This document shows positions 1-64,000 of a stretch of DNA of 64,000 nt, in pieces. The notes under the pieces are model-generated. The model worked only from the letters and a program-made list of their open reading frames with translations. It had not been told where the DNA came from and did no database searches. Made by a program: the position numbers and the translations under genes. Source of the DNA: Psammoneis japonica (lineage: Eukaryota); NCBI GenBank assembly GCA_008632985.1, contig QPGO01000051.1, forward strand, positions 186,001 to 250,000. Reading direction: 5' to 3'. Each line of letters begins with the position of its first letter. The first letter of the stretch is position 1.

Positions 1-298
1 GGAGTAGTAGTAGCAATCAATAAGAATAAGGCAGTGTAGAGTCGTAGACAAGTCATGGTCGATCGATAGATAGGTGTGCAATGGCCGCCGCTAGTTCAAC
101 ATACTCTCATTGTGGCATTTTGCTCTCAACGGTCACGCACAAAAATCTTCGCAGACACTTTCGTTCGAGGCGCCGCGTCTGTCCATCGACTACATGATGT
201 GAGAGCACTGAAGCCTGATTTCCAAAACTGATGAAACTGACGGAACGATGACAATGACGACGGGAACTTACAATAGCCTCTACTGACATACCGTAATC

Positions 299-652
299 AT
301 GATACTAGCTCGCCAAAGCGCAATCCATCGTCGTCGTTATTTCAGCTGTCCTTGTTTGATGTCAGTGTTTGACTCACAGCAGCAGCAAGAAACAACAAAA
401 AGACGGCGGCGGCGGCACATTCATGCCACCACAAAGCAAGAAATTCTTCCCCTCGTGGGTGCTGTTGTGGTGGGTGGAATGGGCTACGTGGCGTACAAAA
501 AATTCAAGGGACAAGGTGTTTTACCAGACGAAGCCGTCAAGGCACAAGAAGCATACAAGCAACAGCAAGAAAGAATACAACAACAGCAGCAGCAGCAATC
601 TCATGATGCTGCTGGCAAGAAGAAGGGAGAAACAGACTCCAACAAACAATAA
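299..652 (+). CDS. Small hypothetical protein with one transmembrane helix, possibly mitochondrial
   Basis: 117-aa ORF with an Arg-rich N-terminus, hydrophobic segment ILPLVGAVVVGGMGYVAY followed by KKFK, and a Gln-rich tail. Confidence 0.55.
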   Translation: MILARQSAIHRRRYFSCPCLMSVFDSQQQQETTKRRRRRHIHATTKQEILPLVGAVVVGGMGYVAYKKFKGQGVLPDEAVKAQEAYKQQQERIQQQQQQQSHDAAGKKKGETDSNKQ

Positions 653-761
653 TAAGAATCACACATGAGAATAGCATAAGACCCACTATTGTCGCAACTA
701 TTGTATCCTCAAATCATACCAAAAATACCACACAAAATCCATATCAATATCATAAAAACTA

Positions 762-1596
762 CTAAGCATCCGCATCATCGGCAATGGCATTGAGATGAAC
801 TTCAATCTCATCTTGATTCAACACGGTAAATCCTTTGGAAGACGAAGCCGCAACAGTGGCAACTTGCAGTTCATTGCCACGAAAGTCACTTCCCAAGACA
901 CTTCCCAAACAGGTAATGGCGGTTCGAATCACTTGATTTTCATCATAGTCCTTCAATTCGTCCACTCGCTTTTCCAAAAAGTTGACCGCTTCTTGTTCCT
1001 TGGGACCCGACGCGGCAGCAAAGAACGGCAAGACATGTCCCGCACAATCCACCTTGCACACTTGTGGTTTGCCATCCGTCAAGCCCACCACGAGTGCAAT
1101 ACACGCCAGTGGCCTCATACTGGCCGATTGCGTATTGACTTGGGCCAAATCCGCCATGCGCTTGGCCAACACAGCCACGGGCATTTCATAGCCATTGTCA
1201 AACGCAAAATTGGCCGCTTCGTATCGTGCTCGTTGAACCCAGGCTTGTCCATCCGCAAAGTTGTTTCCCGTCACACAGACACCGACGCGTTTGCTCAATG
1301 CGTGCAAGTGCTTTACAGAAGAAGGTTCTTGAAGACGATCGGGAACCTTTTTCTGTGTTACAACCACCACCGAATCCTTACCGCGGACCGCCACGCCTGT
1401 CAAACCGGAATTGGCAGCCTTTAGGGCGTATTCCATTTGATAGAGACGGCCTTGAGGAGAAAAGATGGAAATGTGGTGATCATAGTTGCTGTGTGTGTGT
1501 TGAATAGGGTGGGTGGGTGGGTGAGGTATGCTATCAGCATGTAATTATAACAACAGCAAAAACAACAACAACAAACACTTACGAATCGCGACTCAT
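762..1596 (-). CDS. PSMA6: 20S proteasome subunit alpha type-6 (alpha1)
   Basis: Splicing exon 1596-1583 to the exon starting at 1488 (GT-AG intron 1582-1489) gives [29 protein letters not shown], the alpha-subunit N-terminal signature. Also GKDSVVVVTQKKVPD, RARYEAA and SGPKEQEAVNFLEK. Confidence 0.93.
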
Positions 1597-2050
1597 GATT
1601 GATACTATACTGGAACAATAAGGATATCAGATAGATTAGAGAGTAGTGGGTATTGTAGTAATGTGTTTGCTTGGACGACGAGAACAGCAGCAACAACAAC
1701 AACACACAACAGCGACGGCAGCTTTGTCAATGACAGCGTCGTGGATTTTTGTTCGGCTGAGATCGATCGGATTCGATGCGCTTTGAATAAAGAAAATCTT
1801 GAATTATTCATATTTAATAATAACATTTGAAATTTGTTATTAGCTTATTCTTTTTCGTTTTCGTATTGCAGCAGATCCTATTCGTCCGAAAGAACCCGGA
1901 TCTATTACAGCCACCCGCCACCAATAAATAAATAATTGATTCGTGCTCACGACCACCGGCGCATCCACAAAATTTCTCCACAACGCATAAAATGCGAAGC
2001 ATAACAGTATCCACCCCAAGAACAGACGAATACGGTACAAAAGGTGCACC

Positions 2051-3884
2051 ATGACGAAGACAACGACGCCACCATCTCCTCTTCGTATCGCTGTGATTGG
2101 CGGTGGTCCTGGAGGTATTTTCTTTTGTCATGCTCTGGAAACATACCGTCGAGAGCTGCAAGCCGCAGGGAATTCAAAAGCACTAGCTTTGCTGCCAATT
2201 GTAACTTGCTTTGAGCGTGGTGCTCCAGCAGGAGGGGTTTGGAGAAGTGAACGAACCTTTGTTCAAAACGACAAGGAAGATTCGGACAAGGAAAATGTCA
2301 GCAACGATGACAGCAATGATGATCTCGATCTTGGTAACAAGTCATGTCAGCCGAGACCGGTCGAAACCACAAACATGTACGAAGCGCTATGGCTCAATGG
2401 CTGCAAGGAGCCAATCGAGTTTTTCGATTATACATACCAAGAACACTTTGGAGGACGACCGCTGCCGACGTATTTGCCTCGGGCCATGTACTTGGATTAC
2501 ATGATGGGTCGTGTCACCAAACACTGTCCCGACTTTTTTGACAAGTACATTCAATGCAACACATCTGTTGTAAAGTCAAGCAGAATGATACGAGAACAGT
2601 ACTTTCAAGTCACGACGGAAAATCACGTGACGAATCAAGTCGCCACCGCATGCTTTGATAAAGTCATTTGGGCAGCTGGCCAGAATGGTAAGCCAAACAT
2701 GCCCAAGGAAATGTTGTCCATGCTGCGATTGGGAGGATTCAAGGGACGCATGATTCACTCGACCGATACCGATCGTTTCCAAGACGACGTCAAGGATAAG
2801 CGTGTCTTGCTGGTTGGCGGTGGGTATTCCGCGGAAGATTTAGCACTCATGGCCATCAAGTGCCAAGCCAAACGTGTCTACATTAGTAGTCGTTCCAATA
2901 CCAATGTCGTCACATGGATGACGAGCTGGCCTCAAGACAAGGTGGAACTGTTGAATGGACAAGCTCCAGTTGCCGTGGCGGAACATGGCAGAGTTATTCA
3001 ATTTGCCAAGACCAAGTACGTATTTCTCGACAAGTACGAAACAGGATCGAGATTGTATCGGAGGTTCGTGACATTGATACGATAATCTTTTGTACGGGAT
3101 ATGCTCCCAACTTGGACATGTTGGACAAGAATTGCGCAAGCCATTGCTGGAAACGCACAATACCAAACAATTGTCTGTGCCGGCAAACTGGAAAATGAAG
3201 CCAAATCCAGTTTCAAATATCATTGGAGACGTTGTTCCCGGAGACGTTCGTTGGCCATATACGATTCGTTTTCCAGATTTGTGGAGGGGAGTCGTCATTG
3301 ACAATCCCAACATGATGGTTCTCGAAAATGAGTGGTTTCCCTTTCCATTGACGGGATTGACATTCATGCATGGGCGCTCATGCGCATTGTCACGGGCAAG
3401 CTCAAGGTTCCGTCCAAGGAGGAAATGAAAAAGCAAAACTTGAACGATGCTCTCGACAGCCTTCAAATTCCCTATCTGCGCTATTGTGTCGACAAGGCCT
3501 ACCAAGACGCTTACTGGTCCAACACGGACCCCCACGAATCAAGCCTGTCATACTATGACCGAGCCTTTTACAAGAGCAGGCCGAGTATACCAAAATGCAC
3601 TATCGTCTTGCGGCACGTGTCATGAAGGAAATTGATTATCCCATGAGCTATGGTAGTTATGAAGAAATCAATCGTCTGCTCAAATGTGCATTGATTCCGG
3701 CACGGAGGGTTACTACCATAGATCGAAGCTTCATGAGGGATCTCCAGAAGAGCGTAGCTGGAGAACCTTTCGTGATGTCAAGCATGTGGACCGTCACGTG
3801 TCCATCTTTACCGGTGCCGTCTCGGTACCTCTAAAGGGAAAATGGCTCGAAATGGATGCCAACGGTGAGACAATTCTGGATTGA
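2051..3884 (+). CDS. Flavin-containing monooxygenase (class B FMO); several apparent frameshifts in the 3' half
   Basis: FAD motif IAVIGGGPGG, GGVW, FMO-type motif FKGRMIHSTD, NADPH motif VLLVGGGYSAED, DTIIFCTGY. Coding continues across overlapping ORFs 2914-3198, 3090-3428, 3332-3625, 3595-3834 and 3684-3884 (WRTFRD). Confidence 0.85.
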
Positions 3885-4099
3885 TTATAAAAAGTAAGAA
3901 CATGCCGGTGTGGTAGGGCCCTCTAGAGAGTAGTTTGGAGCTTGATTAAGCACGTGGAACATAGATGGTTAGTCATGGGCACTACTGGCAAGCTGCTGTT
4001 TTAAAAAACCACACCTACATTTAGAGTGCTATTCCTCCTTTGTCGGCCATGCCAGCGCCGGCTAACCCGCAGTTCCAGTACACTATAGTGCGGCAGAAG

Positions 4100-6050
4100 T
4101 GCCAATGCTTAGCCAGCTTGGGCGTCACCAACAGATGACGCCAAACCAAAACAGCTGAAAAGAAATGATTTGCACAAGGAGTTTAGTGCAAGCTTGTTGG
4201 TGACAGCCACAGAAGGTGCACCACAGCAAGCCACTGCATCACACTGAGCAACTCAGTGGAAGAAAGCATGGGGTGGACCGTGGGAAGGCAAGGTGGACAA
4301 GTCTCCGGACAAGAAGTTTAACAGTCATTAGATGGCAACTCAAAGACATCCTGTGAACACATTGAAGACATTTGGAATGGAAGTTCATTGCTTCTGTTGT
4401 TCTGTGATGCCACAGGTGGTCTCCTTGCTTGCTCACTGCCGTGCTTGATCCAGCAATCAAGTCTCCAAAGTTTCAGTCTACATTGAAGTTTCAGATCCTT
4501 TGCCATGTCTTGTAAAATCACTGAAATGGTCAGATGCAGCCAAAATCAAATCAGGAATGTTGGCTCTCTGTGCAGCTGGAGCTTTCCTGGCAATGTCAAA
4601 TGTGCGCGCTTGCTGTGACGGAGGTGGCATCCAAGCATGAGAGCATCAAGGATGTTTGATTCAACCACTTTGCCAAGAGACTCGGTGGGTCTGGGACCTT
4701 TGATCTGCTCATTGCCAACACTGGCTTTGGTGATTCCATCAACTGAAGCAACAATGGTGAGCAGCGGTCCTTTCAGAACTTGTGGGGATGCCTGTTCTTG
4801 GGCACGGCAGATTTCTTTCTTGACAACATCAATCAACCTGAAAGGCAGTGACAAAGCTCAAGAACAAGCAGGAACACAGAAAGCATTTGCTTGGCCCTTT
4901 CCAAAAGCAGCCACTGTGGCTTCAAAATTGAAGATCAAAAGCAGCTCCAATGCCACCTCGGGGGCTGCACCAGCAGCAGACATTTGGAACAACATGCTGA
5001 GAATGCCAGTGTGAGCAAGCAGCACCACATCTTTGACGGCATTCCAGGAAGTTCTGAAAATTCATGGCCATCTTTTCTCAACCTCTGGTCCTCTTGACGG
5101 ATGCCGCCATGCACAAATCATCTCCCAACAATGCAGGCAAAACCTGCGTCATGCATGTTGATGTGGTGTCATCATGCAATGTGCCATGACATCAATTGCA
5201 CAGGCCCACAAATCCTTTTGGCAATGTGTGGGACAATCATGCACAGAATTTGCACTGGACTTGTAGGAACATCCATCTCTGGGTGTTTTTCTGCTGGAAC
5301 AGTGCCACATCAAAAACACCAGTGACAGACAACAAATCATTCAAAAGCCAGCCAGTGTCCCGCAGAAAAATGAAGATGCAACCCAAAAGGCACAAGCAGC
5401 AGCACAAGAATGGTCACGACAAGATGAAAAGGAACTGGCTCAAGCAACCAAGGCGACGGAATCCTGCCAAGCCACACATCAAAAGGTGACTTCACTCCAA
5501 GACAAAGCAAAGCAGAGCACTTGAAAAAGAAGAGTGAAGTTGTAGAACAAAAAGAAAAGGAGTTACAGAAGCAAGCGCAAGAAATGCAGATCCAATCAGA
5601 TGCATGCCAAGCACAGAAAATTGCAACAGAAAGAAAGAGGAAACGCAACAAATCAGCAGCTGGCAATCAATTTTTGGTGCACAAAAAGACATTTGGAGAG
5701 AAAGCGCCATGCCACACATTGTTGCCTTGTGGTCCAACACCTCCCAGTGGAGCCACACCAACAGACTCTCTTTCTTCAACTGTGCAAACAACAACAACAA
5801 TGCGCGATGCCCATCCTTTTCAAGAAGCGGCGGCAACTTGTTCAGAAATGCCAACTCTCCAGATGCCTTGCTCACAAAGTCACCCTTGCTCATGTTTTCC
5901 TGGGACGCCCTGACTTCTTCTTCCACACCATTGAGCAAGAACAGGTGGTTGCAGCACTGGCACTTTTTTCTTGATTCGTGAGTTCCTCGAACATGGAACT
6001 TCCACGATCCACGATCCACTTGCAGGATGCAGGATGTAGGCTACTTCTGA
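4100..6050. mobile_element. Degenerate repeat/TE-derived island, strongly TpA- and CpG-depleted; class not identifiable
   Basis: Near absence of TA, excess TG/CA, and Tyr-free, Cys/His-rich ORFs in all frames. Same signature as the recognisable Copia remnant at 60-63 kb. Boundaries are approximate. Confidence 0.6.
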
Positions 6051-6569
6051 GAAAATTAAGAAATGATCATCTCAAGCAATGCCCTGGCGACAGTACAAAG
6101 CAAGGGCATCAGGTGGTTTAGCTAGTCTAGCTAGCAGAGAGATTCCGGACCGTCATGGTGTGTGTGCGGCCACTGTACGGCCGATGATGATGTATCATTC
6201 AACAGCCCCTCAATTTTAATTTAAATAAATAAGTGTGTCATGTGCGTGTCAACGGAAAGCACGACAAAGATCCATTTATTGCCTCACAGAGACTTTTGGC
6301 GAAGTTGTCAAGAGCAAACGAGCAAACGATAATACGCTTGGCCATGGCGCTGAAGATCGTAGCGGTATTCCGAGTTTGGATTCGAGATGATTACTTGGAT
6401 CGAACCCAGTACCGTTTAAATTGTGTCAAAACCAACTCTGCACTTCGCGGACACGATTGCCTACACGCGAAAATCCGAAATATGCAAGCACGCACTTTCC
6501 CACGCACTTTCTTTGGCTCACAATCGCAGTTCTGGCAAGAAAGTAAAGTATCGCATCGACAATACCACC

Positions 6570-7656
6570 ATGTTGTACACTTTCATCTTCTTGAGCGCCT
6601 TGTTTCTCTTTGGTAAATCTGGCCGAACCATGGATGAGTTCAGCCCAATTGGCGCGATTTGCTGGTTCCTCGTGTTTCTCTTTTTGAGGGAAGTCAACGT
6701 CTGGTTATTCGCGGTTTTTTGCCTTATCTATCTCTTTCTAGTCTTCAAGGAGCAATACCAGATGCACCTTTACGACGAGGGCTGGACCTCCGCTTTGACC
6801 TTTGAAGACAATAAGCCATTTCTATTGTAAGTTCTCCATTGCTCTTGTTTGAACTGCCTGTTGCGACGCCATGTGTTTCTAACGTCCCATTCGTTCTTTT
6901 ATTTTTCTTGCATTCAGCCCTGATCATGGTATTGGTCGGAACGATAACGTCAAAGTTTTGCCGAGCCCTCCCACGTGCCAGTTCAGCTCTGCTCACCGTG
7001 ATGGTTGCACGCGGCAGAGCTTTCCGAACGTCAAGTTGAATTCTGTCTGGGCGTCCATCGTCGGGTCTCCCATCTGGAGCAAACTCCATTTCGTTGCCAT
7101 CAAGTCCAAAACCATCTTATTGAAGTGTATTGGTCTCGTCATTGGCATGTCCAGGGGATGCATCAAGCGTGTCGACTTTGCGAGCGCTGCAGCTGTCTTG
7201 AAGCGCCTCGATTTGACTGCTGTTGTTGTCGTGTTTCACTTCGGCATAGCTTTCAAGAATTTCGATGTCAGTAGCCTCATGGGATTTCTCTTTCGTCTCA
7301 TGTTGGGAGCAGCACTGGCCTTTCTCATTTGCGTGCACGTGACGGGATCATATTTACCGACAACCGAGTACGATCTGTCGGGCCATGGCGACGACCGTGT
7401 CAAGAAACCTTGGAAGGAGCCAACGTCGAAATTCAAGAAGGGACAGTACGTGTATTATCGCCATTCAAACAAGACGTGGAGGGCAAAGATTTTAAGGGTC
7501 TATTTTGACGATGACCTTGATCCGTTCTACGACGTGAAATTGGGCGATGCACGAGAGAAGCAGACGACCGAGGACCACCTTTCAGACGAGCTCGGCTCAG
7601 GTCACATTCAGGTTTTCATTGACATCTTTGACGACGATCCGGATTGCGACCTGTAA
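6570..7656 (+). CDS. Hypothetical membrane protein with a C-terminal Tudor/SH3-like beta-barrel; exon structure uncertain
   Basis: Hydrophobic ORF segments 6570-6830 and 6958-7340; putative GTAAGT donor at 6827; C-terminal FKKGQYVYYRHSNKTWRAKILRVYFDDDLDPFYDVKLGDAREKQT. Confidence 0.45.
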
Positions 7657-8549
7657 GGTGCTCGATGGTGGGAAGGGGATATTGTTAGTGCAATCTTGTG
7701 ACAATTATTCCAACAAGATGTTCTACTGGGGAGGATCGCCTAGTATTTTTGTGCGGATGCGGCTGTGACTTGTTTTCTGGCTCGCTTTTTCGAAAAGCAT
7801 GCCTTTGCTATCGATATGAGAGGTGCGACCATGGAAGTACTTTGTGAAGGAGAGTTTGATTGATCACGTTGGGTCTCTTTTTCAAGCTTGTATTGGATAC
7901 GTATGTACATCGAGCTGATTCCGAAGCATGTCTTTGTTTTCGAACAACATGTGAACGAGAATAAGAGATCCATGTGGCGTTCAAACTCAAACTCGTATTA
8001 TGGACATGTAAATCAAGTTGTTTCTGACGCAAAAATCTGAAAAAGACGCCTTCTTTATGAAAGGAGAGGCAAGTGGGAAAGGAAAATTGAAGCCGAGGAA
8101 ACTATTCAAGACGAGAAACGCATGGAGATACTTTGTCTATTCTACTTCAGTTGCGCAATCTATTGTTGCTTTCATTCAACCAAGATGAGTAGAGTCTTGT
8201 ACAATACAAACATTAAAAAACATTAAAAAATTTAACCAACACTTCTCCGCGTCATCGTAAACTAGCTCTAATGGCACTATTCGTCGTTCGTGTCACAGCT
8301 TGCACTTGCAATCGATTTATCGAAGGCTAAGTACGCCACTACCGGTGGACTAGTACGGGGCGTGCTTGGAGGACGGCACTTGGAATCGATGGCTTTATGC
8401 TGCTCAGCGGGAGATCGTAAGGAGACATAATAGGAAGACGACGCCGAGAACTAAACTTGAAATTAGCAGGATGTTCTAACGTTACTGACGTGACTATTCA
8501 ACGAACTACTGAAGTTAACGGCATTCGTGCGAGACGAGGGTCCTGAGCG

Positions 8550-10790
8550 CTACTCGCCCTGTCGCCGGACCCATTCTGCAACCATTTTTGCCCCAAAGCC
8601 TGTAGCTCCTGTCTTGTCATCCCAAACCTGAAAATCGATTCAATGAGAAAGATAAAAGTAAGATACGGTATTAAAGCAGCGTCCAACACATGCCGTTTCA
8701 AAAAACAAAATTATGACTCACGGGACCGGCAATGTCAATGTGTGCAAAGGGCTTCTTCTTGCTCACAAAGTTCTGCAAAAAGAGTGCGGCCGTAATGGCC
8801 CCGCCATAGCGAGTACCACAGTTCTTCAAGTCTGCAATCTTGCTTTCGAGCTGGTCATTGTACTCCTTGGCCATTGGCATTCTCCACGCCTTGTCTCCAG
8901 TGGCTTTGGAGACGCTGTCAAGTTCTGCGGCCAAGTCGTCATTGTCAGTCCAGACGCCACAAATTTTCTTCCCGAGAGAAACCATACAAGCTCCGGTGAG
9001 AGTAGATAGTTCAATAATGGACTCGCACTCCATCTCCTTGTCGGCAAAGACCAAGGCATCAGCAAGCGTCAGTCTTCCTTCGGCGTCCGTATTGATAACT
9101 TCAATTGTCTTGCCATTTGAAGCCGTCAATACATCGCTAGGAACCATGGCACGCTCATTAATCATATTCTACAAAGATAGAGAGCACCACGGACAGGTTG
9201 GATAATGATCTGGGACGAGGGATTGAAAAAGATGACACTGCATTATGCTCACCTCGCATGCCGCTACGATAAAATGCGCTTCGACGCCTGGGGGTTCCAA
9301 CGCAGCCGTGGCCCTAGCTGCTCCAAGGACAGCAGCCGCACCACCGCAATCAAATTTCATGAGTTCCATCATGGCTGTCTTGATATTGTATCCACCTGCA
9401 AGACCGAGCATTATAATGAATAAGAGTTAATACGAAAGCCGTTCCTGGTATTTTTTAGGTGCAAAAAAGCATTGGAAATCCCTTCTATGAAACGCACCTG
9501 TATCAAAAAGTAGACCCTTTCCAACGATTCCCACCTTTTTCTTTGCTTCTCCACTAGGCGGAGTATACGTCAAATGAATGAACTGAGGGTCCGTTTCGCT
9601 ACCACGCGCCACACCCAGATAGGCACCCATACCTCGCGATTCACATTCCTTCTTGCCGAGAATACTACACTTGATGCGCCCATTGGATTCAGAAGCAATG
9701 CGCTTGGCCGTATCGGCTAGACTCTCTGAATTCAACACATTGTGTGGCGCATTGACAATGTCTTTTGTCAGAAAGACACCCGTAGCAAGCTTCTTGCCCT
9801 TGTCCAAGGCATCTTGTTGAGAATCACTTCCAGATGAACAACTTGAAACAAGTGTAACCTTTGTCAGGTCGGGAGCATAGGGTTTTACTTTGGCACCAGT
9901 GCGGAATCGATTGTCGGCATACATGGTTGTGTACATGGAGGTGGAAATATCCTGCAACAAGGACGGCTCACAAACAAACGATTCAGGCAGCAAGACCTTG
10001 CAGGTTGACACCTTCTTTTCAGCGTTGCACTTGTCGCCAATGGTTTTTCCCAATGCAGACGCGACATCCGAGGCCTTGCTGCTAGCATCGTCATCATCCT
10101 CCTTGGCTGGTGTACCCATACCAACGACAATGTACCTTTTGGCCTATCGAGTACAATTCGGGAGTGAAATGCGTATGTGTAAGAAAGCAGGTACAGAGAC
10201 AATTTACAAACACCACACAGACTTACCTTGCCACCATCAGCACTCGCGACACGAAGAGTCGGAGTAGTAGACCCAGCCTTGGCCCCATTCTTGAATGCCT
10301 TGGCATTCTCCTCCATCAGGTCCGAGAGCGCACCTCCGAGAGACTCGTCGAGTTCCTTTGCCACGCCCGTCAAAACGACAGGCGTCGAATCATCGTCATC
10401 GTCTTCTTCATCCTCGTCTTCATCCTCTTTTTCATCTTTGGCTGGAGCTTCCACAGCTACCAGCGTAAGGTCCGCATCTTCCTCCGACGAAGACACGATT
10501 TCCAGTGTTGCAGGCACGAGCTCATTCCACTTCATCGTGGTGCAGTGCTTGTCGAAGGACCAAGTTGTAAAGGATTCTTCCTTGTTTCCCTTTTTCTTTG
10601 TCATTTGTAACTGCGTCAATCGTTCTCGGCTATGCTCAAACTTGGGACTCGTCGTTGTTGTAACACCAAATACTGTGCGGACGGATGCCAATCCACGACG
10701 AGAAGAAGGTCCAACAAGAGAACGAACCAAACCAAGACGTGTCAAAATCATGGTGCAAGACAAAATCAATACATTCGTCATACGCTTCAT
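8550..10790 (-). CDS. Leucyl aminopeptidase (peptidase M17) with N-terminal organellar presequence; multi-exon
   Basis: M17 motifs [55 protein letters not shown] and HIDIAGP. Last exon [25 protein letters not shown] ends at 8550. Four GT-AG introns near 10226, 9497, 9251 and 8721. Confidence 0.93.
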
Positions 10791-10969
10791 TTCTGATCCC
10801 TAAATGTGCTTACTGGTAGTTTCTAGCTAGCAACAACAACACCAACAGCAACAGAAACTCAGAGCAGCACTTGATGATGGTTTGTTTGTGCGGTGCGTCG
10901 TGAAATCTCGACATTGTACTGTAGTCGGCACGCAGAAAGCAGAAAGATACATACGCGGATACCCAGCAC

Positions 10970-10977
10970 TGACGTCA
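10970..10977. promoter_or_regulatory. TGACGTCA (CRE-type bZIP site) about 180 bp upstream of the aminopeptidase start
   Basis: Exact palindrome; recurs upstream of other genes in this window. Confidence 0.35.
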
Positions 10978-12674
10978 CCTTCCTTGTCAGTCAACCGTAC
11001 GTATTATTTGGGTAAGGCGGGCGAGCTAGATTTTGGCTCCAATTTGATAGATTGAACATTGAATCAATGAATCATTCAACCTATTTGCATCTCTCTCTAG
11101 CTATAGCCTATTCGATGTCGGTCGATGCCGTCAAAAAACCAATTACAGCATTGATAAACGTATAGGAAGATAATACTAGAACAATACTAAGTAAGTTGTC
11201 ACAGTTCTGCCAAATCGTGTTGCATGACGCTGTCGCCTCTTTGTTCCTCATCTTGTAGCCCAGCACACTTCTTTTCATCGGGAATGTCCCATGAACTATT
11301 GTTGATTGGCATGTGAGGCATAGAGTAGCATTCGTTTCTCTTTTTGGCATTGTTTCATCAAGCAAAACAGTTGAAATCGTGGAATGAAAAAATTTTGACC
11401 AGAGCATGGCCGGCCGATGCATCGTCAGATGGTCCTTGGGCGTCTCGTGGAACTGTTCCAGACAGGAGGGGAGGAGACAATCTAATCTACAATCGTAGCG
11501 TCTGAGAGATCTCTAGAGTCGATTGTCAACAACAAGCTCGGAGGTCGCCGATTCCAACAGCCTTTCTGTAGCAAGAGAATGCAGAGCTGCGGTGTCGTTG
11601 CGGCAGCAAGTGTTCTTCTCAAGGCTTGTAATTTCTTGCACCGCTTTGCCATCGCATTGGTTTTTCCTCCTTTAAATCATTGACGTCACCTTGCTAGACA
11701 GCGCAACAATCTAATTCGCTGCTACCTCCGTGCATGGCTTTTTATGAAAGAGAAAGAAGTCGGATGTCGATGAGTCATTCTAAGTCGCACTCATAATCTT
11801 GAATTAAAGATTCACGAATAGTACTCAAATGGCTTGGAGATGCGGTAAATGAGTTGAGCCACACAATGACGCCAAATATGATTGACTTACCGGTACGACA
11901 TTGCATCAACGCGTGACGCTCGCATTTCCTCTGGCAACACAGTCGCCCCGAAACACAGCGTTGGTTAATGATTTGTTGTTTTTCTCAACGGCAGTCGAAA
12001 TTTGTGAAATGGCAAACGCCGACGTAGACACGACTGAGTGTCAAAAAGAAAAGGATGGTTCATCATCTCAACGAACAATGTGTGTAAAACATGACATCGG
12101 CGAATTGTGATGAAATTTGACTGCCGTTGAAAAAATGTGTGACAAGCTCATCATTTATGTTTATCTTCATGGCATATATCTATAGTATGTGACAATGAAA
12201 CGCATCGTACTCGATACAGAGTGACTGCGTGAATTGGACGATCGAAAAATCAGTTTTGACCAATCAGAGCGTTCAACGGATGCGCGGTAAATTCAAATCT
12301 TTTATTTATTTTATCTGTGTATCAGATTTTGTACCCGGGACTTCCAATTTTTTCTGCCTTTCTCGGGCAAAGTTCGGGGAATGTCGGTTATCGACAGGTT
12401 GTTAAATAATTTAACGTCTTTTTACCGTTTACTGGACATTCATGTCATAGTAATGTAATTTTTGCGCGCATCCAATGTGCAGTGAGCTGTCCATTGCAAT
12501 CAATCGAATACGTTGAAATATACTTGTTATTTATTATTGACCTTCACTTTCGAAGATGTCATTACTGGTATACAAGACCGTGAAAAATGGCGTAGACAAG
12601 AGTGAGCGCCCACAAAAAGCGGCAACTCTCTCACAGAAACAACACAAGTCTGGGGAAAGACAACAAGAGGGACA

Positions 12675-15600
12675 ATGGCACCGAGAGAAGCAACAGGGGC
12701 GTTTCCAGACCAATATCTTACGTTTGATTATGATGCATCCGTCACTATGGGATTACCAGCAGCAGCACATGACCCACCGCCAGTCGCTGCCATGGTTCAG
12801 CAACATCAACAAGACGCAACGGCGGAGGGAGGAGCTGCGCCTACCGCTGGTGCGTTGAACCACGTAGCAACCAGTATGCACGATCTGGTCACCAATTCTT
12901 CTCCCGTTGATCCATTGTCCATCGATCCAACACCACATCAACCATCTCCGTGGACAGCTTACTCTTCAACGGGGTCTTCTGTTAGTGTTGATGGTCTTCC
13001 ATCCATGCCTATCGATACACCAAACGCGGAAGAGTCTTCGCAACCACCATTGCCTCCGTCGCAGTCCCCTGAGTTAACGGTCGTTAACGGTTTTCCCACT
13101 ACGGACTCAACGCACCCGAACTCGACCGAGAATGCGGGCAATGATGTTGACGACGACGATACGAGCGCTCCTCTCAGTACAGGATCTCTGCCAAACGGTT
13201 CGACTGCACCCAACTCACCGCAGAACTCGTTGCCATCCTTGTTTGGAGGATCGCCGATTCCGATTGGAACGAGTCTTGCAAACAACAGAATACCAAGAGC
13301 TACTGCTATGCAACTGCACTCGGTGCTTGACAATAGCACGTCGATTGAGAGTGATGACGAAGAAGATGAAGAGGAACTCCCGATCTCGATCGTACGTTTG
13401 ATTCCGTCAATACCAGTGTGCAGACTTGAGCGAGTCTCACGTGATTACCGATGAAGAAGGCACCAGCGACGCTTCTTCTAGCACTTCTTCCTCTGGATCG
13501 CTTCGTATGATTCACCGAAACACTGCTTTTGACTTGGCAAGCGATACCGGTATCTCTTCCTCACCGGGAAGGGAGCCACTTCACCTCCTCCTCCTCCTGC
13601 TCCAAACTCTCCTCCAATGTCTCCCAACTCGATTCTCTTATCGTTTGGACCAAACACTACTGTTTCGGATCTCAAGTACTTTGCTGAACGTGGTTGTATT
13701 GTAGCACTTCTTCAAGCTCTCACGACACCTCGTCTCGTCACTCTTGGAACTCGCATGCTTGCCGATTATGCCAAGATGCCTCATCGTCGAGTGGCTGTGG
13801 CGAGCAACAAGCGCATTCTAGAGTTTGTCCGAAGCACCATGCTGCAAGTCTCGGAACAATCGGATTGGCTCGGACGAGAGTATGCCGTCGAGACGGTTCG
13901 CAGTCTTACCGCCACGGAAGAGAGTGACAAGTATCTCATGGGAACGCCGGGACTGCTCAACACGTTGGCGCTTGTGGCTCGCGGAGGACCCTTTGTCACT
14001 CATGTACAGGACAATGGCGTGCGCACCACGGTGCCGCTGGCGTCGGAAAAGGCCGTCTTCACGCTTGCATTGCGATAATGAATTTGTCGTGTGGCAAGGC
14101 GAACAAGATTGAAATTGCCAAACTACCCGAAGTCTTGGAAGCGATGCGGGATGTCATGTTTAACACGAGTGACGAAGCACGTCTCAAGGCAACCACGTGT
14201 ATTAAGAACTTAAGCAATGCGGACGCCAATGACTCGGCTCTACTTGGAACGCCCGGTCTCGTGGAAACACTGGGCCATGTCGCGGTAGCCACGTGCTCAC
14301 CCGTTACGGGCGCAACTACCTGCACCACCAATGCCTGTCTGGCACTCATGAATCTTTCCATTTCAAAGGCAAACAAGCACCGCGTCTTTCGAACTCCCGG
14401 TGTCATGGATGCTCTGATGTTGGTGCTGGAACGCACCACGGCACAGGGCTCTTCGAATGAAGCTCGCATCAAGGCGTGCTCTGCCCTCTCCAACCTTGCC
14501 ATTGGATACGATAACAAGATTCCCATGTTTTCCTATCCAGGCTTTGTAGATGCAATCTTGAATGTCATTCAGACCGATACCGGCGAAGCAAGGACAAAGG
14601 CGTGCTCCATCTTGTGGAGTTTTGCCGCAGAAGTCAAAATCAAGTTCCGGTGAGTATACATGGTTACCATGTTATGTTTGGAATGTGAGTTGTGGTTGCG
14701 CAAGCGGATCGGACAAGAACTAACCATTCTACTCCCCCCTCGAATTAGGTTGTTCAACGCGGCGATATACTCCCAACGCTGGTTCACGTTGCCGAGGAAG
14801 ATGGTACACGGAGGCACGTTTTAAGTGTGTTGCTGCTCTCACCTTGTTGGCCGAGTCTTTGGAAAATGCTATTCCACTGCTCGAATCGGGCGCTCTTGCA
14901 CCGCTAATGGATATTTTGCACGAGGCTGGACCCGACCCGACACAATGGAAAGGTCAGACCGCATCCTGGTGTGTTGGTTTCCTCATGAATATTGCCCAAA
15001 GTGACGAAGCGGTTCCTCATTTGAGAGAAGCTGGAGTCGTTGAGCTATTGGCTCCCTTGCTCACGCTTGATCACTACCAAAGTCTCAAGGCTGCCATGGC
15101 TGTCACCTTTGTCTGTCGCTACGATGAAGGTGATGAAACGTATGATTTACTGCGCAAGACGGAGAATGTCATTCCAAAGATTATTAGCTTGCTTCACAAC
15201 ACTCTCTCGGGGAGAGGTGGCAATGGCTACAAGTACGGTGTGTTTACGCTCCGGTCATCGGTTGGTTGCATTGCATCACTGGCGTCTGGTCCTGACTTTA
15301 TGAAGGAGCGGATTGCGACTGGACCGGTGTTTGAAAGCCTTCTACGTGTCATTACTGATTTCTGTGTCGACGGAGGTACACCCGGTGCCATTGTGGTGGC
15401 GGACGGGATGATACTCTGAGTGCCACTCTGGCGATTCGGGCCTTGCATTCCTTGACGGGGCACTTGATTCCAACGGTTGGAAGCAGTGCTTTGCCATTTG
15501 GTCCGTCCATGGAGGATCAGTTGCTGATTGCGCTCCGCGCATTTGAGTCTTGTAGTCATGCTGATGTGAAGGACGAAACCAGACGGCTCGCGACGGACGC

Positions 15601-16122
15601 CAAGTTACGGATTGAAGGCGGTCAAAAAGCGGCAGCACGTGTAAGGAGCATGTCTTGTGCACACGTGGTTGACAGCGGGGAGATCGACATGGGTGACATT
15701 GGTTCCATGGCTAGCAATTGCTGTGGACTCGAGGTTCTTCCGGAACTGGGAGAGGACTTTATCCAGTCTTTGACGTTTCCTCTGACAAACAAGGAAGAAG
15801 ACGATCCAATGCTTGGTGTAGCGAGGATTGTGGAGTCTGACGAGGACTTGCTGAAACGACCTGTAAGGACGTTTTTATTGGCGGATGCGCGGACGGGTCG
15901 AGGTTTGCAGTGCCCGTTGTGCCACACGGGGGTCGAATTTTCAATGACAATAGGGTGTGGTGCTACAGACGAGGCCGATTCTGCATGGAGGGCGAGGAAC
16001 CGGACCCGAACTTTGAGTGGACCGAGGAGCTCCAGCGAGCCTACGAGGCCACTATCGAGGGGAACGGAGTATCGGCTACATCGCCTGGGTCCATTGTTCC
16101 AGTGGGACAAGGAAACCAATAG
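12675..16122 (+). CDS. Armadillo-repeat protein with a long low-complexity Ser/Pro N-terminus; one intron (about 14650-14748) and frameshifts
   Basis: Repeated helical ARM-like units (EARLKATTCIKNLS, EARIKACSALSNLA, EARTKACSILWSFA) across ORFs 13617-14078, 14078-14653, 14844-15419, 15443- and 15910-16122. Confidence 0.8.
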
Positions 16123-16659
16123 AAAGATTATAATAGTGACGGTGAGCAGTGCATCATAACTGACTGCATGCGCACGATAAGTTTAAGAAGATAGCATAAC
16201 AACAATACGTTAGGAAGAATAAAGCCGAAAGGATTCAATTTGGGTTTCCGAGCTGTGAACCTCTCTACGAGTATCTTGCTTTCAACGTGGCGGTGATGAT
16301 ATGCCTCCACCGTTGTTACTCGATTTGTTGGATGGTAAAGGCGTTTTTCTGTTTCGTTAGCCTCACACACGGGCGCTGACAAACTTGTTACAGTTCTTTC
16401 CCGAATGGTGTCAAGGGGTTGATTTTTGGCAGCTATCGAATGGCGGTTTGATGATTTTACGAAGGTAGCGATACATCAATGTTACACTCCTACTTGCTGT
16501 TGGGAGGATTACTACGGCTATTGCATTTCTGGGGACACAAGAGCGCAGGGAGCTTGTCTACGAGTTGAGTGTGCGAATGACGAGACGCAAAACAAATAAA
16601 AGGGAGCTCGAGACGATGAGAAAAGTCTTGGTACCACTGAAGTCTCTATCGATTACGAT

Positions 16660-18503
16660 TTAGAATGTTTCAAATTTTATTTTCTTGGGATCAACACCAA
16701 GGTCTTCAAGCCCGGATTCAATGTCAGCCATGAAAGAACCCGTTCCACACATGTAAAAGTCAGCTTTTTGAACATCTGCTACCAAGTTTTCCAGGAGCTT
16801 TGCGCTAATACGGCCCTCAGAATTGTGTTCTGTATCGGATTCCCTTGGTCTCGAATAAGCAACGTGCGTCTTCACAAAGCCATTTCCGAGTTCAACCAGC
16901 TCGCTAATTTCTTCCTGAAAAGGATGATGCGCGCCGTCTCTTGCACCGTGCACCCAAAGGACTTTTCTTCTTTGTGCTTTTGGTAATCTTTGGTTAGAGC
17001 GAACCACGGCATGCAACATAGACAGGATGGGAGTGATGCCGACACCCGCACTGACAAGCACCAACGTGTTCTCTTTGTTACTACTGCCTTCAAGAACGAA
17101 ATCTCCGGCAGGCCGATGTACCTGAATGGTGTCGCCAGCGTGAATGTTGTCATGCAGAAGGGTCGACGCCGCTCCAAAAGGTTCGCGTTTCACAGATATG
17201 CGATAACCTATCCAATCGGTGCTTCCCGAAAGTGAATAGGTTCGGTCGAGGGTTTTTTCTTTGTCTGCCTTGATTGTAATGGGGAGGTGCTGTCCAGGGC
17301 TAAACTTCCATAGATCTTGTCGGTCTCCGTCTCGCGGCATCAAGTAGAAACTGGTCACATCTTTGCTTTCCTTCTCCTTACGGACTACTTCTAAGGTTCG
17401 TTCTTGGTTTTCCAAGTCGTCGTTTGTCCATCGAAGAGGAAGAGACCCTTCATGTAGTTCTACAACCTCTTCAATCGAGAACTCGATTACCCTTTTTGCT
17501 CCAGGGTAGAAGCTTGCCGCCTTGGCTTCATCAAAGTCGACCGTGGCGGTACCTGTGAGCTGAATCATCCCTCCCGTTTCAAATAAAGGAAAGGTGACAC
17601 CCATACGATTATCCATCATCAAGTTTCCGATTGAGTTGAAATGATTGTTTCCTGAAAAATCAGGAAGTAACAAAGTCTTGTTGTCCCTAACACCGACCCA
17701 GCCTTTAGGTCCACCACGATGCGAAGCGTCATTACCCCATCGAGGGTCTTCTCCTTGCCCTCGATATCCCCGTAGCGATAAAGAGAGTTTCGCTGTTTTT
17801 GATGCGGTCGATTTGACTCGGGGATAATTCTTTCGGTTACGAGGATAGCTTCCCCCTTTGAATAAGTCCGTTCTCTTCATTGCTGTTTTCTTTAGAAGTG
17901 GCAGACCACCACTTTCTGGCTTTATGTACTGTGGGCAATTACCAAAGCTCTGATCTACTGCAAACTCGATGCCTGCTGCTTGTTTTTCTCCATCCAATGA
18001 GGTCTCTGGATATGCCGCAACTATACGGCCATTCACACGGTTTCGACGTTTCGTAGCAAATTCAATTCCTAAGATGCCGAGGTCCGATCCAGGCTTTAAT
18101 GAATCTTGCAATGCATCACCTGGGACTGGAAGCCCCCTAACTAGAAGAGACTTGGAGGTCGGGCTCGTAACAAAATCATTTTCTCCGTCGGGATGTGTGA
18201 GGAGTGTCGACCACATTCTGTTCTCGCTATCTCGCGCCGCAACGGCCAGGAATGGTTGTGCCTCGAAAAATTCCCGATGTTGAATCGGCATGTAGGGTCG
18301 AATGACCTTTGGAGCTGTTGAAATGACGATAAAAAGCCATTGTTTTTATGTAAGTTATGCCGGGAGGAAGTGATAACATTTTCGGTAATTGACCATGTTG
18401 AAAACGCACCATAAGACATGACGTGTGAACTAACGCCAAGCCGATCCTGCACTGAAGTTTCACCTCTGTGGAAGGGAGTTGCTGGGGAAGAAGCAATAGC
18501 CAT
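16660..18503 (-). CDS. Pyridoxamine-5'-phosphate-oxidase-like FMN-binding domains fused to an FAD/NAD(P)-binding ferredoxin-reductase-like domain (bacterial-type architecture)
   Basis: PFHRGE, MPIQHREFF, RRNRVNG, SFGNCPQYI, DASHRGG, PDFSGNNHFNSIGNL. FNR motifs PGQH, RTYSLS, SAGVGITP, FYMCG and terminal FETF. Intron about 18408-18316. A compensated frameshift pair near 17910/17770. Confidence 0.88.
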
Positions 18504-18912
18504 ACTGAATGCTTGCTATCGATTATTTGATGTAGTTGTTTTGGATATCTCTCTGTTTTGTGAGAGCAACCTACGCTTTGATGTCATGATCAATGAGGGG
18601 TGGGATCTCCGACGAACGATGTGCGAAAATGGCGTGGGCGAAAAATGAGGAGGTCCAGGTCGCAAGGGCAGTACGATATCATAGGAGGGCAATAATTCGT
18701 GGTATGGCGATCTCTGATTGGTCAAACTAAAGTATATTTATTTTCGACGTGATTGTATATATTTTTATCGATTACTGCGCGTGCAACTTTCGCACGCCAA
18801 ACAAGAAGCTTCGTCGAAGCACGTGCCGTTTTTGGAGGATGATGAGCAGAGACAGCTCACAAAATCAAGAAAAACATCAAGCCGAAAACAACCCTAAACT
18901 CTAAACGTCAAC

Positions 18913-19326
18913 ATGTCTGTCCCGAGCGAAAATAACAGCCTTACCTCTGGAGTTTCTCACGTCGGTCTCTCCGTCTCCGACCTTGAAGCTTCCTTCAAGT
19001 TCTTCGAATCCATCGGATATTCCAAAGTTGGGGGCAGTGAGTCATACCCTTCGTATTTCGTCTCCGACGGCTCATCTCTAGTCACTCTGTGGCAAACGGA
19101 TGAAGGTGCAACTCCTTTTGACAGACGCAAGAATGTAGGCCTGCATCACCTGGCCATTAAAGTCCCTTCCAAAGAAGCCCTCAACGAAGTTTATGACATT
19201 GTGACGGCACTCGAAGGAGTGAAGAGCGATTTCGCACCCCAGGAGCTAGCGGGTACGCCTCTGACTCACGCTATGGTCTTCGAGCCGTCTGGAAACAGGA
19301 TTGAGTTTACGTACCATCAACAATAA
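18913..19326 (+). CDS. VOC/glyoxalase-family protein, intronless
   Basis: GVSHVGLSVSDLEAS, LVTLWQ, FDRRKNVGLHHLA, HAMVFEPSGNRIEF (His...His...Glu metal ligands). Confidence 0.88.
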   Translation: MSVPSENNSLTSGVSHVGLSVSDLEASFKFFESIGYSKVGGSESYPSYFVSDGSSLVTLWQTDEGATPFDRRKNVGLHHLAIKVPSKEALNEVYDIVTALEGVKSDFAPQELAGTPLTHAMVFEPSGNRIEFTYHQQ

Positions 19327-19949
19327 TCAGTAGAAACCTTCATAATTAGATACAAGTCATTTGCAAAGAATTCTCCCGTGATTCGAGTACAAAGTTCACA
19401 ACGAACAGATCGTTGAAACGACGCATGTGTTTACGCGAGCGCCACTTTCATTTGTGTGTCGATACCACTAAGTCTTCAGACACTATCCGAAGAACCATAG
19501 GTTCGCAAGCGCAGTCAAATTCCAATGTCGTGTCCTCATCATTCGTGGAAAATTCCCTTCCGACTTGTTTATCACGTGAAACCGCAACTTTTCGGCGAAT
19601 CTCAAGAGTGATTGGCTCTTCAGACTTCCCAAAATGACCGAAAAGAAACAATCCTCATATTTTCAGGTCCTCGACTGAAGCTTGCGCTGTACTCCGCCAA
19701 TACAGTGAAAGACAATGTGCGGGTGCTTCTGCCAACAGCATGTCATGCGGCCAAGTTAATTACTGAAACAAATGATTCCAACGCTTTCTTGTACTTTCCA
19801 TTTTCCACTGACCTTTGAAGGCAATCAGGAAGGAGTGTGGAAACAATGGTCAAAACTAACTAGCCTTAGTGAAAAGCGGAGTATCAGATTTCCGTTCTTC
19901 CTTTTACTTTGAAGGGGTGCAGGAGTGACGCCTGATTTTTTTTCACGGG

Positions 19950-20331
19950 CTATCGCTGCAAGTCCTTCAATTCTTCTTCCCTGTCAGCCTTTGGTAGCTT
20001 TTTCAAAAAATCTTTGGGCAGAGCATTGTTGTCGTATGCTTGGTCTACCAAAGGTGCGTTTTCCTCCAAGTACTCCATAAGCGTATCGACGCAAATATCT
20101 TCAGGTAAGGGAATACTCTTGACGTAGTCTGGCTGCAAATGTTTGGCCGCAAAGATACTTGATCCCGTCCAAAAGTCACCCGATGGTCCGATATGAAGAA
20201 AAAGGGACGGAGGAGAAGAAGAGGAGGAGGACCGAAGTGATGGACAGAGCGGCGAAGATGCAAGCACTCTCGATTGACTCCCCATGCCCCATCTCAGCGA
20301 TGCTCGACGTGTCATCATGATTAGAAGCATG
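19950..20331 (-). CDS. Conserved-looking hypothetical protein with a Ser/Arg-rich presequence
   Basis: ORF core LFLHIGPSGDFWTGSSIFAAKHLQPDYVKSIPLP; start codon uncertain. Confidence 0.55.
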
Positions 20332-20932
20332 ATACTCGGAGTCGGAGTCGAGTCCAACACGCGTTGACGTTTCAGTCGTAAGTTGGAGGTCAAAGTTGGG
20401 ATACAGCCTGCGTCCGTTGTAATTGAAAAAGGCAGAAGTAATTGCGAGATAGCCTCGAGCGACGAGAGCTGGCGGTGCGATACCGTGCCGTGGCTGGAGG
20501 TGCGCGATCGTTTCTGGTCGGAGTCGATTGTCGCGGAAATCGCAGGCTTCAGCGACTACAGTAGAGTAGAGCCTCTACTGTACTAGCTAGTCTGCGGCTT
20601 CGTCTTCTGCCGAGTAGCAATCTGCTACAATACTTGGAGCAAAGCAACTGATTCTATTTTGCTATCGGGAGCAAATAATCCCATTATGTGCAGTATTCTA
20701 TAATATTTGCTGCTTATCTCTACTAGATACTTGCAAAATACTTTAATCTCTAGGGCCAGTTCCAAGTGGAATATTAACATCTCATGATGTGTGTATGGTT
20801 CTATTCTATTTCAGTGTATTCTATTCTATGTTCTATCTATCCTTCGAAGAGCTGTTACTCGTTCACCAAGTATCATCCTCTTTCTCTCTATAAAATTCAA
20901 ACGTGTACGAGATCCGATTCCCCACGGATCGT

Positions 20933-22078
20933 TCAAGAAAGTGACATTGCAGTTCGGTTGCTGTCGGGACCTTTCTCGACCATCATGGCGCTCAGCTTTT
21001 CCTGCATTTCCGTCACAAGCAAGCGTTGAATCGCTTGTCCAAGTTGTTCGTCATTCTCCATGAGAGCTGTCAACTTGGACGTGTTGATTCTCAGCAGGGT
21101 AGCTCCAGATTCTCGTCCTGTCTTGATGGTCGTCTTGGGCAAGGGCAATGACTTGTCTTGAGTCCTCTTCTTTGCACTTCTATCTTTCTTTACTATCTTC
21201 TTGTTTCTTTCATCAAGGGAACGGACAAACTGCATGTCTCCCAACAGGGCCATGTAGTGAGCTTCGTCCGGTCTTGGAGACGATGTCTTGCGTGATATGG
21301 TTTGCAGAGTCTTGCCTTGAGATATGACCTGCACGTCTCCACGGTAAACCCAATACATGTACTGGTCGTCTTCTTCGCCGTTGCTACTCGCGTTGTTCCT
21401 CTCTTCTGTCGATATGACAGTGTCGGGATCAACTTCGATCCAGTCCATTGCAACAGCAAGCATGGCCTTGTACTGAGCCCATGACATTCCTGCCGGGTAA
21501 AAGAGATTTTGGTATGTCCTGCCGTCACGAATAGAGGGTGAGCTCCACGTAGATGCAATCATAGGAAGAGCACTCTGGTACAGTCCTCGGAAGGCAATAC
21601 CCAGCATGAGTATCTGAAACATGAGCTCTTCACCATGAATGGAATGATCCGGAACGTAATCAGCAGATACAGCCAGCAAGCGTCCAATCACCGTAAATAG
21701 CCTCAGCGCAGCAGTAGCAGGACCGAAAAACGTAACCATATCTAAAGCGACATGACTCATATCGTTCAGCACCTCTGCTTCCACGTTTGGATCCGTTATC
21801 AGCGAGGCACTAGTCGGAGTCGCACTCATCAAAAATGACAGAGTCGGGACAACAAAAGCTTTCGCTTCAGTGAGAGGCGTCAAGAGATTCGATGCATCTT
21901 GACCGTCGAGTAGCATGGACAAGCTTGTCGAGGAGGTCGATGTTGATGCTGCGCGACTCCGACGATTTGGCGAGGTCGTCATTGCGATTTGGCGCGTTTG
22001 AATCTTGGGAATGTTTGAAAACGCCAACGAGTCCGTCGCCACAGTAGCTGCGACCAAAAGGGCAACAGTGTATCGCAT
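20933..22078 (-). CDS. Putative plastid-targeted protein with a Popeye/cyclic-nucleotide-binding-like C-terminal domain
   Basis: Signal peptide MRYTVALLVAATVATDSLA-F followed by a Ser/Thr/Arg transit region; hydrophobic segments; YQNLFYPAGMSWAQYKAM, MYWVYRGDVQV and LLGDMQF resemble a cNMP beta-roll. Confidence 0.6.
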   Translation of the reverse strand: MRYTVALLVAATVATDSLAFSNIPKIQTRQIAMTTSPNRRSRAASTSTSSTSLSMLLDGQDASNLLTPLTEAKAFVVPTLSFLMSATPTSASLITDPNVEAEVLNDMSHVALDMVTFFGPATAALRLFTVIGRLLAVSADYVPDHSIHGEELMFQILMLGIAFRGLYQSALPMIASTWSSPSIRDGRTYQNLFYPAGMSWAQYKAMLAVAMDWIEVDPDTVISTEERNNASSNGEEDDQYMYWVYRGDVQVISQGKTLQTISRKTSSPRPDEAHYMALLGDMQFVRSLDERNKKIVKKDRSAKKRTQDKSLPLPKTTIKTGRESGATLLRINTSKLTALMENDEQLGQAIQRLLVTEMQEKLSAMMVEKGPDSNRTAMSLS

Positions 22079-23283
22079 TCGTCTCCTTGTCATGTTGTAG
22101 TCTCGGGTTGCTGCTACTCTTGAGATATCTCTGATTTTCTTGAAAACGATGCGTCGATTGATGGCTATCGAAAAAATTATGACGGGCAGCAGATGTTTCG
22201 GCGACACTCGGCGGTTGTGCAGTGTTCAGTCACGCAAAAAAAACGTCGGTCGTGCCCCAGGAAAAGTGAAAGATTTCGCGTCTCAACGGTTCAAAATGTG
22301 ATGATGTCGATTTTGAAAAATCGATTTACTTAGGGACGTGCACTGAGGGCAGTTATCATTTGAAATTATTATTGCCTTGAATAGATGACATCACATAAAG
22401 CAGTCAAATTCGTTGCTGAGTCACTCCTATTGTCGACGTCACCCCTTCTTTTGATGACGAGATGCACAACTGATATCAATCATACAATACTGTAGTTCGA
22501 ATACTTTTTTAAATTTAGTACGCGGTACTGTACGCACGAGGTCCACAACATCATGCATAGGGCCTACCATACGCGTGCGTTTCCAGTTTCCAGACTCCTC
22601 CCTACTCCTCTCCGGTACTCTCTACTCTACGTAGAGAGCTACATAGAGTAGACTATTCCTCCAAACTACATCCTCAACTTGCTACTCCCGCTCCTAGAAG
22701 AACCCATCTGTTTGGAAGATGACCAAATTCTACGTTATCATGGCCTTGTTTCCGATTCCAAGCCTTTTCTAGTGGCCAATAGTATCGCAGAGACTCTTGT
22801 TGTTATTGCGGAAAATTGGTATCTCGAAAAGAGGTTACAATCAATCCAAAAGAAACTGTCCATATCTCGCAAAAGAATCGTGAAACTGCACGAGCAGATA
22901 TAGTTCAATTCTACTGATATATCCATTCTCGTCATCTCTGCCGCCTTTCTTTGATGTTCGATGCGATTCCTAGCTAGAGAAAAACAAGGGAACGATTATT
23001 ATTTGCGAACCTTGCTACATTTACTCTTCGAGAAGGCGCAAAGATGCGAAGATGCAATCTTGTTTCCGTATGGCAAAGATAAATATCCGGTCATAGCATA
23101 GCCGCCAAGCGGAATCAAAGCTCTAGAGGCAGCAGTGTGCTTCTCGTTTGAGCCCTGACCGACAATCTTTAGAATTGCGGACGCAATCATTCTCAAAGCT
23201 GAGTCGTAGCGTATCGTCACAAACCTACAGCATGGAAGCTCTCGATCATCACTGTGTTGCCTCTCCTTCGAAGCTCTAGAGCG

Positions 23284-24333
23284 CTAGTTCAACACAAACT
23301 CCTTTGCTGGAGAAATATTGTCACCCGCAACGGTATCAAGTGACGCTATCTCCTCCTCCGTAAGCCTCCACTCGGTAGCATGCACAATATCGGAAACCTG
23401 TGCTGCTGTCTTTGCTCCAGAGATTGGGATTGTACCTTTGCATATGGACCAATTGTAGGTAATTTGCGGAAACGTTGTGCCGCGTCCTTGTGCAATGTAT
23501 GCCATGACGGCTCGGAGCTCTGTTGTGGCCAACAGACAGCGTTTGAGGCGGTAGTATCGGCCTCGTGGTTGCTGAGGCAACGTGCTTTCGTCGTGTGGAT
23601 CATACAAGCCAGACAAAACACCCTTGCTGACGGGACTATACGCGAGAACCTTGATGCCAAGGTCGTCGCACACTTGCTTTGTTTCCTTGGTGATGCCATA
23701 GCGCATCAAATTAAACCCAATCTGATTCGACACCAAAGGGACGCCACGTTTGCTAGTGCCTGGTAAGCTCTACGAACCATGGTTGGTCCATAATTACAAA
23801 CACCGACATTTCTAGCAAGACCCTGGTGAAAGCATTCTGCGAGACCGTCCCAATATACTTCATCCAATTCCTGGAGTACGCCCAATTGTACAAGAGGATT
23901 CGAATCTTGATAGTGAATTTGATACAAATCAATACTATCAACTCCGAGTCGTTTGGAGGATGCTCGACACGCTTCCACAACGGATTGCGATGACGTTCGA
24001 AAGGTACTGGGAGAAAACTTTGTCGCAGTCAAGAGTCCTTTGCCCAGCGTAGTTCCAGCGTCGTTTGCTGCCGCTGCCAGGGTCTCTTCTGCTTTGCCTT
24101 TGCCATACGTTTCTCCTGTGTCAATGAGTGTCCCAGATGGAAGCAACTGAAGGATTTCCTTGATGGTATCAGGCTCATTTGGAAGCAGATTGAGTGTTCC
24201 CATGGCGACTGGTGAAATGGAGAGCGAACCGAGAGATACACCAGCACTCAAGGCATTAGCAGACGAAAATGTTAAAAGAAGCAAGGGCAATGGCAGGAAA
24301 AGGATGGTAAATGGTCTTGCTGACAAGACCATG
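23284..24333 (-). CDS. Aldo-keto reductase (pyridoxal-reductase-like) with signal peptide; one frameshift near 23740
   Basis: LIDTGETYG, ATKF, SSKRLGVDSIDLYQIH, VGVCNY, SNQIGFNL, LAYSP, IPISGAK. Confidence 0.88.
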
Positions 24334-24599
24334 TTGCAAGATGTAACCGAAGAACGCATTGGCCACCGGCAAACAACAAGCGCTTCGTATCATTGTGGTA
24401 ATGATCGCCCGTCGCGTGTCGTGTCGCAAAAAATGCGGATGAAGAATGATTGAAGATGTATGTGCAGATTGGGGATAGTGACGTCACCCATAACCAAAAA
24501 TGGCGGGAAAAGACCGTCCATCGTCAGGTGGTGCTGTGCGGGTGAAAGATCGGCGATCGATCTCTTACAGCATGTCAGAGATCGCCGAGAGATCCAATC

Positions 24600-25600
24600 G
24601 TATCAACGCCCTCTGGTGCAGACAAGGAAGCATCCATTTTTGTCCTTGAGTGTGAAACTGGCATTCTGTTCTTGACATGGACTGCACGATGATGCCCCAG
24701 CCAGCTGGCCGTCTCCACCAAAAGTTGTTTCTGTCTTGATTGGACCCAACAATTGTCGTCACTCGGAGCACATTTTGTGTCTGAAATTAATGCTTCTCCC
24801 TCCAATCCCATTGCCAGTGTTCTGTTGAACAAGGGTGACAATTCTCATTGGAAATTTTAGCAACTGACAAGCAAGACTTCTCTCGCCAGTCTTCATCTTT
24901 TGCCATTGAAATGAGAGTGTGACGATTTCATCAGATGCTCTGGACATCACCTCCTGAAGAAATTCTGCAGTTTGCTGTCCCCCTCCATGGGAACAAGCAT
25001 GTCGGACACTTCAGCAAGGAGGCAGCCATTGCTTGGCGCATGGGCTGAAGAGCGGCGTGTTTGGCTGGGCTGTCGCGGCTGTCATGTTGGTCAGCACAAA
25101 CTCAAAGGAACCTGCAAAGTCAGATTCAATGCTGATTTGGAGACTTGTGATGTGATTGACTGCATCAAAACTGACTGGTGATGATTTCAGCTGCTGTGGT
25201 TCCGGCGTGTTGTCACCCCCTCCTGCCTGCGGGCCAAACACTCTCAGTGTCTTTGCCCTGCAAATGGCTGGCAGAGCTCTGTCAAACTTTTCATTGTGTT
25301 CCTGTTAGTTTTGCCAGTGGCTTGCCATCAAGGTGGTTGTCAGAAAAGGCAACAAGAAACAGAGCCATTGTGAGAGCCTGGTGGCGGCGAGCCTTGAATC
25401 TTGGCTCCTGAGACTGACACCATTGAATGGCTGGATGTGCCAATCACAGTGTGGTTGCCAAATTACTTTCCCTGGCTTCCTGCTCTTGTTTCCTGTGGAC
25501 TTTGTTTGTTCTTTCCAATGAAGCCGAACCTGATTTTCAACTTTTGCAGTTTTTTGCTGCCTGTCACTGCTGTGTTTGGCTCTGATCACTGCTTCCGTTG
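24600..25600. mobile_element. TpA-depleted degenerate repeat island between divergent genes
   Basis: Almost no TA, Tyr-free ORFs; flanked on the right by a long hairpin (25776-25842). Confidence 0.55.
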
Positions 25601-25775
25601 TGCTTTTAGTAGTCTTGGTGATACAAGCTTATACTTCTACCAACAGGTTTGTCTTGGTGTTGCACTGCTCAAAGAGTGTGTGGAGGGGCCGAGAAAGCGG
25701 CGGCAAAACCCGGGAACGACGGCGGAAGAGATGGCATTGTGACTGCGAGAGCCCGCGCAAAATTTTTGGTCACGA

Positions 25776-25842
25776 GTTGGCGGGACTCAAGGGAGTGATA
25801 CGACTCCGCCGGAGTCGTATCACTCCCTTCAGTCCCGCTAAC
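25776..25842. repeat. 32-bp-stem inverted repeat with a 3-nt loop
   Basis: gttggcgggactcaagggagtgatacgactcc-gcc-ggagtcgtatcactcccttcagtcccgctaac, 2 mismatches. Confidence 0.9.
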
Positions 25843-25884
25843 CATCGCGACTCGTGACTCGCCGTACGGTAACGTATTCTACAT

Positions 25885-28040
25885 ATGGTTGCCGTGACAA
25901 CCATCTGGCTGGACATCTCTCTTCTTATCTAATAAAATTGATGGCAGTTCGTTGATGCTCGTCCTTTAGTTGCGCTACAGCATGAGAAATCTGAATGAGA
26001 AACAACAACGTCGTTTTCTAGTTCGAGACGTGAATGTCCGAGTCGATGGATCTCACGTGGAGGGTATTGTATCGCCAGAGCTTGCTTCCTACACGTTGGA
26101 CTTTTGGCCCGAGTGGAAAAATTCAAGCATCATTACGGGTATCAATTTGAGCTCGCCACAACTCATCACTCTCGCACGTGGTTTGTCACCCGCCTTTTTG
26201 CGAATTGGTGGCAGCAAAGCAGACAGCATTTACTACGTTGCTCCCAATACAACATGTCCTCATAACAAAGACCAACTCTTTCGTTGTTTGACTATGGATC
26301 GATGGATGGAGATTCTAAAGTTTGCCGAGAAGGCTGTGCTCGTGTCGTGTTGTGCTTGGCCTATTCTAGCGGCATTCATCACGACACGACCGAGTGGAGC
26401 CATGGCAACAATGGTGTTTACGAGTTTTTGAATTACACGCGACACTTTGCACCGAGAGGAGTCGTGTACGGCTTTGAGCTCGGAAATGAGCCTTTTCATA
26501 CAACTGACAAGACCAAAAACGCTACAAAATACAAGCTCGCCTATCAAACACTGCGCGAGTACATTTATACACTTTGGAAAGATGCTCCTCTTGACAGACC
26601 GAAAATCATGGGCCCTGCTGCACAAGGCAGTTCCCAGTTTCACAAGGCCATTGTTCATGTTGGCGAATATCTGGATATTGCCACATTTCATATCTATTAT
26701 ATAGGAAGTGGGCACGATGAGCACCTTGCTGGCAAGGCCCTGACACCCTACAAGTATGTCGCAAACCACAATTACAATGAAATTCCTCAGAGACGAGCCA
26801 ACATGCCTCTATAAAAGAACTTTGGTTTGGTGAAGGCGCAATGGCTCACAGCTCTGGTCGAGACGGAGTAACAAATACCTTTTTGAGCAGCTTTTCTTAT
26901 GCGTTTCAACTGGGGCAAATGGCACTCGTCAAGCCTATACCAGTCAAGGTGTTGTGTCGACAAACGCTGATGGGTGGTAATTACGGTTTAATCACGCACG
27001 ACAACACGTTTCAACCCAATCCTGATTATTGGGTTGCGTATCTCTGGACAAAATTTGTAGGAACTGTGGCATTGGAGGTGGAGGGGTCGATTGCTGCATG
27101 CCGGAACGTCTCACTTGCTCATGTCTGCATTTTGTGCCAAGCCTTCGGAATATGCAAGCGCTGGGGACATTGTCGTCGTATTGTCAATATCAATACAAAA
27201 CTCAGCTACAAGATTAAACTCCAAGACATTGAGTTTGATCAATATTCAGAATTTTCAATGGAGGTGACTAAGGGAGAAACGACGCTTGCGACGAAAAAGG
27301 TATCAATCAATCAACGAGCACTCGACATGGACATTGTGACGGGCAAGGTTCCGCTCCATCCAACTCAAAAATCAAAGAATGAGCGAATCCTTGCGCCCAA
27401 AATGTCCATCACGTTTGTCGTGTTACACAATGTGACAAATGCGCCGGCATGTACAAATGATGCCGTGAGTAAGGATAGCAAGGAAGAATCAAAACATGAC
27501 TCCAAACCCGCAATCCCAAAAGACAAGAAATCTACATCACATCCAACGATCGCTCCAACTGTCATTCATTCTGCAAGACCATCCGCAGAGACGAATAAGC
27601 CATCGTCTCACTCCAGAAACCATCCAACGATTTCTACGAGTCTACCGACCATCACGGTTGTAGAGGAATCATCACAGTCTCCCAGCGTTGCTGTGACAAC
27701 AGACGAACCGACATTACAGTCGCCGTCTCCGAGTATCCCTGAAACCACCACGCCATCGATCAAGCCTAGCTTCGGTACCGACATGCCCACCATTCTACCC
27801 ATTGAATCAAGTAAGCCATCCGCAATCACGACATTTTCCCCGACAATGATGCCATCATTTTCCAATGAGGCGGTGGCCACGACCACCCACAATTCACCGC
27901 TTTTTTTGTTTCTGTCCCTTGGTTTGGTCCTTATTGCGGGTCTAGTGTGTCGCAAATGCTTTCGGTCATCTTTTCCAAAGAACTCACGTGATGAATATGA
28001 TGCAATCCCAATGAATGAAATGGTTACCCTTTCCCGATGA
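25885..28040 (+). CDS. Heparanase-like glycoside hydrolase family 79 with a Ser/Thr/Pro stalk, C-terminal TM helix and short cytoplasmic tail; frameshifts; 5' end uncertain
   Basis: LARGLSPAFLRIGGSKAD, acid/base GFELGNEP, nucleophile region LWFGEG-AMAHSSGRDGVTNTFLSSF, RQTLMGGNYGL, PNPDYW; TM LFLFLSLGLVLIAGLVC. Confidence 0.87.
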
Positions 28041-28584
28041 CTGCCACAAAATGTGACGGCTCTCGCATCTACAGTACTGTATCACGCACCCCTTCGACCG
28101 ACCTTCGGGTCACAGGTTGGTTGATAATGTCGTAGTCTTGGTTATCCACCAGTTGCATTTATGCCTTTTGGAATGTGTCCCAAAATTCATAACTATGCCA
28201 GCTGCAAGGCATTAATGTAAAATTGCCCATATATTGTCTATGATTATACGCGAGTATTTAGTCTGAAGATAGAGGTGAGTGCCCTTACTTCTGAGAGTTA
28301 TTGCCTTTGGTACTATTTTACGTAGAAATGACAAAATTTCATTTTTCCCGCGTATTTCTTCATTGACGTCAGTCACGAGTGCTCGCTCTCAATGTCGTCA
28401 GCCCTCACGATTGTGTAGAATTCTACGCGTGACCCTACTACTGAAAATCTTCCCGCCCTTTTTTTGCTGTGACCCCTCGCTCGCTCAAGACTCAAAAATC
28501 GGTGCGACAAAGAGCAAGAAGAAACGAAAGGTGACAGAAACTCTCCAGAGACAAACAACAGCGATTCCATTTGAACTATACAGC

Positions 28585-30944
28585 ATGTTGGAAAGTAGTC
28601 TTCCTATTGCTACACGCCATGGTGTTTATAAGAAGAAGCATCATTTGCGAGCGCTCTTTCGATCGATTGCGTTTGTCGGACTGATTGGAGGATATTTTCT
28701 GTACAATGGCCTCGTAGAATCCCCTACAAATTCTACGCAGCTCCGGAGGCAACTCAGCAGCACTCGTGAATCATTCTTGGTCAACGCCGTGACTACTAGT
28801 AATACAGAAGAACAAATACCGCTGCTTCTGCAAGAGACACAAACGTCATCAAACACACATACAGACACTGTGCAAGATACTACTGAGCATATCAGCAGCA
28901 GCAGCAACTCGGGAGTTCGTCGAAAACTAGTTCAGCTCTGTTCCGAAATCGAAAAGGCCGATCCGCGATGGTTTCTGTTGTTTTATATTATTGGAGTGCT
29001 CTACATGTTTCTGGGCCTGGCTATTGTCTGCGATGAGTTCTTTGTTCCGGCACTCGAAGAGATGAGTGGAGAACGACGCTTAAATCTTAGTATGGATGTG
29101 GCTGGTGCCACCCTCATGGCGGCTGGCGGGTCGGCACCCGAGCTCTTTACGAGTTTGATTGGTACTTTTCAAGAAAGTGAAGTGGGAATTGGTACTATCG
29201 TCGGAAGTGCCGTATTCAATGTTCTCTTTGTGATTGCCATGTGTTCCATGCTGGCCAAAGAGGTATTGACTCTGACGTGGTGGCCGCTCTTTCGAGACAG
29301 TGTGTACTATGCCATTGGACTCTTGGTGCTGGCCATGTTTATCGGAGTGGTTTCTCCCGATCAAATTTTCTTGTGGGAAGCAATTGTGTTGTTTGGAATG
29401 TACCTTGGATACATTTTAATCATGGCATACAACCGAGACATCTACATGTATCTCACTGGGAATGAGCTTGTGTATCCCGGTGAAGAGGACGAAGAAAGTA
29501 AGGAGGATGGCTTTGTAGAAGAAGGAGCAGACGGGGAACGGCCCAAGAATGGTGCAGTGGGCGCCGACGGACATCGGCAAATGGCTCCGCATTTTCGTTG
29601 GCAAGGAACCTTTCGTGCCGGTATTCTCAAGCTGCTGCGTGATCCAGAGGACTGGGTCGATGCTGGTGGAGTCGGCATTGTGGCCAAGATATCCGGTGAT
29701 GTCGATCAAGTTTTCAAGGAGGTGGACTTGAATGGTGACGGCAATATTGACCGTGAAGAACTAGGTATTCTCTTTCGAAAAATGGAAATCGACATCAGCG
29801 AAGAAGAGTTGGATAAAGTCTTTGTCGAACTTGACACCAACAAGAATGGAGTGGTAAGACTGCTCTGCTAGGATTGGTTGCTTTGTCGAGTACAGCAAGT
29901 TGCTCAACCATTTTCTCTGTCTCTTTTTCTATAGATATGCGAAAAAGAATTCGAGACTTGGTATATTGCTTCGGAGGAGCGCATCCTTTCGCAGGTCAGG
30001 CATGTCTTTGATCGCTTTGATACGGATCATTCCGGTACAATTGACAAGGACGAATTAAAGGATCTTCTGCACGATCTAGATTCACGTGTAACAGACGAAG
30101 ACATTGCAGAGGCAATGGAAGTCATGTACAAGCATGGTGACCCCAACGAGATTACCTATGATGAATTTGAAGAATGGTACAAGTCCACGCTTTTGTACGA
30201 ACGACGAAAGAACGAAGTAGAAGAAGAACTCGAGGGTGTTTGGGAGAGTCTCAAGCCGCCCAAGAAGCCTGGCATTTGGAGATGGACTAAATATTTGATT
30301 GTGCTTCCCCTCGTGGCTGTCATGACCTTGACGATCCCCGACGTGCGACGACCAGGAGTCGAGAAGTGGTGTTATGTTGCTTTCATCACTTCCATTCTCC
30401 ACATTGGTGGCTACTCCTATCTCATGGTTGAGTGGGTTGAAGTTATTGGCAACACGCTTGGTATCCCTTCAGTCGTCATGGGATATACAGTTTTGGCCGC
30501 TGGAACGTCGGTTCCGGACTTGCTTTCTAGTGTCATTGTGGCTAGAAGAGGAAATGGTGACATGGCGGTCTCGAGCAGTATCGGAAGTAATATTTTCGAT
30601 ATTCTGGTTGGTCTTCCGATCCCATGGATTCTGTACACGGCGTGGCCAACAACGGCGAAAACAGTAGTGGTAAGTGAAACGGGCAAGTCTGCGTCAATGT
30701 AGTGTCTGTCGCCGTCTCTTACAATTTGTTGTTGGTCGTTCTCTTGATGTAGATTGGATCGGAAAACATCTGGATCAATATTATGGTTTTGATGGGAATG
30801 TTGGTCTTTGTTATTATTGCGGTTCATTTTCAAGGATGGAAACTGACAAAGGCGTTGGGATTTATGATGCTTTTGTTCTATATTGGATTTTTGACAATGG
30901 CAATTCTACTCGAGATCCCGTTCGAAACATGTGTGAAAGGCTGA
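28585..30944 (+). CDS. K+-dependent Na+/Ca2+ exchanger (NCKX/SLC24-like) with EF-hands in the central loop; introns about 29854-29934 and 30670-30752
   Basis: Alpha-1 repeat VCDEFFVPAL...DVAGATLMAAGGSAPELFTS...GTIVGSAVFN; alpha-2 repeat LAAGTSVPD...GDMAVSSSIGSNIFDIL; EF loops DLNGDGNIDREEL and DTDHSGTIDKDEL. Confidence 0.93.
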
Positions 30945-31034
30945 CAAGAACTCATCATGAGGGGGGTTCGATCGCAGTCATTATATTCATGGATACACGA
31001 GTGTTATAAACATCAGCTGAATTTGTATTAAGAA

Positions 31035-33854
31035 TTAGGTCGTAGTTTGCTGCGAAAGCCGTTGCGTTTCCGCAGCATCCTCGTGAACTTTATCGTCTGC
31101 GTCTCGCAAATGCTTCAAGACGTTTCGCAGTATCGTCATTCCATGAGCTGGGCTAGTAAGAATCGATTCGGGGTGAAACTGCACGGCAGCAAATGGACGA
31201 TCCACATGTTGTATTCCCATTACTATGCCGTCCTCGCTTGTTGCAGTTACTTCCAGGCACGGAGGGAGCTTCTCTTTGATGCCATACAATGAATGATACC
31301 TTGCCACCTCAAATGTGTCCGGCAAGCCTGCAAAGATGCTGTAAAACAAGCAAATTTTAATGGTAGCAATAGAAAAAAGTTAGCATTGGGAGCCAGTGAA
31401 TCACAATTCCGTGACGTGATATTATCTTACCTGCTTCCTTCCTGTCCTTTGGCTGTCAACGTGACAGGCGACGGTTTCCCATGCATTGGGTAGCCCAAAA
31501 CCCCAAGCTTTCCCCCAAAATGCTCTACCATGCCCTGAAGTCCAAGACAAACGCCAAAGGCCGGGATGCGGTGTCTTTCCAACAAGCCAATCGTCTTGGA
31601 AAGAGCGAAGTCGGTAGGATTGCCTGGACCGGGGGAGAGAACAACGAGGTCTGGTTTGTTTCCGTTTTCAACCATTTTATCAATGGTTGCTAACGCGGTT
31701 GGGCCACTTCGTAGAGTTCGAACTGTAGCTCCTGTTTGGCGCAGATAATTACCAAGAGTGTGCACAAAAGAATCTTCATGGTCAATCAAAATAATATTCT
31801 TGCCAGCTCCAACTGGTTCTTCGACAGTCTCGGCTTCACGTTCAGCTCGGTCTTCCAAAACTTGGTCCTCAGGACCTTCTTGCACAATGGCATCAATCAT
31901 GGCGGAGGCTTTGAGTTCTGTTTCTAATTCTTCGGCAGGTGGACTGGAATCATAAAGCAAGGTAGCTCCTGCTCGGACTTCGGCAAAGCCATCCTTTACC
32001 CGCACAGTTCGAAGTGTAAGACCGGTGTTCATGCTACCATTGAAGCCAACCATCCCCACGGCACCACCATACCAACAGCGTGGAGACCGCTCGTTGTCTT
32101 CCACAAATTGAATGGCCCAAGTCTTTGGTGCACCCGTCACCGTAACAGCCCAAGTGTGGCAAAGAAACGCATCGAGTGCGTCAAATTCGGGTCTCAAATA
32201 ACCTTCAACATGATCCACGGTATGGATAAGACGAGAATACATTTCGATTTGCCTCCGCCCAATCACTTTGACAGATCCTGGCTCACAAATACGGGATTTG
32301 TCGTTTCGATCGACATCGGTACACATTGTTAGCTCTGATTCTTCCTTGGCATTCATAATGAGTGATTTGACCCGATGTGCATCCTCCAAGGCATCGGCGC
32401 CGCGGGCGACAGTTCCAGAAATGGGGCAAGTTTCAACTCGGATCGCATCGGGACGATAGTCATTCTCGGCGATGCTCTCACACCGAACAAACATTTCCGG
32501 ACTCGCACCAACCAAGTACTCAGATTCGCCCAGATTGATAAAGAATCCATATGGAGCTGGGTTTCGGTTTCGCAATCTACGAAATAGGACAGATGGAGGA
32601 GTTTTTTCCGTTAGCTTTTCGCGAAAGGTCTGGCTTAGAACGGCTTCAAACAAGTTTCCGACAGCAAATTCACGTTTGGCACGTTCGACGGATGATGCGA
32701 ACTCGGATGGCGGCGTATCACGGTCAGAAAAGGCTGTTGTGGTTTCGTCAAATGGTACAAAATCTTCTGTGCTGCCCGTTCTTTCCATGCCCTGAGTTGA
32801 TTTCTGGTTTACGCAAAAGTCATAATCCACTGTCCAAGCATCACGTTTATCTTGATCGACCACAAGAATCTGGTCTGGAAGGTACAACAGCAAATCCCTT
32901 TGCTCCTCGTCGCGTTCTTGTTTCAATTCGATTGGTTCAAACTGAAATGTCAAGTCGTATCCAAAAGATCCATAGAGCCCAAGTTGCCCGTCACCACCTT
33001 GAAAGCCAAACAAATCTATAAGAGACCGTACAATCGAAAAGAGAGACGGCTGTTGCATTCAAATTATGAAAGAGGGTTAAGCTACAGAATCTTTGTGTTC
33101 AATAATTAGCACACAGTACATTTTCTCGTACCTGTCTGGACCGTTCCTCTTCGCTAAAGGTTCCAACTTCTGGTGGTGGGACAACTTTCACATCAATGCG
33201 AGCTATGCCACTTCCTTCCCCATCCTCGTGCTCTGTAACGATCGACTCCAACACGCCTTCATCTATAAGCTGTTCCATAGCTTGGAGCATAGCAGGCATT
33301 AGCACGGTACCTCGGTCATTCAATGCGCGTATGGTACATTCACTTCCCTTTCCCGAGACTTCAAGTGGAGGATCCACAAATCCCAACGACCAGCGTGCAT
33401 ATCGTCCAGGAAACTCATATGATGATGTCAACAAAACACCACGATGACTATCCAACTTGGTGATCAAATCTTCAATACGACGGGATGAAGTGTCTCGCTT
33501 GACAGAAGAGGAAAACTCCACTCCTTCCACATGAGCCGTGACCTGAATTCCACCTTTTGTAAGAAAATGACCACCACGAGGACGTGACGGCGGGGCGCCA
33601 AGGCTCAAACCTTGCTCTAGGGCTTGCTGCGATGCTGTAGCAACTCCAGCTCCTCCGGTTTTCGCCACGGGAACGCCATTGAAATCGGGCACTATTTCTT
33701 CTTTAGAAGACATTCTCAAGGCCTCCAATCTCTGAGAAAGTATTGCTGGCCGTTTGATGCCAAACAGAGAAGTAAAGCCGCCAGTCGTATGACACATGGA
33801 GACGCACATCACGACGAGAAGTGCGACTCTTCTAAAAAATGTGGCGCAAAACAT
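31035..33854 (-). CDS. trpE: Anthranilate synthase, fused TrpE-TrpG type, with plastid-type presequence; two introns
   Basis: LLTSSYEFPGRYARW, LYGSFGYDL, LVGASPEMFVR, PISGTVARG, ELTMCTDVDRNDK, TGAPK, RAGATLL. GATase motifs IDHEDSFVHTL, LSPGPG, GVCLGLQ, ARYHSL, VQFHPES. Confidence 0.93.
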
Positions 33855-34434
33855 GCTATTGTGCTTTTTGCTTTCACTCAACTCGAACAATTAGCAGATT
33901 CCTAATTTCAGGAAATCACGGCTACTCTCTGATGCGTTAGGGCCTTTGCTATTTCGTAGCAACGAAGTTATGGGCGGTGCCTGTTGTCGATCGATCGTTG
34001 TTCTTCAACATCCAACAATCATCCGCGGCAACATAAGATAGATGAGACGAACGAACAGCGAACGCGCGGTGGCGGCAGTTGTGGTGCGACGGCGGGACGG
34101 CGCATGCGTAAGCGACTTTACTTAATAAACGGACTGGAAAGCAAGGGTACTAGCTCTCTAGAGTGTAGAGAGTAGATCGACACAAGTTCTCTCTAGAGTA
34201 GTAGGAGTAGGAGTAGTAGGCCCTCTTACCTAGCTAGTAGGCACGCACCATCTTTCTCGAGCTGTTAGAGCTCTCTACTACTCGTAGTAGTAGTGTGTGT
34301 TAGGCAAGACTAGAGTGAAGTCTTATTAGTGCTACATGTGTGCCGTACATTTGTAAACCCCATCGCAGCAGAATCCTTCTCAATCTCTTCAGTAGAAACT
34401 AACTTAGCATCGTACAGTAAGAAACCGACTGTAG

Positions 34435-36263
34435 TTAATATATTGTGAAACATGTCAGTCCCATGACACCCATTCCTGTGTCACGCAAATTGGTTGCCAC
34501 TCCATTGCTCGTATCAATGGTGATAATACTTCCTCCCTTTATCAGAGCGTATTTTGAAACACCTGCATATAATCTTCCGTCAGGACCAAACTCAAGACTG
34601 CTTATCAGTGTCAGCGGATTCTTTGCGCGGTCCATGATGCTGGCTTTAAAAGTTGCAGCACCAGTATCCATGTCGATAGTGATCAACTCTGCATTGGCAT
34701 TGGGGCTGTTAGTGACGCCCCACATTATACCACTCTTCTTGTCGTAAGCTAGCCCTGATATTCTTCCAAAGCCGGTAGAGCCGATGTTTTTGAATTCGCC
34801 AGAGGTGGTGTTGACAATCACCAAGCTAGACGCAGGAGGGGGCGCGGATATACCTGCAACAAGAAGACTCTCGTCGATTTCAGGGACAAATGCTCCGTAC
34901 AGTATCCCATCAACAGACTCCATTCCTCCTATATCACCCTTGTCATGTTCAATAAACGACTTTGGCTTCCCGCTAGAGGGATTCAATCTAAACAATTTGG
35001 GATCATCTTCACATCTTTCACTCCACAAGACGTCATTCTCGCTATCGAATTCTAGTTCTTGTGAACATTGTGGAAAGGGTAAAATCTCACCAAGCAGTTG
35101 TGTGCGACCATCAGCAGGATCAACCATGAAGAGCTCTCGCTGATTTGTTGCGAGAAAGCGGTTGCCGCATGCATTCTCGATCTCGTACTCTTGTGTAGCG
35201 CTTACGCACTTCATCACTCGAGCAGTGGCATCGGGATTATTGAGTATCTTTCTGATATTTCTTGCCATGCAACGTTTGAAAAAGCGCCGCCTCTCTTTCC
35301 TTGCATCTCCACCATTCTTGCTTCTTCTCATACAATTGCGTAGAAATAACAGCATCTCGTCATTCAAGGAACAACCAAATTCATTGGCCATCACGTCCCT
35401 GACTCCTGTGTCACAAGAAAGAACCTTTATATTGGACTTCAAGTTTGTCAAAGGGCAGCGATCACACGCCTCGCCAACGCCATCATTATCCGAGTCTTTG
35501 GAATGTACTTTGACTTTGTACTTTGCATTATCTATGGCATTGTCTTTGTTCTGATATATTTGCAACGTGTAAATCCCGGAAAATGGAACGGGCTTGACTA
35601 CAAACTTGGGGTCCAAATTGGGACTATCCACACCGTTTGCCTGGCACTTCCTGGGAATATCGTTATCGTTGTTCCCCCACGCCACCAACTGCAGTTGTCC
35701 AAAGTTTCCTTTACCAAAGAATAAAGTCGCAACGGGATCCATCCCGCAAGTCATGCGCTTGACTTCAATCTCCACCCGCGTGCCCGCTTGAAGCCAAACT
35801 CTATAATAGTGAAAGTCGTTGTAGTATCGCAACTTGCCAGCCGTGGGGCTACTGTCGCATGCTGTTATTGTACCTTTATAGCGAACACTCATGAAGGTAT
35901 TCTAAAGTGAAAAGTAATTACATTTGAGAACGATATTCGGGTCAAATCGAAAGAGTAGTTATTTGACACCTACCTCTCCTTCGCCAATCGGTAATATGCC
36001 GCCACCAGGAGGAGCTATTGCGCCACCAGGAGGTATCAATGCTGCTCCATCTGGAGAAGGGAAAACTGGGTATTGTTCTTCTTCTTCGTCATCATTGATC
36101 CTTCTCGAAACACTAGCATCCGCGGAACCTGTGGCGAAAAGGAGACACGCAAAGTTAGATCTCGTCAGTAGTCAGTCATTCCGCTTCATCGCACCATAGA
36201 AGACTTACAACAATTCAGAGCCCAGAGGCAAAGGAACGTGATCAAACCATAGGTACGATTCAT
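34435..36263 (-). CDS. Secreted multidomain protein: PPC-like beta-sandwich, Ca-binding DxDxDG/Cys module and C-terminal beta-propeller; two 5' introns
   Basis: Exon 1 MNRTYGLITFLCLWALNC (GTAAGT donor) splices via a short exon (CSADASVSRR...GEGE) to ORF 35892-34435. DPVATLF and SGIYTL are PPC-like; DSDNDGVGEACDRCP; repeated LxxxDxxxG and GLAYD/SLEFGPDGRLY blades. Confidence 0.7.
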
Positions 36264-37559
36264 CCTCACATTAACGTGAAGCATTTGACGTTGTACTTTA
36301 TCGGTATCCACTTCTTGGCCTCCGTCGTTTCTGCTCGACAGTGCGTTTTGTGGCGCGAAATGCCAGTGGTCATTCATCATTTGGGTGGGGCTTAAATATT
36401 TAATACCGGTCATTCACGAATGTGTCTCAAGAACTCAAACAAATCATCAAGTCTATATGTTATAATAGTACTTACAGCGTGAAATATTATGGAAATAAAT
36501 GACTTTTGGACATTTGAAAACTGGTACTGACACATTGTGGACTGGACAAAATGGTTTTCGAACACTGCCACATCTCATGTTGTACAGTACAGTCAATCAA
36601 GTGTGCGCACCATTCCTCAAAACACCACACACCATGAGAATCGGAACGGCTTTTTCAACTGTTGCCAATCCTTTCAACAATGCCGACACCACCTGCCAGT
36701 CTTTGCCATCACATGAAAGCAATGTGTGTTGCTTGCATGGGGGCAATCGACCACCAACTGCGACATGAAAAAAGAGCTCCCCAGATGACCCCTCACTTGT
36801 TTTTGCTCTTTGTCATGCCTCAGTTGCACCACGGTTTTGCTTTGTTGTCTCACTCATTTTTTGATGTGATCCTCCTTGTCACTCCTGCACAGAGGCTTTT
36901 GAGCCAGTTGACACCCCGGTGAGAGAGGACAAAAATGACGACACTGCTTGCGGCTTTCCGCGCGCATCTGCTGGGATGATGTTCCGCGCTCTTCTCTTTG
37001 TCACACCACAATGACACTGTCACAAGACCAACACACCACAATCATTGTGAATGATCATCCATCTGCTGGGCTGAAATGCTTTTGCCACAAACACTTTTTT
37101 GATTGTTGTGGGATGCATGTGATTTGATGTTGCACTTTGGTGCTGGCACTCCTCTTGACAACTTTGTTCGGCATGTGTGAGTGCCCGGCTTGTCAAGACA
37201 TGCACAAACTCTTGTTTTCATTGTGATGGAGCTGCTGGCTTGTCAACTCATGCTGGCACCTGCTGAACAAAGAAAAGATTGCTGAAAAGAATTTTGGTTT
37301 TGTTTTGATCATCTCTGAAATGAGCACTGCAGAGACAAGTGCTGTTTTTGCCATTGATTGTTTTTGAATTGTGACCTTGTCATTGGAAAAAAGCCAGAAG
37401 GTGCACATTGATTTTGGGCTGATGGGTCACTGCGCACATTCACACAAAGCAACCATGATTTTGAAATGCCCACCCAAGTCCATTGGCTGTGCACCCAGTG
37501 CACAAAGCAGACTGCCAGACTGCCTGCATGCAAACACAAAGTGCAAACACCAACCAGGT

Positions 37560-39270
37560 GCAACAAACGTGCAGCATGGTGATGCAACCTGGGCGGTGAG
37601 CTCTGAGTGTTTGATCCAGGCAGGGCTTGACAAGTGAGGGTGTTTGACCAACCTGTCAAGTAAGAGCAACAAACATCTTTTGCATCTTTTTCAAACACAT
37701 CAGTTTTTCATGGTCTCTCTGTGCTGTGCTCATGCACTGAAGCTCAGTGCACTTCCCAAATCAATTTTCAGAAAACAATTTTGCCATGTCATTTGCACAT
37801 GGGGCCACCAAGGCGGACCAGCTACTCACCCCTTGTTTGTGGCGCATGAAGGCTTTTTTTGCCATGGGTGCCCGTGAGATGCTGTGTGCACTCTTTTCAC
37901 AGTTGATTTACAAGGTGAAGATTGGCCAAGGACTGGCCACCACATTGCTTCTGTTTTGCAGCCAAGTCTTGCTCCTGAAATGTGAAACACCTTTGCTGTG
38001 AATTGTGTGGCTCCATGGCTGCAAAATGTCAACAATTTGAGCACAGCTGCCCTTGATGTTGTTTGCCAAAACCATGATCATGTGTCACACAAAACAACAG
38101 ACCCAAGCCATTGGTCATGTTTCTTGTCTTGTTTTTTGGTTTTGTGGCACTGCTGTTCTTGTGTGCTTTTTTTGCAAACTCAAGCCATTTGCAAGAGGCA
38201 GCTCACTCAATTGTGTCTCTGCACACCATCAAGTGTCAGAGAGCAGTGGGAGCTGCTTTGACAATGATGCACCAGATGAGGTGCCTTCCCACATCAGATG
38301 TGGCAATTGTGCATTTTCCTCATGCCATTGTTGCAACAAGAAAAAGTGGTTTGGGGTGTGCAATGCTGTGGAAAGACATGAGGAAGAACAAAGCATCAGC
38401 CAAAGAAGGCACATGTGTTGTCATGTTGCACATGCAGTGCAACAAAGTAAAAAAATGTCTGCCATGTCACAGCTGGTTCAACAGACCCCTGGTCAGGAGC
38501 AATCATTTGTTGTTCTGTCATGAAGCTTGCTTGCAGTGCCAGCTTTCTGACTCCTGCATTCTCAAAGCAAGGGTGGATGACATGTTGAAGGTGGCTGTTC
38601 TGTGATTTGTGGTTTCTGCTGCTTGCTGTGTGATTGTTTGCCACAATCCATGATGGGGTGATGTCTCGCCACAGTTCACAAAGTGTTTGACCAGAACTTT
38701 CAAAGACAAGACACAAGCCCGCGAGATTTGTTTGTCCAGAGCATGCAAAGCACAACCACTTGTCCCTGATCCAAGAGGACCTCATCAATGACCTTGTTTG
38801 TGTGAAGCTCATGCAGAGCAGCAGAGTGGCATTGCAGTTGCAAATGAGTGCCCAGAAAGTTGCAGCGGCAGCAGAAAGAAGAGGGTGGAGCTTGCATCTC
38901 TGCTGCAGGTGCAGCCATTTGCAAGAGGAGCCAGTGTGAGTTGCTTCTCTGGAGAGGAGGCAAAAAAGTGTGTGTGTGCCTTGTGGGGTGCAGAAATGGT
39001 GGAGAGAGCAGAGGCAGGGCAGCAGCACAACTGTCTGAGATGGCTGGTGGCAAAAACAGCACACCGCCATCTGTGCGTGGGGCTGCAGCAGTCTGTGTGT
39101 TCACACTAGACTCTGCCAACATGCACAGAGCACAAAAAGCACAGGCATGATGAAAGATGATCTCAAAAAGACTCAAACAGATTGTTTGCAAACTGGGGAA
39201 ACCTGCTGCTCTCACAAGATCATTCTTGTTGGCTGGGGCTCAAACAAAGCCAGGGGTGGCCAAGCAGAGG
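37560..39270 (+). repeat. Diverged direct repeat, copy 1 (about 1.7 kb)
   Basis: Shares blocks such as cccaaatcaattttcagaaaacaattttgccatgtcattt and aagaaaaagtggtttggg with 42120-43820. Confidence 0.85.
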
Positions 39271-41562
39271 TGGCTTTCAACAGCTTTCTAGCACCCACAT
39301 TGCTCCAGCTAAATTTGGAGGAAAGTGAGTTTTGAATGATCTCTTTCAGTGCATGGTGCCAGTGTGATCTTTTCACTGTGGACAAGCAGCAATGACGAGG
39401 CGGAAACTAAAGAGCAGGAACAAACCAAGGTGTGGGTGTGGCCCACAGGACACACCACAAAGACAAAGTTCAACGTTGAACATGGCAAGTTGAATTGTGG
39501 GAGACAGGAGGCTCTGGGCAACACTGACAAAATTGCAAGAGTGCAATCACAAACAACTTGCCGCAATGGCCACTTTGCATGTTTTGAACCAAAGCAATCA
39601 AAGAAGGAGTGCAGATTGTGCCCCACAAAGCTTGTTGTGGATTGCGAGGAAGAAGCAGCGACAAGACAAGAATGATTCAATGCCAATGGAATGGTGCCAT
39701 CCTTTGAAGGTGAACAAATGAGTGAGTGACTTGATCAGCTTTGCTTGGACTCTGCTTCAGGACAGTGCACGGTTTGAGGAGAAGAGCATTTCCAGGACAT
39801 TTGCTCACCACACATTTCACCAAGTCTCTTCAGCACCAATTTTGGAAAGTGGCAGCACATGAAGTCAACCCCTTTCAGGACCCAATGCTGGCACCTTCAA
39901 CTTGATTTGACAGCACAGCCATGTGAAGAAAGTCTCCAGCAGAAATTGCAAGAATTGCTTGAATTGCAACATTGAGCAAGATCTCCGGCAAGCTCTTTCA
40001 TCAAAAGAATGTTCTCAAATTGCAGGAGACATTGGAGGATCAGGAGACATTGGAGGATCAGATGGTTCCATCTTTGATGCATTGGAAGCAGCCACACTGC
40101 ACGATCTGATGACTGCTGTGCAGCCAGACAACTGTTGAGTGTTTGCGCTGTTCTTTCAAGAGAAGGATCAGTTGCACCCACGGACAGGACTCCATTTAAA
40201 AGATTGAGAGCCGGTGTGCTGCCTTGGTTGCAGACATGTCTCTTCACAAAACTGGAGGAAATGTGCAAGAACAATGCTGAGCCAGACTCTCTCTGGATGG
40301 GTGCACACAAAGGGCAATGCAGTCACAGGATTTGTTGGCAGTTTTGGTGCTGTGTTCAGATGCTGACTTCTTTGTAAACCATGGCGTGAGAAGGCTGGCC
40401 AAAGAAAGCTGTTGAGCCATTCAAAGAGGAAGTGCTGCCTTGCTCATGTGCACAAGATCTTCTTGATGATGCTTCTTCTGTTTGCTTTCAATGACCTCAT
40501 CTCTCCCTTTCACTTTCTGCAGACAGATGGATTGAGAAGGGCAAGAAATCAATGGCACATGGCATTTCCACTTTTCAAACTCAATGAGATGCTCCAGATG
40601 ATGCAAATCTTGCTGCCCAGTGTGGGTGGCCCATTGTTTTTGCATTTTGTTTTGGTCAAAAGGTTGTCAAGAATCAAAAGAACTTTTCTCAACAGCTGTG
40701 GGAAGCTGCAAATGTCTGCACCAATGCTGGCTTTCTTCACCCAAGCTTGAGACTGGATCAGGCCTGAACAACTGCTGCTCTGTCATGTGTGAGAAACAGA
40801 CTGTCAAGCCAGCCATGACTTGCGCGAGCCTTGCAAGCACAAAATGACAAAGGCTGTCTCAATGTCATGTGGTCTTTGCTGGTGCACACATGGGTTGCTG
40901 GTGCACTCTGCATCAAGCAGCAATGAGCAACAATCAACATTGGTCACATCATGACTTGTGCAGTCAAAACATTTTGGGGGTTCATTTTGCCAGCTGAGGC
41001 ACAATTCAATGTCATGTCTTCACTGTTCACTGACAGCTGCTTCATTGTCCTCACCACCAGCTGCTGACCAACAGTGCAATCACTTGGCTCCCACAGACAA
41101 ATGATCAACAGTTTCTGCTGAATGTGAGGATGATGGGTCTTTGATGCCAATGGCCCATCCTGTTCCTTCTCCTGCCAATGCCAAGGTTGCAACTGTGGCA
41201 GTTGTTGCAGCTTTTTGACAGGCACCAGGCCCTCCCTTGAGTGACCAATGATTGCATGCTGCAGGCATTGAGAAAGCCATGCATCACTTTGCACCCATCT
41301 GGAGCTGGCTGCTCCTTGCAAAACACATTTTGGAAAGCTTTTTGGAAACCCTGATGGGATGCCATGGTTGATTGATCAAAACAAAGGCAAGGCGACTCTC
41401 CTGATTTTGTTGGCACTGCATGTTCACACGAAGCCACACAGGTCTCAGAACTGCCAGAGTGCTGCCTGCATTCTTTCAGAAGGATCTCACTCAAGCACAC
41501 AGGGACTGTTTTGTGATGTGCCATCATGATGTGGCAAACATCAATGGTCAGCGCACTTTTCC

Positions 41563-41790
41563 ATGACAAAAAACAACTGCGCACTTTCACATGACAAAAA
41601 GCAGCCATTCACCTTTGACAAAAGCTGACCACACACTTTTGCACAACAAAAAACAACCACAAACTTTTTCCTGACAAGAAACAACCACTCATCTTTACAA
41701 AAAACAACCATGCACATTTGCACAACAAGAAACAGCTGTGGACTGTTGTCAAAAAACAACCGCGCACTTTCACACAACAAAAAACAACCA
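41563..41790 (+). repeat. Degenerate minisatellite of about 25-30 bp units (acaaaaaacaacc..cacttt), roughly 8-9 copies
   Basis: Recurrent acaaaaaacaacc / acaagaaacaacc cores. Confidence 0.7.
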
Positions 41791-42119
41791 TCAATTCAAA
41801 TTTGTCCATTGTGCAGGGCGTCACACAAATTTCACAGTGCTGCTGTGAGACCCAGGCCTCAGAGTCTGTCCAGCCAAACACTGTCATGCATGGGGGTGTG
41901 ACCACACCTGCGTCACACAGGCTTTTCTGATGATGTCACATGGCACACCCGCGGTGTTTGTCCAAACACATTGGTGTGCATTGTGATGGCACATTGCTTG
42001 ATGGACGACATTGGTCACATGATTCAAACTTGCAGCACGCAAAGCAATGCAACATGAATGAAACAGCAACAGCAACACCATGAGAATGACCTCACCATGA
42101 TGATTTTTTGCCATGGCAC

Positions 42120-43820
42120 AGCACGATGCAACCAGCGCAATGCAACCTGGGTGAGCCCTGAGTGTTTGATGCTGGTGGAGCTGAGCACTGCTTTGTGCAG
42201 TGGCTGCACACTCACCTCAGCCCTTCAGTCAAACAAGTGAGCAGGTGTTTGATGAACTTGGGCAGTCAGAGCAACAAGCAAATTTTGCATCTTTCTCAAA
42301 GAAACCACGTGTGTGCCCACATCATGGTTTCTCTGCTGAGACTGGCTCAAGCTCAGCATGCACTCCCCAAATCAATTTTCAGAAAACAATTTTGCCATGT
42401 CATTTTCCTGGGCCCACCATGGCCAGCAACTCATCCCTTGTTTGTGGCACATGAAGGCTCTTTTTCTGACCATGAATGCCAATGAGATGTTGTGCACTTT
42501 CTTCACAGTCCATTCACAAGGTGGAATGAAGAAGAACAGCCAAGGACTGGCTCTCACATTGCTCTGTTTTGTGCTGGCAAAAAGTCGCTCCTCCTGAAAC
42601 ACCTTTGCCATGATTTGTGTGGTTCCTCAGCTGAAAAAACATCAATGATTGGAGCACAGCTGCCCTCAATGTTGTCTGCCAAAACTGTGATCTCATGTGT
42701 CATGTGAGACAACAGAGCCAAGCCACTGGTCGTGTCTCTCATGTTGTTTTTTGCTGCTGTTCTTGCACATTTTTTGTGAGCTCAAGCCACTCATGAGGCA
42801 GCTCACTCAAATGTCTCTGTGCACTGTCAAGTGTTGGAGAGCAGTGGGAGAGCCATTCTGACAACATCACACCAGATGAGATGCCTTTCCATGTCAGATG
42901 CGGCATTTGCACTCTCCTCATGTCATTGTCATGGCAAGAAAAAGTGGTTTGGGAGGTGTGCTGTGGGGAGACACACACAAAAAAAACAGAGCATTGGCTG
43001 AAGAGAGGCATGTGTTGCCATGCTGCCCATGCAACACTCCAAAGCAGAAAACTTCTGCCATGCCACAGCCAACTCCAAAGACCCCTGGTCAGGGGTGTTT
43101 GTTTGTTGTTCTGCCTTGAAGCTTGCTTGCTGCACCGGCTTTCTGACTGCATTTTTTGAAGCATGGGTGGCTTGCACATTTTTGAAGGTGGCTGTTGTGC
43201 AATCTGCTGTGTCCACTGCCCCCCACCATGATTGTTTGCCACAATGTGTGGTGGTGTTGGCTGGTTTGCCACAGCTCACAAAATGTTTGACACCANNNNN
43301 NNNNNNNNNNNNNNNNNNNNNNNNNNNNNNNNNNNNNNNNNNNNNNNNNNNNNNNNNNNNNNNNNNNNNNNNNNNNNNNNNNNNNNNNNNNNNNNNNNNN
43401 NNNNNNNNNNNNNNNNNNNNNNNNNNNNNNNNNNNNNNNNNNNNNNNNNNNNNNNNNNNNNNNNNNNNNNNNNNNNNNNNNNNNNNNNNNNNNNNNNNNN
43501 NNNNNNNNNNNNNNNNNNNNNNNNNNNNNNNNNNNNNNNNNNNNNNNNNNNNNNNNNNNNNNNNNNNNNNNNNNNNNNNNNNNNNNNNNNNNNNNNNNNN
43601 NNNNNNNNNNNNNNNNNNNNNNNNNNNNNNNNNNNNNNNNNNNNNNNNNNNNNNNNNNNNNNNNNNNNNNNNNNNNNNNNNNNNNNNNNNNNNNNNNNNN
43701 NNNNNNNNNNNNNNNNNNNNNCAACAAAAGCACAGGTGAGATGAAAGACAATCTCAAAAGGACTCAAACTTGTTGGCAGGAGCTCAAACAAAGCGGGGCA
43801 CATGCCAGCCAAGCGGAGGG
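42120..43820 (+). repeat. Diverged direct repeat, copy 2 (spans the N gap)
   Basis: Homology to 37560-39270 holds at an offset of about 4.6 kb on both sides of the gap (43722 matches 39131). Confidence 0.85.
43296..43721. other. Assembly gap (N run)
   Basis: Ns in sequence. Confidence 1.
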
Positions 43821-45013
43821 GGCGGGGAAATCAGTGCTCCTTGGGAGGATGACTCCAGATGCTGATCCAAGGACTTGCCTTCTCACCTCTTTCTTAGAAA
43901 CACATTGAGCACAGGTGTCGTGATGGTCAGAGAGCCAAAGGAACTCTGTGTCAAGACAACCTTCAGGATCACATGTTTGCTGGTGATGGTTTTGGGGCTC
44001 ACAGCTCGCATGATGGCAAGCACTCATCACAACGACGGCTGCAACAACTCTCCTCTGATTGGATGTCTAGAAACAGCAAAAAACAAAGATCTTCAGTGAG
44101 AAATTTGCTGAAAGAAAACAGAATTTGTGGCGCGCACATCATGTCAAGAAGACTCGCTGTTCAACGTCGCTGTGTTTTGCATCTCCCCCACTCCATCACA
44201 ATTGTGCTCATCGCTCAAGTCGGGGAATCAGGTGCAGCTGCTGGTGGGGGGCAATTCTGCATCATCTCTGTGCAAATGATCCAACAGAAAGACAAAGACA
44301 CCATCAGTGCGACGCTGCACTCTCGAGGCAAAAAGGAGTCAGCGAAGAGCGAGAAGAATGTGCAGAGTGCAAGACCACTTGCAGTTCGGTTGTGCCACTT
44401 TGTTGCAAGAGGTGAGCAACAATTTTGCAACTCATGCTGCCTGCTTCTGCAAGGCTCCCCGCCACGGTCCTACTCACAGTCTCCCTCACAGTCTCCTCAC
44501 GCTGGTTCTGCCTGGCAATCACTCTGTCATGCAGCGCCAATCGAAGCTGCTGGTTTCTGCTGAGTGATTGAGAGATTGTGGCACTCTGTTTGCCAACGGA
44601 GGTCACACATGCAGAGTCATTGTCATGTGTGCTGACCTTGGATGACTCGTCGAAGCACGGCGAGGCGTTTGGTGTTGTTGGTTTGTTGCTGCGGCTTCGG
44701 CTTCCTTTTTGGCTGGCCGGTGCTTCCGAGAACTTGTTCGTTGGTTGGGTCTTGCTTGCTCCGCTTTGCTGCTGCCGCTTCTTTTGGTGTGCTCTGTCCC
44801 TGGCTTTCCTTTCAGCCTCTTCGTCTGGTTCCATGAGAAGAAGAAGCTTGCAACCTCACCTTGTTGTCGTTGGTTCGATGAATGAACTTTTCAGAAAAAC
44901 AGCGCAGTGCGGGTGCAGGTACTACAAAATAACGTGGGAAGATACAGTACGTCGTAGCTCTCCGTAGAAATCCTACGTAAAACAATCCTCAGCGAACAGA
45001 ATTCTCACACAAA

Positions 45014-45150
45014 TGTTTCACGAGCGTTTCACTGGCGTTTCACGGGCGTTTCAAAACGAATTTTTTTCGTGTATTTTGTGCGTAGTCTGACAAAAAAAAA
45101 TGTCAGACGGGTGTCAGACGGATGTCAGACGGATGTCAGACCAGGTCAGA
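45014..45150. repeat. Two adjacent 11-bp tandem arrays (gcgtttcacgg-like x4; gatgtcagacg-like x5), likely TE subterminal repeats
   Basis: gtttcacgagcgtttcactggcgtttcacgggcgtttca and tgtcagacgggtgtcagacggatgtcagacggatgtcagaccaggtcaga. Confidence 0.8.
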
Positions 45151-45362
45151 AAATTTAATTCAAACGCTGGGGAGAGATGTATAGTATTACTTCTACGTGG
45201 AACCTACGTTCCATACAGTATCTGCAGAGAATCAAACATCACCATGACCTCATCTCACCGCAGAAACACTATTATTTCGACCTCCTTTTTGGTCACAACA
45301 ACATTCATCTGCGGGTGTGCTGAACCGGAATGCATATTTTAATTGAGACGCCATGTAAAGCA

Positions 45363-46268
45363 ATGATGTTGAGAAGAATTCTTCTGCTGCTAACTGCTGT
45401 GTCGGCGTCGCCCACATACCCTTCTGACCCTCCAATGTTGATTGATAAAGTAGTTCCGTTTCAGCGATGGACGGAGCACGGCTCGTATGTGACGGGCTTG
45501 ATATTCACCTCTCCCGCAACGACTAGCAATATGGGAATTAGTTGGACCCGCGGCATAACCAATCATGATCCATACTGGTTCAGCGTAGATGGAGACTCAC
45601 CGCAAGTTCTGTATTGGCCGAGCAAAGGTGAGGGAGAGAATTTTCTAAGCAACTGGAACGTTGATACAAAAACTGGGGGGACGCGTCAGTACGATGCTGC
45701 CATGTTTACTCCGAATACGCCTAATTCGTATGGCTTGAAGAAGGAAATGCATGTTGTTCGATTAGAGATAAACGACAAGTACGGATCGACGAATGGAGTA
45801 CACTTTGTGGCTACAGACACGCAAGTTGTTTGGACTCCCACGAAACATCTCTCGAGAATGAGAGCCAAGTTCGACCGATGGGTCAGGTCCAAAGGACACA
45901 AAGCTCAAGCCGTAATCGAGGTGTTGCAGAATAGAATCATCAACCAAAACCCTGGAGGAAACATTGGCAACCAAAACATTCAAGTGGCCGAGTTTCCCAC
46001 GTATCATAACGGTTGTCTGCTCGTCACATTTTATCGTCAATTGAGCAATACGTTGACGTATCCCCCAGAGATCGACCCATCGTATTACTGCGAACCTGGC
46101 ACTCCTTGTGCGCCACCACCATATACTCAGCGAGTCATTGAGTTTGGGGTGGAGGAGTACATTCAGTATGAAAAGTGTCGAGGAAAGAGCAAACTCAAGA
46201 AAACGGGTGTTGATCGGAAACGATACATCAAAGACTCTCGACGAGTAGCCTCATTATATGGATACTGA
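45363..46268 (+). CDS. Secreted hypothetical protein, intronless
   Basis: About 300-aa ORF with signal peptide MMLRRILLLLTAVSA and normal codon usage; no family recognised. Confidence 0.65.
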   Translation: MMLRRILLLLTAVSASPTYPSDPPMLIDKVVPFQRWTEHGSYVTGLIFTSPATTSNMGISWTRGITNHDPYWFSVDGDSPQVLYWPSKGEGENFLSNWNVDTKTGGTRQYDAAMFTPNTPNSYGLKKEMHVVRLEINDKYGSTNGVHFVATDTQVVWTPTKHLSRMRAKFDRWVRSKGHKAQAVIEVLQNRIINQNPGGNIGNQNIQVAEFPTYHNGCLLVTFYRQLSNTLTYPPEIDPSYYCEPGTPCAPPPYTQRVIEFGVEEYIQYEKCRGKSKLKKTGVDRKRYIKDSRRVASLYGY

Positions 46269-46675
46269 GGACGTGGGAGCTTGAAGCGAATGTGGAATAC
46301 GGCACCAACACGCTTGCAGAGTACTTCTAGGTCAGGTTGCTCCGGATCCTGTCCCTTCTGCCGAATTGTAATACAACTTTGTGAACCTTGCGTAATATCT
46401 CGCACCTCGTCATGAATTCGCAAGGTATATATAGCTAACATCTACTCTAGCTAGTAGAGAGAACTACCCTCCAAGCTTCGGAAAAGCGCTAACCGAAGTA
46501 TTCATACCGGTATGCGGCGCATGCAGGCAACTTGAACGCGAGCTATCATGGCATCTCGGACCTCGTGCTCTGACCTCTGACTCATCAGTCGAACGTTAGT
46601 GCGATGACAAAACAACTCACGATGGCGGCATGAGAAGGGGGCAAGAGCAAATGCAACAACTCATTCAAACTCGGC

Positions 46676-47343
46676 GAATGCAAAATAGAATAATGATAAA
46701 GAGAAAGGCATTGCTCTCGTTCTTTTCGTTCATGGCCTTATTCCTCATACCAGCGAGTGGGTTATCCTCCCAAAAAAGACATGGTCGAGTGACAAAGTCT
46801 GCTGTAAGACAACCTCGGCTGAAACTACCAGACTCGATTGAGGAAATGCTGTTTCCAGCAGAAACTGTTGAAGACGTTGACCCAGAGAAAACTCTCGCAG
46901 AATTCTAGTTTCAAGACGATAATGTAAAAACGGCTCAAGCTAGTATGGAACTGTATCTGAATCAATGGGCTTTCAAGCTTGCTACGGACGATCAAAACGG
47001 ATTGTCTACTCCAATCACAGCTTCTACCTTTTTGAAACAAAGTTCAACCGAGTCTCGTCAAGTCATCATGTTTCGACCGCCTCCCAGATACTTATCGTAT
47101 AACGAGCAAAAGTCCATGGAAAAAGGTCAGCTTCCGGACCGCAAAGGAGCCAAACTCAACTCAAAGAGTCCCGGGGGTGTTGAGCTGCATTTGGCAGTCG
47201 AAGGTGACATTCCATCGCTGAAAGCCAAAAGATGTGGAGTTGATTCTGATGCAATCATCAAAGAATCCAGTGAGCGCGCTGTCATCAGGAGATTGACTGA
47301 AGCTTGTCGGATCTGGCAAAAAGTGCGAGCAATGAAAACATGA
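46676..47343 (+). CDS. Hypothetical protein with signal peptide; frameshift near 46900
   Basis: ALLSFFSFMALFLIPASGLS leader; continuation ELYLNQWAFKLATDD...FRPPPRYLS...PGGVE...IIKESSERAVIRRL. Confidence 0.6.
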
Positions 47344-48566
47344 GCGTTGATGATCACTCGGGAGTGTTTATGCTGGAAGTAGTAGGTCTCGAGTGTGTCT
47401 TTTGAAGGTGCAGGTCCTTGATATGATGCCAGCCCTACCGGTAGAGCCCTGTCATACAGAGGATGCCAAATCTCACAAGAAAGCAAGCGGGCAGTATTCT
47501 TCAACCTAAGCGGGGGGATTCGTTTGCACAGTATCTTTTTTCCAACAGAATCATTGCTAGTGAGATTACTGACCGGCACTATATTATATAATGGTTTGAT
47601 GATGAAAATTTCAAGATTTTCTCATGGAAGGACTCACGATGATAAAAGCTGGAATGTGTGCTAGGTTCACAGCCTACCCAGAAGCGTAATCTCTGTCACC
47701 TCCAACCTCTGCGAAGAAACTGGTCAAAGTCGGGAAGTCTACTCTAGTTTATGAAAAGCTTTGTCACAATGGACGGTTACTGTGTCAAATTACTTAATCT
47801 TGTCCTGCGTCAGAAACAAACGGCGAGAATGCTAGGATTGCGATTCCGGCAAGTATCGGGATGTATCTTGAGCAAAGGCTGAGTGATAGTATCCAGAGCC
47901 ACCAAACAGATTGATCAATTGATTCGAAGCCAGGCATCCATCGCTGGATCAACGTCTTTACGAAACTATGCAACGTCCTTTTCCACTCGCGAATTCGAGC
48001 GAGAGCAGGATTGTTTCAATTGTCAATCGGAGAAATGCCTAAGCCATTGCAAAGAATAGGCCTAAACTAGATAACATTCATTGCGAACAAAAGCTGCTAT
48101 CCATCTGAACCTCTCTTCTCCACGAACAAATCGGAGATTGCTATCACCAAGCTCAAACTTGCCATTAACCAGTGAAATTCGAGAAATGTGAGCGGGATTG
48201 TTGGCTTTCCTACGGGATTTCTGCGGGCACCGGTGCGCTTCCTACTCAGTCACGAATGACAGTGCCAGCCTCATCTTAAAAAGCGATGACCGTGTTGCTC
48301 ACGACGCGTGCAATTCTAACTTTTGTTGCATTGAAATAATCTCACCAATCTCCATCTTTACTGACACCATTACACCCATTATGATTGCACACATTGTGCT
48401 AATTATTCCATCACTGTCGATCTCCCCTGCTGCGCGCATTTCACAGCAAGCAGAACCACACAGCAAGAACTTTCTTTGGGCGACCTTTTGCTGGGATTCT
48501 TCCTGCATTGCTGTGAATGAGATCAGCTGGATGATTCGAGCTCTCTGGTCCTTTGTCCTTGCAGGC

Positions 48567-48848
48567 NNNNNNNNNNNNNNNNNNNNNNNNNNNNNNNNNN
48601 NNNNNNNNNNNNNNNNNNNNNNNNNNNNNNNNNNNNNNNNNNNNNNNNNNNNNNNNNNNNNNNNNNNNNNNNNNNNNNNNNNNNNNNNNNNNNNNNNNNN
48701 NNNNNNNNNNNNNNNNNNNNNNNNNNNNNNNNNNNNNNNNNNNNNNNNNNNNNNNNNNNNNNNNNNNNNNNNNNNNNNNNNNNNNNNNNNNNNNNNNNNN
48801 NNNNNNNNNNNNNNNNNNNNNNNNNNNNNNNNNNNNNNNNNNNNNNNN
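48567..48848. other. Assembly gap (N run)
   Basis: Ns in sequence. Confidence 1.
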
Positions 48849-51225
48849 GCTCCAAGAGCTCTTCACATGCTTTTGCGCACCCATGTTGGATTGGGTGCAA
48901 ACTGCAACAGCTGTTGAGCTGGTTGACACTGTGGACAACAACCCTGCTGCAGTGGTGGAAGCAGCTTTTGAAGTGGGCAATGCCAACAAGGAGCCTTGTG
49001 ATGTTTCAAATGATCCTGCCTGGTGCTGTGGCCACAGACAATGCTCCAGCTGATGCAAAGGTGAGAGCACTCCTGTTGCTGTGGCAGAGGAGCATGTGGT
49101 TGAAGGCTTGGATGGTTTTGCAGCAGTCACATGACATGGGTGGCTGGCACAACAATTGATGAAGAAGCACCCATTCCCGCTGCTGATGTCAAGGAACAAC
49201 CTGTTGTTGCTGATGCCATGAATGACCCAGCAGCTGCCGCCCACCACAATGCCAAGGAAGGTTCAAGCAACAGCTGGGTTTGGAGAAGCAACAGATGAAA
49301 TGTAGAACCTGTGGCAGAAAATGGCAATGGAGTTCAGGCAAACATGCTGAAGCTTCTTCAAGGCAGAGTCAAGTTGGCAGCAGGTGTGTCTCACAACATT
49401 TTGTTGTTTTCTTTAGATTTGCAATTGTGCCAGTTTTGACATTTTGTTTTCAAGCAGCACCAAGATTTGAATTGTTCAGGAATCAATGCACTCAGCATCC
49501 AATGACAAGGGAGGCTTCCACAGTGTTTGAGAAATCATGCACAGTTGTTTTGATTTGGTCAATGGGAGTCATCCTCCACACTCTCCAACATGGCCTCTCT
49601 GGGTGTCTCAAGCCATGGCACAGTGAGCTCAACAGCTCCACACCCACACCACATGCAAAGTTGCGGACAGTGTGACCCTGGCTGTGGTGGTCACTTGGGT
49701 TCATTCTTGACCAGTGCTCTCAAAACCATGCACTGCTGCTGAGACATTCTGTGCAACCTCTTCAGGCTCAGGACAACGGTGCTTGTTGTTCTTTTTTGAC
49801 TAAAACCAAATCCACTCACACACATGCCATGAGAAAAGACAACATGCCAGCATCAACCCTTGATCTCTTCAGATGTCTCAACCCCAATGGCAATGAAGCC
49901 ATTCTTCCTCTCCCACTGCTGTGTGCTGCAGGGGCCCAAATGTTGCCAGTGTTCCTCTGGCATCAACATCAGGCAAGCATGGAAAGAGCACTTGACTGTG
50001 GGATTTCATCTGTGCACTCCAGCCTCCAGCTTGAGCAACCATGACGCAGGCACATCAGCTCAGCAGCACCACCTTGTGGGAAAGCTTGAGAGCCACAGTG
50101 GTTGCACTGAAAATGGACATTTTTCAAACACCTCCTTGATGCCACTGCCAGAAGCCCCGATGACATGCTTTGTGGTAGAGCACAAAGGTCAAATCCATTC
50201 TTCAAACACAGCCATCTTTTCCTTGTTGAGCATCAACTTTGAAAGTGCACAATCTGATCCCATCAGCTGCGACTGTGCAAGCACCGCTGTTGCTGCCAGT
50301 TGCTTGCTTTTTTTTCTGGACATGGGGCAACAAGCCTGTTGCAGCACACACAAGCCTGCCATGCCAAGCCACAACAAGCAGCACACTCCTTGTGAGAAAA
50401 GCTGCACCCTCTTGGTGTGATGTGTCTGGCAATTTTTGAAAATTCTGCTCAAAAGGGAGAGATGACATCACCAAGTCAGAACCACACAAAGCCAGACATT
50501 TGGTCTCCTTTGTGGAGCAATTGGGGAGGAGTTTCCCAGGAGAAGCCAGAGTGAGAGCTCCAGCAAGCCAGGGCAAAACACTTCGTGGCTGACAATGTGC
50601 GCTCCTGGGTCATTTTTTCTTTGCTGAGGTCTGGCACTTGCTTTGAAGCTGCAAATTGGCAACTTTGCAGTGTCCAAGAATGACGCCAAAATGTGTGCAA
50701 GTTCATGCTACATTCTTTGCTGCAACTCAAGAGTGCTCGCGCTGTTTTTGAAAGGCGCTCTTGTTTTTCTTTCCCGCTGGCAACAGCCAGTTGACTCAAG
50801 TGTTGCGCCACCACTCAAAGCCTCAAGGAATTGCCCAGGAATGACAGAGAGTCCACCAAAGCTGCTGCCTGACCAGGGATGGAAACAAAAAGCAGGTGAG
50901 CAACAACAAGAGGCAGCTGCCCACGCACCAAGGGGCAATTGCGGGCAAGGAAAGTGCGTCATTTCTGCTTGATCTGCGGGGTTCTTGGATCATTTCTCCC
51001 AACCTGAAACCCCCCAAAATGCTGCTTGAGCCAGTGCTCATTGCACATGACATGGAACAAGCATCAACTGCTGTTGCACGAGCAACAAGTTTTCCAATTT
51101 CTCAAAAGGGATCAACTGCACAGCATCAACAACGTCCATCCTCCTGTCCATCCTTGCTTCAACTCGTCTTGCATTCGCCCCAGCAGAGGCTGAGCAGATG
51201 CGTGGGATGTGCGATGCATCAGACC
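48849..51225. mobile_element. TpA/CpG-depleted degenerate TE-derived sequence, class unclear
   Basis: Same dinucleotide signature as the other islands; ORFs almost Tyr-free. Confidence 0.6.
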
Positions 51226-53078
51226 CACAGGAAACGAGAATCCACGGAATCACACGGAATGTGCACTTTTTCTCCTCATTCCGTTTGTTTGTTCCGTAAA
51301 AAATGAGGCCTTTTTTCGTGCTCCGTTTTGGACTTTTCCAAGGAATGTGCCCTCATGTTCCAGATGGAAGTGTCAGCAATCGGAGTGCGATGGTCACATT
51401 CCGCTCCGATCACCAAGACAAGTGCACTCCGTTTTCGTGCGGAGTGTGAACTTGAAACTGGAACAACCGCTTCATTCCGTGCACAGACTGAGGCCAACGG
51501 ATTTTGTTTTCAACAATGTGCCATTTGTTGGCACAGAGCATGTGTTGAGGCAAAAAATTGCAACGAACATTGTCCACATTGGCCGGTGTCACTGCTCTGT
51601 TGTTCAATGCTCTCTGTTCGTCCCTCTGTGATGATTCAAGCAACCAGTGTCAAGAATGACGGTGAGATGTTTGATGCTGCAATGCTGCAAGACCGCACAT
51701 TGTCGTCATGGCATGCACTGCATGTTGTTGTCGTCTTTGATCGTGGAAAATGTTGTGCAGGATGTTCACATCTTTGTTTTTATTTTAACTCGTTGTGCAG
51801 CAAAGAAGACAGCACAACAATGATGGCTCAAATGTTCAATTGACATTGGAGTGAGAACCCCAAAAGGATTGTGCATTTTGTCATTGTTTTGACATTGCAA
51901 CATGTCATTGACAAATTAAGGACTTTTAAAATGAACAACTCAAATCACACATTTGAAGTGATTGCATCAAAAACAAAGAAGAAAACATTTGATGACCATG
52001 TGCTGATGTGTTTGACAGCACGTGGAAAGATGTCGTTGAATTCTACGTGACTTTGATTGCTCTGCAGAAGGTGCGATGATTTGCACCAGAGGAGAGGATT
52101 CGCGTCGCAGCCACATCTTCTTGCACTTCTTCTCGTTTGCTCTCATAAAAAAACGCAACACAGCCAGCGGCAGAGCGCATCTGAAGCAACAACGGCAAAC
52201 AATGGGAAGAACAACAGGATGAGTGAGTGGTGTGATTTGTGACAATTGCAGCACACACGATGGCAAGCCATGACGTGATTGTGCAGCACTTCAAAGGTCG
52301 CTTGCACTCACATTTTCTTCTCTCTTTTTGTGGTTGGGGTTTGTTTCTGTTTCCAGAGTCCAGAGGGCTCTGGTTCCAAGTTTGGCAAAAGAGACGTCTG
52401 GACAGCTGCACCCATCAACGGCCCGCAAGTGCAAGCTTCGTTTTGCTTTTTCTGTCACACTGAACGCGTTGCTCACTTTTGGCTTTGTCACATGTTGCTC
52501 ATGTTTAGGAAAGGTTGAAGTGCCCCTTGTCATCCATTGGGCACCCAAGACAATCAAAAGAAGAAATGCATTGTTCTGAAATTCGGCTGAGTGGTGCAGC
52601 AAAGCGATCGGTCGTGCAAATGCAGGCAGAGCACCAGCGTGGGCGGAGCAGGAGTTCTTGCTGTGCAATGGAAATGCAGCAGCACAATGATCCTATTTTA
52701 GAATTTCACTTGATTCCGCAACGTATTCCGCATCACAAGCTCTAGAGACAACATGCCACATTCCAGCCACAACACGGAAAGTGAAGCCATTGCATTCCGT
52801 GTCATTGGTTGAGCGAAAGGAATCCACAAACGGAATGTGGCAAAAGGAACAGCAAATGGAATTTAAAATAAATGGCCTCTTTCTAACAAACGAAATGGTG
52901 AAACGTAATATGCAAATTGCGTCTTGGGTACGGAATGAGTACACACGTCGGAATGTGATGCGGATTTTGATGAGGCTTTTTTCGTTTTGCACCCTGTCAT
53001 TCACATTCCGTTTTGAGGCTTTTCGCGACGGAGTCGCGCACACATTCCGTGCGATTCCGTGGATTCTCGTTTCCTGTG
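51226..53078. mobile_element. Non-autonomous TIR DNA transposon of about 1.85 kb with 38-bp inverted repeats and dispersed CATTCCG subterminal motifs
   Basis: 51226-51263 cacaggaaacgagaatccacggaatcacacggaatgtg versus the reverse complement of 53041-53078, one mismatch (CG vs CA). Confidence 0.8.
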
Positions 53079-53244
53079 TGTGGCCCCGCATTGCGGTGCC
53101 GCAAACATGCCGATCTGCGTCTTCAAGCTGTTGGAGATAAAATGGGCAGAACTCAAGAGTTTATCATTGTCTACGCATAAATATGTCTGATTCTGGGTCA
53201 CAATTAGATCGCTTAACTTTGGAAGAAACGGGTTGCAGCGCTCC

Positions 53245-54058
53245 ATGAACTTCCGCTGTTCCTGCCGCCCCAGTTTCTGACTAGCGTTATTCTTCCACGG
53301 GTGTTGGGTACATTTTGTGTGTTGGCGTTTTTGTTTGCTTTGGTATTGCAGATTCTAGCTCGAAATGATCGGTATTCTCTCAGAGAAGTCTACAAGATTA
53401 GTTATCAGTTTGTCAACGGCTGCGTCAATCTGACACTGGGAATTTTGGGGGTTTTCTTTTGCTTCACTCGAGTAACGCTGCCCAGTCAGACGGAAACGCT
53501 GGAGGAGAGAATTATAAGTCCGATATCACAAGAAAGTTCTGATCCCAATGACTCATTCATATACTGGTTGTCTTGTATTCAACTTGGTTATCAGCTATGG
53601 GCCTTGCCTGTTGGGCATTATTGGGTTCGAGAATCCACCGCCATGCTTTTTCATCATGTCGCCGTCATTTTCGTGGCGTGCCTCTCTGCTCTTTTCACCA
53701 ATGGCTTTGTCTTTCACAATCCATATTTCTTTGGGCTATTTGAACTCAGCAGTGTCCCATTATCAGTCATCAATTATTGCAAGGACCGCGCAAAACAGAC
53801 ACGGCGACATATCAAGTTGCTCGAGTGATTTTTGCCATTCTCTTCTTGTCCATTCGGATATACATGATGGTTCCACGCAAAATCGATTTTCTGACATTGT
53901 GCTGGAATTCAGCCCAGACTGCACCCAATCCCTTTCTTCGTGTATACTTGACATGCTGCTGTTGCGCTTCGTTCTTTTTGGCAAACTTGCAGGTCTTCTG
54001 GGCAACGCTCATCCTCAAAGGTATCTACAACATGATCAGACCCAAGAAGAGCATATGA
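53245..54058 (+). CDS. TLC-domain (TRAM/LAG1/CLN8) membrane protein; frameshift near 53790; start uncertain
   Basis: QLGYQLW, MLFHHVAV, FFGLFELSSVPL, VIFAILFLSIR, LQVFWATLILK. Confidence 0.8.
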
Positions 54059-54234
54059 AGCGACTTTAAAAGCTGATGTGCATTTGATGTTAATATATTG
54101 ACTTTTACAAAAGGTGTTCAGTTCTTATGGACTGCTCATAGACTACATACTTGAAGCGAGCTGCGCTTCCTCTTCTACAGACGACTATTTCTTGTTCATG
54201 ATCCCATCGCCGACTCTTTATTTCTGTTTCTCGA

Positions 54235-54900
54235 CTAAATCAATTCTCGACTAAAGTCTTGACTACTCCCAATATTCTCATCACGCACTACTCGAAAACC
54301 ATTCTTCTTGAGTGCTTCCACATATGTATCCTTATGTGTGTTCTTGAAAACACTCTTGTCAAACCCACTGGCCACCTCGAAAGAAGTCATACTAGCCATG
54401 CTACCATTGGGCTTCATGACACGGCTCAATTCTTGTAACGTATCATCTACATTGTCCCAAAAATACACCACGTTGGCATGGAAAATGAAATCAATCGAGT
54501 TGCTCTGGATGTGAGGCATGCTGTGACCGTACCCTTCGACGAGATTGATTTTCGTGCGCTACCATTGTTATTGCAGTTCTGTAAATTTTCAAGACATTGG
54601 GTTTTCATCGCGGGGGAAGGATCACGCCTTCAAAACTTCAAAGGTATTTGGATACGTTTTCAGCACACACATCATGCCATTGCCTGGGCCAAAGCCAAGT
54701 TCCAGAAACTTGGAATGGGGCGGTAAGCCCGAGATTTCCTTGTTAGCAAATTCGTCAAAATATCCTCAATGATAGGCCCATTCGACTTCATGAATAGCCT
54801 ATCACTGATGAAACGTCCAACGATCCCGAACTGGGCAATGCCAGATTTCGTTGAAACGCAGGAAGACGCAAAAGATTCGAGATGATAAACCTTTGCAACG
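54235..54900 (-). CDS. Class I SAM-dependent methyltransferase (type 11-like); frameshifted; 5' end uncertain
   Basis: Minus-strand FLELGFGPGNG near 54710-54680 (motif I) and SIDFIFHANVVYFW...LQELSRVMKPNG. Confidence 0.7.
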
Positions 54901-55676
54901 ACTTTAGAAAACTCAACATCTTTTTCTAGAGGTATCTTGATAGAACAGAAAATGAAATAGTGAACGATAGGGCTGCAGAATAGTTCTCTTCAAAGCTTAC
55001 GTAATGTTCGGCAACTTGTAGTGGAGAGTTCACGCAAGATCCAAAAAAGGTAACCGCAATATTTATCCGGCGCCGGCGCTCAGGCAGGATTTGCCGCCAC
55101 TGTGACGTCATCATAGCCAACGAACTTCCCGCCCTCGCCCTCAACTTTCTCGTTGATCCGGTCTATGATACGGTACAGGTACTCTAGCTAGCGTATGCTA
55201 AGAGTAGCTAGCACTAGCTAGCTGGCTACTACTCGAAGCCTACATAGTAGCTGGAGCCTACCATACTCAACCCTCTCTGGAGTAGAAAGAGTAATACTAT
55301 TAGCCTCTAGTGACTCAGAGAGTAGAGTACGACCAGAACTAGAATAAAAACATTTGCACAGCCCAGCTAGTCGTACTACAATACCAAACTGATTGGAGGA
55401 AACCGGGAAAGAGTGGTCACAAAACTCCAAAACAACTCCAGTTGGGATAGCAGGAAGCAAAAATGTTCTTACACACCCTGGTAGGTAGCCTGTCAAGGTA
55501 GTTTCAGTGCGTCAGAGGGATTCTTCAATATGTCTCTTCATCATTGCTGGAGGAGTGAGGTCGATGATAGGTCTACACACTATTCTTTGCTTTGTAGAGC
55601 GGACGTGACTACCGCGGGGGGAGGGGGCACTGGGGAGCTGATATGACCTACAAGTGGTGCGAGGAAGAAGTAGCTT

Positions 55677-57812
55677 TTACTTCAATCTGCTATCTGTTTG
55701 CACATTATAATTCTTTCTTCCAAGATCTTCCAGCGTTGGTAGATTGTACGATTGTGGAATATTTCGACTCCAGGACGCCGGCAAGGCCTTGTGCTTGTGG
55801 ATTGATGGAGGAAACAACTCGTGTGTCATTTTTGCGCTTTCTTTGACGGTCCAACCACTTTCGTACACATTCCCGTTTGCCAATGTCCGAACAAAGACAT
55901 TGCTCAATAGACCGTCTTGACAGCAGTCCTGTGCCAATTGCTTGATAAATGTATTTCTCGCGTCTGTGTACGCACTGCTCGACAAAGTATCCAAGCCCAA
56001 CTGTAGCAGCAATGCATACGAGCCGTGTGTTACGTTGTGCCTTGATGCGCGGTATTTGTCAAATGCATCGATCGCCAAATCTAGCAAATCTAGATTGGGT
56101 TGAACTGCTTTTCGTTGGGACGCCACTGCAGTCTTGATAATCCCGTGAAACATTTCCGGAGTAGTAGTCACCGACCCCAGTCCATCGTCTTGATTCGTCT
56201 GCTGTGATTTTTCCAGTTCAATCAAATGGTCCAGCCACTTCATTGAGTGTCGACATGCCTCACTCGTCTTGTCTCCCCGTCCTTTTCGTTGCCACGAGAA
56301 AATGACATGAGAAAAGGATTCAGTATTTGGCCTCGGTGGAGAGACTCCATGCTGAACCTCGTCGTCTCTTGGTTCAAGCATTTCTTGTAGCACTGCTTCT
56401 GCCTCGGAGGGATTACCAGAGTTACCCCAAGCTTGAATGACGGCGTTGTAGGTGCTTACTCTCGGCAACAGAGAAGTATCCTCTTGGGAGCCTGCTTCGT
56501 GCTGGAGCTCTTGATGGCGCCGCCACAAATGATCCAGCCAGAAACTGGCGCGGCTCCCAGCATTCGATCTGAACGACTTGGCCCAAGCCAGAATCACTTT
56601 TGTGTAGGAAGTGTTGTCAGGTGGCGCTGAATGGACTAGCTTTGTCTCCATTTGACGCAAAATCTTTTCGGCTTCAAGAGGCGGCGATAGTTCTCCGTCA
56701 TTGTTTCGTGGCGACGATATACGTGTCCATGCCGAAATGTAGGTATTATAAACCACTGTGTTGGGTTTTACATTCGGAACGCCCGCATCGTGCAACTGTT
56801 GGATATACTTCAACAAAGCCTCCACTTGTCGCACTTCGTAAATGCCGTTCAAGTGACTCAGGTCGTTGTTCTCTTCCTCATCATTCTTTTGTTTCGGATG
56901 CTGGTCATGTCTTCTAGCCTTAATCCCTGCCAAGTTAGCCCAAGCATCCATTGCCATGCTGTAAGAAATGGTGTTTGGATGAACCGATGAGTCCAAAGTA
57001 CTATCGAGGTTGCTGTCTCTGGATAGCTTTTCCATCTCTCGTAGCAAATCCATAACATTATGAGTTGCTTGCTCTGTCCGACACCTTGTCCATGCTCGAA
57101 TGACGTAATTGAACGTTTCAGTGTTGATTTGAACGCCCTTTTCTTGCATGGAGCGCAAGATAGCTTCTGCCTTTTCTGCCTGTGATTCCAAAAGTTGGCG
57201 CTCCCTCGATCTTCCTTTGGAAAACGCGTGCAGCAAGCCATGAAACGAAGTCAAATCAGCCTTCAGAAACTCTTGCTTGGAAAGTTGATCAAACCATAAC
57301 TCTGCTCGAGTACTACAAAGTAACGGATTCTCCCTATTGTTGTGGGCCCAAGTCCAAATGATGGCGTTAAAGCATTTCAACAATAACTCTTGTTGTGCGT
57401 CGTCGAGGTTATTATCGTTTCGTATTTGTTCCAAGAGGTGGTTCATCCACTTTTCAGCTCGTTGCGGTACACCGCCTGTGTTCTTTTCGTTTGACAGCGT
57501 CTCTAGCACCGCGCAGTAAGTTTCGAGTGGAGCGAACCCATCCTTTTCAACCAATGTTTCCAAATGCGATTCGATATTTTCTGTCGTATCAGCGGGTTGA
57601 AATGCAAATAGGGAAGAAACATGGCGGCTTTGAATCAGGTAAGTTCTGTTATCTGTTCTCAGTGATGGGTACTTGATCCATGCCTTCTTTTTGAAGTGTG
57701 CATTTCTCGAATCATCCACAAGCCTCACGGCGGTAATACCTGCACAACAACGAGAAAACGGGGGCACAAAACGCAAAGCCCTCGAGTGCACGTTTATTGT
57801 TCTCCTCATCAT
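55677..57812 (-). CDS. Pentatricopeptide-repeat protein, probably mitochondrial
   Basis: Diatom-style PPR units: NTETFNYVIRAW, PNTISYSMAMDAW, PNTVVYNTYISAW, PDNTSYTKVILAW, PRVSTYNAVIQAW, PNTESFSHVIFSW; Arg-rich presequence. Confidence 0.9.
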   Translation of the reverse strand: MMRRTINVHSRALRFVPPFSRCCAGITAVRLVDDSRNAHFKKKAWIKYPSLRTDNRTYLIQSRHVSSLFAFQPADTTENIESHLETLVEKDGFAPLETYCAVLETLSNEKNTGGVPQRAEKWMNHLLEQIRNDNNLDDAQQELLLKCFNAIIWTWAHNNRENPLLCSTRAELWFDQLSKQEFLKADLTSFHGLLHAFSKGRSRERQLLESQAEKAEAILRSMQEKGVQINTETFNYVIRAWTRCRTEQATHNVMDLLREMEKLSRDSNLDSTLDSSVHPNTISYSMAMDAWANLAGIKARRHDQHPKQKNDEEENNDLSHLNGIYEVRQVEALLKYIQQLHDAGVPNVKPNTVVYNTYISAWTRISSPRNNDGELSPPLEAEKILRQMETKLVHSAPPDNTSYTKVILAWAKSFRSNAGSRASFWLDHLWRRHQELQHEAGSQEDTSLLPRVSTYNAVIQAWGNSGNPSEAEAVLQEMLEPRDDEVQHGVSPPRPNTESFSHVIFSWQRKGRGDKTSEACRHSMKWLDHLIELEKSQQTNQDDGLGSVTTTPEMFHGIIKTAVASQRKAVQPNLDLLDLAIDAFDKYRASRHNVTHGSYALLLQLGLDTLSSSAYTDARNTFIKQLAQDCCQDGLLSNVFVRTLANGNVYESGWTVKESAKMTHELFPPSIHKHKALPASWSRNIPQSYNLPTLEDLGRKNYNVQTDSRLK

Positions 57813-58313
57813 CTTGTGCGTAACACCATTTTTTGTAGGTAAAGTTTAACGGGACTGCGGGGCTCTGAAGATGAGATGTGATGCAACATGCAACAACCGA
57901 TGAGGTGCGAGGTGCGAGAGGTGATGCACGTTGTGTGATGTGCCGCTTTTTTTTGCCGTTTTAGATAGAAAAACGACATAAAGCAAAAACGTTTTCGGTT
58001 TTCGCATTTCTTACACTGAATTTTGAAATTTTATTAAACTTATTCAAAGTTTAGAATAGCATTGTGGGTTGAGAATTCCGTTGAAGTATTTGACAATGTA
58101 AGTCTCTGAATAAGTCATAGTTCTGCTATCGCTTAAATTACCGGAAGGCGTTTCAAAATACCCAACGTCCATCTATCAAGTACTCCTACGGTACTACCGG
58201 TACCGGTATGATAGTTGGATGGCTGGAATGGGTCACTGCAAACTGCTCACGATCTCCTAACTTGTACCGTATAGAAAATAACAACAGAACAACGACAACT
58301 ACTAGCAGCTATC

Positions 58314-59901
58314 ATGATATCATCCCGATGGGTTGTGGTTTTGATTGGGCTTGTCGTCCTTGGAGTCACGCAATTGATTCTGTTGTTCTCGGCGACCGCA
58401 CAGCGCACTTTTAACCCGGACGCGGAAACAAGAGCATTGTCTGCTGAGTTTGAGTACTCGCACGCTTACTCATCCACCGCAACTAGGTCACATAATAAAA
58501 GAGTGAACGCAGGATCTCTTCCTATTGATGACAAAAACTGGCAATTTGAACCAGCCGAAAGCAAGGCAATTCGTAAATGGGGATGCGATCGCACCGAAAC
58601 ACCGTTTGTTTTTGTTCACATTGGAAAGGCCGGTGGAGGGAGTGTGAGGGGAAGACTAGCGGCAAGTAGTCACAACTACACAAGAGAAAGGCCCATGCAT
58701 CCAGATATGGCTTACTATCCAGTTCTGGAGGAAGGCACGCACGGGAATGGAACAACCACTATTCGAGCACGTTTTTGTAATAGTTGTTTTAATCATCGTC
58801 GACCGGTCGTAGAAAAGGCATACGAAGGTACACTACTCTGCCAGGCTTCCACTCCAATTGGACAAGCAATTGGTTGTCCGGAAATAGTCTCAAGGTATCA
58901 ACAAGGACTTGAACAGTATCCGGATGCATGTGGTCTGGATAACGATCGTTGTGATCTGGTGTACCTCGGCCACAACTTGTTTGGTGCTGAAATGCATTGG
59001 CTTCCGGGACCGTACCTTGCAAAGTGGTGGTCTGCTCGGTGGGGAAACAACAACACCGTGACTTCACTCTGGAAACGTCTAGACGAGAACAAAACATGGT
59101 GTCCCCTTCACGACATGGAGAGACCGCAATCCTCACGCGGCTACAAGATGAACTATGACAAGTGCTCTGTCCCAATACAGAATCACGTTGATGTACAGGC
59201 AACTCTGTCGCTTTCCCCTTTCCTTGCTGGAGCTCAAGGCCTAGAGATTAAATCATGGTCGCCCATCTATGCATCCATGCCCGTTCTTCGGGCAGTCTTG
59301 GTTCGAGATCCCTTTGCCTGGCTCTTGTCGAAATACATGTGGCACCGCAAAGTGAGAGACACTGAAAACCCCCCCGCCAAAATGTGACGATATCGAAACA
59401 GCGGTGCAGCGCGGCATCAAGATTTCCCCCAAAGAGAATAGTATGGATGTTGTTAAACCAGGGTGGCTTCATCGCATGTCGCTCGGGTACATAATGTATC
59501 TGTGCGGAGAAGACTGCATTGTACGACATGCTTCTGGAACAGCTACTTTGGAAGATTTGGAACGACAAGCAGAGGGTAATTTGCGTCAGGGTTTTGCAGT
59601 GGTGGGACTGCTCGAGGATGGCGATCAAGTCTTTTACGACATGATTTCAGCTCGTGTACAATACATTGACACGTCGCTCAACTCCCATGTTAAGGGAGAA
59701 CATCACTCTACCCAGAAAGCCAAGGAAGTGTCAGCGTGCCGTCAGTTGTATGAAGATCCATCGTTTCAACAGAAATTGATGGAGGCGTCACCAGAGTTAG
59801 CGGTCCTCGACCGATTGTATAAAGTTGCAAAGGAAGTCAACAGATTCCAACGAAAAGAGTTAGAGGGGTGTTCTAAAAAGTCGTTCATTTCGAAAAATTG
59901 A
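58314..59901 (+). CDS. Golgi-type (type II membrane) sulfotransferase-like protein; frameshift at the C7 run near 59370
   Basis: N-terminal TM anchor, 5'-PSB-like FVFVHIGKAGGGSV, 3'-PB-like VLVRDPFAWLLSKY, C-terminal NLRQGFAVVGLLE and LDRLYKVA. Confidence 0.8.
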
Positions 59902-60270
59902 AACACGGAAGCACAAAAAGTGGCAATTTGGGACTAAACCCTAAAGTCGATAAATTGTTGGTAGGTTTGAAGGACAGGTGTTACTTTCCACACAATGTAG
60001 AATACCGTATTGTAACAGCTCTCGAAGCGTGAAACTGTTGTGGATGTGGTAGCTCACTTTCTTGTGGAGGGAGAGGAATCCCTTGACACGGCCAGACAGC
60101 ACCAGCACGTCGAAACCATCATCGACAACGTCGTTTCCAACTCCTCCACAACCCTGTTGGACTGCACGCAGAACACACAGAAGATGCCGCATCCAATGAC
60201 ATCAACAGGTGCCCATTCTGTTTCAAAGTGGACACCAGCAGCGTTGAGTGTTTTGCATTGATGCTGCAGC

Positions 60271-60643
60271 CACCAACCACTCCACATTGAATGATCTGAG
60301 GCTGGTGAAAAAGAGTTCCAAGTTAAATCCACCCCAGGAGTCAAAGGTGTGAATGCTGGTGCTCCAATCAAGATGCATGGAGCTGCCCATCTGCCAGCAA
60401 ATCTGAAGGCAGACAATGGAGAAGTGGGCATGGCATTCACCGCCAATGGAGAAGTGGGCATGGCACTCACCAACCACTCCACATTGAATGATCTGAGGCT
60501 GGTGAAAAAGAGTTCCAAGTTAAATCCACCCCAGGAGTCAAAGGTGTGAATGCTGGTGCTCCAATCAAGATGCATGGAGCTGCCCATCTGCCAGCAAATG
60601 TGAAGGCAGACAATGGAGAAGCGGGCATGGCATTCACCGCCAA
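60271..60643 (+). repeat. Near-perfect tandem duplication (197-bp period) with a nested 30-bp duplication
   Basis: caccaaccactccacattgaatgatctg... starts at 60271 and again at 60468. Confidence 0.92.
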
Positions 60644-62257
60644 AGCCACACATGTGCCATCTGATGTGAGAAGGCAATGTGAAGGCACACAAACATTCAA
60701 CTTGGCAGGTCCAGTCATGATGGTGAGGACTGCCAGCCCAACACCAAAAATCAGACAATGATGAGTGGCAAACACTTGCCATCAGGAGCTCCAATGACCT
60801 GCTCATGTTCTGCGCCATCGTTGCTGAACCCAACTCATTTTGTGATCAAGCCCACAATCATGTCCCCCCGAGCATTGCTTCTTTGAGGTTGGACATTTGT
60901 CTCTCCACCACACATTGTCAACAACTCCTCAAAAGGAATGAACAGAGTCTCCTGGGCAATGCCAACCTGGCATGGAGCCTGGACCCCAAACAAGGGAATT
61001 GCCAGCTGCCCTCACAAGGTGCCTTGCAACAATGAGAGCTTCAATCCTTTGGCGCCAAAGCATGACAAGATGCTTTGTTTGAGCTGGCTGATGACAACAG
61101 CAGCACAGCACTCAACCCCACCAAACTGGATCTCACATCCACACAATGCAAGAAGAAACAGCCACATGTGGCTGCCATCTGCAAGATGCCTGACACACGT
61201 GAGCTTCTCCAAGCAGAAGCTTGTGAGTGGTGCATGCCAGCATTGTGCCCAGACAATTGGCCGACAATGCGCAGCCACCATCCTGCTCTGGATGTGCAGG
61301 GAAAGGCCAGGACTCCAGGACAAAGTGCTCAAGAAGCCTCAAATGAGGGCACAACAACCACAAAGAAGACAAGCTGGTGCTCTGTCCCAGGCAGGATGTC
61401 AGAGCTGATCAAATGGCAAGCCCAGTGTGCCCAGGTTTTCACTTCAACATGCTGAGGCAAACCCACGACACAACAGAGCCATGGCTTCATGGGCCGCTTT
61501 TTGGATTTTGCCAATGTCAACCTGATGGCAAGCATGGTTGTAGCTGCCACCACCACAAAAAAAGCATTTTTTTGTGCAGTGCTGTTCTCAATCACATCTG
61601 AGTGCAGAAAATGGCGTGCTGCAGTGCAGGTGGATTTTCAAAAACTGCGAGTGTGAAGAGGCACAATTGTGCCACAAATTTTGTGATTGGTTTGGGGCGG
61701 TGTCAAAGACAAACATGTTTGCTGCCCAGCACCAAATTGTTGAGCTCACTTGCAAATTTCTGCTGGCCCATGTCACATGGTGTCTCACCCAGTGTCTAAA
61801 AACCCTCAGTTGTGTGGTGTGGATGACCTGCAGAAAAGAAAAAAACATGGAGCAACAACATTTCCAGCTGTCCAGCACATGCCACAGGCTCAGGACCACC
61901 CTCGAACATTCCACACAGCATCTTGACCTTGACAGCTTGCTTCTTGGCAGTGGAGGACAGTGAGGAGATTGCCAAATGTGATGCTGCTGACACAATTGAG
62001 CAGCTGCATGGTGCCGTCAATGCCCGTGAGAACCAGCCGGACAGCAAGATGTTGTGTGAGCATGAGCTTGAATGGCCACAGAAGGGTGGCTCCAGCTGGT
62101 GCTGGTTGCAGTGGAGTCATCACACAAAATTTTTGAATCTTGGGCTGGATGGCCTGTGCAAGCCAAAAAACATGTCATTTTGTGCCTCTCTTTTCCCCTG
62201 TGGTTTTTGGAGACAAGGGTCACCAGCAGAGTGGGTGTTTGTGCACGCTTCAGATTC

Positions 62258-62432
62258 AGAGAGAGAGAGAGAGAGAGAGATGGGTTTCATCTTGCTTTTG
62301 TCCACAGCATGCACTGAGCAGCAGTGCCTTGCTGATGTGATCAAAACAAATGCTGCCATTTTCAGGTGCTTTTGTCCACAGCATGCACTGGGCAGCAGTG
62401 CCCCGCTGATGTGATCAAAACAAATGCTGCCA
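62258..62432 (+). repeat. (GA)n microsatellite followed by a 74-bp-period tandem duplication
   Basis: gcttttgtccacagcatgcactg...gctgatgtgatcaaaacaaatgctgcca at about 62293 and 62367. Confidence 0.85.
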
Positions 62433-63611
62433 CAGCATTGTCTCAGCTGTTTGGCACCCCAGAGTGTGCAGTCATTTTTGAAGAAGCAGTTGACAGGTCT
62501 GCGCTGACAAGTCTCCTTGACAGCACACAAAGCACCACTCAGGAATTTCTTCTTCTTTTTCTGCAGCAAATCGTGCTAAATTTGGCCATTTTGCCACTTG
62601 TTGGCTTGGTTTGGCAGCTTCAAAAATTCTCATTGCCTGGCACTTTTGCTGTTTGTCAATTTGGGTGTCAAGCACTGGCGGTGCTTTCACCCTGCTTTCA
62701 TTTGTTGACCTGCCCCATTCAGCCCACAGCAAGAAAGAAAAATTCCATGCTTGCATCTTGGACAGATGTCAGTTGTGCCCCCCCCACAAACTTTGGCCAA
62801 ACCAGAGGCATCACACCACATGATGTGCAAAGGGCCGGGGTGTCTGGCTGCAGGCATTGTGGGGGCAAAGTTCTCAGCAACACAAGCAAATGACTTTTGT
62901 TGATCTCAGGAGGAACAGCAGCAGATTTTGAGCCATCTTTTGCCAAATCTCTTTCTTGGAGTGTGCCTGCACTGCTTTTTTGCAATGCAGATCAGGAGAA
63001 TGTGCGGGGCCATTCACAAAAGTGCCGCTTGACGCACCCGGGCATGCAGCGGCAGGTTGAGATGCAGCACCGCCAAGGGAAAACCAGTGTCGTGCTGGCG
63101 GTGCTCGAACACAACATTGTCAAAAGTTGAAAGAAGGCGAGCTCTTTTGTGCACAACTTGGCACTTCTCCCTTGTGGTCCCCACATTGAAAGATGTTGAA
63201 AGTTGCGTCTTTCAACCAAAACGTTGTTGAAAGTCATTTGGCGACAAACACTGCGATGACGCTCTGTCAATGTGTCAGAATGCTGAGTGCGTGCCAGCGC
63301 GCTGCGCATTGAAGTGAGTGAAGCATTTCATTCGTGAGTGAGTCGTGAGGCGACTCCCGCGCAGTCTCAAGTCGCAGTAGAACACATTTCTACCAAGGAC
63401 CATCAGATCGCGGGCATGTTCACAAAGCCATTGCCAAAGGATCAGCGTATCAAATTGCACATCATTAAAAGCGAGTCGAAGATCGCGGCGAACTGCAGAT
63501 CGCGAGGTTCCTGTCGATCACCTCACTTCCTTTATTATCTCCTCTCATTTTACCACAATCTGAAACTAGTGCACTTTGCTTCACTGCTCTTTCAAACAAA
63601 CACCATGTATC

Positions 63612-64000
63612 ATGACGCCGTCTCGATGGGTTGCGATTTTCATTGGTCTAGTCATCCTTGGAGTCGCGCAATGGATACTGTTGTTCTCGGCGTCCGCATA
63701 CCGCACTTTTAGCTCTCAGTTCGAGTACTCGAACGCTTACTCATCCACCGCAACTAGGTCACATAATAAAAGAGTGAACGCAGGATCTCTTCCTATTGAG
63801 GACAAAAACTGGCAATTTGCACCAGCCGAAAGCAAGGCAATTCGTAAATGGGGATGTGATTGCACCGAAACACCGTTTGTCTTTGTTCACATTGGAAAGG
63901 CCGGTGGAGGGAGTGTGAGGGGAAGACTAGCGGCAAGTAGTCACAACTACACAAGAGAAAGGCCCATGCATCCAGATATGGCTTACTATCCAGTTCTGGA
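63612..64000 (+). CDS. Second, paralogous copy of the sulfotransferase-like gene (runs off the window)
   Basis: MTPSRWVAIFIGLVILGVAQWILLFSASAYRTFSSQFEYSNAYSSTATRSH...FVFVHIGKAGGGSV; near-identical DNA to 58445-58729, with an in-frame 9-codon indel in the stem. Confidence 0.88.
   Translation, partial: MTPSRWVAIFIGLVILGVAQWILLFSASAYRTFSSQFEYSNAYSSTATRSHNKRVNAGSLPIEDKNWQFAPAESKAIRKWGCDCTETPFVFVHIGKAGGGSVRGRLAASSHNYTRERPMHPDMAYYPVL

Follow-up and report, generated by a model that had tools for sequence, protein, structure and literature searches.

Near-complete loss of TpA from intergenic blocks of a pennate diatom genome

Five TA-erased blocks and their composition

The 64-kb stretch of raphid pennate diatom DNA analysed here (the window) contains five intergenic blocks, delimited by the positions of TA dinucleotides and carrying no strand assignment, that sum to ~18.9 kb and are nearly devoid of TA. 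The largest of them, the 8.3-kb block 3, had been flagged for this loss in an earlier note on the same DNA. It spans 36589-44920, with bounding TAs at 36588 and 44920, and its 7906 non-N bases hold 14 TA, 106 CG, 924 TG and 904 CA (rho TA 0.03, rho CG 0.23, rho CA/TG 1.85/1.86). In its core (37001-43295) both TA and CG are erased, with 11 TA and 48 CG in 6295 bases (rho TA 0.03, CG 0.14, TG/CA 1.93); a degenerate tandem array of 28-bp period lies at 41628-41790 (Tandem Repeats Finder: 6.1 copies, 63% matches). The rims of this block have lost TA and mostly retain CG: the left one (36589-37000) has 0 TA and 15 CG in 412 bases (rho CG 0.60), and the right one (44001-44920) 2 TA and 39 CG in 920 bases (rho TA 0.04, CG 0.64). 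Block 4 (48405-52694) likewise comprises a core at 48849-50600 (rho TA 0.04, CG 0.09) and a CG-keeping part at 50601-52694 (rho TA 0.06, CG 0.59), while block 5 (60051-63378) has a core at 60301-62900 (rho TA 0.03, CG 0.15) and CG-keeping rims at 60051-60300 and 62901-63378 (rho TA 0.0 in both, rho CG 0.56 and 0.80, respectively). The remaining two are block 1 (4111-6037), of which the part at 4514-6037 has 3 TA and 27 CG in 1524 bases (rho TA 0.03, rho CG 0.31), and block 2 (24602-25606), of which the part at 24602-25464 has 3 TA and 18 CG in 863 bases (rho TA 0.05, rho CG 0.34). The positions of TA hence bear out the earlier note, which besides the flagged block had placed the signature at 4.1-6.05, 24.6-25.6, 48.85-52.7 and 60.05-63.36 kb, with sharp edges against normal genes; the edges are indeed abrupt, as seen at 59935-60050, where 10 TAs are followed by 274 bases with none.

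TA accounts for 0.15-0.35% of the dinucleotides in the blocks compared with 4.2% elsewhere in the window, and CG for 1.3-2.1% as against 5.3%, whereas TG and CA together reach 21-23% as against 14.7%. Combined, TA and CG fall from 9.55% in host DNA to 1.5-2.4%. Across the blocks rho TA is 0.02-0.05 and rho CA/TG 1.6-1.9, and the cores additionally show CpG depletion with a gain of TpG/CpA (rho CG 0.09-0.15 versus 0.97 in host DNA). The 500-bp windows wholly in blocks (n=57) contain 0-6 TAs with a median of 1, compared with 9-44 and a median of 20 in those of host DNA (n=172), and the longest runs without TA measure 1073, 1321 and 2199 bases, where the 2199 include a gap of 426 Ns; were TA as frequent as in host DNA, a TA-free run of 1073 bases would have a probability of 10^-20. 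The signature is thus genuine and well past chance expectation. Hand counts given in the earlier note were reproduced exactly, with 1 TA and 0 CG (alongside 87 TG and 68 CA) at 38041-38640 and 12 TA and 14 CG at 58501-58800. Its description of the reading frames also holds: six-frame translations of the blocks are poor in Tyr (0.1% versus 2.4% in host DNA) and rich in Cys (6.3% versus 3.7%) and His (5.2% versus 3.4%), and of their 947 stop codons 889 are TGA, as opposed to 1767 of 3395 in host DNA. AA remains common as claimed (rho 1.17-1.37 versus 1.14 in host DNA), as does AT with a slight drop (rho 0.78-0.88 versus 0.95), and there is no general GC shift. Since both the GC content (0.48-0.50 in blocks, 0.47 in host DNA) and the fraction of pyrimidine-purine steps among dinucleotides (0.234-0.247 in blocks, 0.243 in host DNA) stay constant, TA and CG were turned into TG/CA by transitions.

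Repeats, copy number and conversion in place

Block 3 contains a pair of LTR-like direct repeats on the + strand, detected with blastn: copy A (~1.55 kb, 37630-39190) and copy B (42233-43778). These correspond to the two long terminal direct repeats expected of an LTR retrotransposon. The 44 ORFs of at least 45 aa at 39.15-41.4 kb gave no Pfam match to the gag/pol domains (RT, RNase H, integrase, protease) at E <= 5, and neither did the remaining ORFs of block 3. Throughout the blocks 0 of 176 distinct ORFs reach the Pfam cut-off, and a search for homologues of one block ORF recovered none. Block 4 overlaps a unit bounded by 41-nt inverted repeats (51223-53081, no strand assigned; arms 51223-51263 and 53041-53081, 95% complementary), the 22-nt core of whose arms occurs exactly twice in the window, with 0 occurrences expected. 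Contigs rebuilt from the public run X1, which may be the source sample of the window assembly, have a summed depth of 527-761 over 51042-52892 versus ~50-60 elsewhere, and the unit hence appears to be multi-copy in that run. The TA-free domain of block 4 stops at ~52694, inside this unit rather than at its end. Other than the one repeat pair, no homology between blocks was found in the window, even after purine/pyrimidine recoding. The direct repeats, the inverted-repeat pair and the multi-copy depth favor the transposable elements that the earlier note saw in the blocks, while the Pfam result withholds that identity in the strict sense; it is structure and copy number that point to a putative foreign or transposon origin.

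Copies A and B align with 73.5% identity over 1107 columns (37630-38691 versus 42233-43291) and with 82% at their far ends (39135-39190 versus 43726-43778); recoding to purines and pyrimidines raises the former value to 88.7% over 973 columns. Over the 1091 bases aligned there are 253 differences between them, 166 transitions and 87 transversions. Among the 102 dinucleotides in which both bases differ 41 are TG<->CA swaps, with each other class of double-transition swap occurring 0-4 times; beyond the swaps there are 84 other transitions and the 87 transversions. Given these 41 swaps, the conversion took place in situ, after the duplication of the repeat. About 29 swaps would be expected at the host CG density and ~52 if TA and CG were both converted, and in principle all 41 could be derived from ancestral CG alone.

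The contigs from run X1 agree with the window at every letter along two stretches of block DNA, one of 948 bases (43722-44669) and one of 1530 bases (49366-50902). As these contigs were built independently, an assembler artefact, which the earlier note had proposed to check against raw data, is excluded, though a property of that DNA preparation would still be shared, X1 being possibly the source sample. Of the 958 differences between the window and the X1 contigs 40 were listed, 34 of them inside blocks; among those listed at least 4 sites have TA and at least 7 have CG where the window has TG/CA, and at least 3 pairs are TG<->CA swaps. At position 51960 all five aligned X1 contigs carry TA and the window TG. 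These observations bear on the proposal that the block families were always poor in TA and CG, by intrinsic or selected composition, or that the pattern arose in sequencing or assembly. It would fit with the failure to recover an unmutated relative, and with both N gaps of the window (43296-43721, inside copy B, and 48567-48848) falling in blocks. We nevertheless regard it as very improbable: the swaps, whether among contigs or in the repeat pair, need TA or CG intermediates, the pyrimidine-purine share is constant, other contigs bear TA or CG at at least 11 sites among the differences listed, and exact matches over 0.9-1.5 kb are impossible if ~100 sites per kb-scale stretch had been called randomly.

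TA loss, CG loss and the Bigelowiella precedent

TA loss and CG loss occupy the same blocks and have the same outer limits. In the rims of blocks 3-5, however, rho TA is at most 0.06 while rho CG stays at 0.56-0.80, i.e. 94-100% of TA is gone where CG is down by only ~20-45%. Because TA is erased also in rims that retain CG, its loss is a process apart from CpG decay, as the earlier note had maintained. CpG methylation of diatom transposable elements is described in the accessible part of a published account (PMC9998398), and decay of CpG by 5-methylcytosine deamination accounts for the CG>TG/CA half of the core signature; it is unable to remove TA, whose loss extends into the CG-keeping rims. 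The 38 TAs that survive in the blocks have a 5' A in 1 case (27% in host DNA, P = 8e-5) and a 3' T in 1 case (30% in host DNA, P = 3e-5), the 3' base being A in 17, G in 13, C in 7 and T in 1. This hints that the eraser favors 5'-TAY-3', the 38 sites perhaps including some new mutations.

The earlier note implied that a TpA eraser would be novel, but one report of such a targeted footprint exists so far, from the unrelated alga Bigelowiella natans, in which TpA->TpG/CpA hypermutation affects integrated DNA of viral and other foreign origin (Mettrop et al., bioRxiv 10.64898/2026.01.13.699255, here and below as given in the accessible part of the preprint). In mutation-accumulation lines of B. 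natans 231 of 302 nuclear mutations fell within two integrated viral regions; 230 of these 231 were A>G or T>C, all the GC-biased ones lay on TpA, and G:C>A:T mutation was almost absent. Its genome has 124 clusters of TpA-poor, CpA+TpG-rich windows, and the thresholds of that preprint are passed by 16 of the 64 1-kb windows here, with runs of 7, 4, 3 and 2 consecutive windows. The two cases are alike in the conversion of TpA to TpG/CpA on either strand, in sharply delimited regions and in such clusters, and the genome-defence role proposed for B. natans may be proposed for the diatom blocks as well. They differ in host, a chlorarachniophyte (Rhizaria) versus a diatom (Stramenopiles), and in extent, with rho TA of 0.45 in the B. 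natans NCLDV region versus the saturated loss of the diatom. Moreover, the diatom cores also lose CpG, a term that occurs 0 times in the accessible preprint text, and the diatom targets are 1-8-kb intergenic blocks without a recognisable viral or transposon protein as opposed to integrated viral regions. The B. natans mutations were seen arising de novo, whereas the diatom case is read from its footprint. In a survey of 422,583 bases surrounding the same host gene on 73 environmental contigs, most of them from diatoms, the signature appeared in 0 of 3901 windows; as these contigs are short and gene-centred, this counts only weakly against the proposed process.

One deaminase complex with activity on A as well as C could turn TA and CG alike into TG/CA, with rim versus core reflecting dose. 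This would explain why the two losses yield identical products within common blocks and outer limits, and amphioxus ADAT2 is cited as editing both A and C in DNA (bioRxiv 10.64898/2026.01.13.699255). We hold it to be decidedly unlikely, as it sits poorly with the unequal losses in the rims and with the near absence of G:C>A:T in the B. natans regions, and the loss of CG is already accounted for by deamination of 5-methylcytosine in methylated diatom repeats (PMC9998398).

Alternatively, lesions such as T:G mismatches from 5-methylcytosine deamination could recruit non-canonical mismatch repair and a Pol-eta-type polymerase, resulting in error-prone patches. The co-occurrence of TA loss and CpG decay in blocks and the general mutational load of the repeat pair, with its other transitions and transversions, are in keeping with such repair. 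In the A:T phase of antibody somatic hypermutation, for example, a Pol-eta-type polymerase introduces A>G changes at WA sites. Of the two WA dinucleotides, AA is undepleted in the blocks. TA loss is also complete in the CG-keeping rims and therefore does not depend on CpG deamination, and the GC-biased hypermutations of B. natans are all on TpA (bioRxiv 10.64898/2026.01.13.699255). Patch repair is hence an unlikely source of the pattern.

We also considered A-to-I editing of element transcripts by ADAR- or ADAT-like enzymes, followed by reverse transcription, whereby copies would arrive already edited. The LTR-like repeats of block 3 would suit this route, as would the preference of ADARs for U 5' of the edited A (bioRxiv 10.64898/2026.01.13.699255, discussion). 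It predicts TA>TG on the copied strand only, which is contradicted by the near equality of TG and CA in block 3 (924 versus 904). Further, an element integrates with two identical LTRs, whereas the copies here differ by 41 swaps; the unit bounded by inverted repeats is hit by TA loss too, and the B. natans mutations occur in resident DNA (bioRxiv 10.64898/2026.01.13.699255). The RNA route is accordingly extremely improbable. ADAR hyperediting, recognized by A>G on the sense strand only, was rejected on the same counts, and no strand-coordinated clustering of TG/CA above the host level was found in the blocks.

Known mutators and a candidate adenine-editing defence

Among known systems RIP of ascomycete fungi is similar in being a region-targeted, dinucleotide-specific transition mutator of repeated or foreign DNA with a sharp-edged footprint. 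It differs in converting CpA to TpA, thereby raising TA and AT content, whereas the diatom blocks lose TA at unchanged GC, and the earlier note was correct in describing its direction as opposite. In place of the C>T at CpA, TpA excess and AT enrichment that mark RIP, the blocks have depleted TA, elevated CA/TG and a GC content close to that of host DNA, and RIP was rejected. APOBEC3/AID enzymes deaminate C in single-stranded DNA, giving strand-biased G>A and AT enrichment. The diatom change differs from theirs in being A:T to G:C, strand-symmetric and in resident DNA; they resemble it as host-encoded, context-specific base-editing defences against retroelements and viruses (also cited in the discussion of bioRxiv 10.64898/2026.01.13.699255). 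RIP further depends on duplicated sequence and on a methyltransferase of the RID type; diatom DNMT4 is reported, in the accessible part of the source, as related to RID and of unknown function (PMC9998398).

Taken together, we consider it likely that two dinucleotide-specific transition processes rewrote the blocks in place, on DNA, one of them converting TpA to TpG/CpA. The blocks would be old insertions of repeat or foreign DNA that are silenced and non-coding. The first process would have changed TpA to TpG or CpA (A:T to G:C), with both strands equally likely, from edge to edge, taking out ~92-96% of the TA expected at host frequency if the ancestral TA and CG density was host-like. The second, strong only in the cores, would be the familiar decay of CpG to TpG/CpA, most probably through 5-methylcytosine deamination. 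The constant pyrimidine-purine share, the balance of TG and CA, the swaps, the rims and the at least 4 TA sites among the differences listed are consistent with A:T>G:C change at TpA on both strands. They support the second, region-targeted process that the earlier note postulated, though not its strict targeting to transposable elements, as 0 of the 176 ORFs pass Pfam. This TpA process would be the same kind of event as the de novo change in the integrated viral DNA of B. natans. Its chemistry may be deamination of adenine to hypoxanthine, which is read as G, in 5'-TA-3', by an enzyme whose target would be a chromatin domain and not a sequence, and which probably prefers an A followed by a pyrimidine. 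As the leading candidate we tentatively name a deaminase of the tRNA-A34 type (ADAT2/3 or TadA-like).

The diatom blocks add a saturated instance of TpA erasure in a second lineage. Quite possibly the erasers of B. natans and the diatom represent one ancient chromatin-directed DNA adenine-editing defence of Stramenopiles and Rhizaria, perhaps of still wider distribution, that is independent of cytosine methylation, prefers 5'-TAY-3' and can run to saturation. If so, invading DNA would lose every Tyr codon, two of the three kinds of stop codon and any target or promoter motif that contains TA, and genetically tractable diatoms would be the place to find the enzyme.

Extent and composition of the TA-erased blocks

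With limits set from TA positions, the signature was found in all five stretches named in the earlier note, namely 4111-6037 (block 1), 24602-25606 (block 2), 36589-44920 (block 3, the flagged region), 48405-52694 (block 4) and 60051-63378 (block 5), which together make up ~18.9 kb of the 64-kb window. The edges are sharp to within 100-200 bases, as claimed. Windows of 500 bp lying wholly in blocks contain 0-6 TA (median 1, n=57), as against 9-44 (median 20, n=172) in the host remainder, and at the host TA frequency the probability of the 1073-base TA-free run is 10^-20. Most of block 3 has 0-4 TA and 0-8 CG per 500 bp, with TG/CA odds ratios of ~1.9-2.1, compared to ~20 TA and ~27 CG per 500 bp outside the blocks; the hand counts previously reported (1 TA and 0 CG in 38041-38640; 12 TA and 14 CG in 58501-58800) are exact. 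The consequences claimed for six-frame translations were likewise recovered: Tyr falls to 0.1% in the blocks versus 2.4% in the host, Cys (6.3% versus 3.7%) and His (5.2% versus 3.4%) are enriched, and TGA accounts for 889 of the 947 stop codons. As had been stated, AA and AT are still frequent and the GC content is unaltered (0.48-0.50 in blocks versus 0.47 in the host).

In each large block the core shows dinucleotide odds ratios (rho) of 0.03-0.04 for TA and 0.09-0.15 for CG. The rims, or one flank, combine a TA rho of 0.06 or less with a CG rho of 0.56-0.80; these CG-keeping, TA-free parts span 36589-37000 and 44001-44920 on the left and right of block 3, 50601-52694 in block 4, and 60051-60300 together with 62901-63378 in block 5. 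As TA is absent where CG is kept, the TA-erasing domain is wider than the CG-erasing one and independent of CG loss, which bears out the proposal of a second process besides CpG decay.

Evidence for conversion of TA and CG into TG and CA

Three results point to an origin of the block signature by conversion rather than from an odd composition. Pyrimidine-purine steps (TA, CG, TG and CA combined) constitute 0.243 of dinucleotides in the host and 0.234-0.247 in the five blocks, while the TA share drops from 4.23% in the host to 0.15-0.35% in blocks, that of CG from 5.32% to 1.3-2.1%, and that of TG and CA together rises from 14.7% to 21-23%. This constant sum with compensating changes is what would be expected from transitions turning TA and CG into TG or CA. 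Block 3 also contains two direct repeats of ~1.55 kb, copy A (37630-39190) and copy B (42233-43778, broken by an N gap), which are 73.5% identical as such and 88.7% identical upon purine/pyrimidine recoding; 166 of their 253 mismatches in 1091 aligned bases are transitions. Among the 102 doubly differing dinucleotides between these copies, TG facing CA accounts for 41, as against 0 to 4 for each of the other double-transition swaps (AT/GC, AC/GT, AA/GG, AG/GA, TT/CC and TC/CT). Such swaps are explained by an ancestral TA or CG, both self-complementary, that turned into TG or CA separately in each copy; a repeat family that had always been TA-free fails to explain them. With host densities of the two dinucleotides, conversion of both TA and CG following the duplication predicts ~52 discordant sites and conversion of CG alone ~29; the 41 observed lie between these values, which favors both conversions without proving them.

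Within the TA-free DNA of block 5 there are tandem duplications at 60271-60643 (197 bp x 1.9, 98% identity) and 62293-62432 (74 bp x 1.9, 95% identity); being young and located in TA-free DNA, they were made after the TA loss. We also observed that in the blocks the GC rho is raised to 1.16-1.34 (host 1.02) and the AT rho lowered to 0.78-0.88 (host 0.95), possibly as a by-product of TAC>TGC and GTA>GCA conversions.

Contigs built independently from a public sequencing run, coded X1, bear on artefacts and, as the third result, on polarity; a further run, X2, lacks cover over most block bins and does not enter this evidence. Run X1 contains 85% of the words sampled from 37000-43200, and its contigs show no letter differing from the window over 948 bases (43722-44669) and 1530 bases (49366-50902), both within blocks. 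Random or modification-induced miscalls, at ~100 sites per kb-scale stretch, could not yield such exact matches. What this excludes is an artefact of the assembler; X1 might be the very sample from which the assembly was made, and some properties of its DNA preparation could then be common to both. The X1 contigs over 35000-53500 are of two kinds: the first, at a depth of ~30, is identical to the window, and the second, at a depth of ~55-60, is diverged by ~10%. The latter spans host genes too (e.g. 45664-46244, with 57 other letters), suggesting a second haplotype, a subgenome or a close strain in the sample. Transitions dominate the differences between the window and the compared contigs (A>G 182, C>T 171, G>A 163, T>C 182), with each type of transversion numbering 24-41. 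Polarity was counted on the 40 listed of the 958 differences, 34 of these 40 being in blocks: among the listed in-block differences the contigs have TA at four and CG at seven places where the window has TG or CA, five lose a CG and three pairs represent TG/CA swaps. At position 51960 all five compared contigs have TA and the window TG. Separately, pieces of ~30-120 bases in 39439-40617 of block 3 match X1 and X2 contigs of normal TA and CG content, whose loose ends are rich in both dinucleotides, so that an unmutated relative of the stretch may be present at another place in the sample.

Strand symmetry, sequence context and a candidate enzyme

Block 3 contains 924 TG and 904 CA, and a runs test for strand-coordinated tracts of TG or CA gave z of -0.1 to -3.1 in blocks and +0.5 to -3.2 in the host, i.e. 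no difference. One-strand RNA editing fixed by reverse transcription is ruled out by this near-equality and the lack of strand tracts beyond those of the host; the symmetry agrees with hits that fell independently on the two DNA strands.

The 38 TAs surviving in the blocks are biased in context: only one is preceded by A and only one followed by T, versus 27% and 30%, respectively, of host TAs (P = 8e-5 and 3e-5; with the contexts of TG/CA steps in the blocks as reference, P = 2e-4 and 6e-4). As TA is self-complementary, both deficits amount to a single rule, with the A in 5'-TAT-3' being most efficiently hit. The bases 3' of the survivors (A 17, G 13, C 7, T 1) would further order the targets as TAT > TAC > TAG and TAA. 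As the survivors are few and some may be new mutations, we treat this context preference as a lead and not a result.

To our knowledge, the edited A34 is preceded by U in all tRNA substrates of TadA/ADAT2-3, making this class a natural candidate. An enzyme of the TadA/ADAT2-3 class would accordingly be the putative editor, and a preprint on TpA hypermutation in integrated viral DNA of Bigelowiella natans argues likewise (Mettrop et al., bioRxiv 10.64898/2026.01.13.699255). A Pol-eta-type repair route is less likely, because AA, the other WA motif, is undepleted in the blocks and TA loss is complete even where CG is kept. As regards the mutational process, the core inference of the earlier note is supported: TpA is turned into TpG or CpA on either strand, in a way targeted to certain intergenic insertions and distinct from CpG decay.

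Nature of the blocks and relationship to known systems

All five blocks are intergenic and lie amid ordinary host genes encoding a proteasome alpha subunit, a flavin monooxygenase, an FNR-type reductase, a Na/Ca exchanger with EF hands, an anthranilate/PABA synthase and a PPR protein. The synthase ORF matches proteins from Nitzschia, Cylindrotheca, Fragilariopsis, Pseudo-nitzschia and related environmental sequences at 78-83% identity, which indicates a raphid pennate diatom as the host, in agreement with the diatom host supposed earlier; these relatives rule out Bigelowiella. The exchanger is represented by adjacent ORFs at 28279-29871 and 29935-30702, each with a Na/Ca-exchanger domain and EF hands, which probably constitute a single gene interrupted by a short intron or a frame change.

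A transposon identity of the blocks found no support in their ORFs: Pfam searches with 176 distinct block ORFs recovered no domain at cut-off (16 weak rows, all under the curated cut-offs), and a word-indexed homology search with the ORF at 44307-44855(-) returned 90 candidates, none with E <= 0.01. After purine/pyrimidine recoding, comparison of the window with itself revealed no concealed homology of one block to another or to host DNA, the matches being confined to the known repeat pair, tandem duplications and one host paralogue pair. Median three-base periodicity in purine/pyrimidine space is 0.07 in blocks (n=55), compared to 0.06 in shuffled sequence and 0.105 in the host (n=142), and an RY-dicodon coding score singled out no block ORF. 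The block ORFs of 150-260 aa are the expected chance product of TGA being the sole remaining stop codon. Rfam and tRNA scans of the 64-kb window gave no matches.

Several features count in favor of a repeat origin: the direct repeats; a pair of 41-nt inverted repeats at 51223-51263 and 53041-53081, which are 95% complementary and have a core with exactly two occurrences in the window; a summed contig depth that is tenfold the baseline in 51.0-52.9 kb; and the location of both N gaps of the window in blocks. The TA-free domain, with a partly converted edge at 52.5-53.1 kb, stops at ~52694, ~390 bases inside the inverted-repeat unit, which suggests that the target is a domain-level, chromatin-like one and not strict element boundaries. 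In 51240-53051, CACGGAATG (four exact matches versus 0.9 expected) and variants such as GGAATC and CATTCCGT occur in both orientations near the ends of this unit, reminiscent of the subterminal repeats of DNA transposons. Just beyond the right edge of block 3, in DNA of normal composition, are 11-bp tandem arrays at 45015-45053 and 45100-45141, with 3.5 and 3.8 copies of the units GTTTCACGGGC and ATGTCAGACGG, respectively. Tandem paralogues without a Pfam family (58275-59387 and 63338-64000) are situated on either side of block 5, which lies directly upstream of the second; their homology begins at 58310/63608 and they are near-identical over 58447-58729/63718-64000.

The B. natans preprint describes 15 mutation-accumulation lines in which 231 of 302 nuclear single-nucleotide mutations fell in two integrated viral regions; 230 of these 231 were A>G or T>C, all of these GC-biased ones turning TpA into TpG or CpA. 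That genome has 124 clusters of 1-kb windows poor in TpA and rich in CpA+TpG, in which transposon-related domains and unannotated genes are enriched, and an ADAT2-like protein is put forward as the editor (bioRxiv 10.64898/2026.01.13.699255). The diatom signature is of the same kind as this process, described once before, in a preprint, in a lineage of another supergroup. The diatom case differs in its saturated TA loss (rho 0.02-0.05, versus 0.45 in the B. natans NCLDV region), in the CpG decay superimposed on its cores, CpG and diatoms going unmentioned in the preprint text, and in blocks without a recognizable viral or TE gene. To the earlier description it adds saturation, a domain wider than that of CpG decay and possibly a TAY preference. 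Fungal RIP is similar in purpose and opposite in direction (CpA>TpA), and its defining signature, when tested on the blocks, was absent.

Full-text searching of the literature for TpA erasure in diatoms or other stramenopiles found no report, the only relevant paper being the B. natans preprint; in PMC4504042 the single 'TpA' match is the word 'Tpase'. In an environmental sample of 73 loci that surround the anthranilate/PABA synthase gene (422,583 bases, mostly diatom contigs), none of 3901 windows had the signature; the 50 low-TA windows among them are all GC-rich (0.55-0.75), and their TG/CA rho does not exceed 1.41. These contigs are short and gene-centred, and hence say little on how widespread the process is.

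Protein-domain searches miss these blocks, so that annotating diatom repeats may call for searches after purine/pyrimidine recoding or with TA and CG restored. That a genome may defend itself by A:T-to-G:C editing of its resident DNA is a very recent proposal, based on a single rhizarian alga and with the editing enzyme still a candidate. A saturated footprint in a diatom would mean that the process is no peculiarity of a single species, that it is able to fully inactivate insertions and that its domain exceeds that of CpG decay. TAY furnishes a testable context rule, and with CRISPR tools, methylomes and mutation-accumulation lines available for diatoms, the enzyme could be found there.

Follow-up and report, generated by a model that had tools for sequence, protein, structure and literature searches.

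Fungal RIP converts CpA to TpA, and it enriches TpA and A+T in the DNA on which it acts. The editing of retroelements by APOBEC3 is a form of hypermutation employed as defence against selfish nucleic acids, and the ADAR and ADAT enzymes give an A>G outcome with a preference for U or T before the edited A, ADAR also editing ApA. As far as the accessible parts of the respective articles go, many diatoms carry DNMT4, a relative of the RIP factor RID, and diatom transposable elements are CG-methylated (PMC9998398), uncharacterised deaminases occur in stramenopiles (PMC3239186), and the editing of DNA by ADAT2 has been reported in amphioxus (PMC10354150).

A precedent of particular relevance comes from mutation-accumulation lines of Bigelowiella natans and is described in a preprint, from the available portion of which the following points are taken (Mettrop et al. 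2026, bioRxiv 10.64898/2026.01.13.699255). Two integrated viral regions received 231 of the 302 nuclear mutations, at a rate of about 6e-7 per site per generation, roughly 1000-fold above background, and only some of the lines were affected. All but one of these mutations (230 of 231) were A>G or T>C, all of them on TpA, which was converted to TpG or CpA, and an ADAT2-like deaminase was proposed as the agent; the same portion of the preprint contains no mention of CpG or of diatoms (bioRxiv 10.64898/2026.01.13.699255). A search of the open-access literature and preprints returned no second paper on TpA hypermutation, and none that describes, for diatoms, RIP-like mutation or a combined loss of TpA and CpG.

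The window, which here means the whole 64-kb stretch of DNA that was analysed, is diatom-like nuclear DNA; it is gene-dense, with about 47% G+C and long, nearly intron-free open reading frames (ORFs). The predicted ORFs include an FMO-like protein, a ferric-reductase-like protein, a Na/Ca-exchanger with EF-hand, a PPR protein and a fused chorismate-binding/GATase protein. In protein comparison, the best matches of this fusion are diatom proteins at 83% and below, among them those of Nitzschia inconspicua (79%), Cylindrotheca closterium (78%) and Fragilariopsis cylindrus (78%). Between the genes lie five zones, or islands, that are nearly free of TpA and together occupy about 29% of the window, and the promoters of the adjoining genes have normal TA. 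Their positions and subdivisions are as follows.

4185-6036, no strand: zone A, smaller, TA-poor, with intermediate CG loss
24600-25606, no strand: zone B, smaller, TA-poor, with intermediate CG loss
36589-44919, no strand: zone C, 8.3 kb, with an N gap at 43296-43721 and 15 TA in all
36589-36999, no strand: left margin of zone C, with 0 TA and 15 CG in 411 bp
37000-44000, no strand: core of zone C, with TA and CG nearly absent (CG 0-4 per 200 bp)
44001-44919, no strand: right margin of zone C, with 2 TA and about 37 CG, multi-copy, including 44581-44880
48405-52693, no strand: zone D, with an N gap at 48567-48848, a core at 48849-50580 and a right margin at 50581-52693
60051-63377, no strand: zone E, with a core at 60250-63000 and margins at 60051-60249 (9 CG) and 63001-63377 (24 CG)

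The contents of the islands comprise internal repeats, tandem duplications and one non-autonomous element with terminal inverted repeats (TIR). None of the 141 island ORFs of at least 70 aa scored above the curated cut-off in a Pfam scan, and none had a transposable-element or viral domain, and a HMMER search with the 234-aa ORF at 38399-39100 on the reverse strand gave 0 matches among 1.84 billion proteins. Islands of this type therefore escape repeat and domain finders and are probably under-annotated in diatom genomes. They are likely to be repeat relics, and the label of "foreign DNA" would draw on their repeats only. Scans for tRNAs and Rfam families as possible boundary elements found none, and no convincing target-site duplications were seen by eye at the zone edges. 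A tblastx comparison with 73 metagenome loci, in which an empty insertion site in relatives was sought, found no conserved gene order across 33-37 kb, the order being conserved in these relatives only beyond the PABA-synthase gene (28.3-30.9 kb).

The background of the window holds 42.8 TA and 53.6 CG per kb, compared with 1.9 TA and 7.8 CG in the pooled cores and 2.7 TA and 39.6 CG in the pooled margins, while zones A and B taken together hold 4.2 TA, 17.5 CG and 212.5 TG/CA per kb. Across cores and margins, TpA is thus down to 1.9-2.7 per kb and CA/TG is up to 204-237 per kb, and within zone C TG and CA together number about 45-55 per 200 bp, compared with some 28 outside it. The G+C content is slightly raised in the islands, from 46.8% to 48.3-49.3%, and AA/TT is unaltered, at 159.7, 164.0 and 167.7 per kb. 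The longest gaps without TA in the whole window measure 2199, 1321, 1073 and 1020 bp, the first three of them lying in zone C, and the median gap is 15 bp. Among 300-bp windows, 160 of 1,249 across the 64 kb contain no TA, compared with 0 of 871 in the background and 0 of 4,679 in related diatom contigs with a comparable G+C content, 246 kb in total. With a background mean of 12.7 TA, the Poisson probability of finding none in 300 bp is 3e-6. Since such TA-free windows are frequent here and missing from both control sets, chance is excluded. A search of 422 kb of related diatom contigs, which are repeat-poor, likewise found no TA-free stretch.

What became of the lost TA and CG can be read from the balance of dinucleotides. 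Under the assumption that the ancestral composition equalled the window background, the cores have lost 40.9 TA and 45.8 CG per kb (a sum of 86.7) against a gain of 89.8 TG/CA, and the margins have lost 40.1 TA and 14.0 CG (54.1) against a gain of 57.1. In-silico conversion of both TA and CG in the window background reproduces the observed TA, CG, TG/CA and G+C values in both classes, whereas conversion of CG only gives 193.7 TG/CA per kb compared with the 236.5 observed, about 43 per kb short. Two dinucleotides deviate from the simulation, GC exceeding it (77.5-78.2 observed vs 57.8-65.5 simulated) and AT lying below it (49.1-54.5 observed vs 59.9-68.1 simulated). The lost TA and CG reappear as TG/CA, which marks the islands as the result of mutation and not of native composition.

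Additional evidence is provided by a direct repeat of at least 1.7 kb inside zone C, the two copies of which lie in the same orientation.

37582-39275, forward strand: internal direct repeat copy 1, LTR-like or a tandem unit
42140-43823, forward strand: internal direct repeat copy 2, interrupted by the N gap

The copies are 73.5% identical over 1107 aligned columns, and 87% identical in purine/pyrimidine code; their differences consist of 167 transitions and 79 transversions. TG in one copy faces CA in the other at 40 places, compared with at most 6 for any other double difference. This count is above the 24.0 to be expected from CG alone (P=0.0018) and agrees with the 45.5 from CG plus TA. 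The 40 swaps indicate that the two copies were mutated independently of each other at ancestral CG or TA, both of which are self-complementary. The outer end of copy 2 keeps three CG where the more deeply placed copy 1 has CA, a small hint that position in the island may matter for the survival of CG, and not age alone. When cores, margins and islands were compared with one another in purine/pyrimidine code under a strict score, they shared only the repeats already known.

Further observations were obtained from contigs of one public sequencing run of a single sample, which is possibly the assembly's own. A contig of 1530 bases matches the zone D core at 49366-50902 with no other letters and has about haploid depth (31.6), an exact match by which the TA-free core sequence is confirmed as real. 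In general, the cores have about single-copy depth at a likeness of at least 80%. The right margin of zone C has a summed contig depth of 198-293, with up to 6 contigs at one place, and over the stretches 44000-45333 and 50670-53337 the summed depth is 184-689, compared with about 58-85 in most other bins, with up to 10 distinct contigs stacked on one place. The raised depth and the stacked contigs identify the margins in these two stretches as multi-copy families. In terms of duplication and mutated extent, the margins are accordingly multi-copy, the cores about single-copy at that likeness, and the TIR element only partly affected.

Variant comparison between the window and these contigs gave 1,225 differences, of which 40 were listed; 26 of the listed ones lie inside TA-free zones. 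At 20 of these 26 the window has CA or TG where a sister contig has TA (6 places) or CG (14 places), 2 run in the opposite direction and 4 are other changes, three of which have G or C in the window and A or T in the sister contig. The TA and CG alleles sit on the same two sister contigs, and the window copy is therefore the derived one. The product of methyl-CpG decay, CA/TG in place of CG, is thus found at 14 of the 26 listed places, alongside a core CG density of 7.8 vs 53.6 per kb. The 14 places with CG in the sister contigs all fall within 44329-44639; over 44300-44650 the window keeps 13 CG and has lost at least 14, so that the ancestor held at least 27 CG and was richer in CpG than the background, by which the loss of CpG from this margin is understated. 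Six neighbouring sites derived from TA within 122 bp read CA, CA, TG, TG, TG and CA, and a runs test on the 40 swaps of the repeat pair counted 18 runs against 20.8 +/- 3.1 expected (P=0.23), revealing no strand runs. Such interleaving of TG and CA, together with the lack of strand runs, marks the process as one at the level of DNA that affects both strands site by site. The unaltered AA/TT indicates that the A:T process needs the full TpA step. Single-strand RNA editing, in the form of A-to-I hyperediting of a retroelement, was considered and rejected, TG and CA being interleaved and AA/TT unaltered, and strand-wise miscalling was rejected on account of products that are interleaved at neighbouring sites.

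The relation between TpA loss and CpG loss had already been raised by a sequence-only reading of the window, according to which island margins lose TpA while keeping CpG, island cores lack both, and the two losses are decoupled and due to separate mechanisms. Of the stretches that it quoted, 44581-44880 recounts to 0 TA and 16 CG in 300 bp, 63001-63360 to 0 TA and 23 CG, 60061-60240 to 0 TA and 8 CG in 180 bp, and 51181-51480 to one TA (at 51297) and 18 CG, so that all four hold up. Ten of the 160 TA-free 300-bp windows contain at least 12 CG, with starts at 44101, 44501-44601, 51301-51401 and 62951-63051. The densities given above bear out the depletion of both dinucleotides in the cores. TA retention is alike in the two classes (0.064 in margins, 0.044 in cores), whereas CG retention differs fivefold (0.739 vs 0.145), and the ratio of TA to CG log-loss is 9.1 in the margins and 1.6 in the cores. 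Nesting is one-way: among 400-bp windows, 9 are TA-poor with normal CG, compared with a single, borderline one that is TA-normal and CG-poor.

The edges of the zones tell the same difference in another form. When the 10 edges are pooled, the density of TA changes in a single step, 54 per kb giving way to 1, and is 31-54 per kb in the 500 bp outside and 0-6 per kb inside, whereas CG is graded over about 600 bp, from 43 through 22-30 to 10-14 per kb; the edge position is itself defined by TA, and only the values inside the zone inform the comparison of step and gradient. The two profiles thus do not coincide within the window. According to the zone positions, a margin with near-normal CpG is present at 8 of the 10 edges, and to this extent the margins do keep their CpG as had been claimed, although in a relative sense only, in view of the 14 CG lost in 44329-44639. 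The survival of CpG in the cores depends on its flanks, with values of 0.02 for TCGA, 0.09 for ACGA, 0.42 for CCGC and 0.48 for GCGC, and this agrees with the known favouring of CpG deamination by A/T flanks through local melting. Taken together, these results support TpA loss and CpG loss as two separate processes within this window, and the unaltered AA/TT sides with the earlier view that TpA loss is not a side effect of 5mC deamination. The further claim that TpA is lost faster draws on the 26 listed variants of one margin. TpA loss may or may not spread farther from element boundaries, since at least two of the margins are themselves multi-copy and the TA-free edge may itself be the element boundary.

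One transposon lies across such an edge.

51223-53081, no strand: non-autonomous TIR element; terminal inverted repeats of 41 nt, subterminal repeats of the CGGAATG type

Its terminal inverted repeats are 95% complementary. Before 51226, at the left terminus of the element, seven differently flanked contigs come to a loose end, and its body is covered by 7-10 contigs. The element straddles the TA-free edge at 52693: its left 1470 bp contain 8 TA, whereas the density is normal over the right-hand 390 bp, an arrangement that fits a positional domain better than recognition of the whole element, unless the family is natively TA-poor in that part. Alignment of the two arms found no homology past the 41-43 nt termini.

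The explanation considered probable, with appreciable room for others, is a regional, TpA-specific A:T>G:C hypermutation of repeat or foreign DNA, upon which an independent decay of methylated CpG is superimposed. According to this explanation, the islands would be old, silent repeat or foreign DNA between diatom genes that has been rewritten by two context-specific transition processes. The first would leave hardly any TpA within segments of sharp outline, turning it into TpG or CpA, which amounts to A>G on either strand, TpA being its own complement; its substrate would be DNA, with sites altered individually on both strands, and within a repeat family it would spare part of the copies. Its most likely chemistry would be that of a deaminase which turns adenine in DNA into inosine and depends on a 5' T, by analogy with what has been proposed for B. 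natans. The second would be the decay of methylated CpG to TpG/CpA, slower and graded, with methylation presumed from its products, and it would be weakest in the outer 0.2-2 kb of the zones, either through lower methylation at the edges or through younger outer insertions. The zonation would then arise from the first process saturating the whole unit and the second lagging at the edges. What this one 64-kb window itself shows, as a fossil record, is the pattern together with its mass balance and direction, the form of its edges and the decoupling; in a record of this kind the two processes cannot be separated in time.

Several other explanations have to be weighed against it. The one with the best claim, although itself unlikely, replaces the deaminase by a heritable modified base, written symmetrically at TpA in silent chromatin, of the 5-hydroxymethyluracil or 5-formyluracil kind or a modified adenine, that miscodes at replication. 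Thymine hydroxylation prefers TpA in dinoflagellates and kinetoplastids, the target is self-complementary like CpG with both strands altered independently, and the strict need for the dinucleotide, AA/TT being unaltered, resembles a sequence-specific writer. However, no such base has been reported for diatoms in the open-access literature, where the listed matches for 5-hydroxymethyluracil are all dinoflagellate by title, and the only paper on TpA hypermutation, in its available portion, favours deamination (bioRxiv 10.64898/2026.01.13.699255). Far less credence is given to a single mechanism that attacks both TpA and CpG, with margins that are merely protected at CpG. Both losses do end in TG/CA, both are strongest with A/T flanks, and CG-poor cores always lie inside TA-free zones, but the ratio of TA to CG loss is sixfold apart between margin and core (9.1 vs 1.6), the TA edge is a step and that of CG a gradient, and the TpA process of B. 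natans, as given in the available part of the preprint, comprises 210 of 211 changes as AT>GC without a C>T partner.

Slightly less probable again is the idea that TpA loss is collateral damage from the repair of deaminated 5mC, in which patches around T:G mismatches are filled in by an error-prone polymerase. The idea has the merit of tying TA loss to methylated DNA, and a repaired CG could stay in place although A:T pairs close by are mutated. The polymerase of that pathway, polymerase eta, prefers WA motifs and also mutates AA, and the unaltered AA/TT argues against error-prone patch repair as well as against ADAR-like context rules; moreover, TA loss is complete where few CpG have been lost, and its edge is a step with no decay with distance. 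An equally slight chance attaches to islands that were poor in TA and CG from the outset, as foreign or RNA-propagated elements under selection against CpG and UpA. Many RNA viruses avoid the two dinucleotides jointly, but the sister contigs have TA or CG exactly where the window has CA/TG, the two repeat copies in the same orientation differ by 40 TG/CA swaps, and the mass balance is exact. The observed/expected ratio of TA, 0.01-0.06, also counts against native composition, lying to our knowledge far past any known avoidance. Least credible of all is that base calling, polishing or assembly went wrong at modified DNA and produced an artefact; N gaps do lie inside two of the islands and the supporting run may be the assembly's own data, yet independently built contigs of that run match the core with no other letters, TG and CA are interleaved at neighbouring sites, and the two repeat copies differ at such sites.

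Regional TpA-specific hypermutation with independent methyl-CpG decay is therefore retained as the preferred explanation, and a broader proposal can be attached to it in a tentative manner. It is conceivable, though rather doubtful, that TpA-directed DNA editing is an old defence pathway shared by the SAR algae (Rhizaria and this stramenopile), in which units of silent or foreign DNA would be recognised as wholes, their TpA would be erased within sharp limits, before and independently of CpG methylation, the step edge would mark the recognition unit, and CpG methylation would fill in from the centre. If this were true, an ordinary gene-rich region of this diatom would have been edited to saturation along roughly one quarter to one third of its length.

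Compared with known systems, the pattern resembles fungal RIP in being a dinucleotide-specific transition hypermutation at the DNA level that ruins repeats, affects both strands and can be copy-specific. It differs in that the diatom islands lose TpA, gain CA/TG and have slightly raised G+C, the mutated base being A:T and not C:G. The RIP signature itself, C>T at CpA with TpA enrichment, was considered as a candidate and rejected, TpA standing at 1.9-2.7 per kb and CA/TG and G+C being up. Hypermutation of A:T aimed at TpA would be the mirror image of fungal RIP, known so far from one preprint and one chlorarachniophyte. With the methyl-CpG decay of silenced transposons in vertebrates and plants, the cores share the conversion of CpG to TpG/CpA, to a greater extent with A/T flanks; this decay, however, leaves TpA untouched and cannot explain zones that are free of TA but rich in CG. 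The likeness to ADAR, ADAT and APOBEC3 lies in A>G changes with a 5' U or T and in hypermutation as defence, whereas a retroelement edited as RNA would carry its marks on a single strand, and the diatom islands are altered on both with AA/TT untouched.

The system with which the islands are compared most extensively here is that of B. natans, insofar as it is described in the available portion of the preprint. In both, TpA is the sole target of the process and the products are TpG or CpA according to strand; in both, the affected regions are discrete with normal flanks, and some lines or copies are affected and others not; and in both, long-term TpA depletion accompanies a gain of CpA+TpG in clustered 1-kb windows. 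When the B. natans thresholds for such depletion and gain, which were set on another genome, are applied, 16 of the 64 1-kb windows pass, in runs of 7, 4, 3 and 2. The hosts differ, a diatom (stramenopile) here and a chlorarachniophyte (rhizarian) there, and so do the targets, here intergenic repeat relics of 1-8 kb and a portion of a TIR transposon, among which no viral gene is detectable, and in B. natans viral inserts of 25-186 kb. Loss of TpA is about 96% and near saturation here, whereas the B. natans regions, which still hold 3.3% TpA, are far from such a loss. With regard to the spectrum, the margins show mostly TA loss (40.1 per kb vs 14.0 for CG), and the cores have lost CpG as well, the CpG decay being nested and graded within TA-free zones whose own edges are steps, a matter on which that portion of the preprint is silent. 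The evidence also differs in kind, a fossil pattern in the diatom as opposed to de novo mutations observed in B. natans.

The diatom islands are read here as the saturated footprint of a TpA-restricted regional hypermutation of the B. natans type. What is new in comparison with that precedent is the lineage of the host, a TpA loss close to complete, the targeting of small repeats and the step-versus-gradient relation to CpG decay. If the process does operate in a diatom, it would not be a curiosity of one strain, it would target small repeats as well as giant-virus inserts, and it would be separate from the decay of CpG methylation. TA-free, TG/CA-rich segments with step edges provide a signature by which protist genomes can be scanned and the search for the enzyme and its trigger can be guided, and the islands hint at a more widespread DNA-editing defence.

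Taken as a class, the islands, that is, the five intergenic TA-free zones, differ in dinucleotides other than TA and CG, with a surplus of GC (77.5-78.2 vs 56.0 per kb) accompanied by deficits of AT (49.1-54.5 vs 67.8 per kb) and of GA/TC. These departures exceed what conversion of TA and CG predicts. Among the listed differences from sister contigs (other copies that diverge from the window) lying outside TA and CG, three of the four have A/T in the sister and G/C in the window. A weaker A>G process may also act outside TpA in the islands. Other features within and around the islands are as follows.

Features in and around the islands
25776-25842 (wider 25714-25906): near-perfect palindrome, 67 nt, 92.5%, rich in CG and TA
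28279-33058: conserved gene order running from a Na/Ca-exchanger with EF-hand through ORF 29935-30702 to PABA synthase
41543-41797: degenerate tandem array rich in A, unit length ~50-130 bp, core of island C
45030-45150: short motifs in tandem, comprising GTTTCAC-GGCG units plus four ~11 bp units of the GTCAGACGGAT type
51223-53081: non-autonomous element with 41-nt terminal inverted repeats (TIRs), 95% complementary, edge of island D
58275-59387: 370-aa ORF, member of a ~500-aa hypothetical protein family
60260-60446 / 60457-60643: near-identical tandem duplication (98%), island E
62293-62358 / 62367-62432: near-identical tandem duplication (95%), island E

Both copies of each duplication in island E are already TA-free, and the duplications would therefore be young relative to the proposed TpA-restricted hypermutation. 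In the core of island C, 41601-41800 contains 86 A and 19 G, with 37 CA vs 10 TG. The TIR element carries many subterminal CGGAATG/CATTCCG repeats and is TA-poor in its left three quarters only; its body is covered by 7-10 contigs, and at its left end seven contigs that differ in their flanks stop at 51226.

Exact-match contigs on 45664-47131, 47316-48566 and 49366-50902 have a depth of ~29-37. Another contig, diverging by 10-12%, covers 45664-46244 and 49366-49913 at a depth of ~59-60. This locus may be either heterozygous or accompanied by a diverged second copy, likewise TA- and CG-free in the short pieces displayed.

Immediately outside island C, the short tandem motifs occupy a promoter-side spacer, and the palindrome lies ~170 bp to the right of the small island B. 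A partial second copy of the 370-aa ORF (63608-64000, 87% identical to 58310-58729) begins 230 bp past island E, which is therefore situated between two paralogues of normal TA. No Pfam domain was found in this ORF; its family yields 39 matches (E down to 1e-91), the named ones including the diatom Cylindrotheca fusiformis and the dinoflagellate Prorocentrum cordatum. On the flank of the PABA-synthase gene away from ORF 29935-30702, the order is not conserved in diatom metagenome contigs, several of which (L004, L006, L012, L040, L043) share the gene order of 28279-33058.
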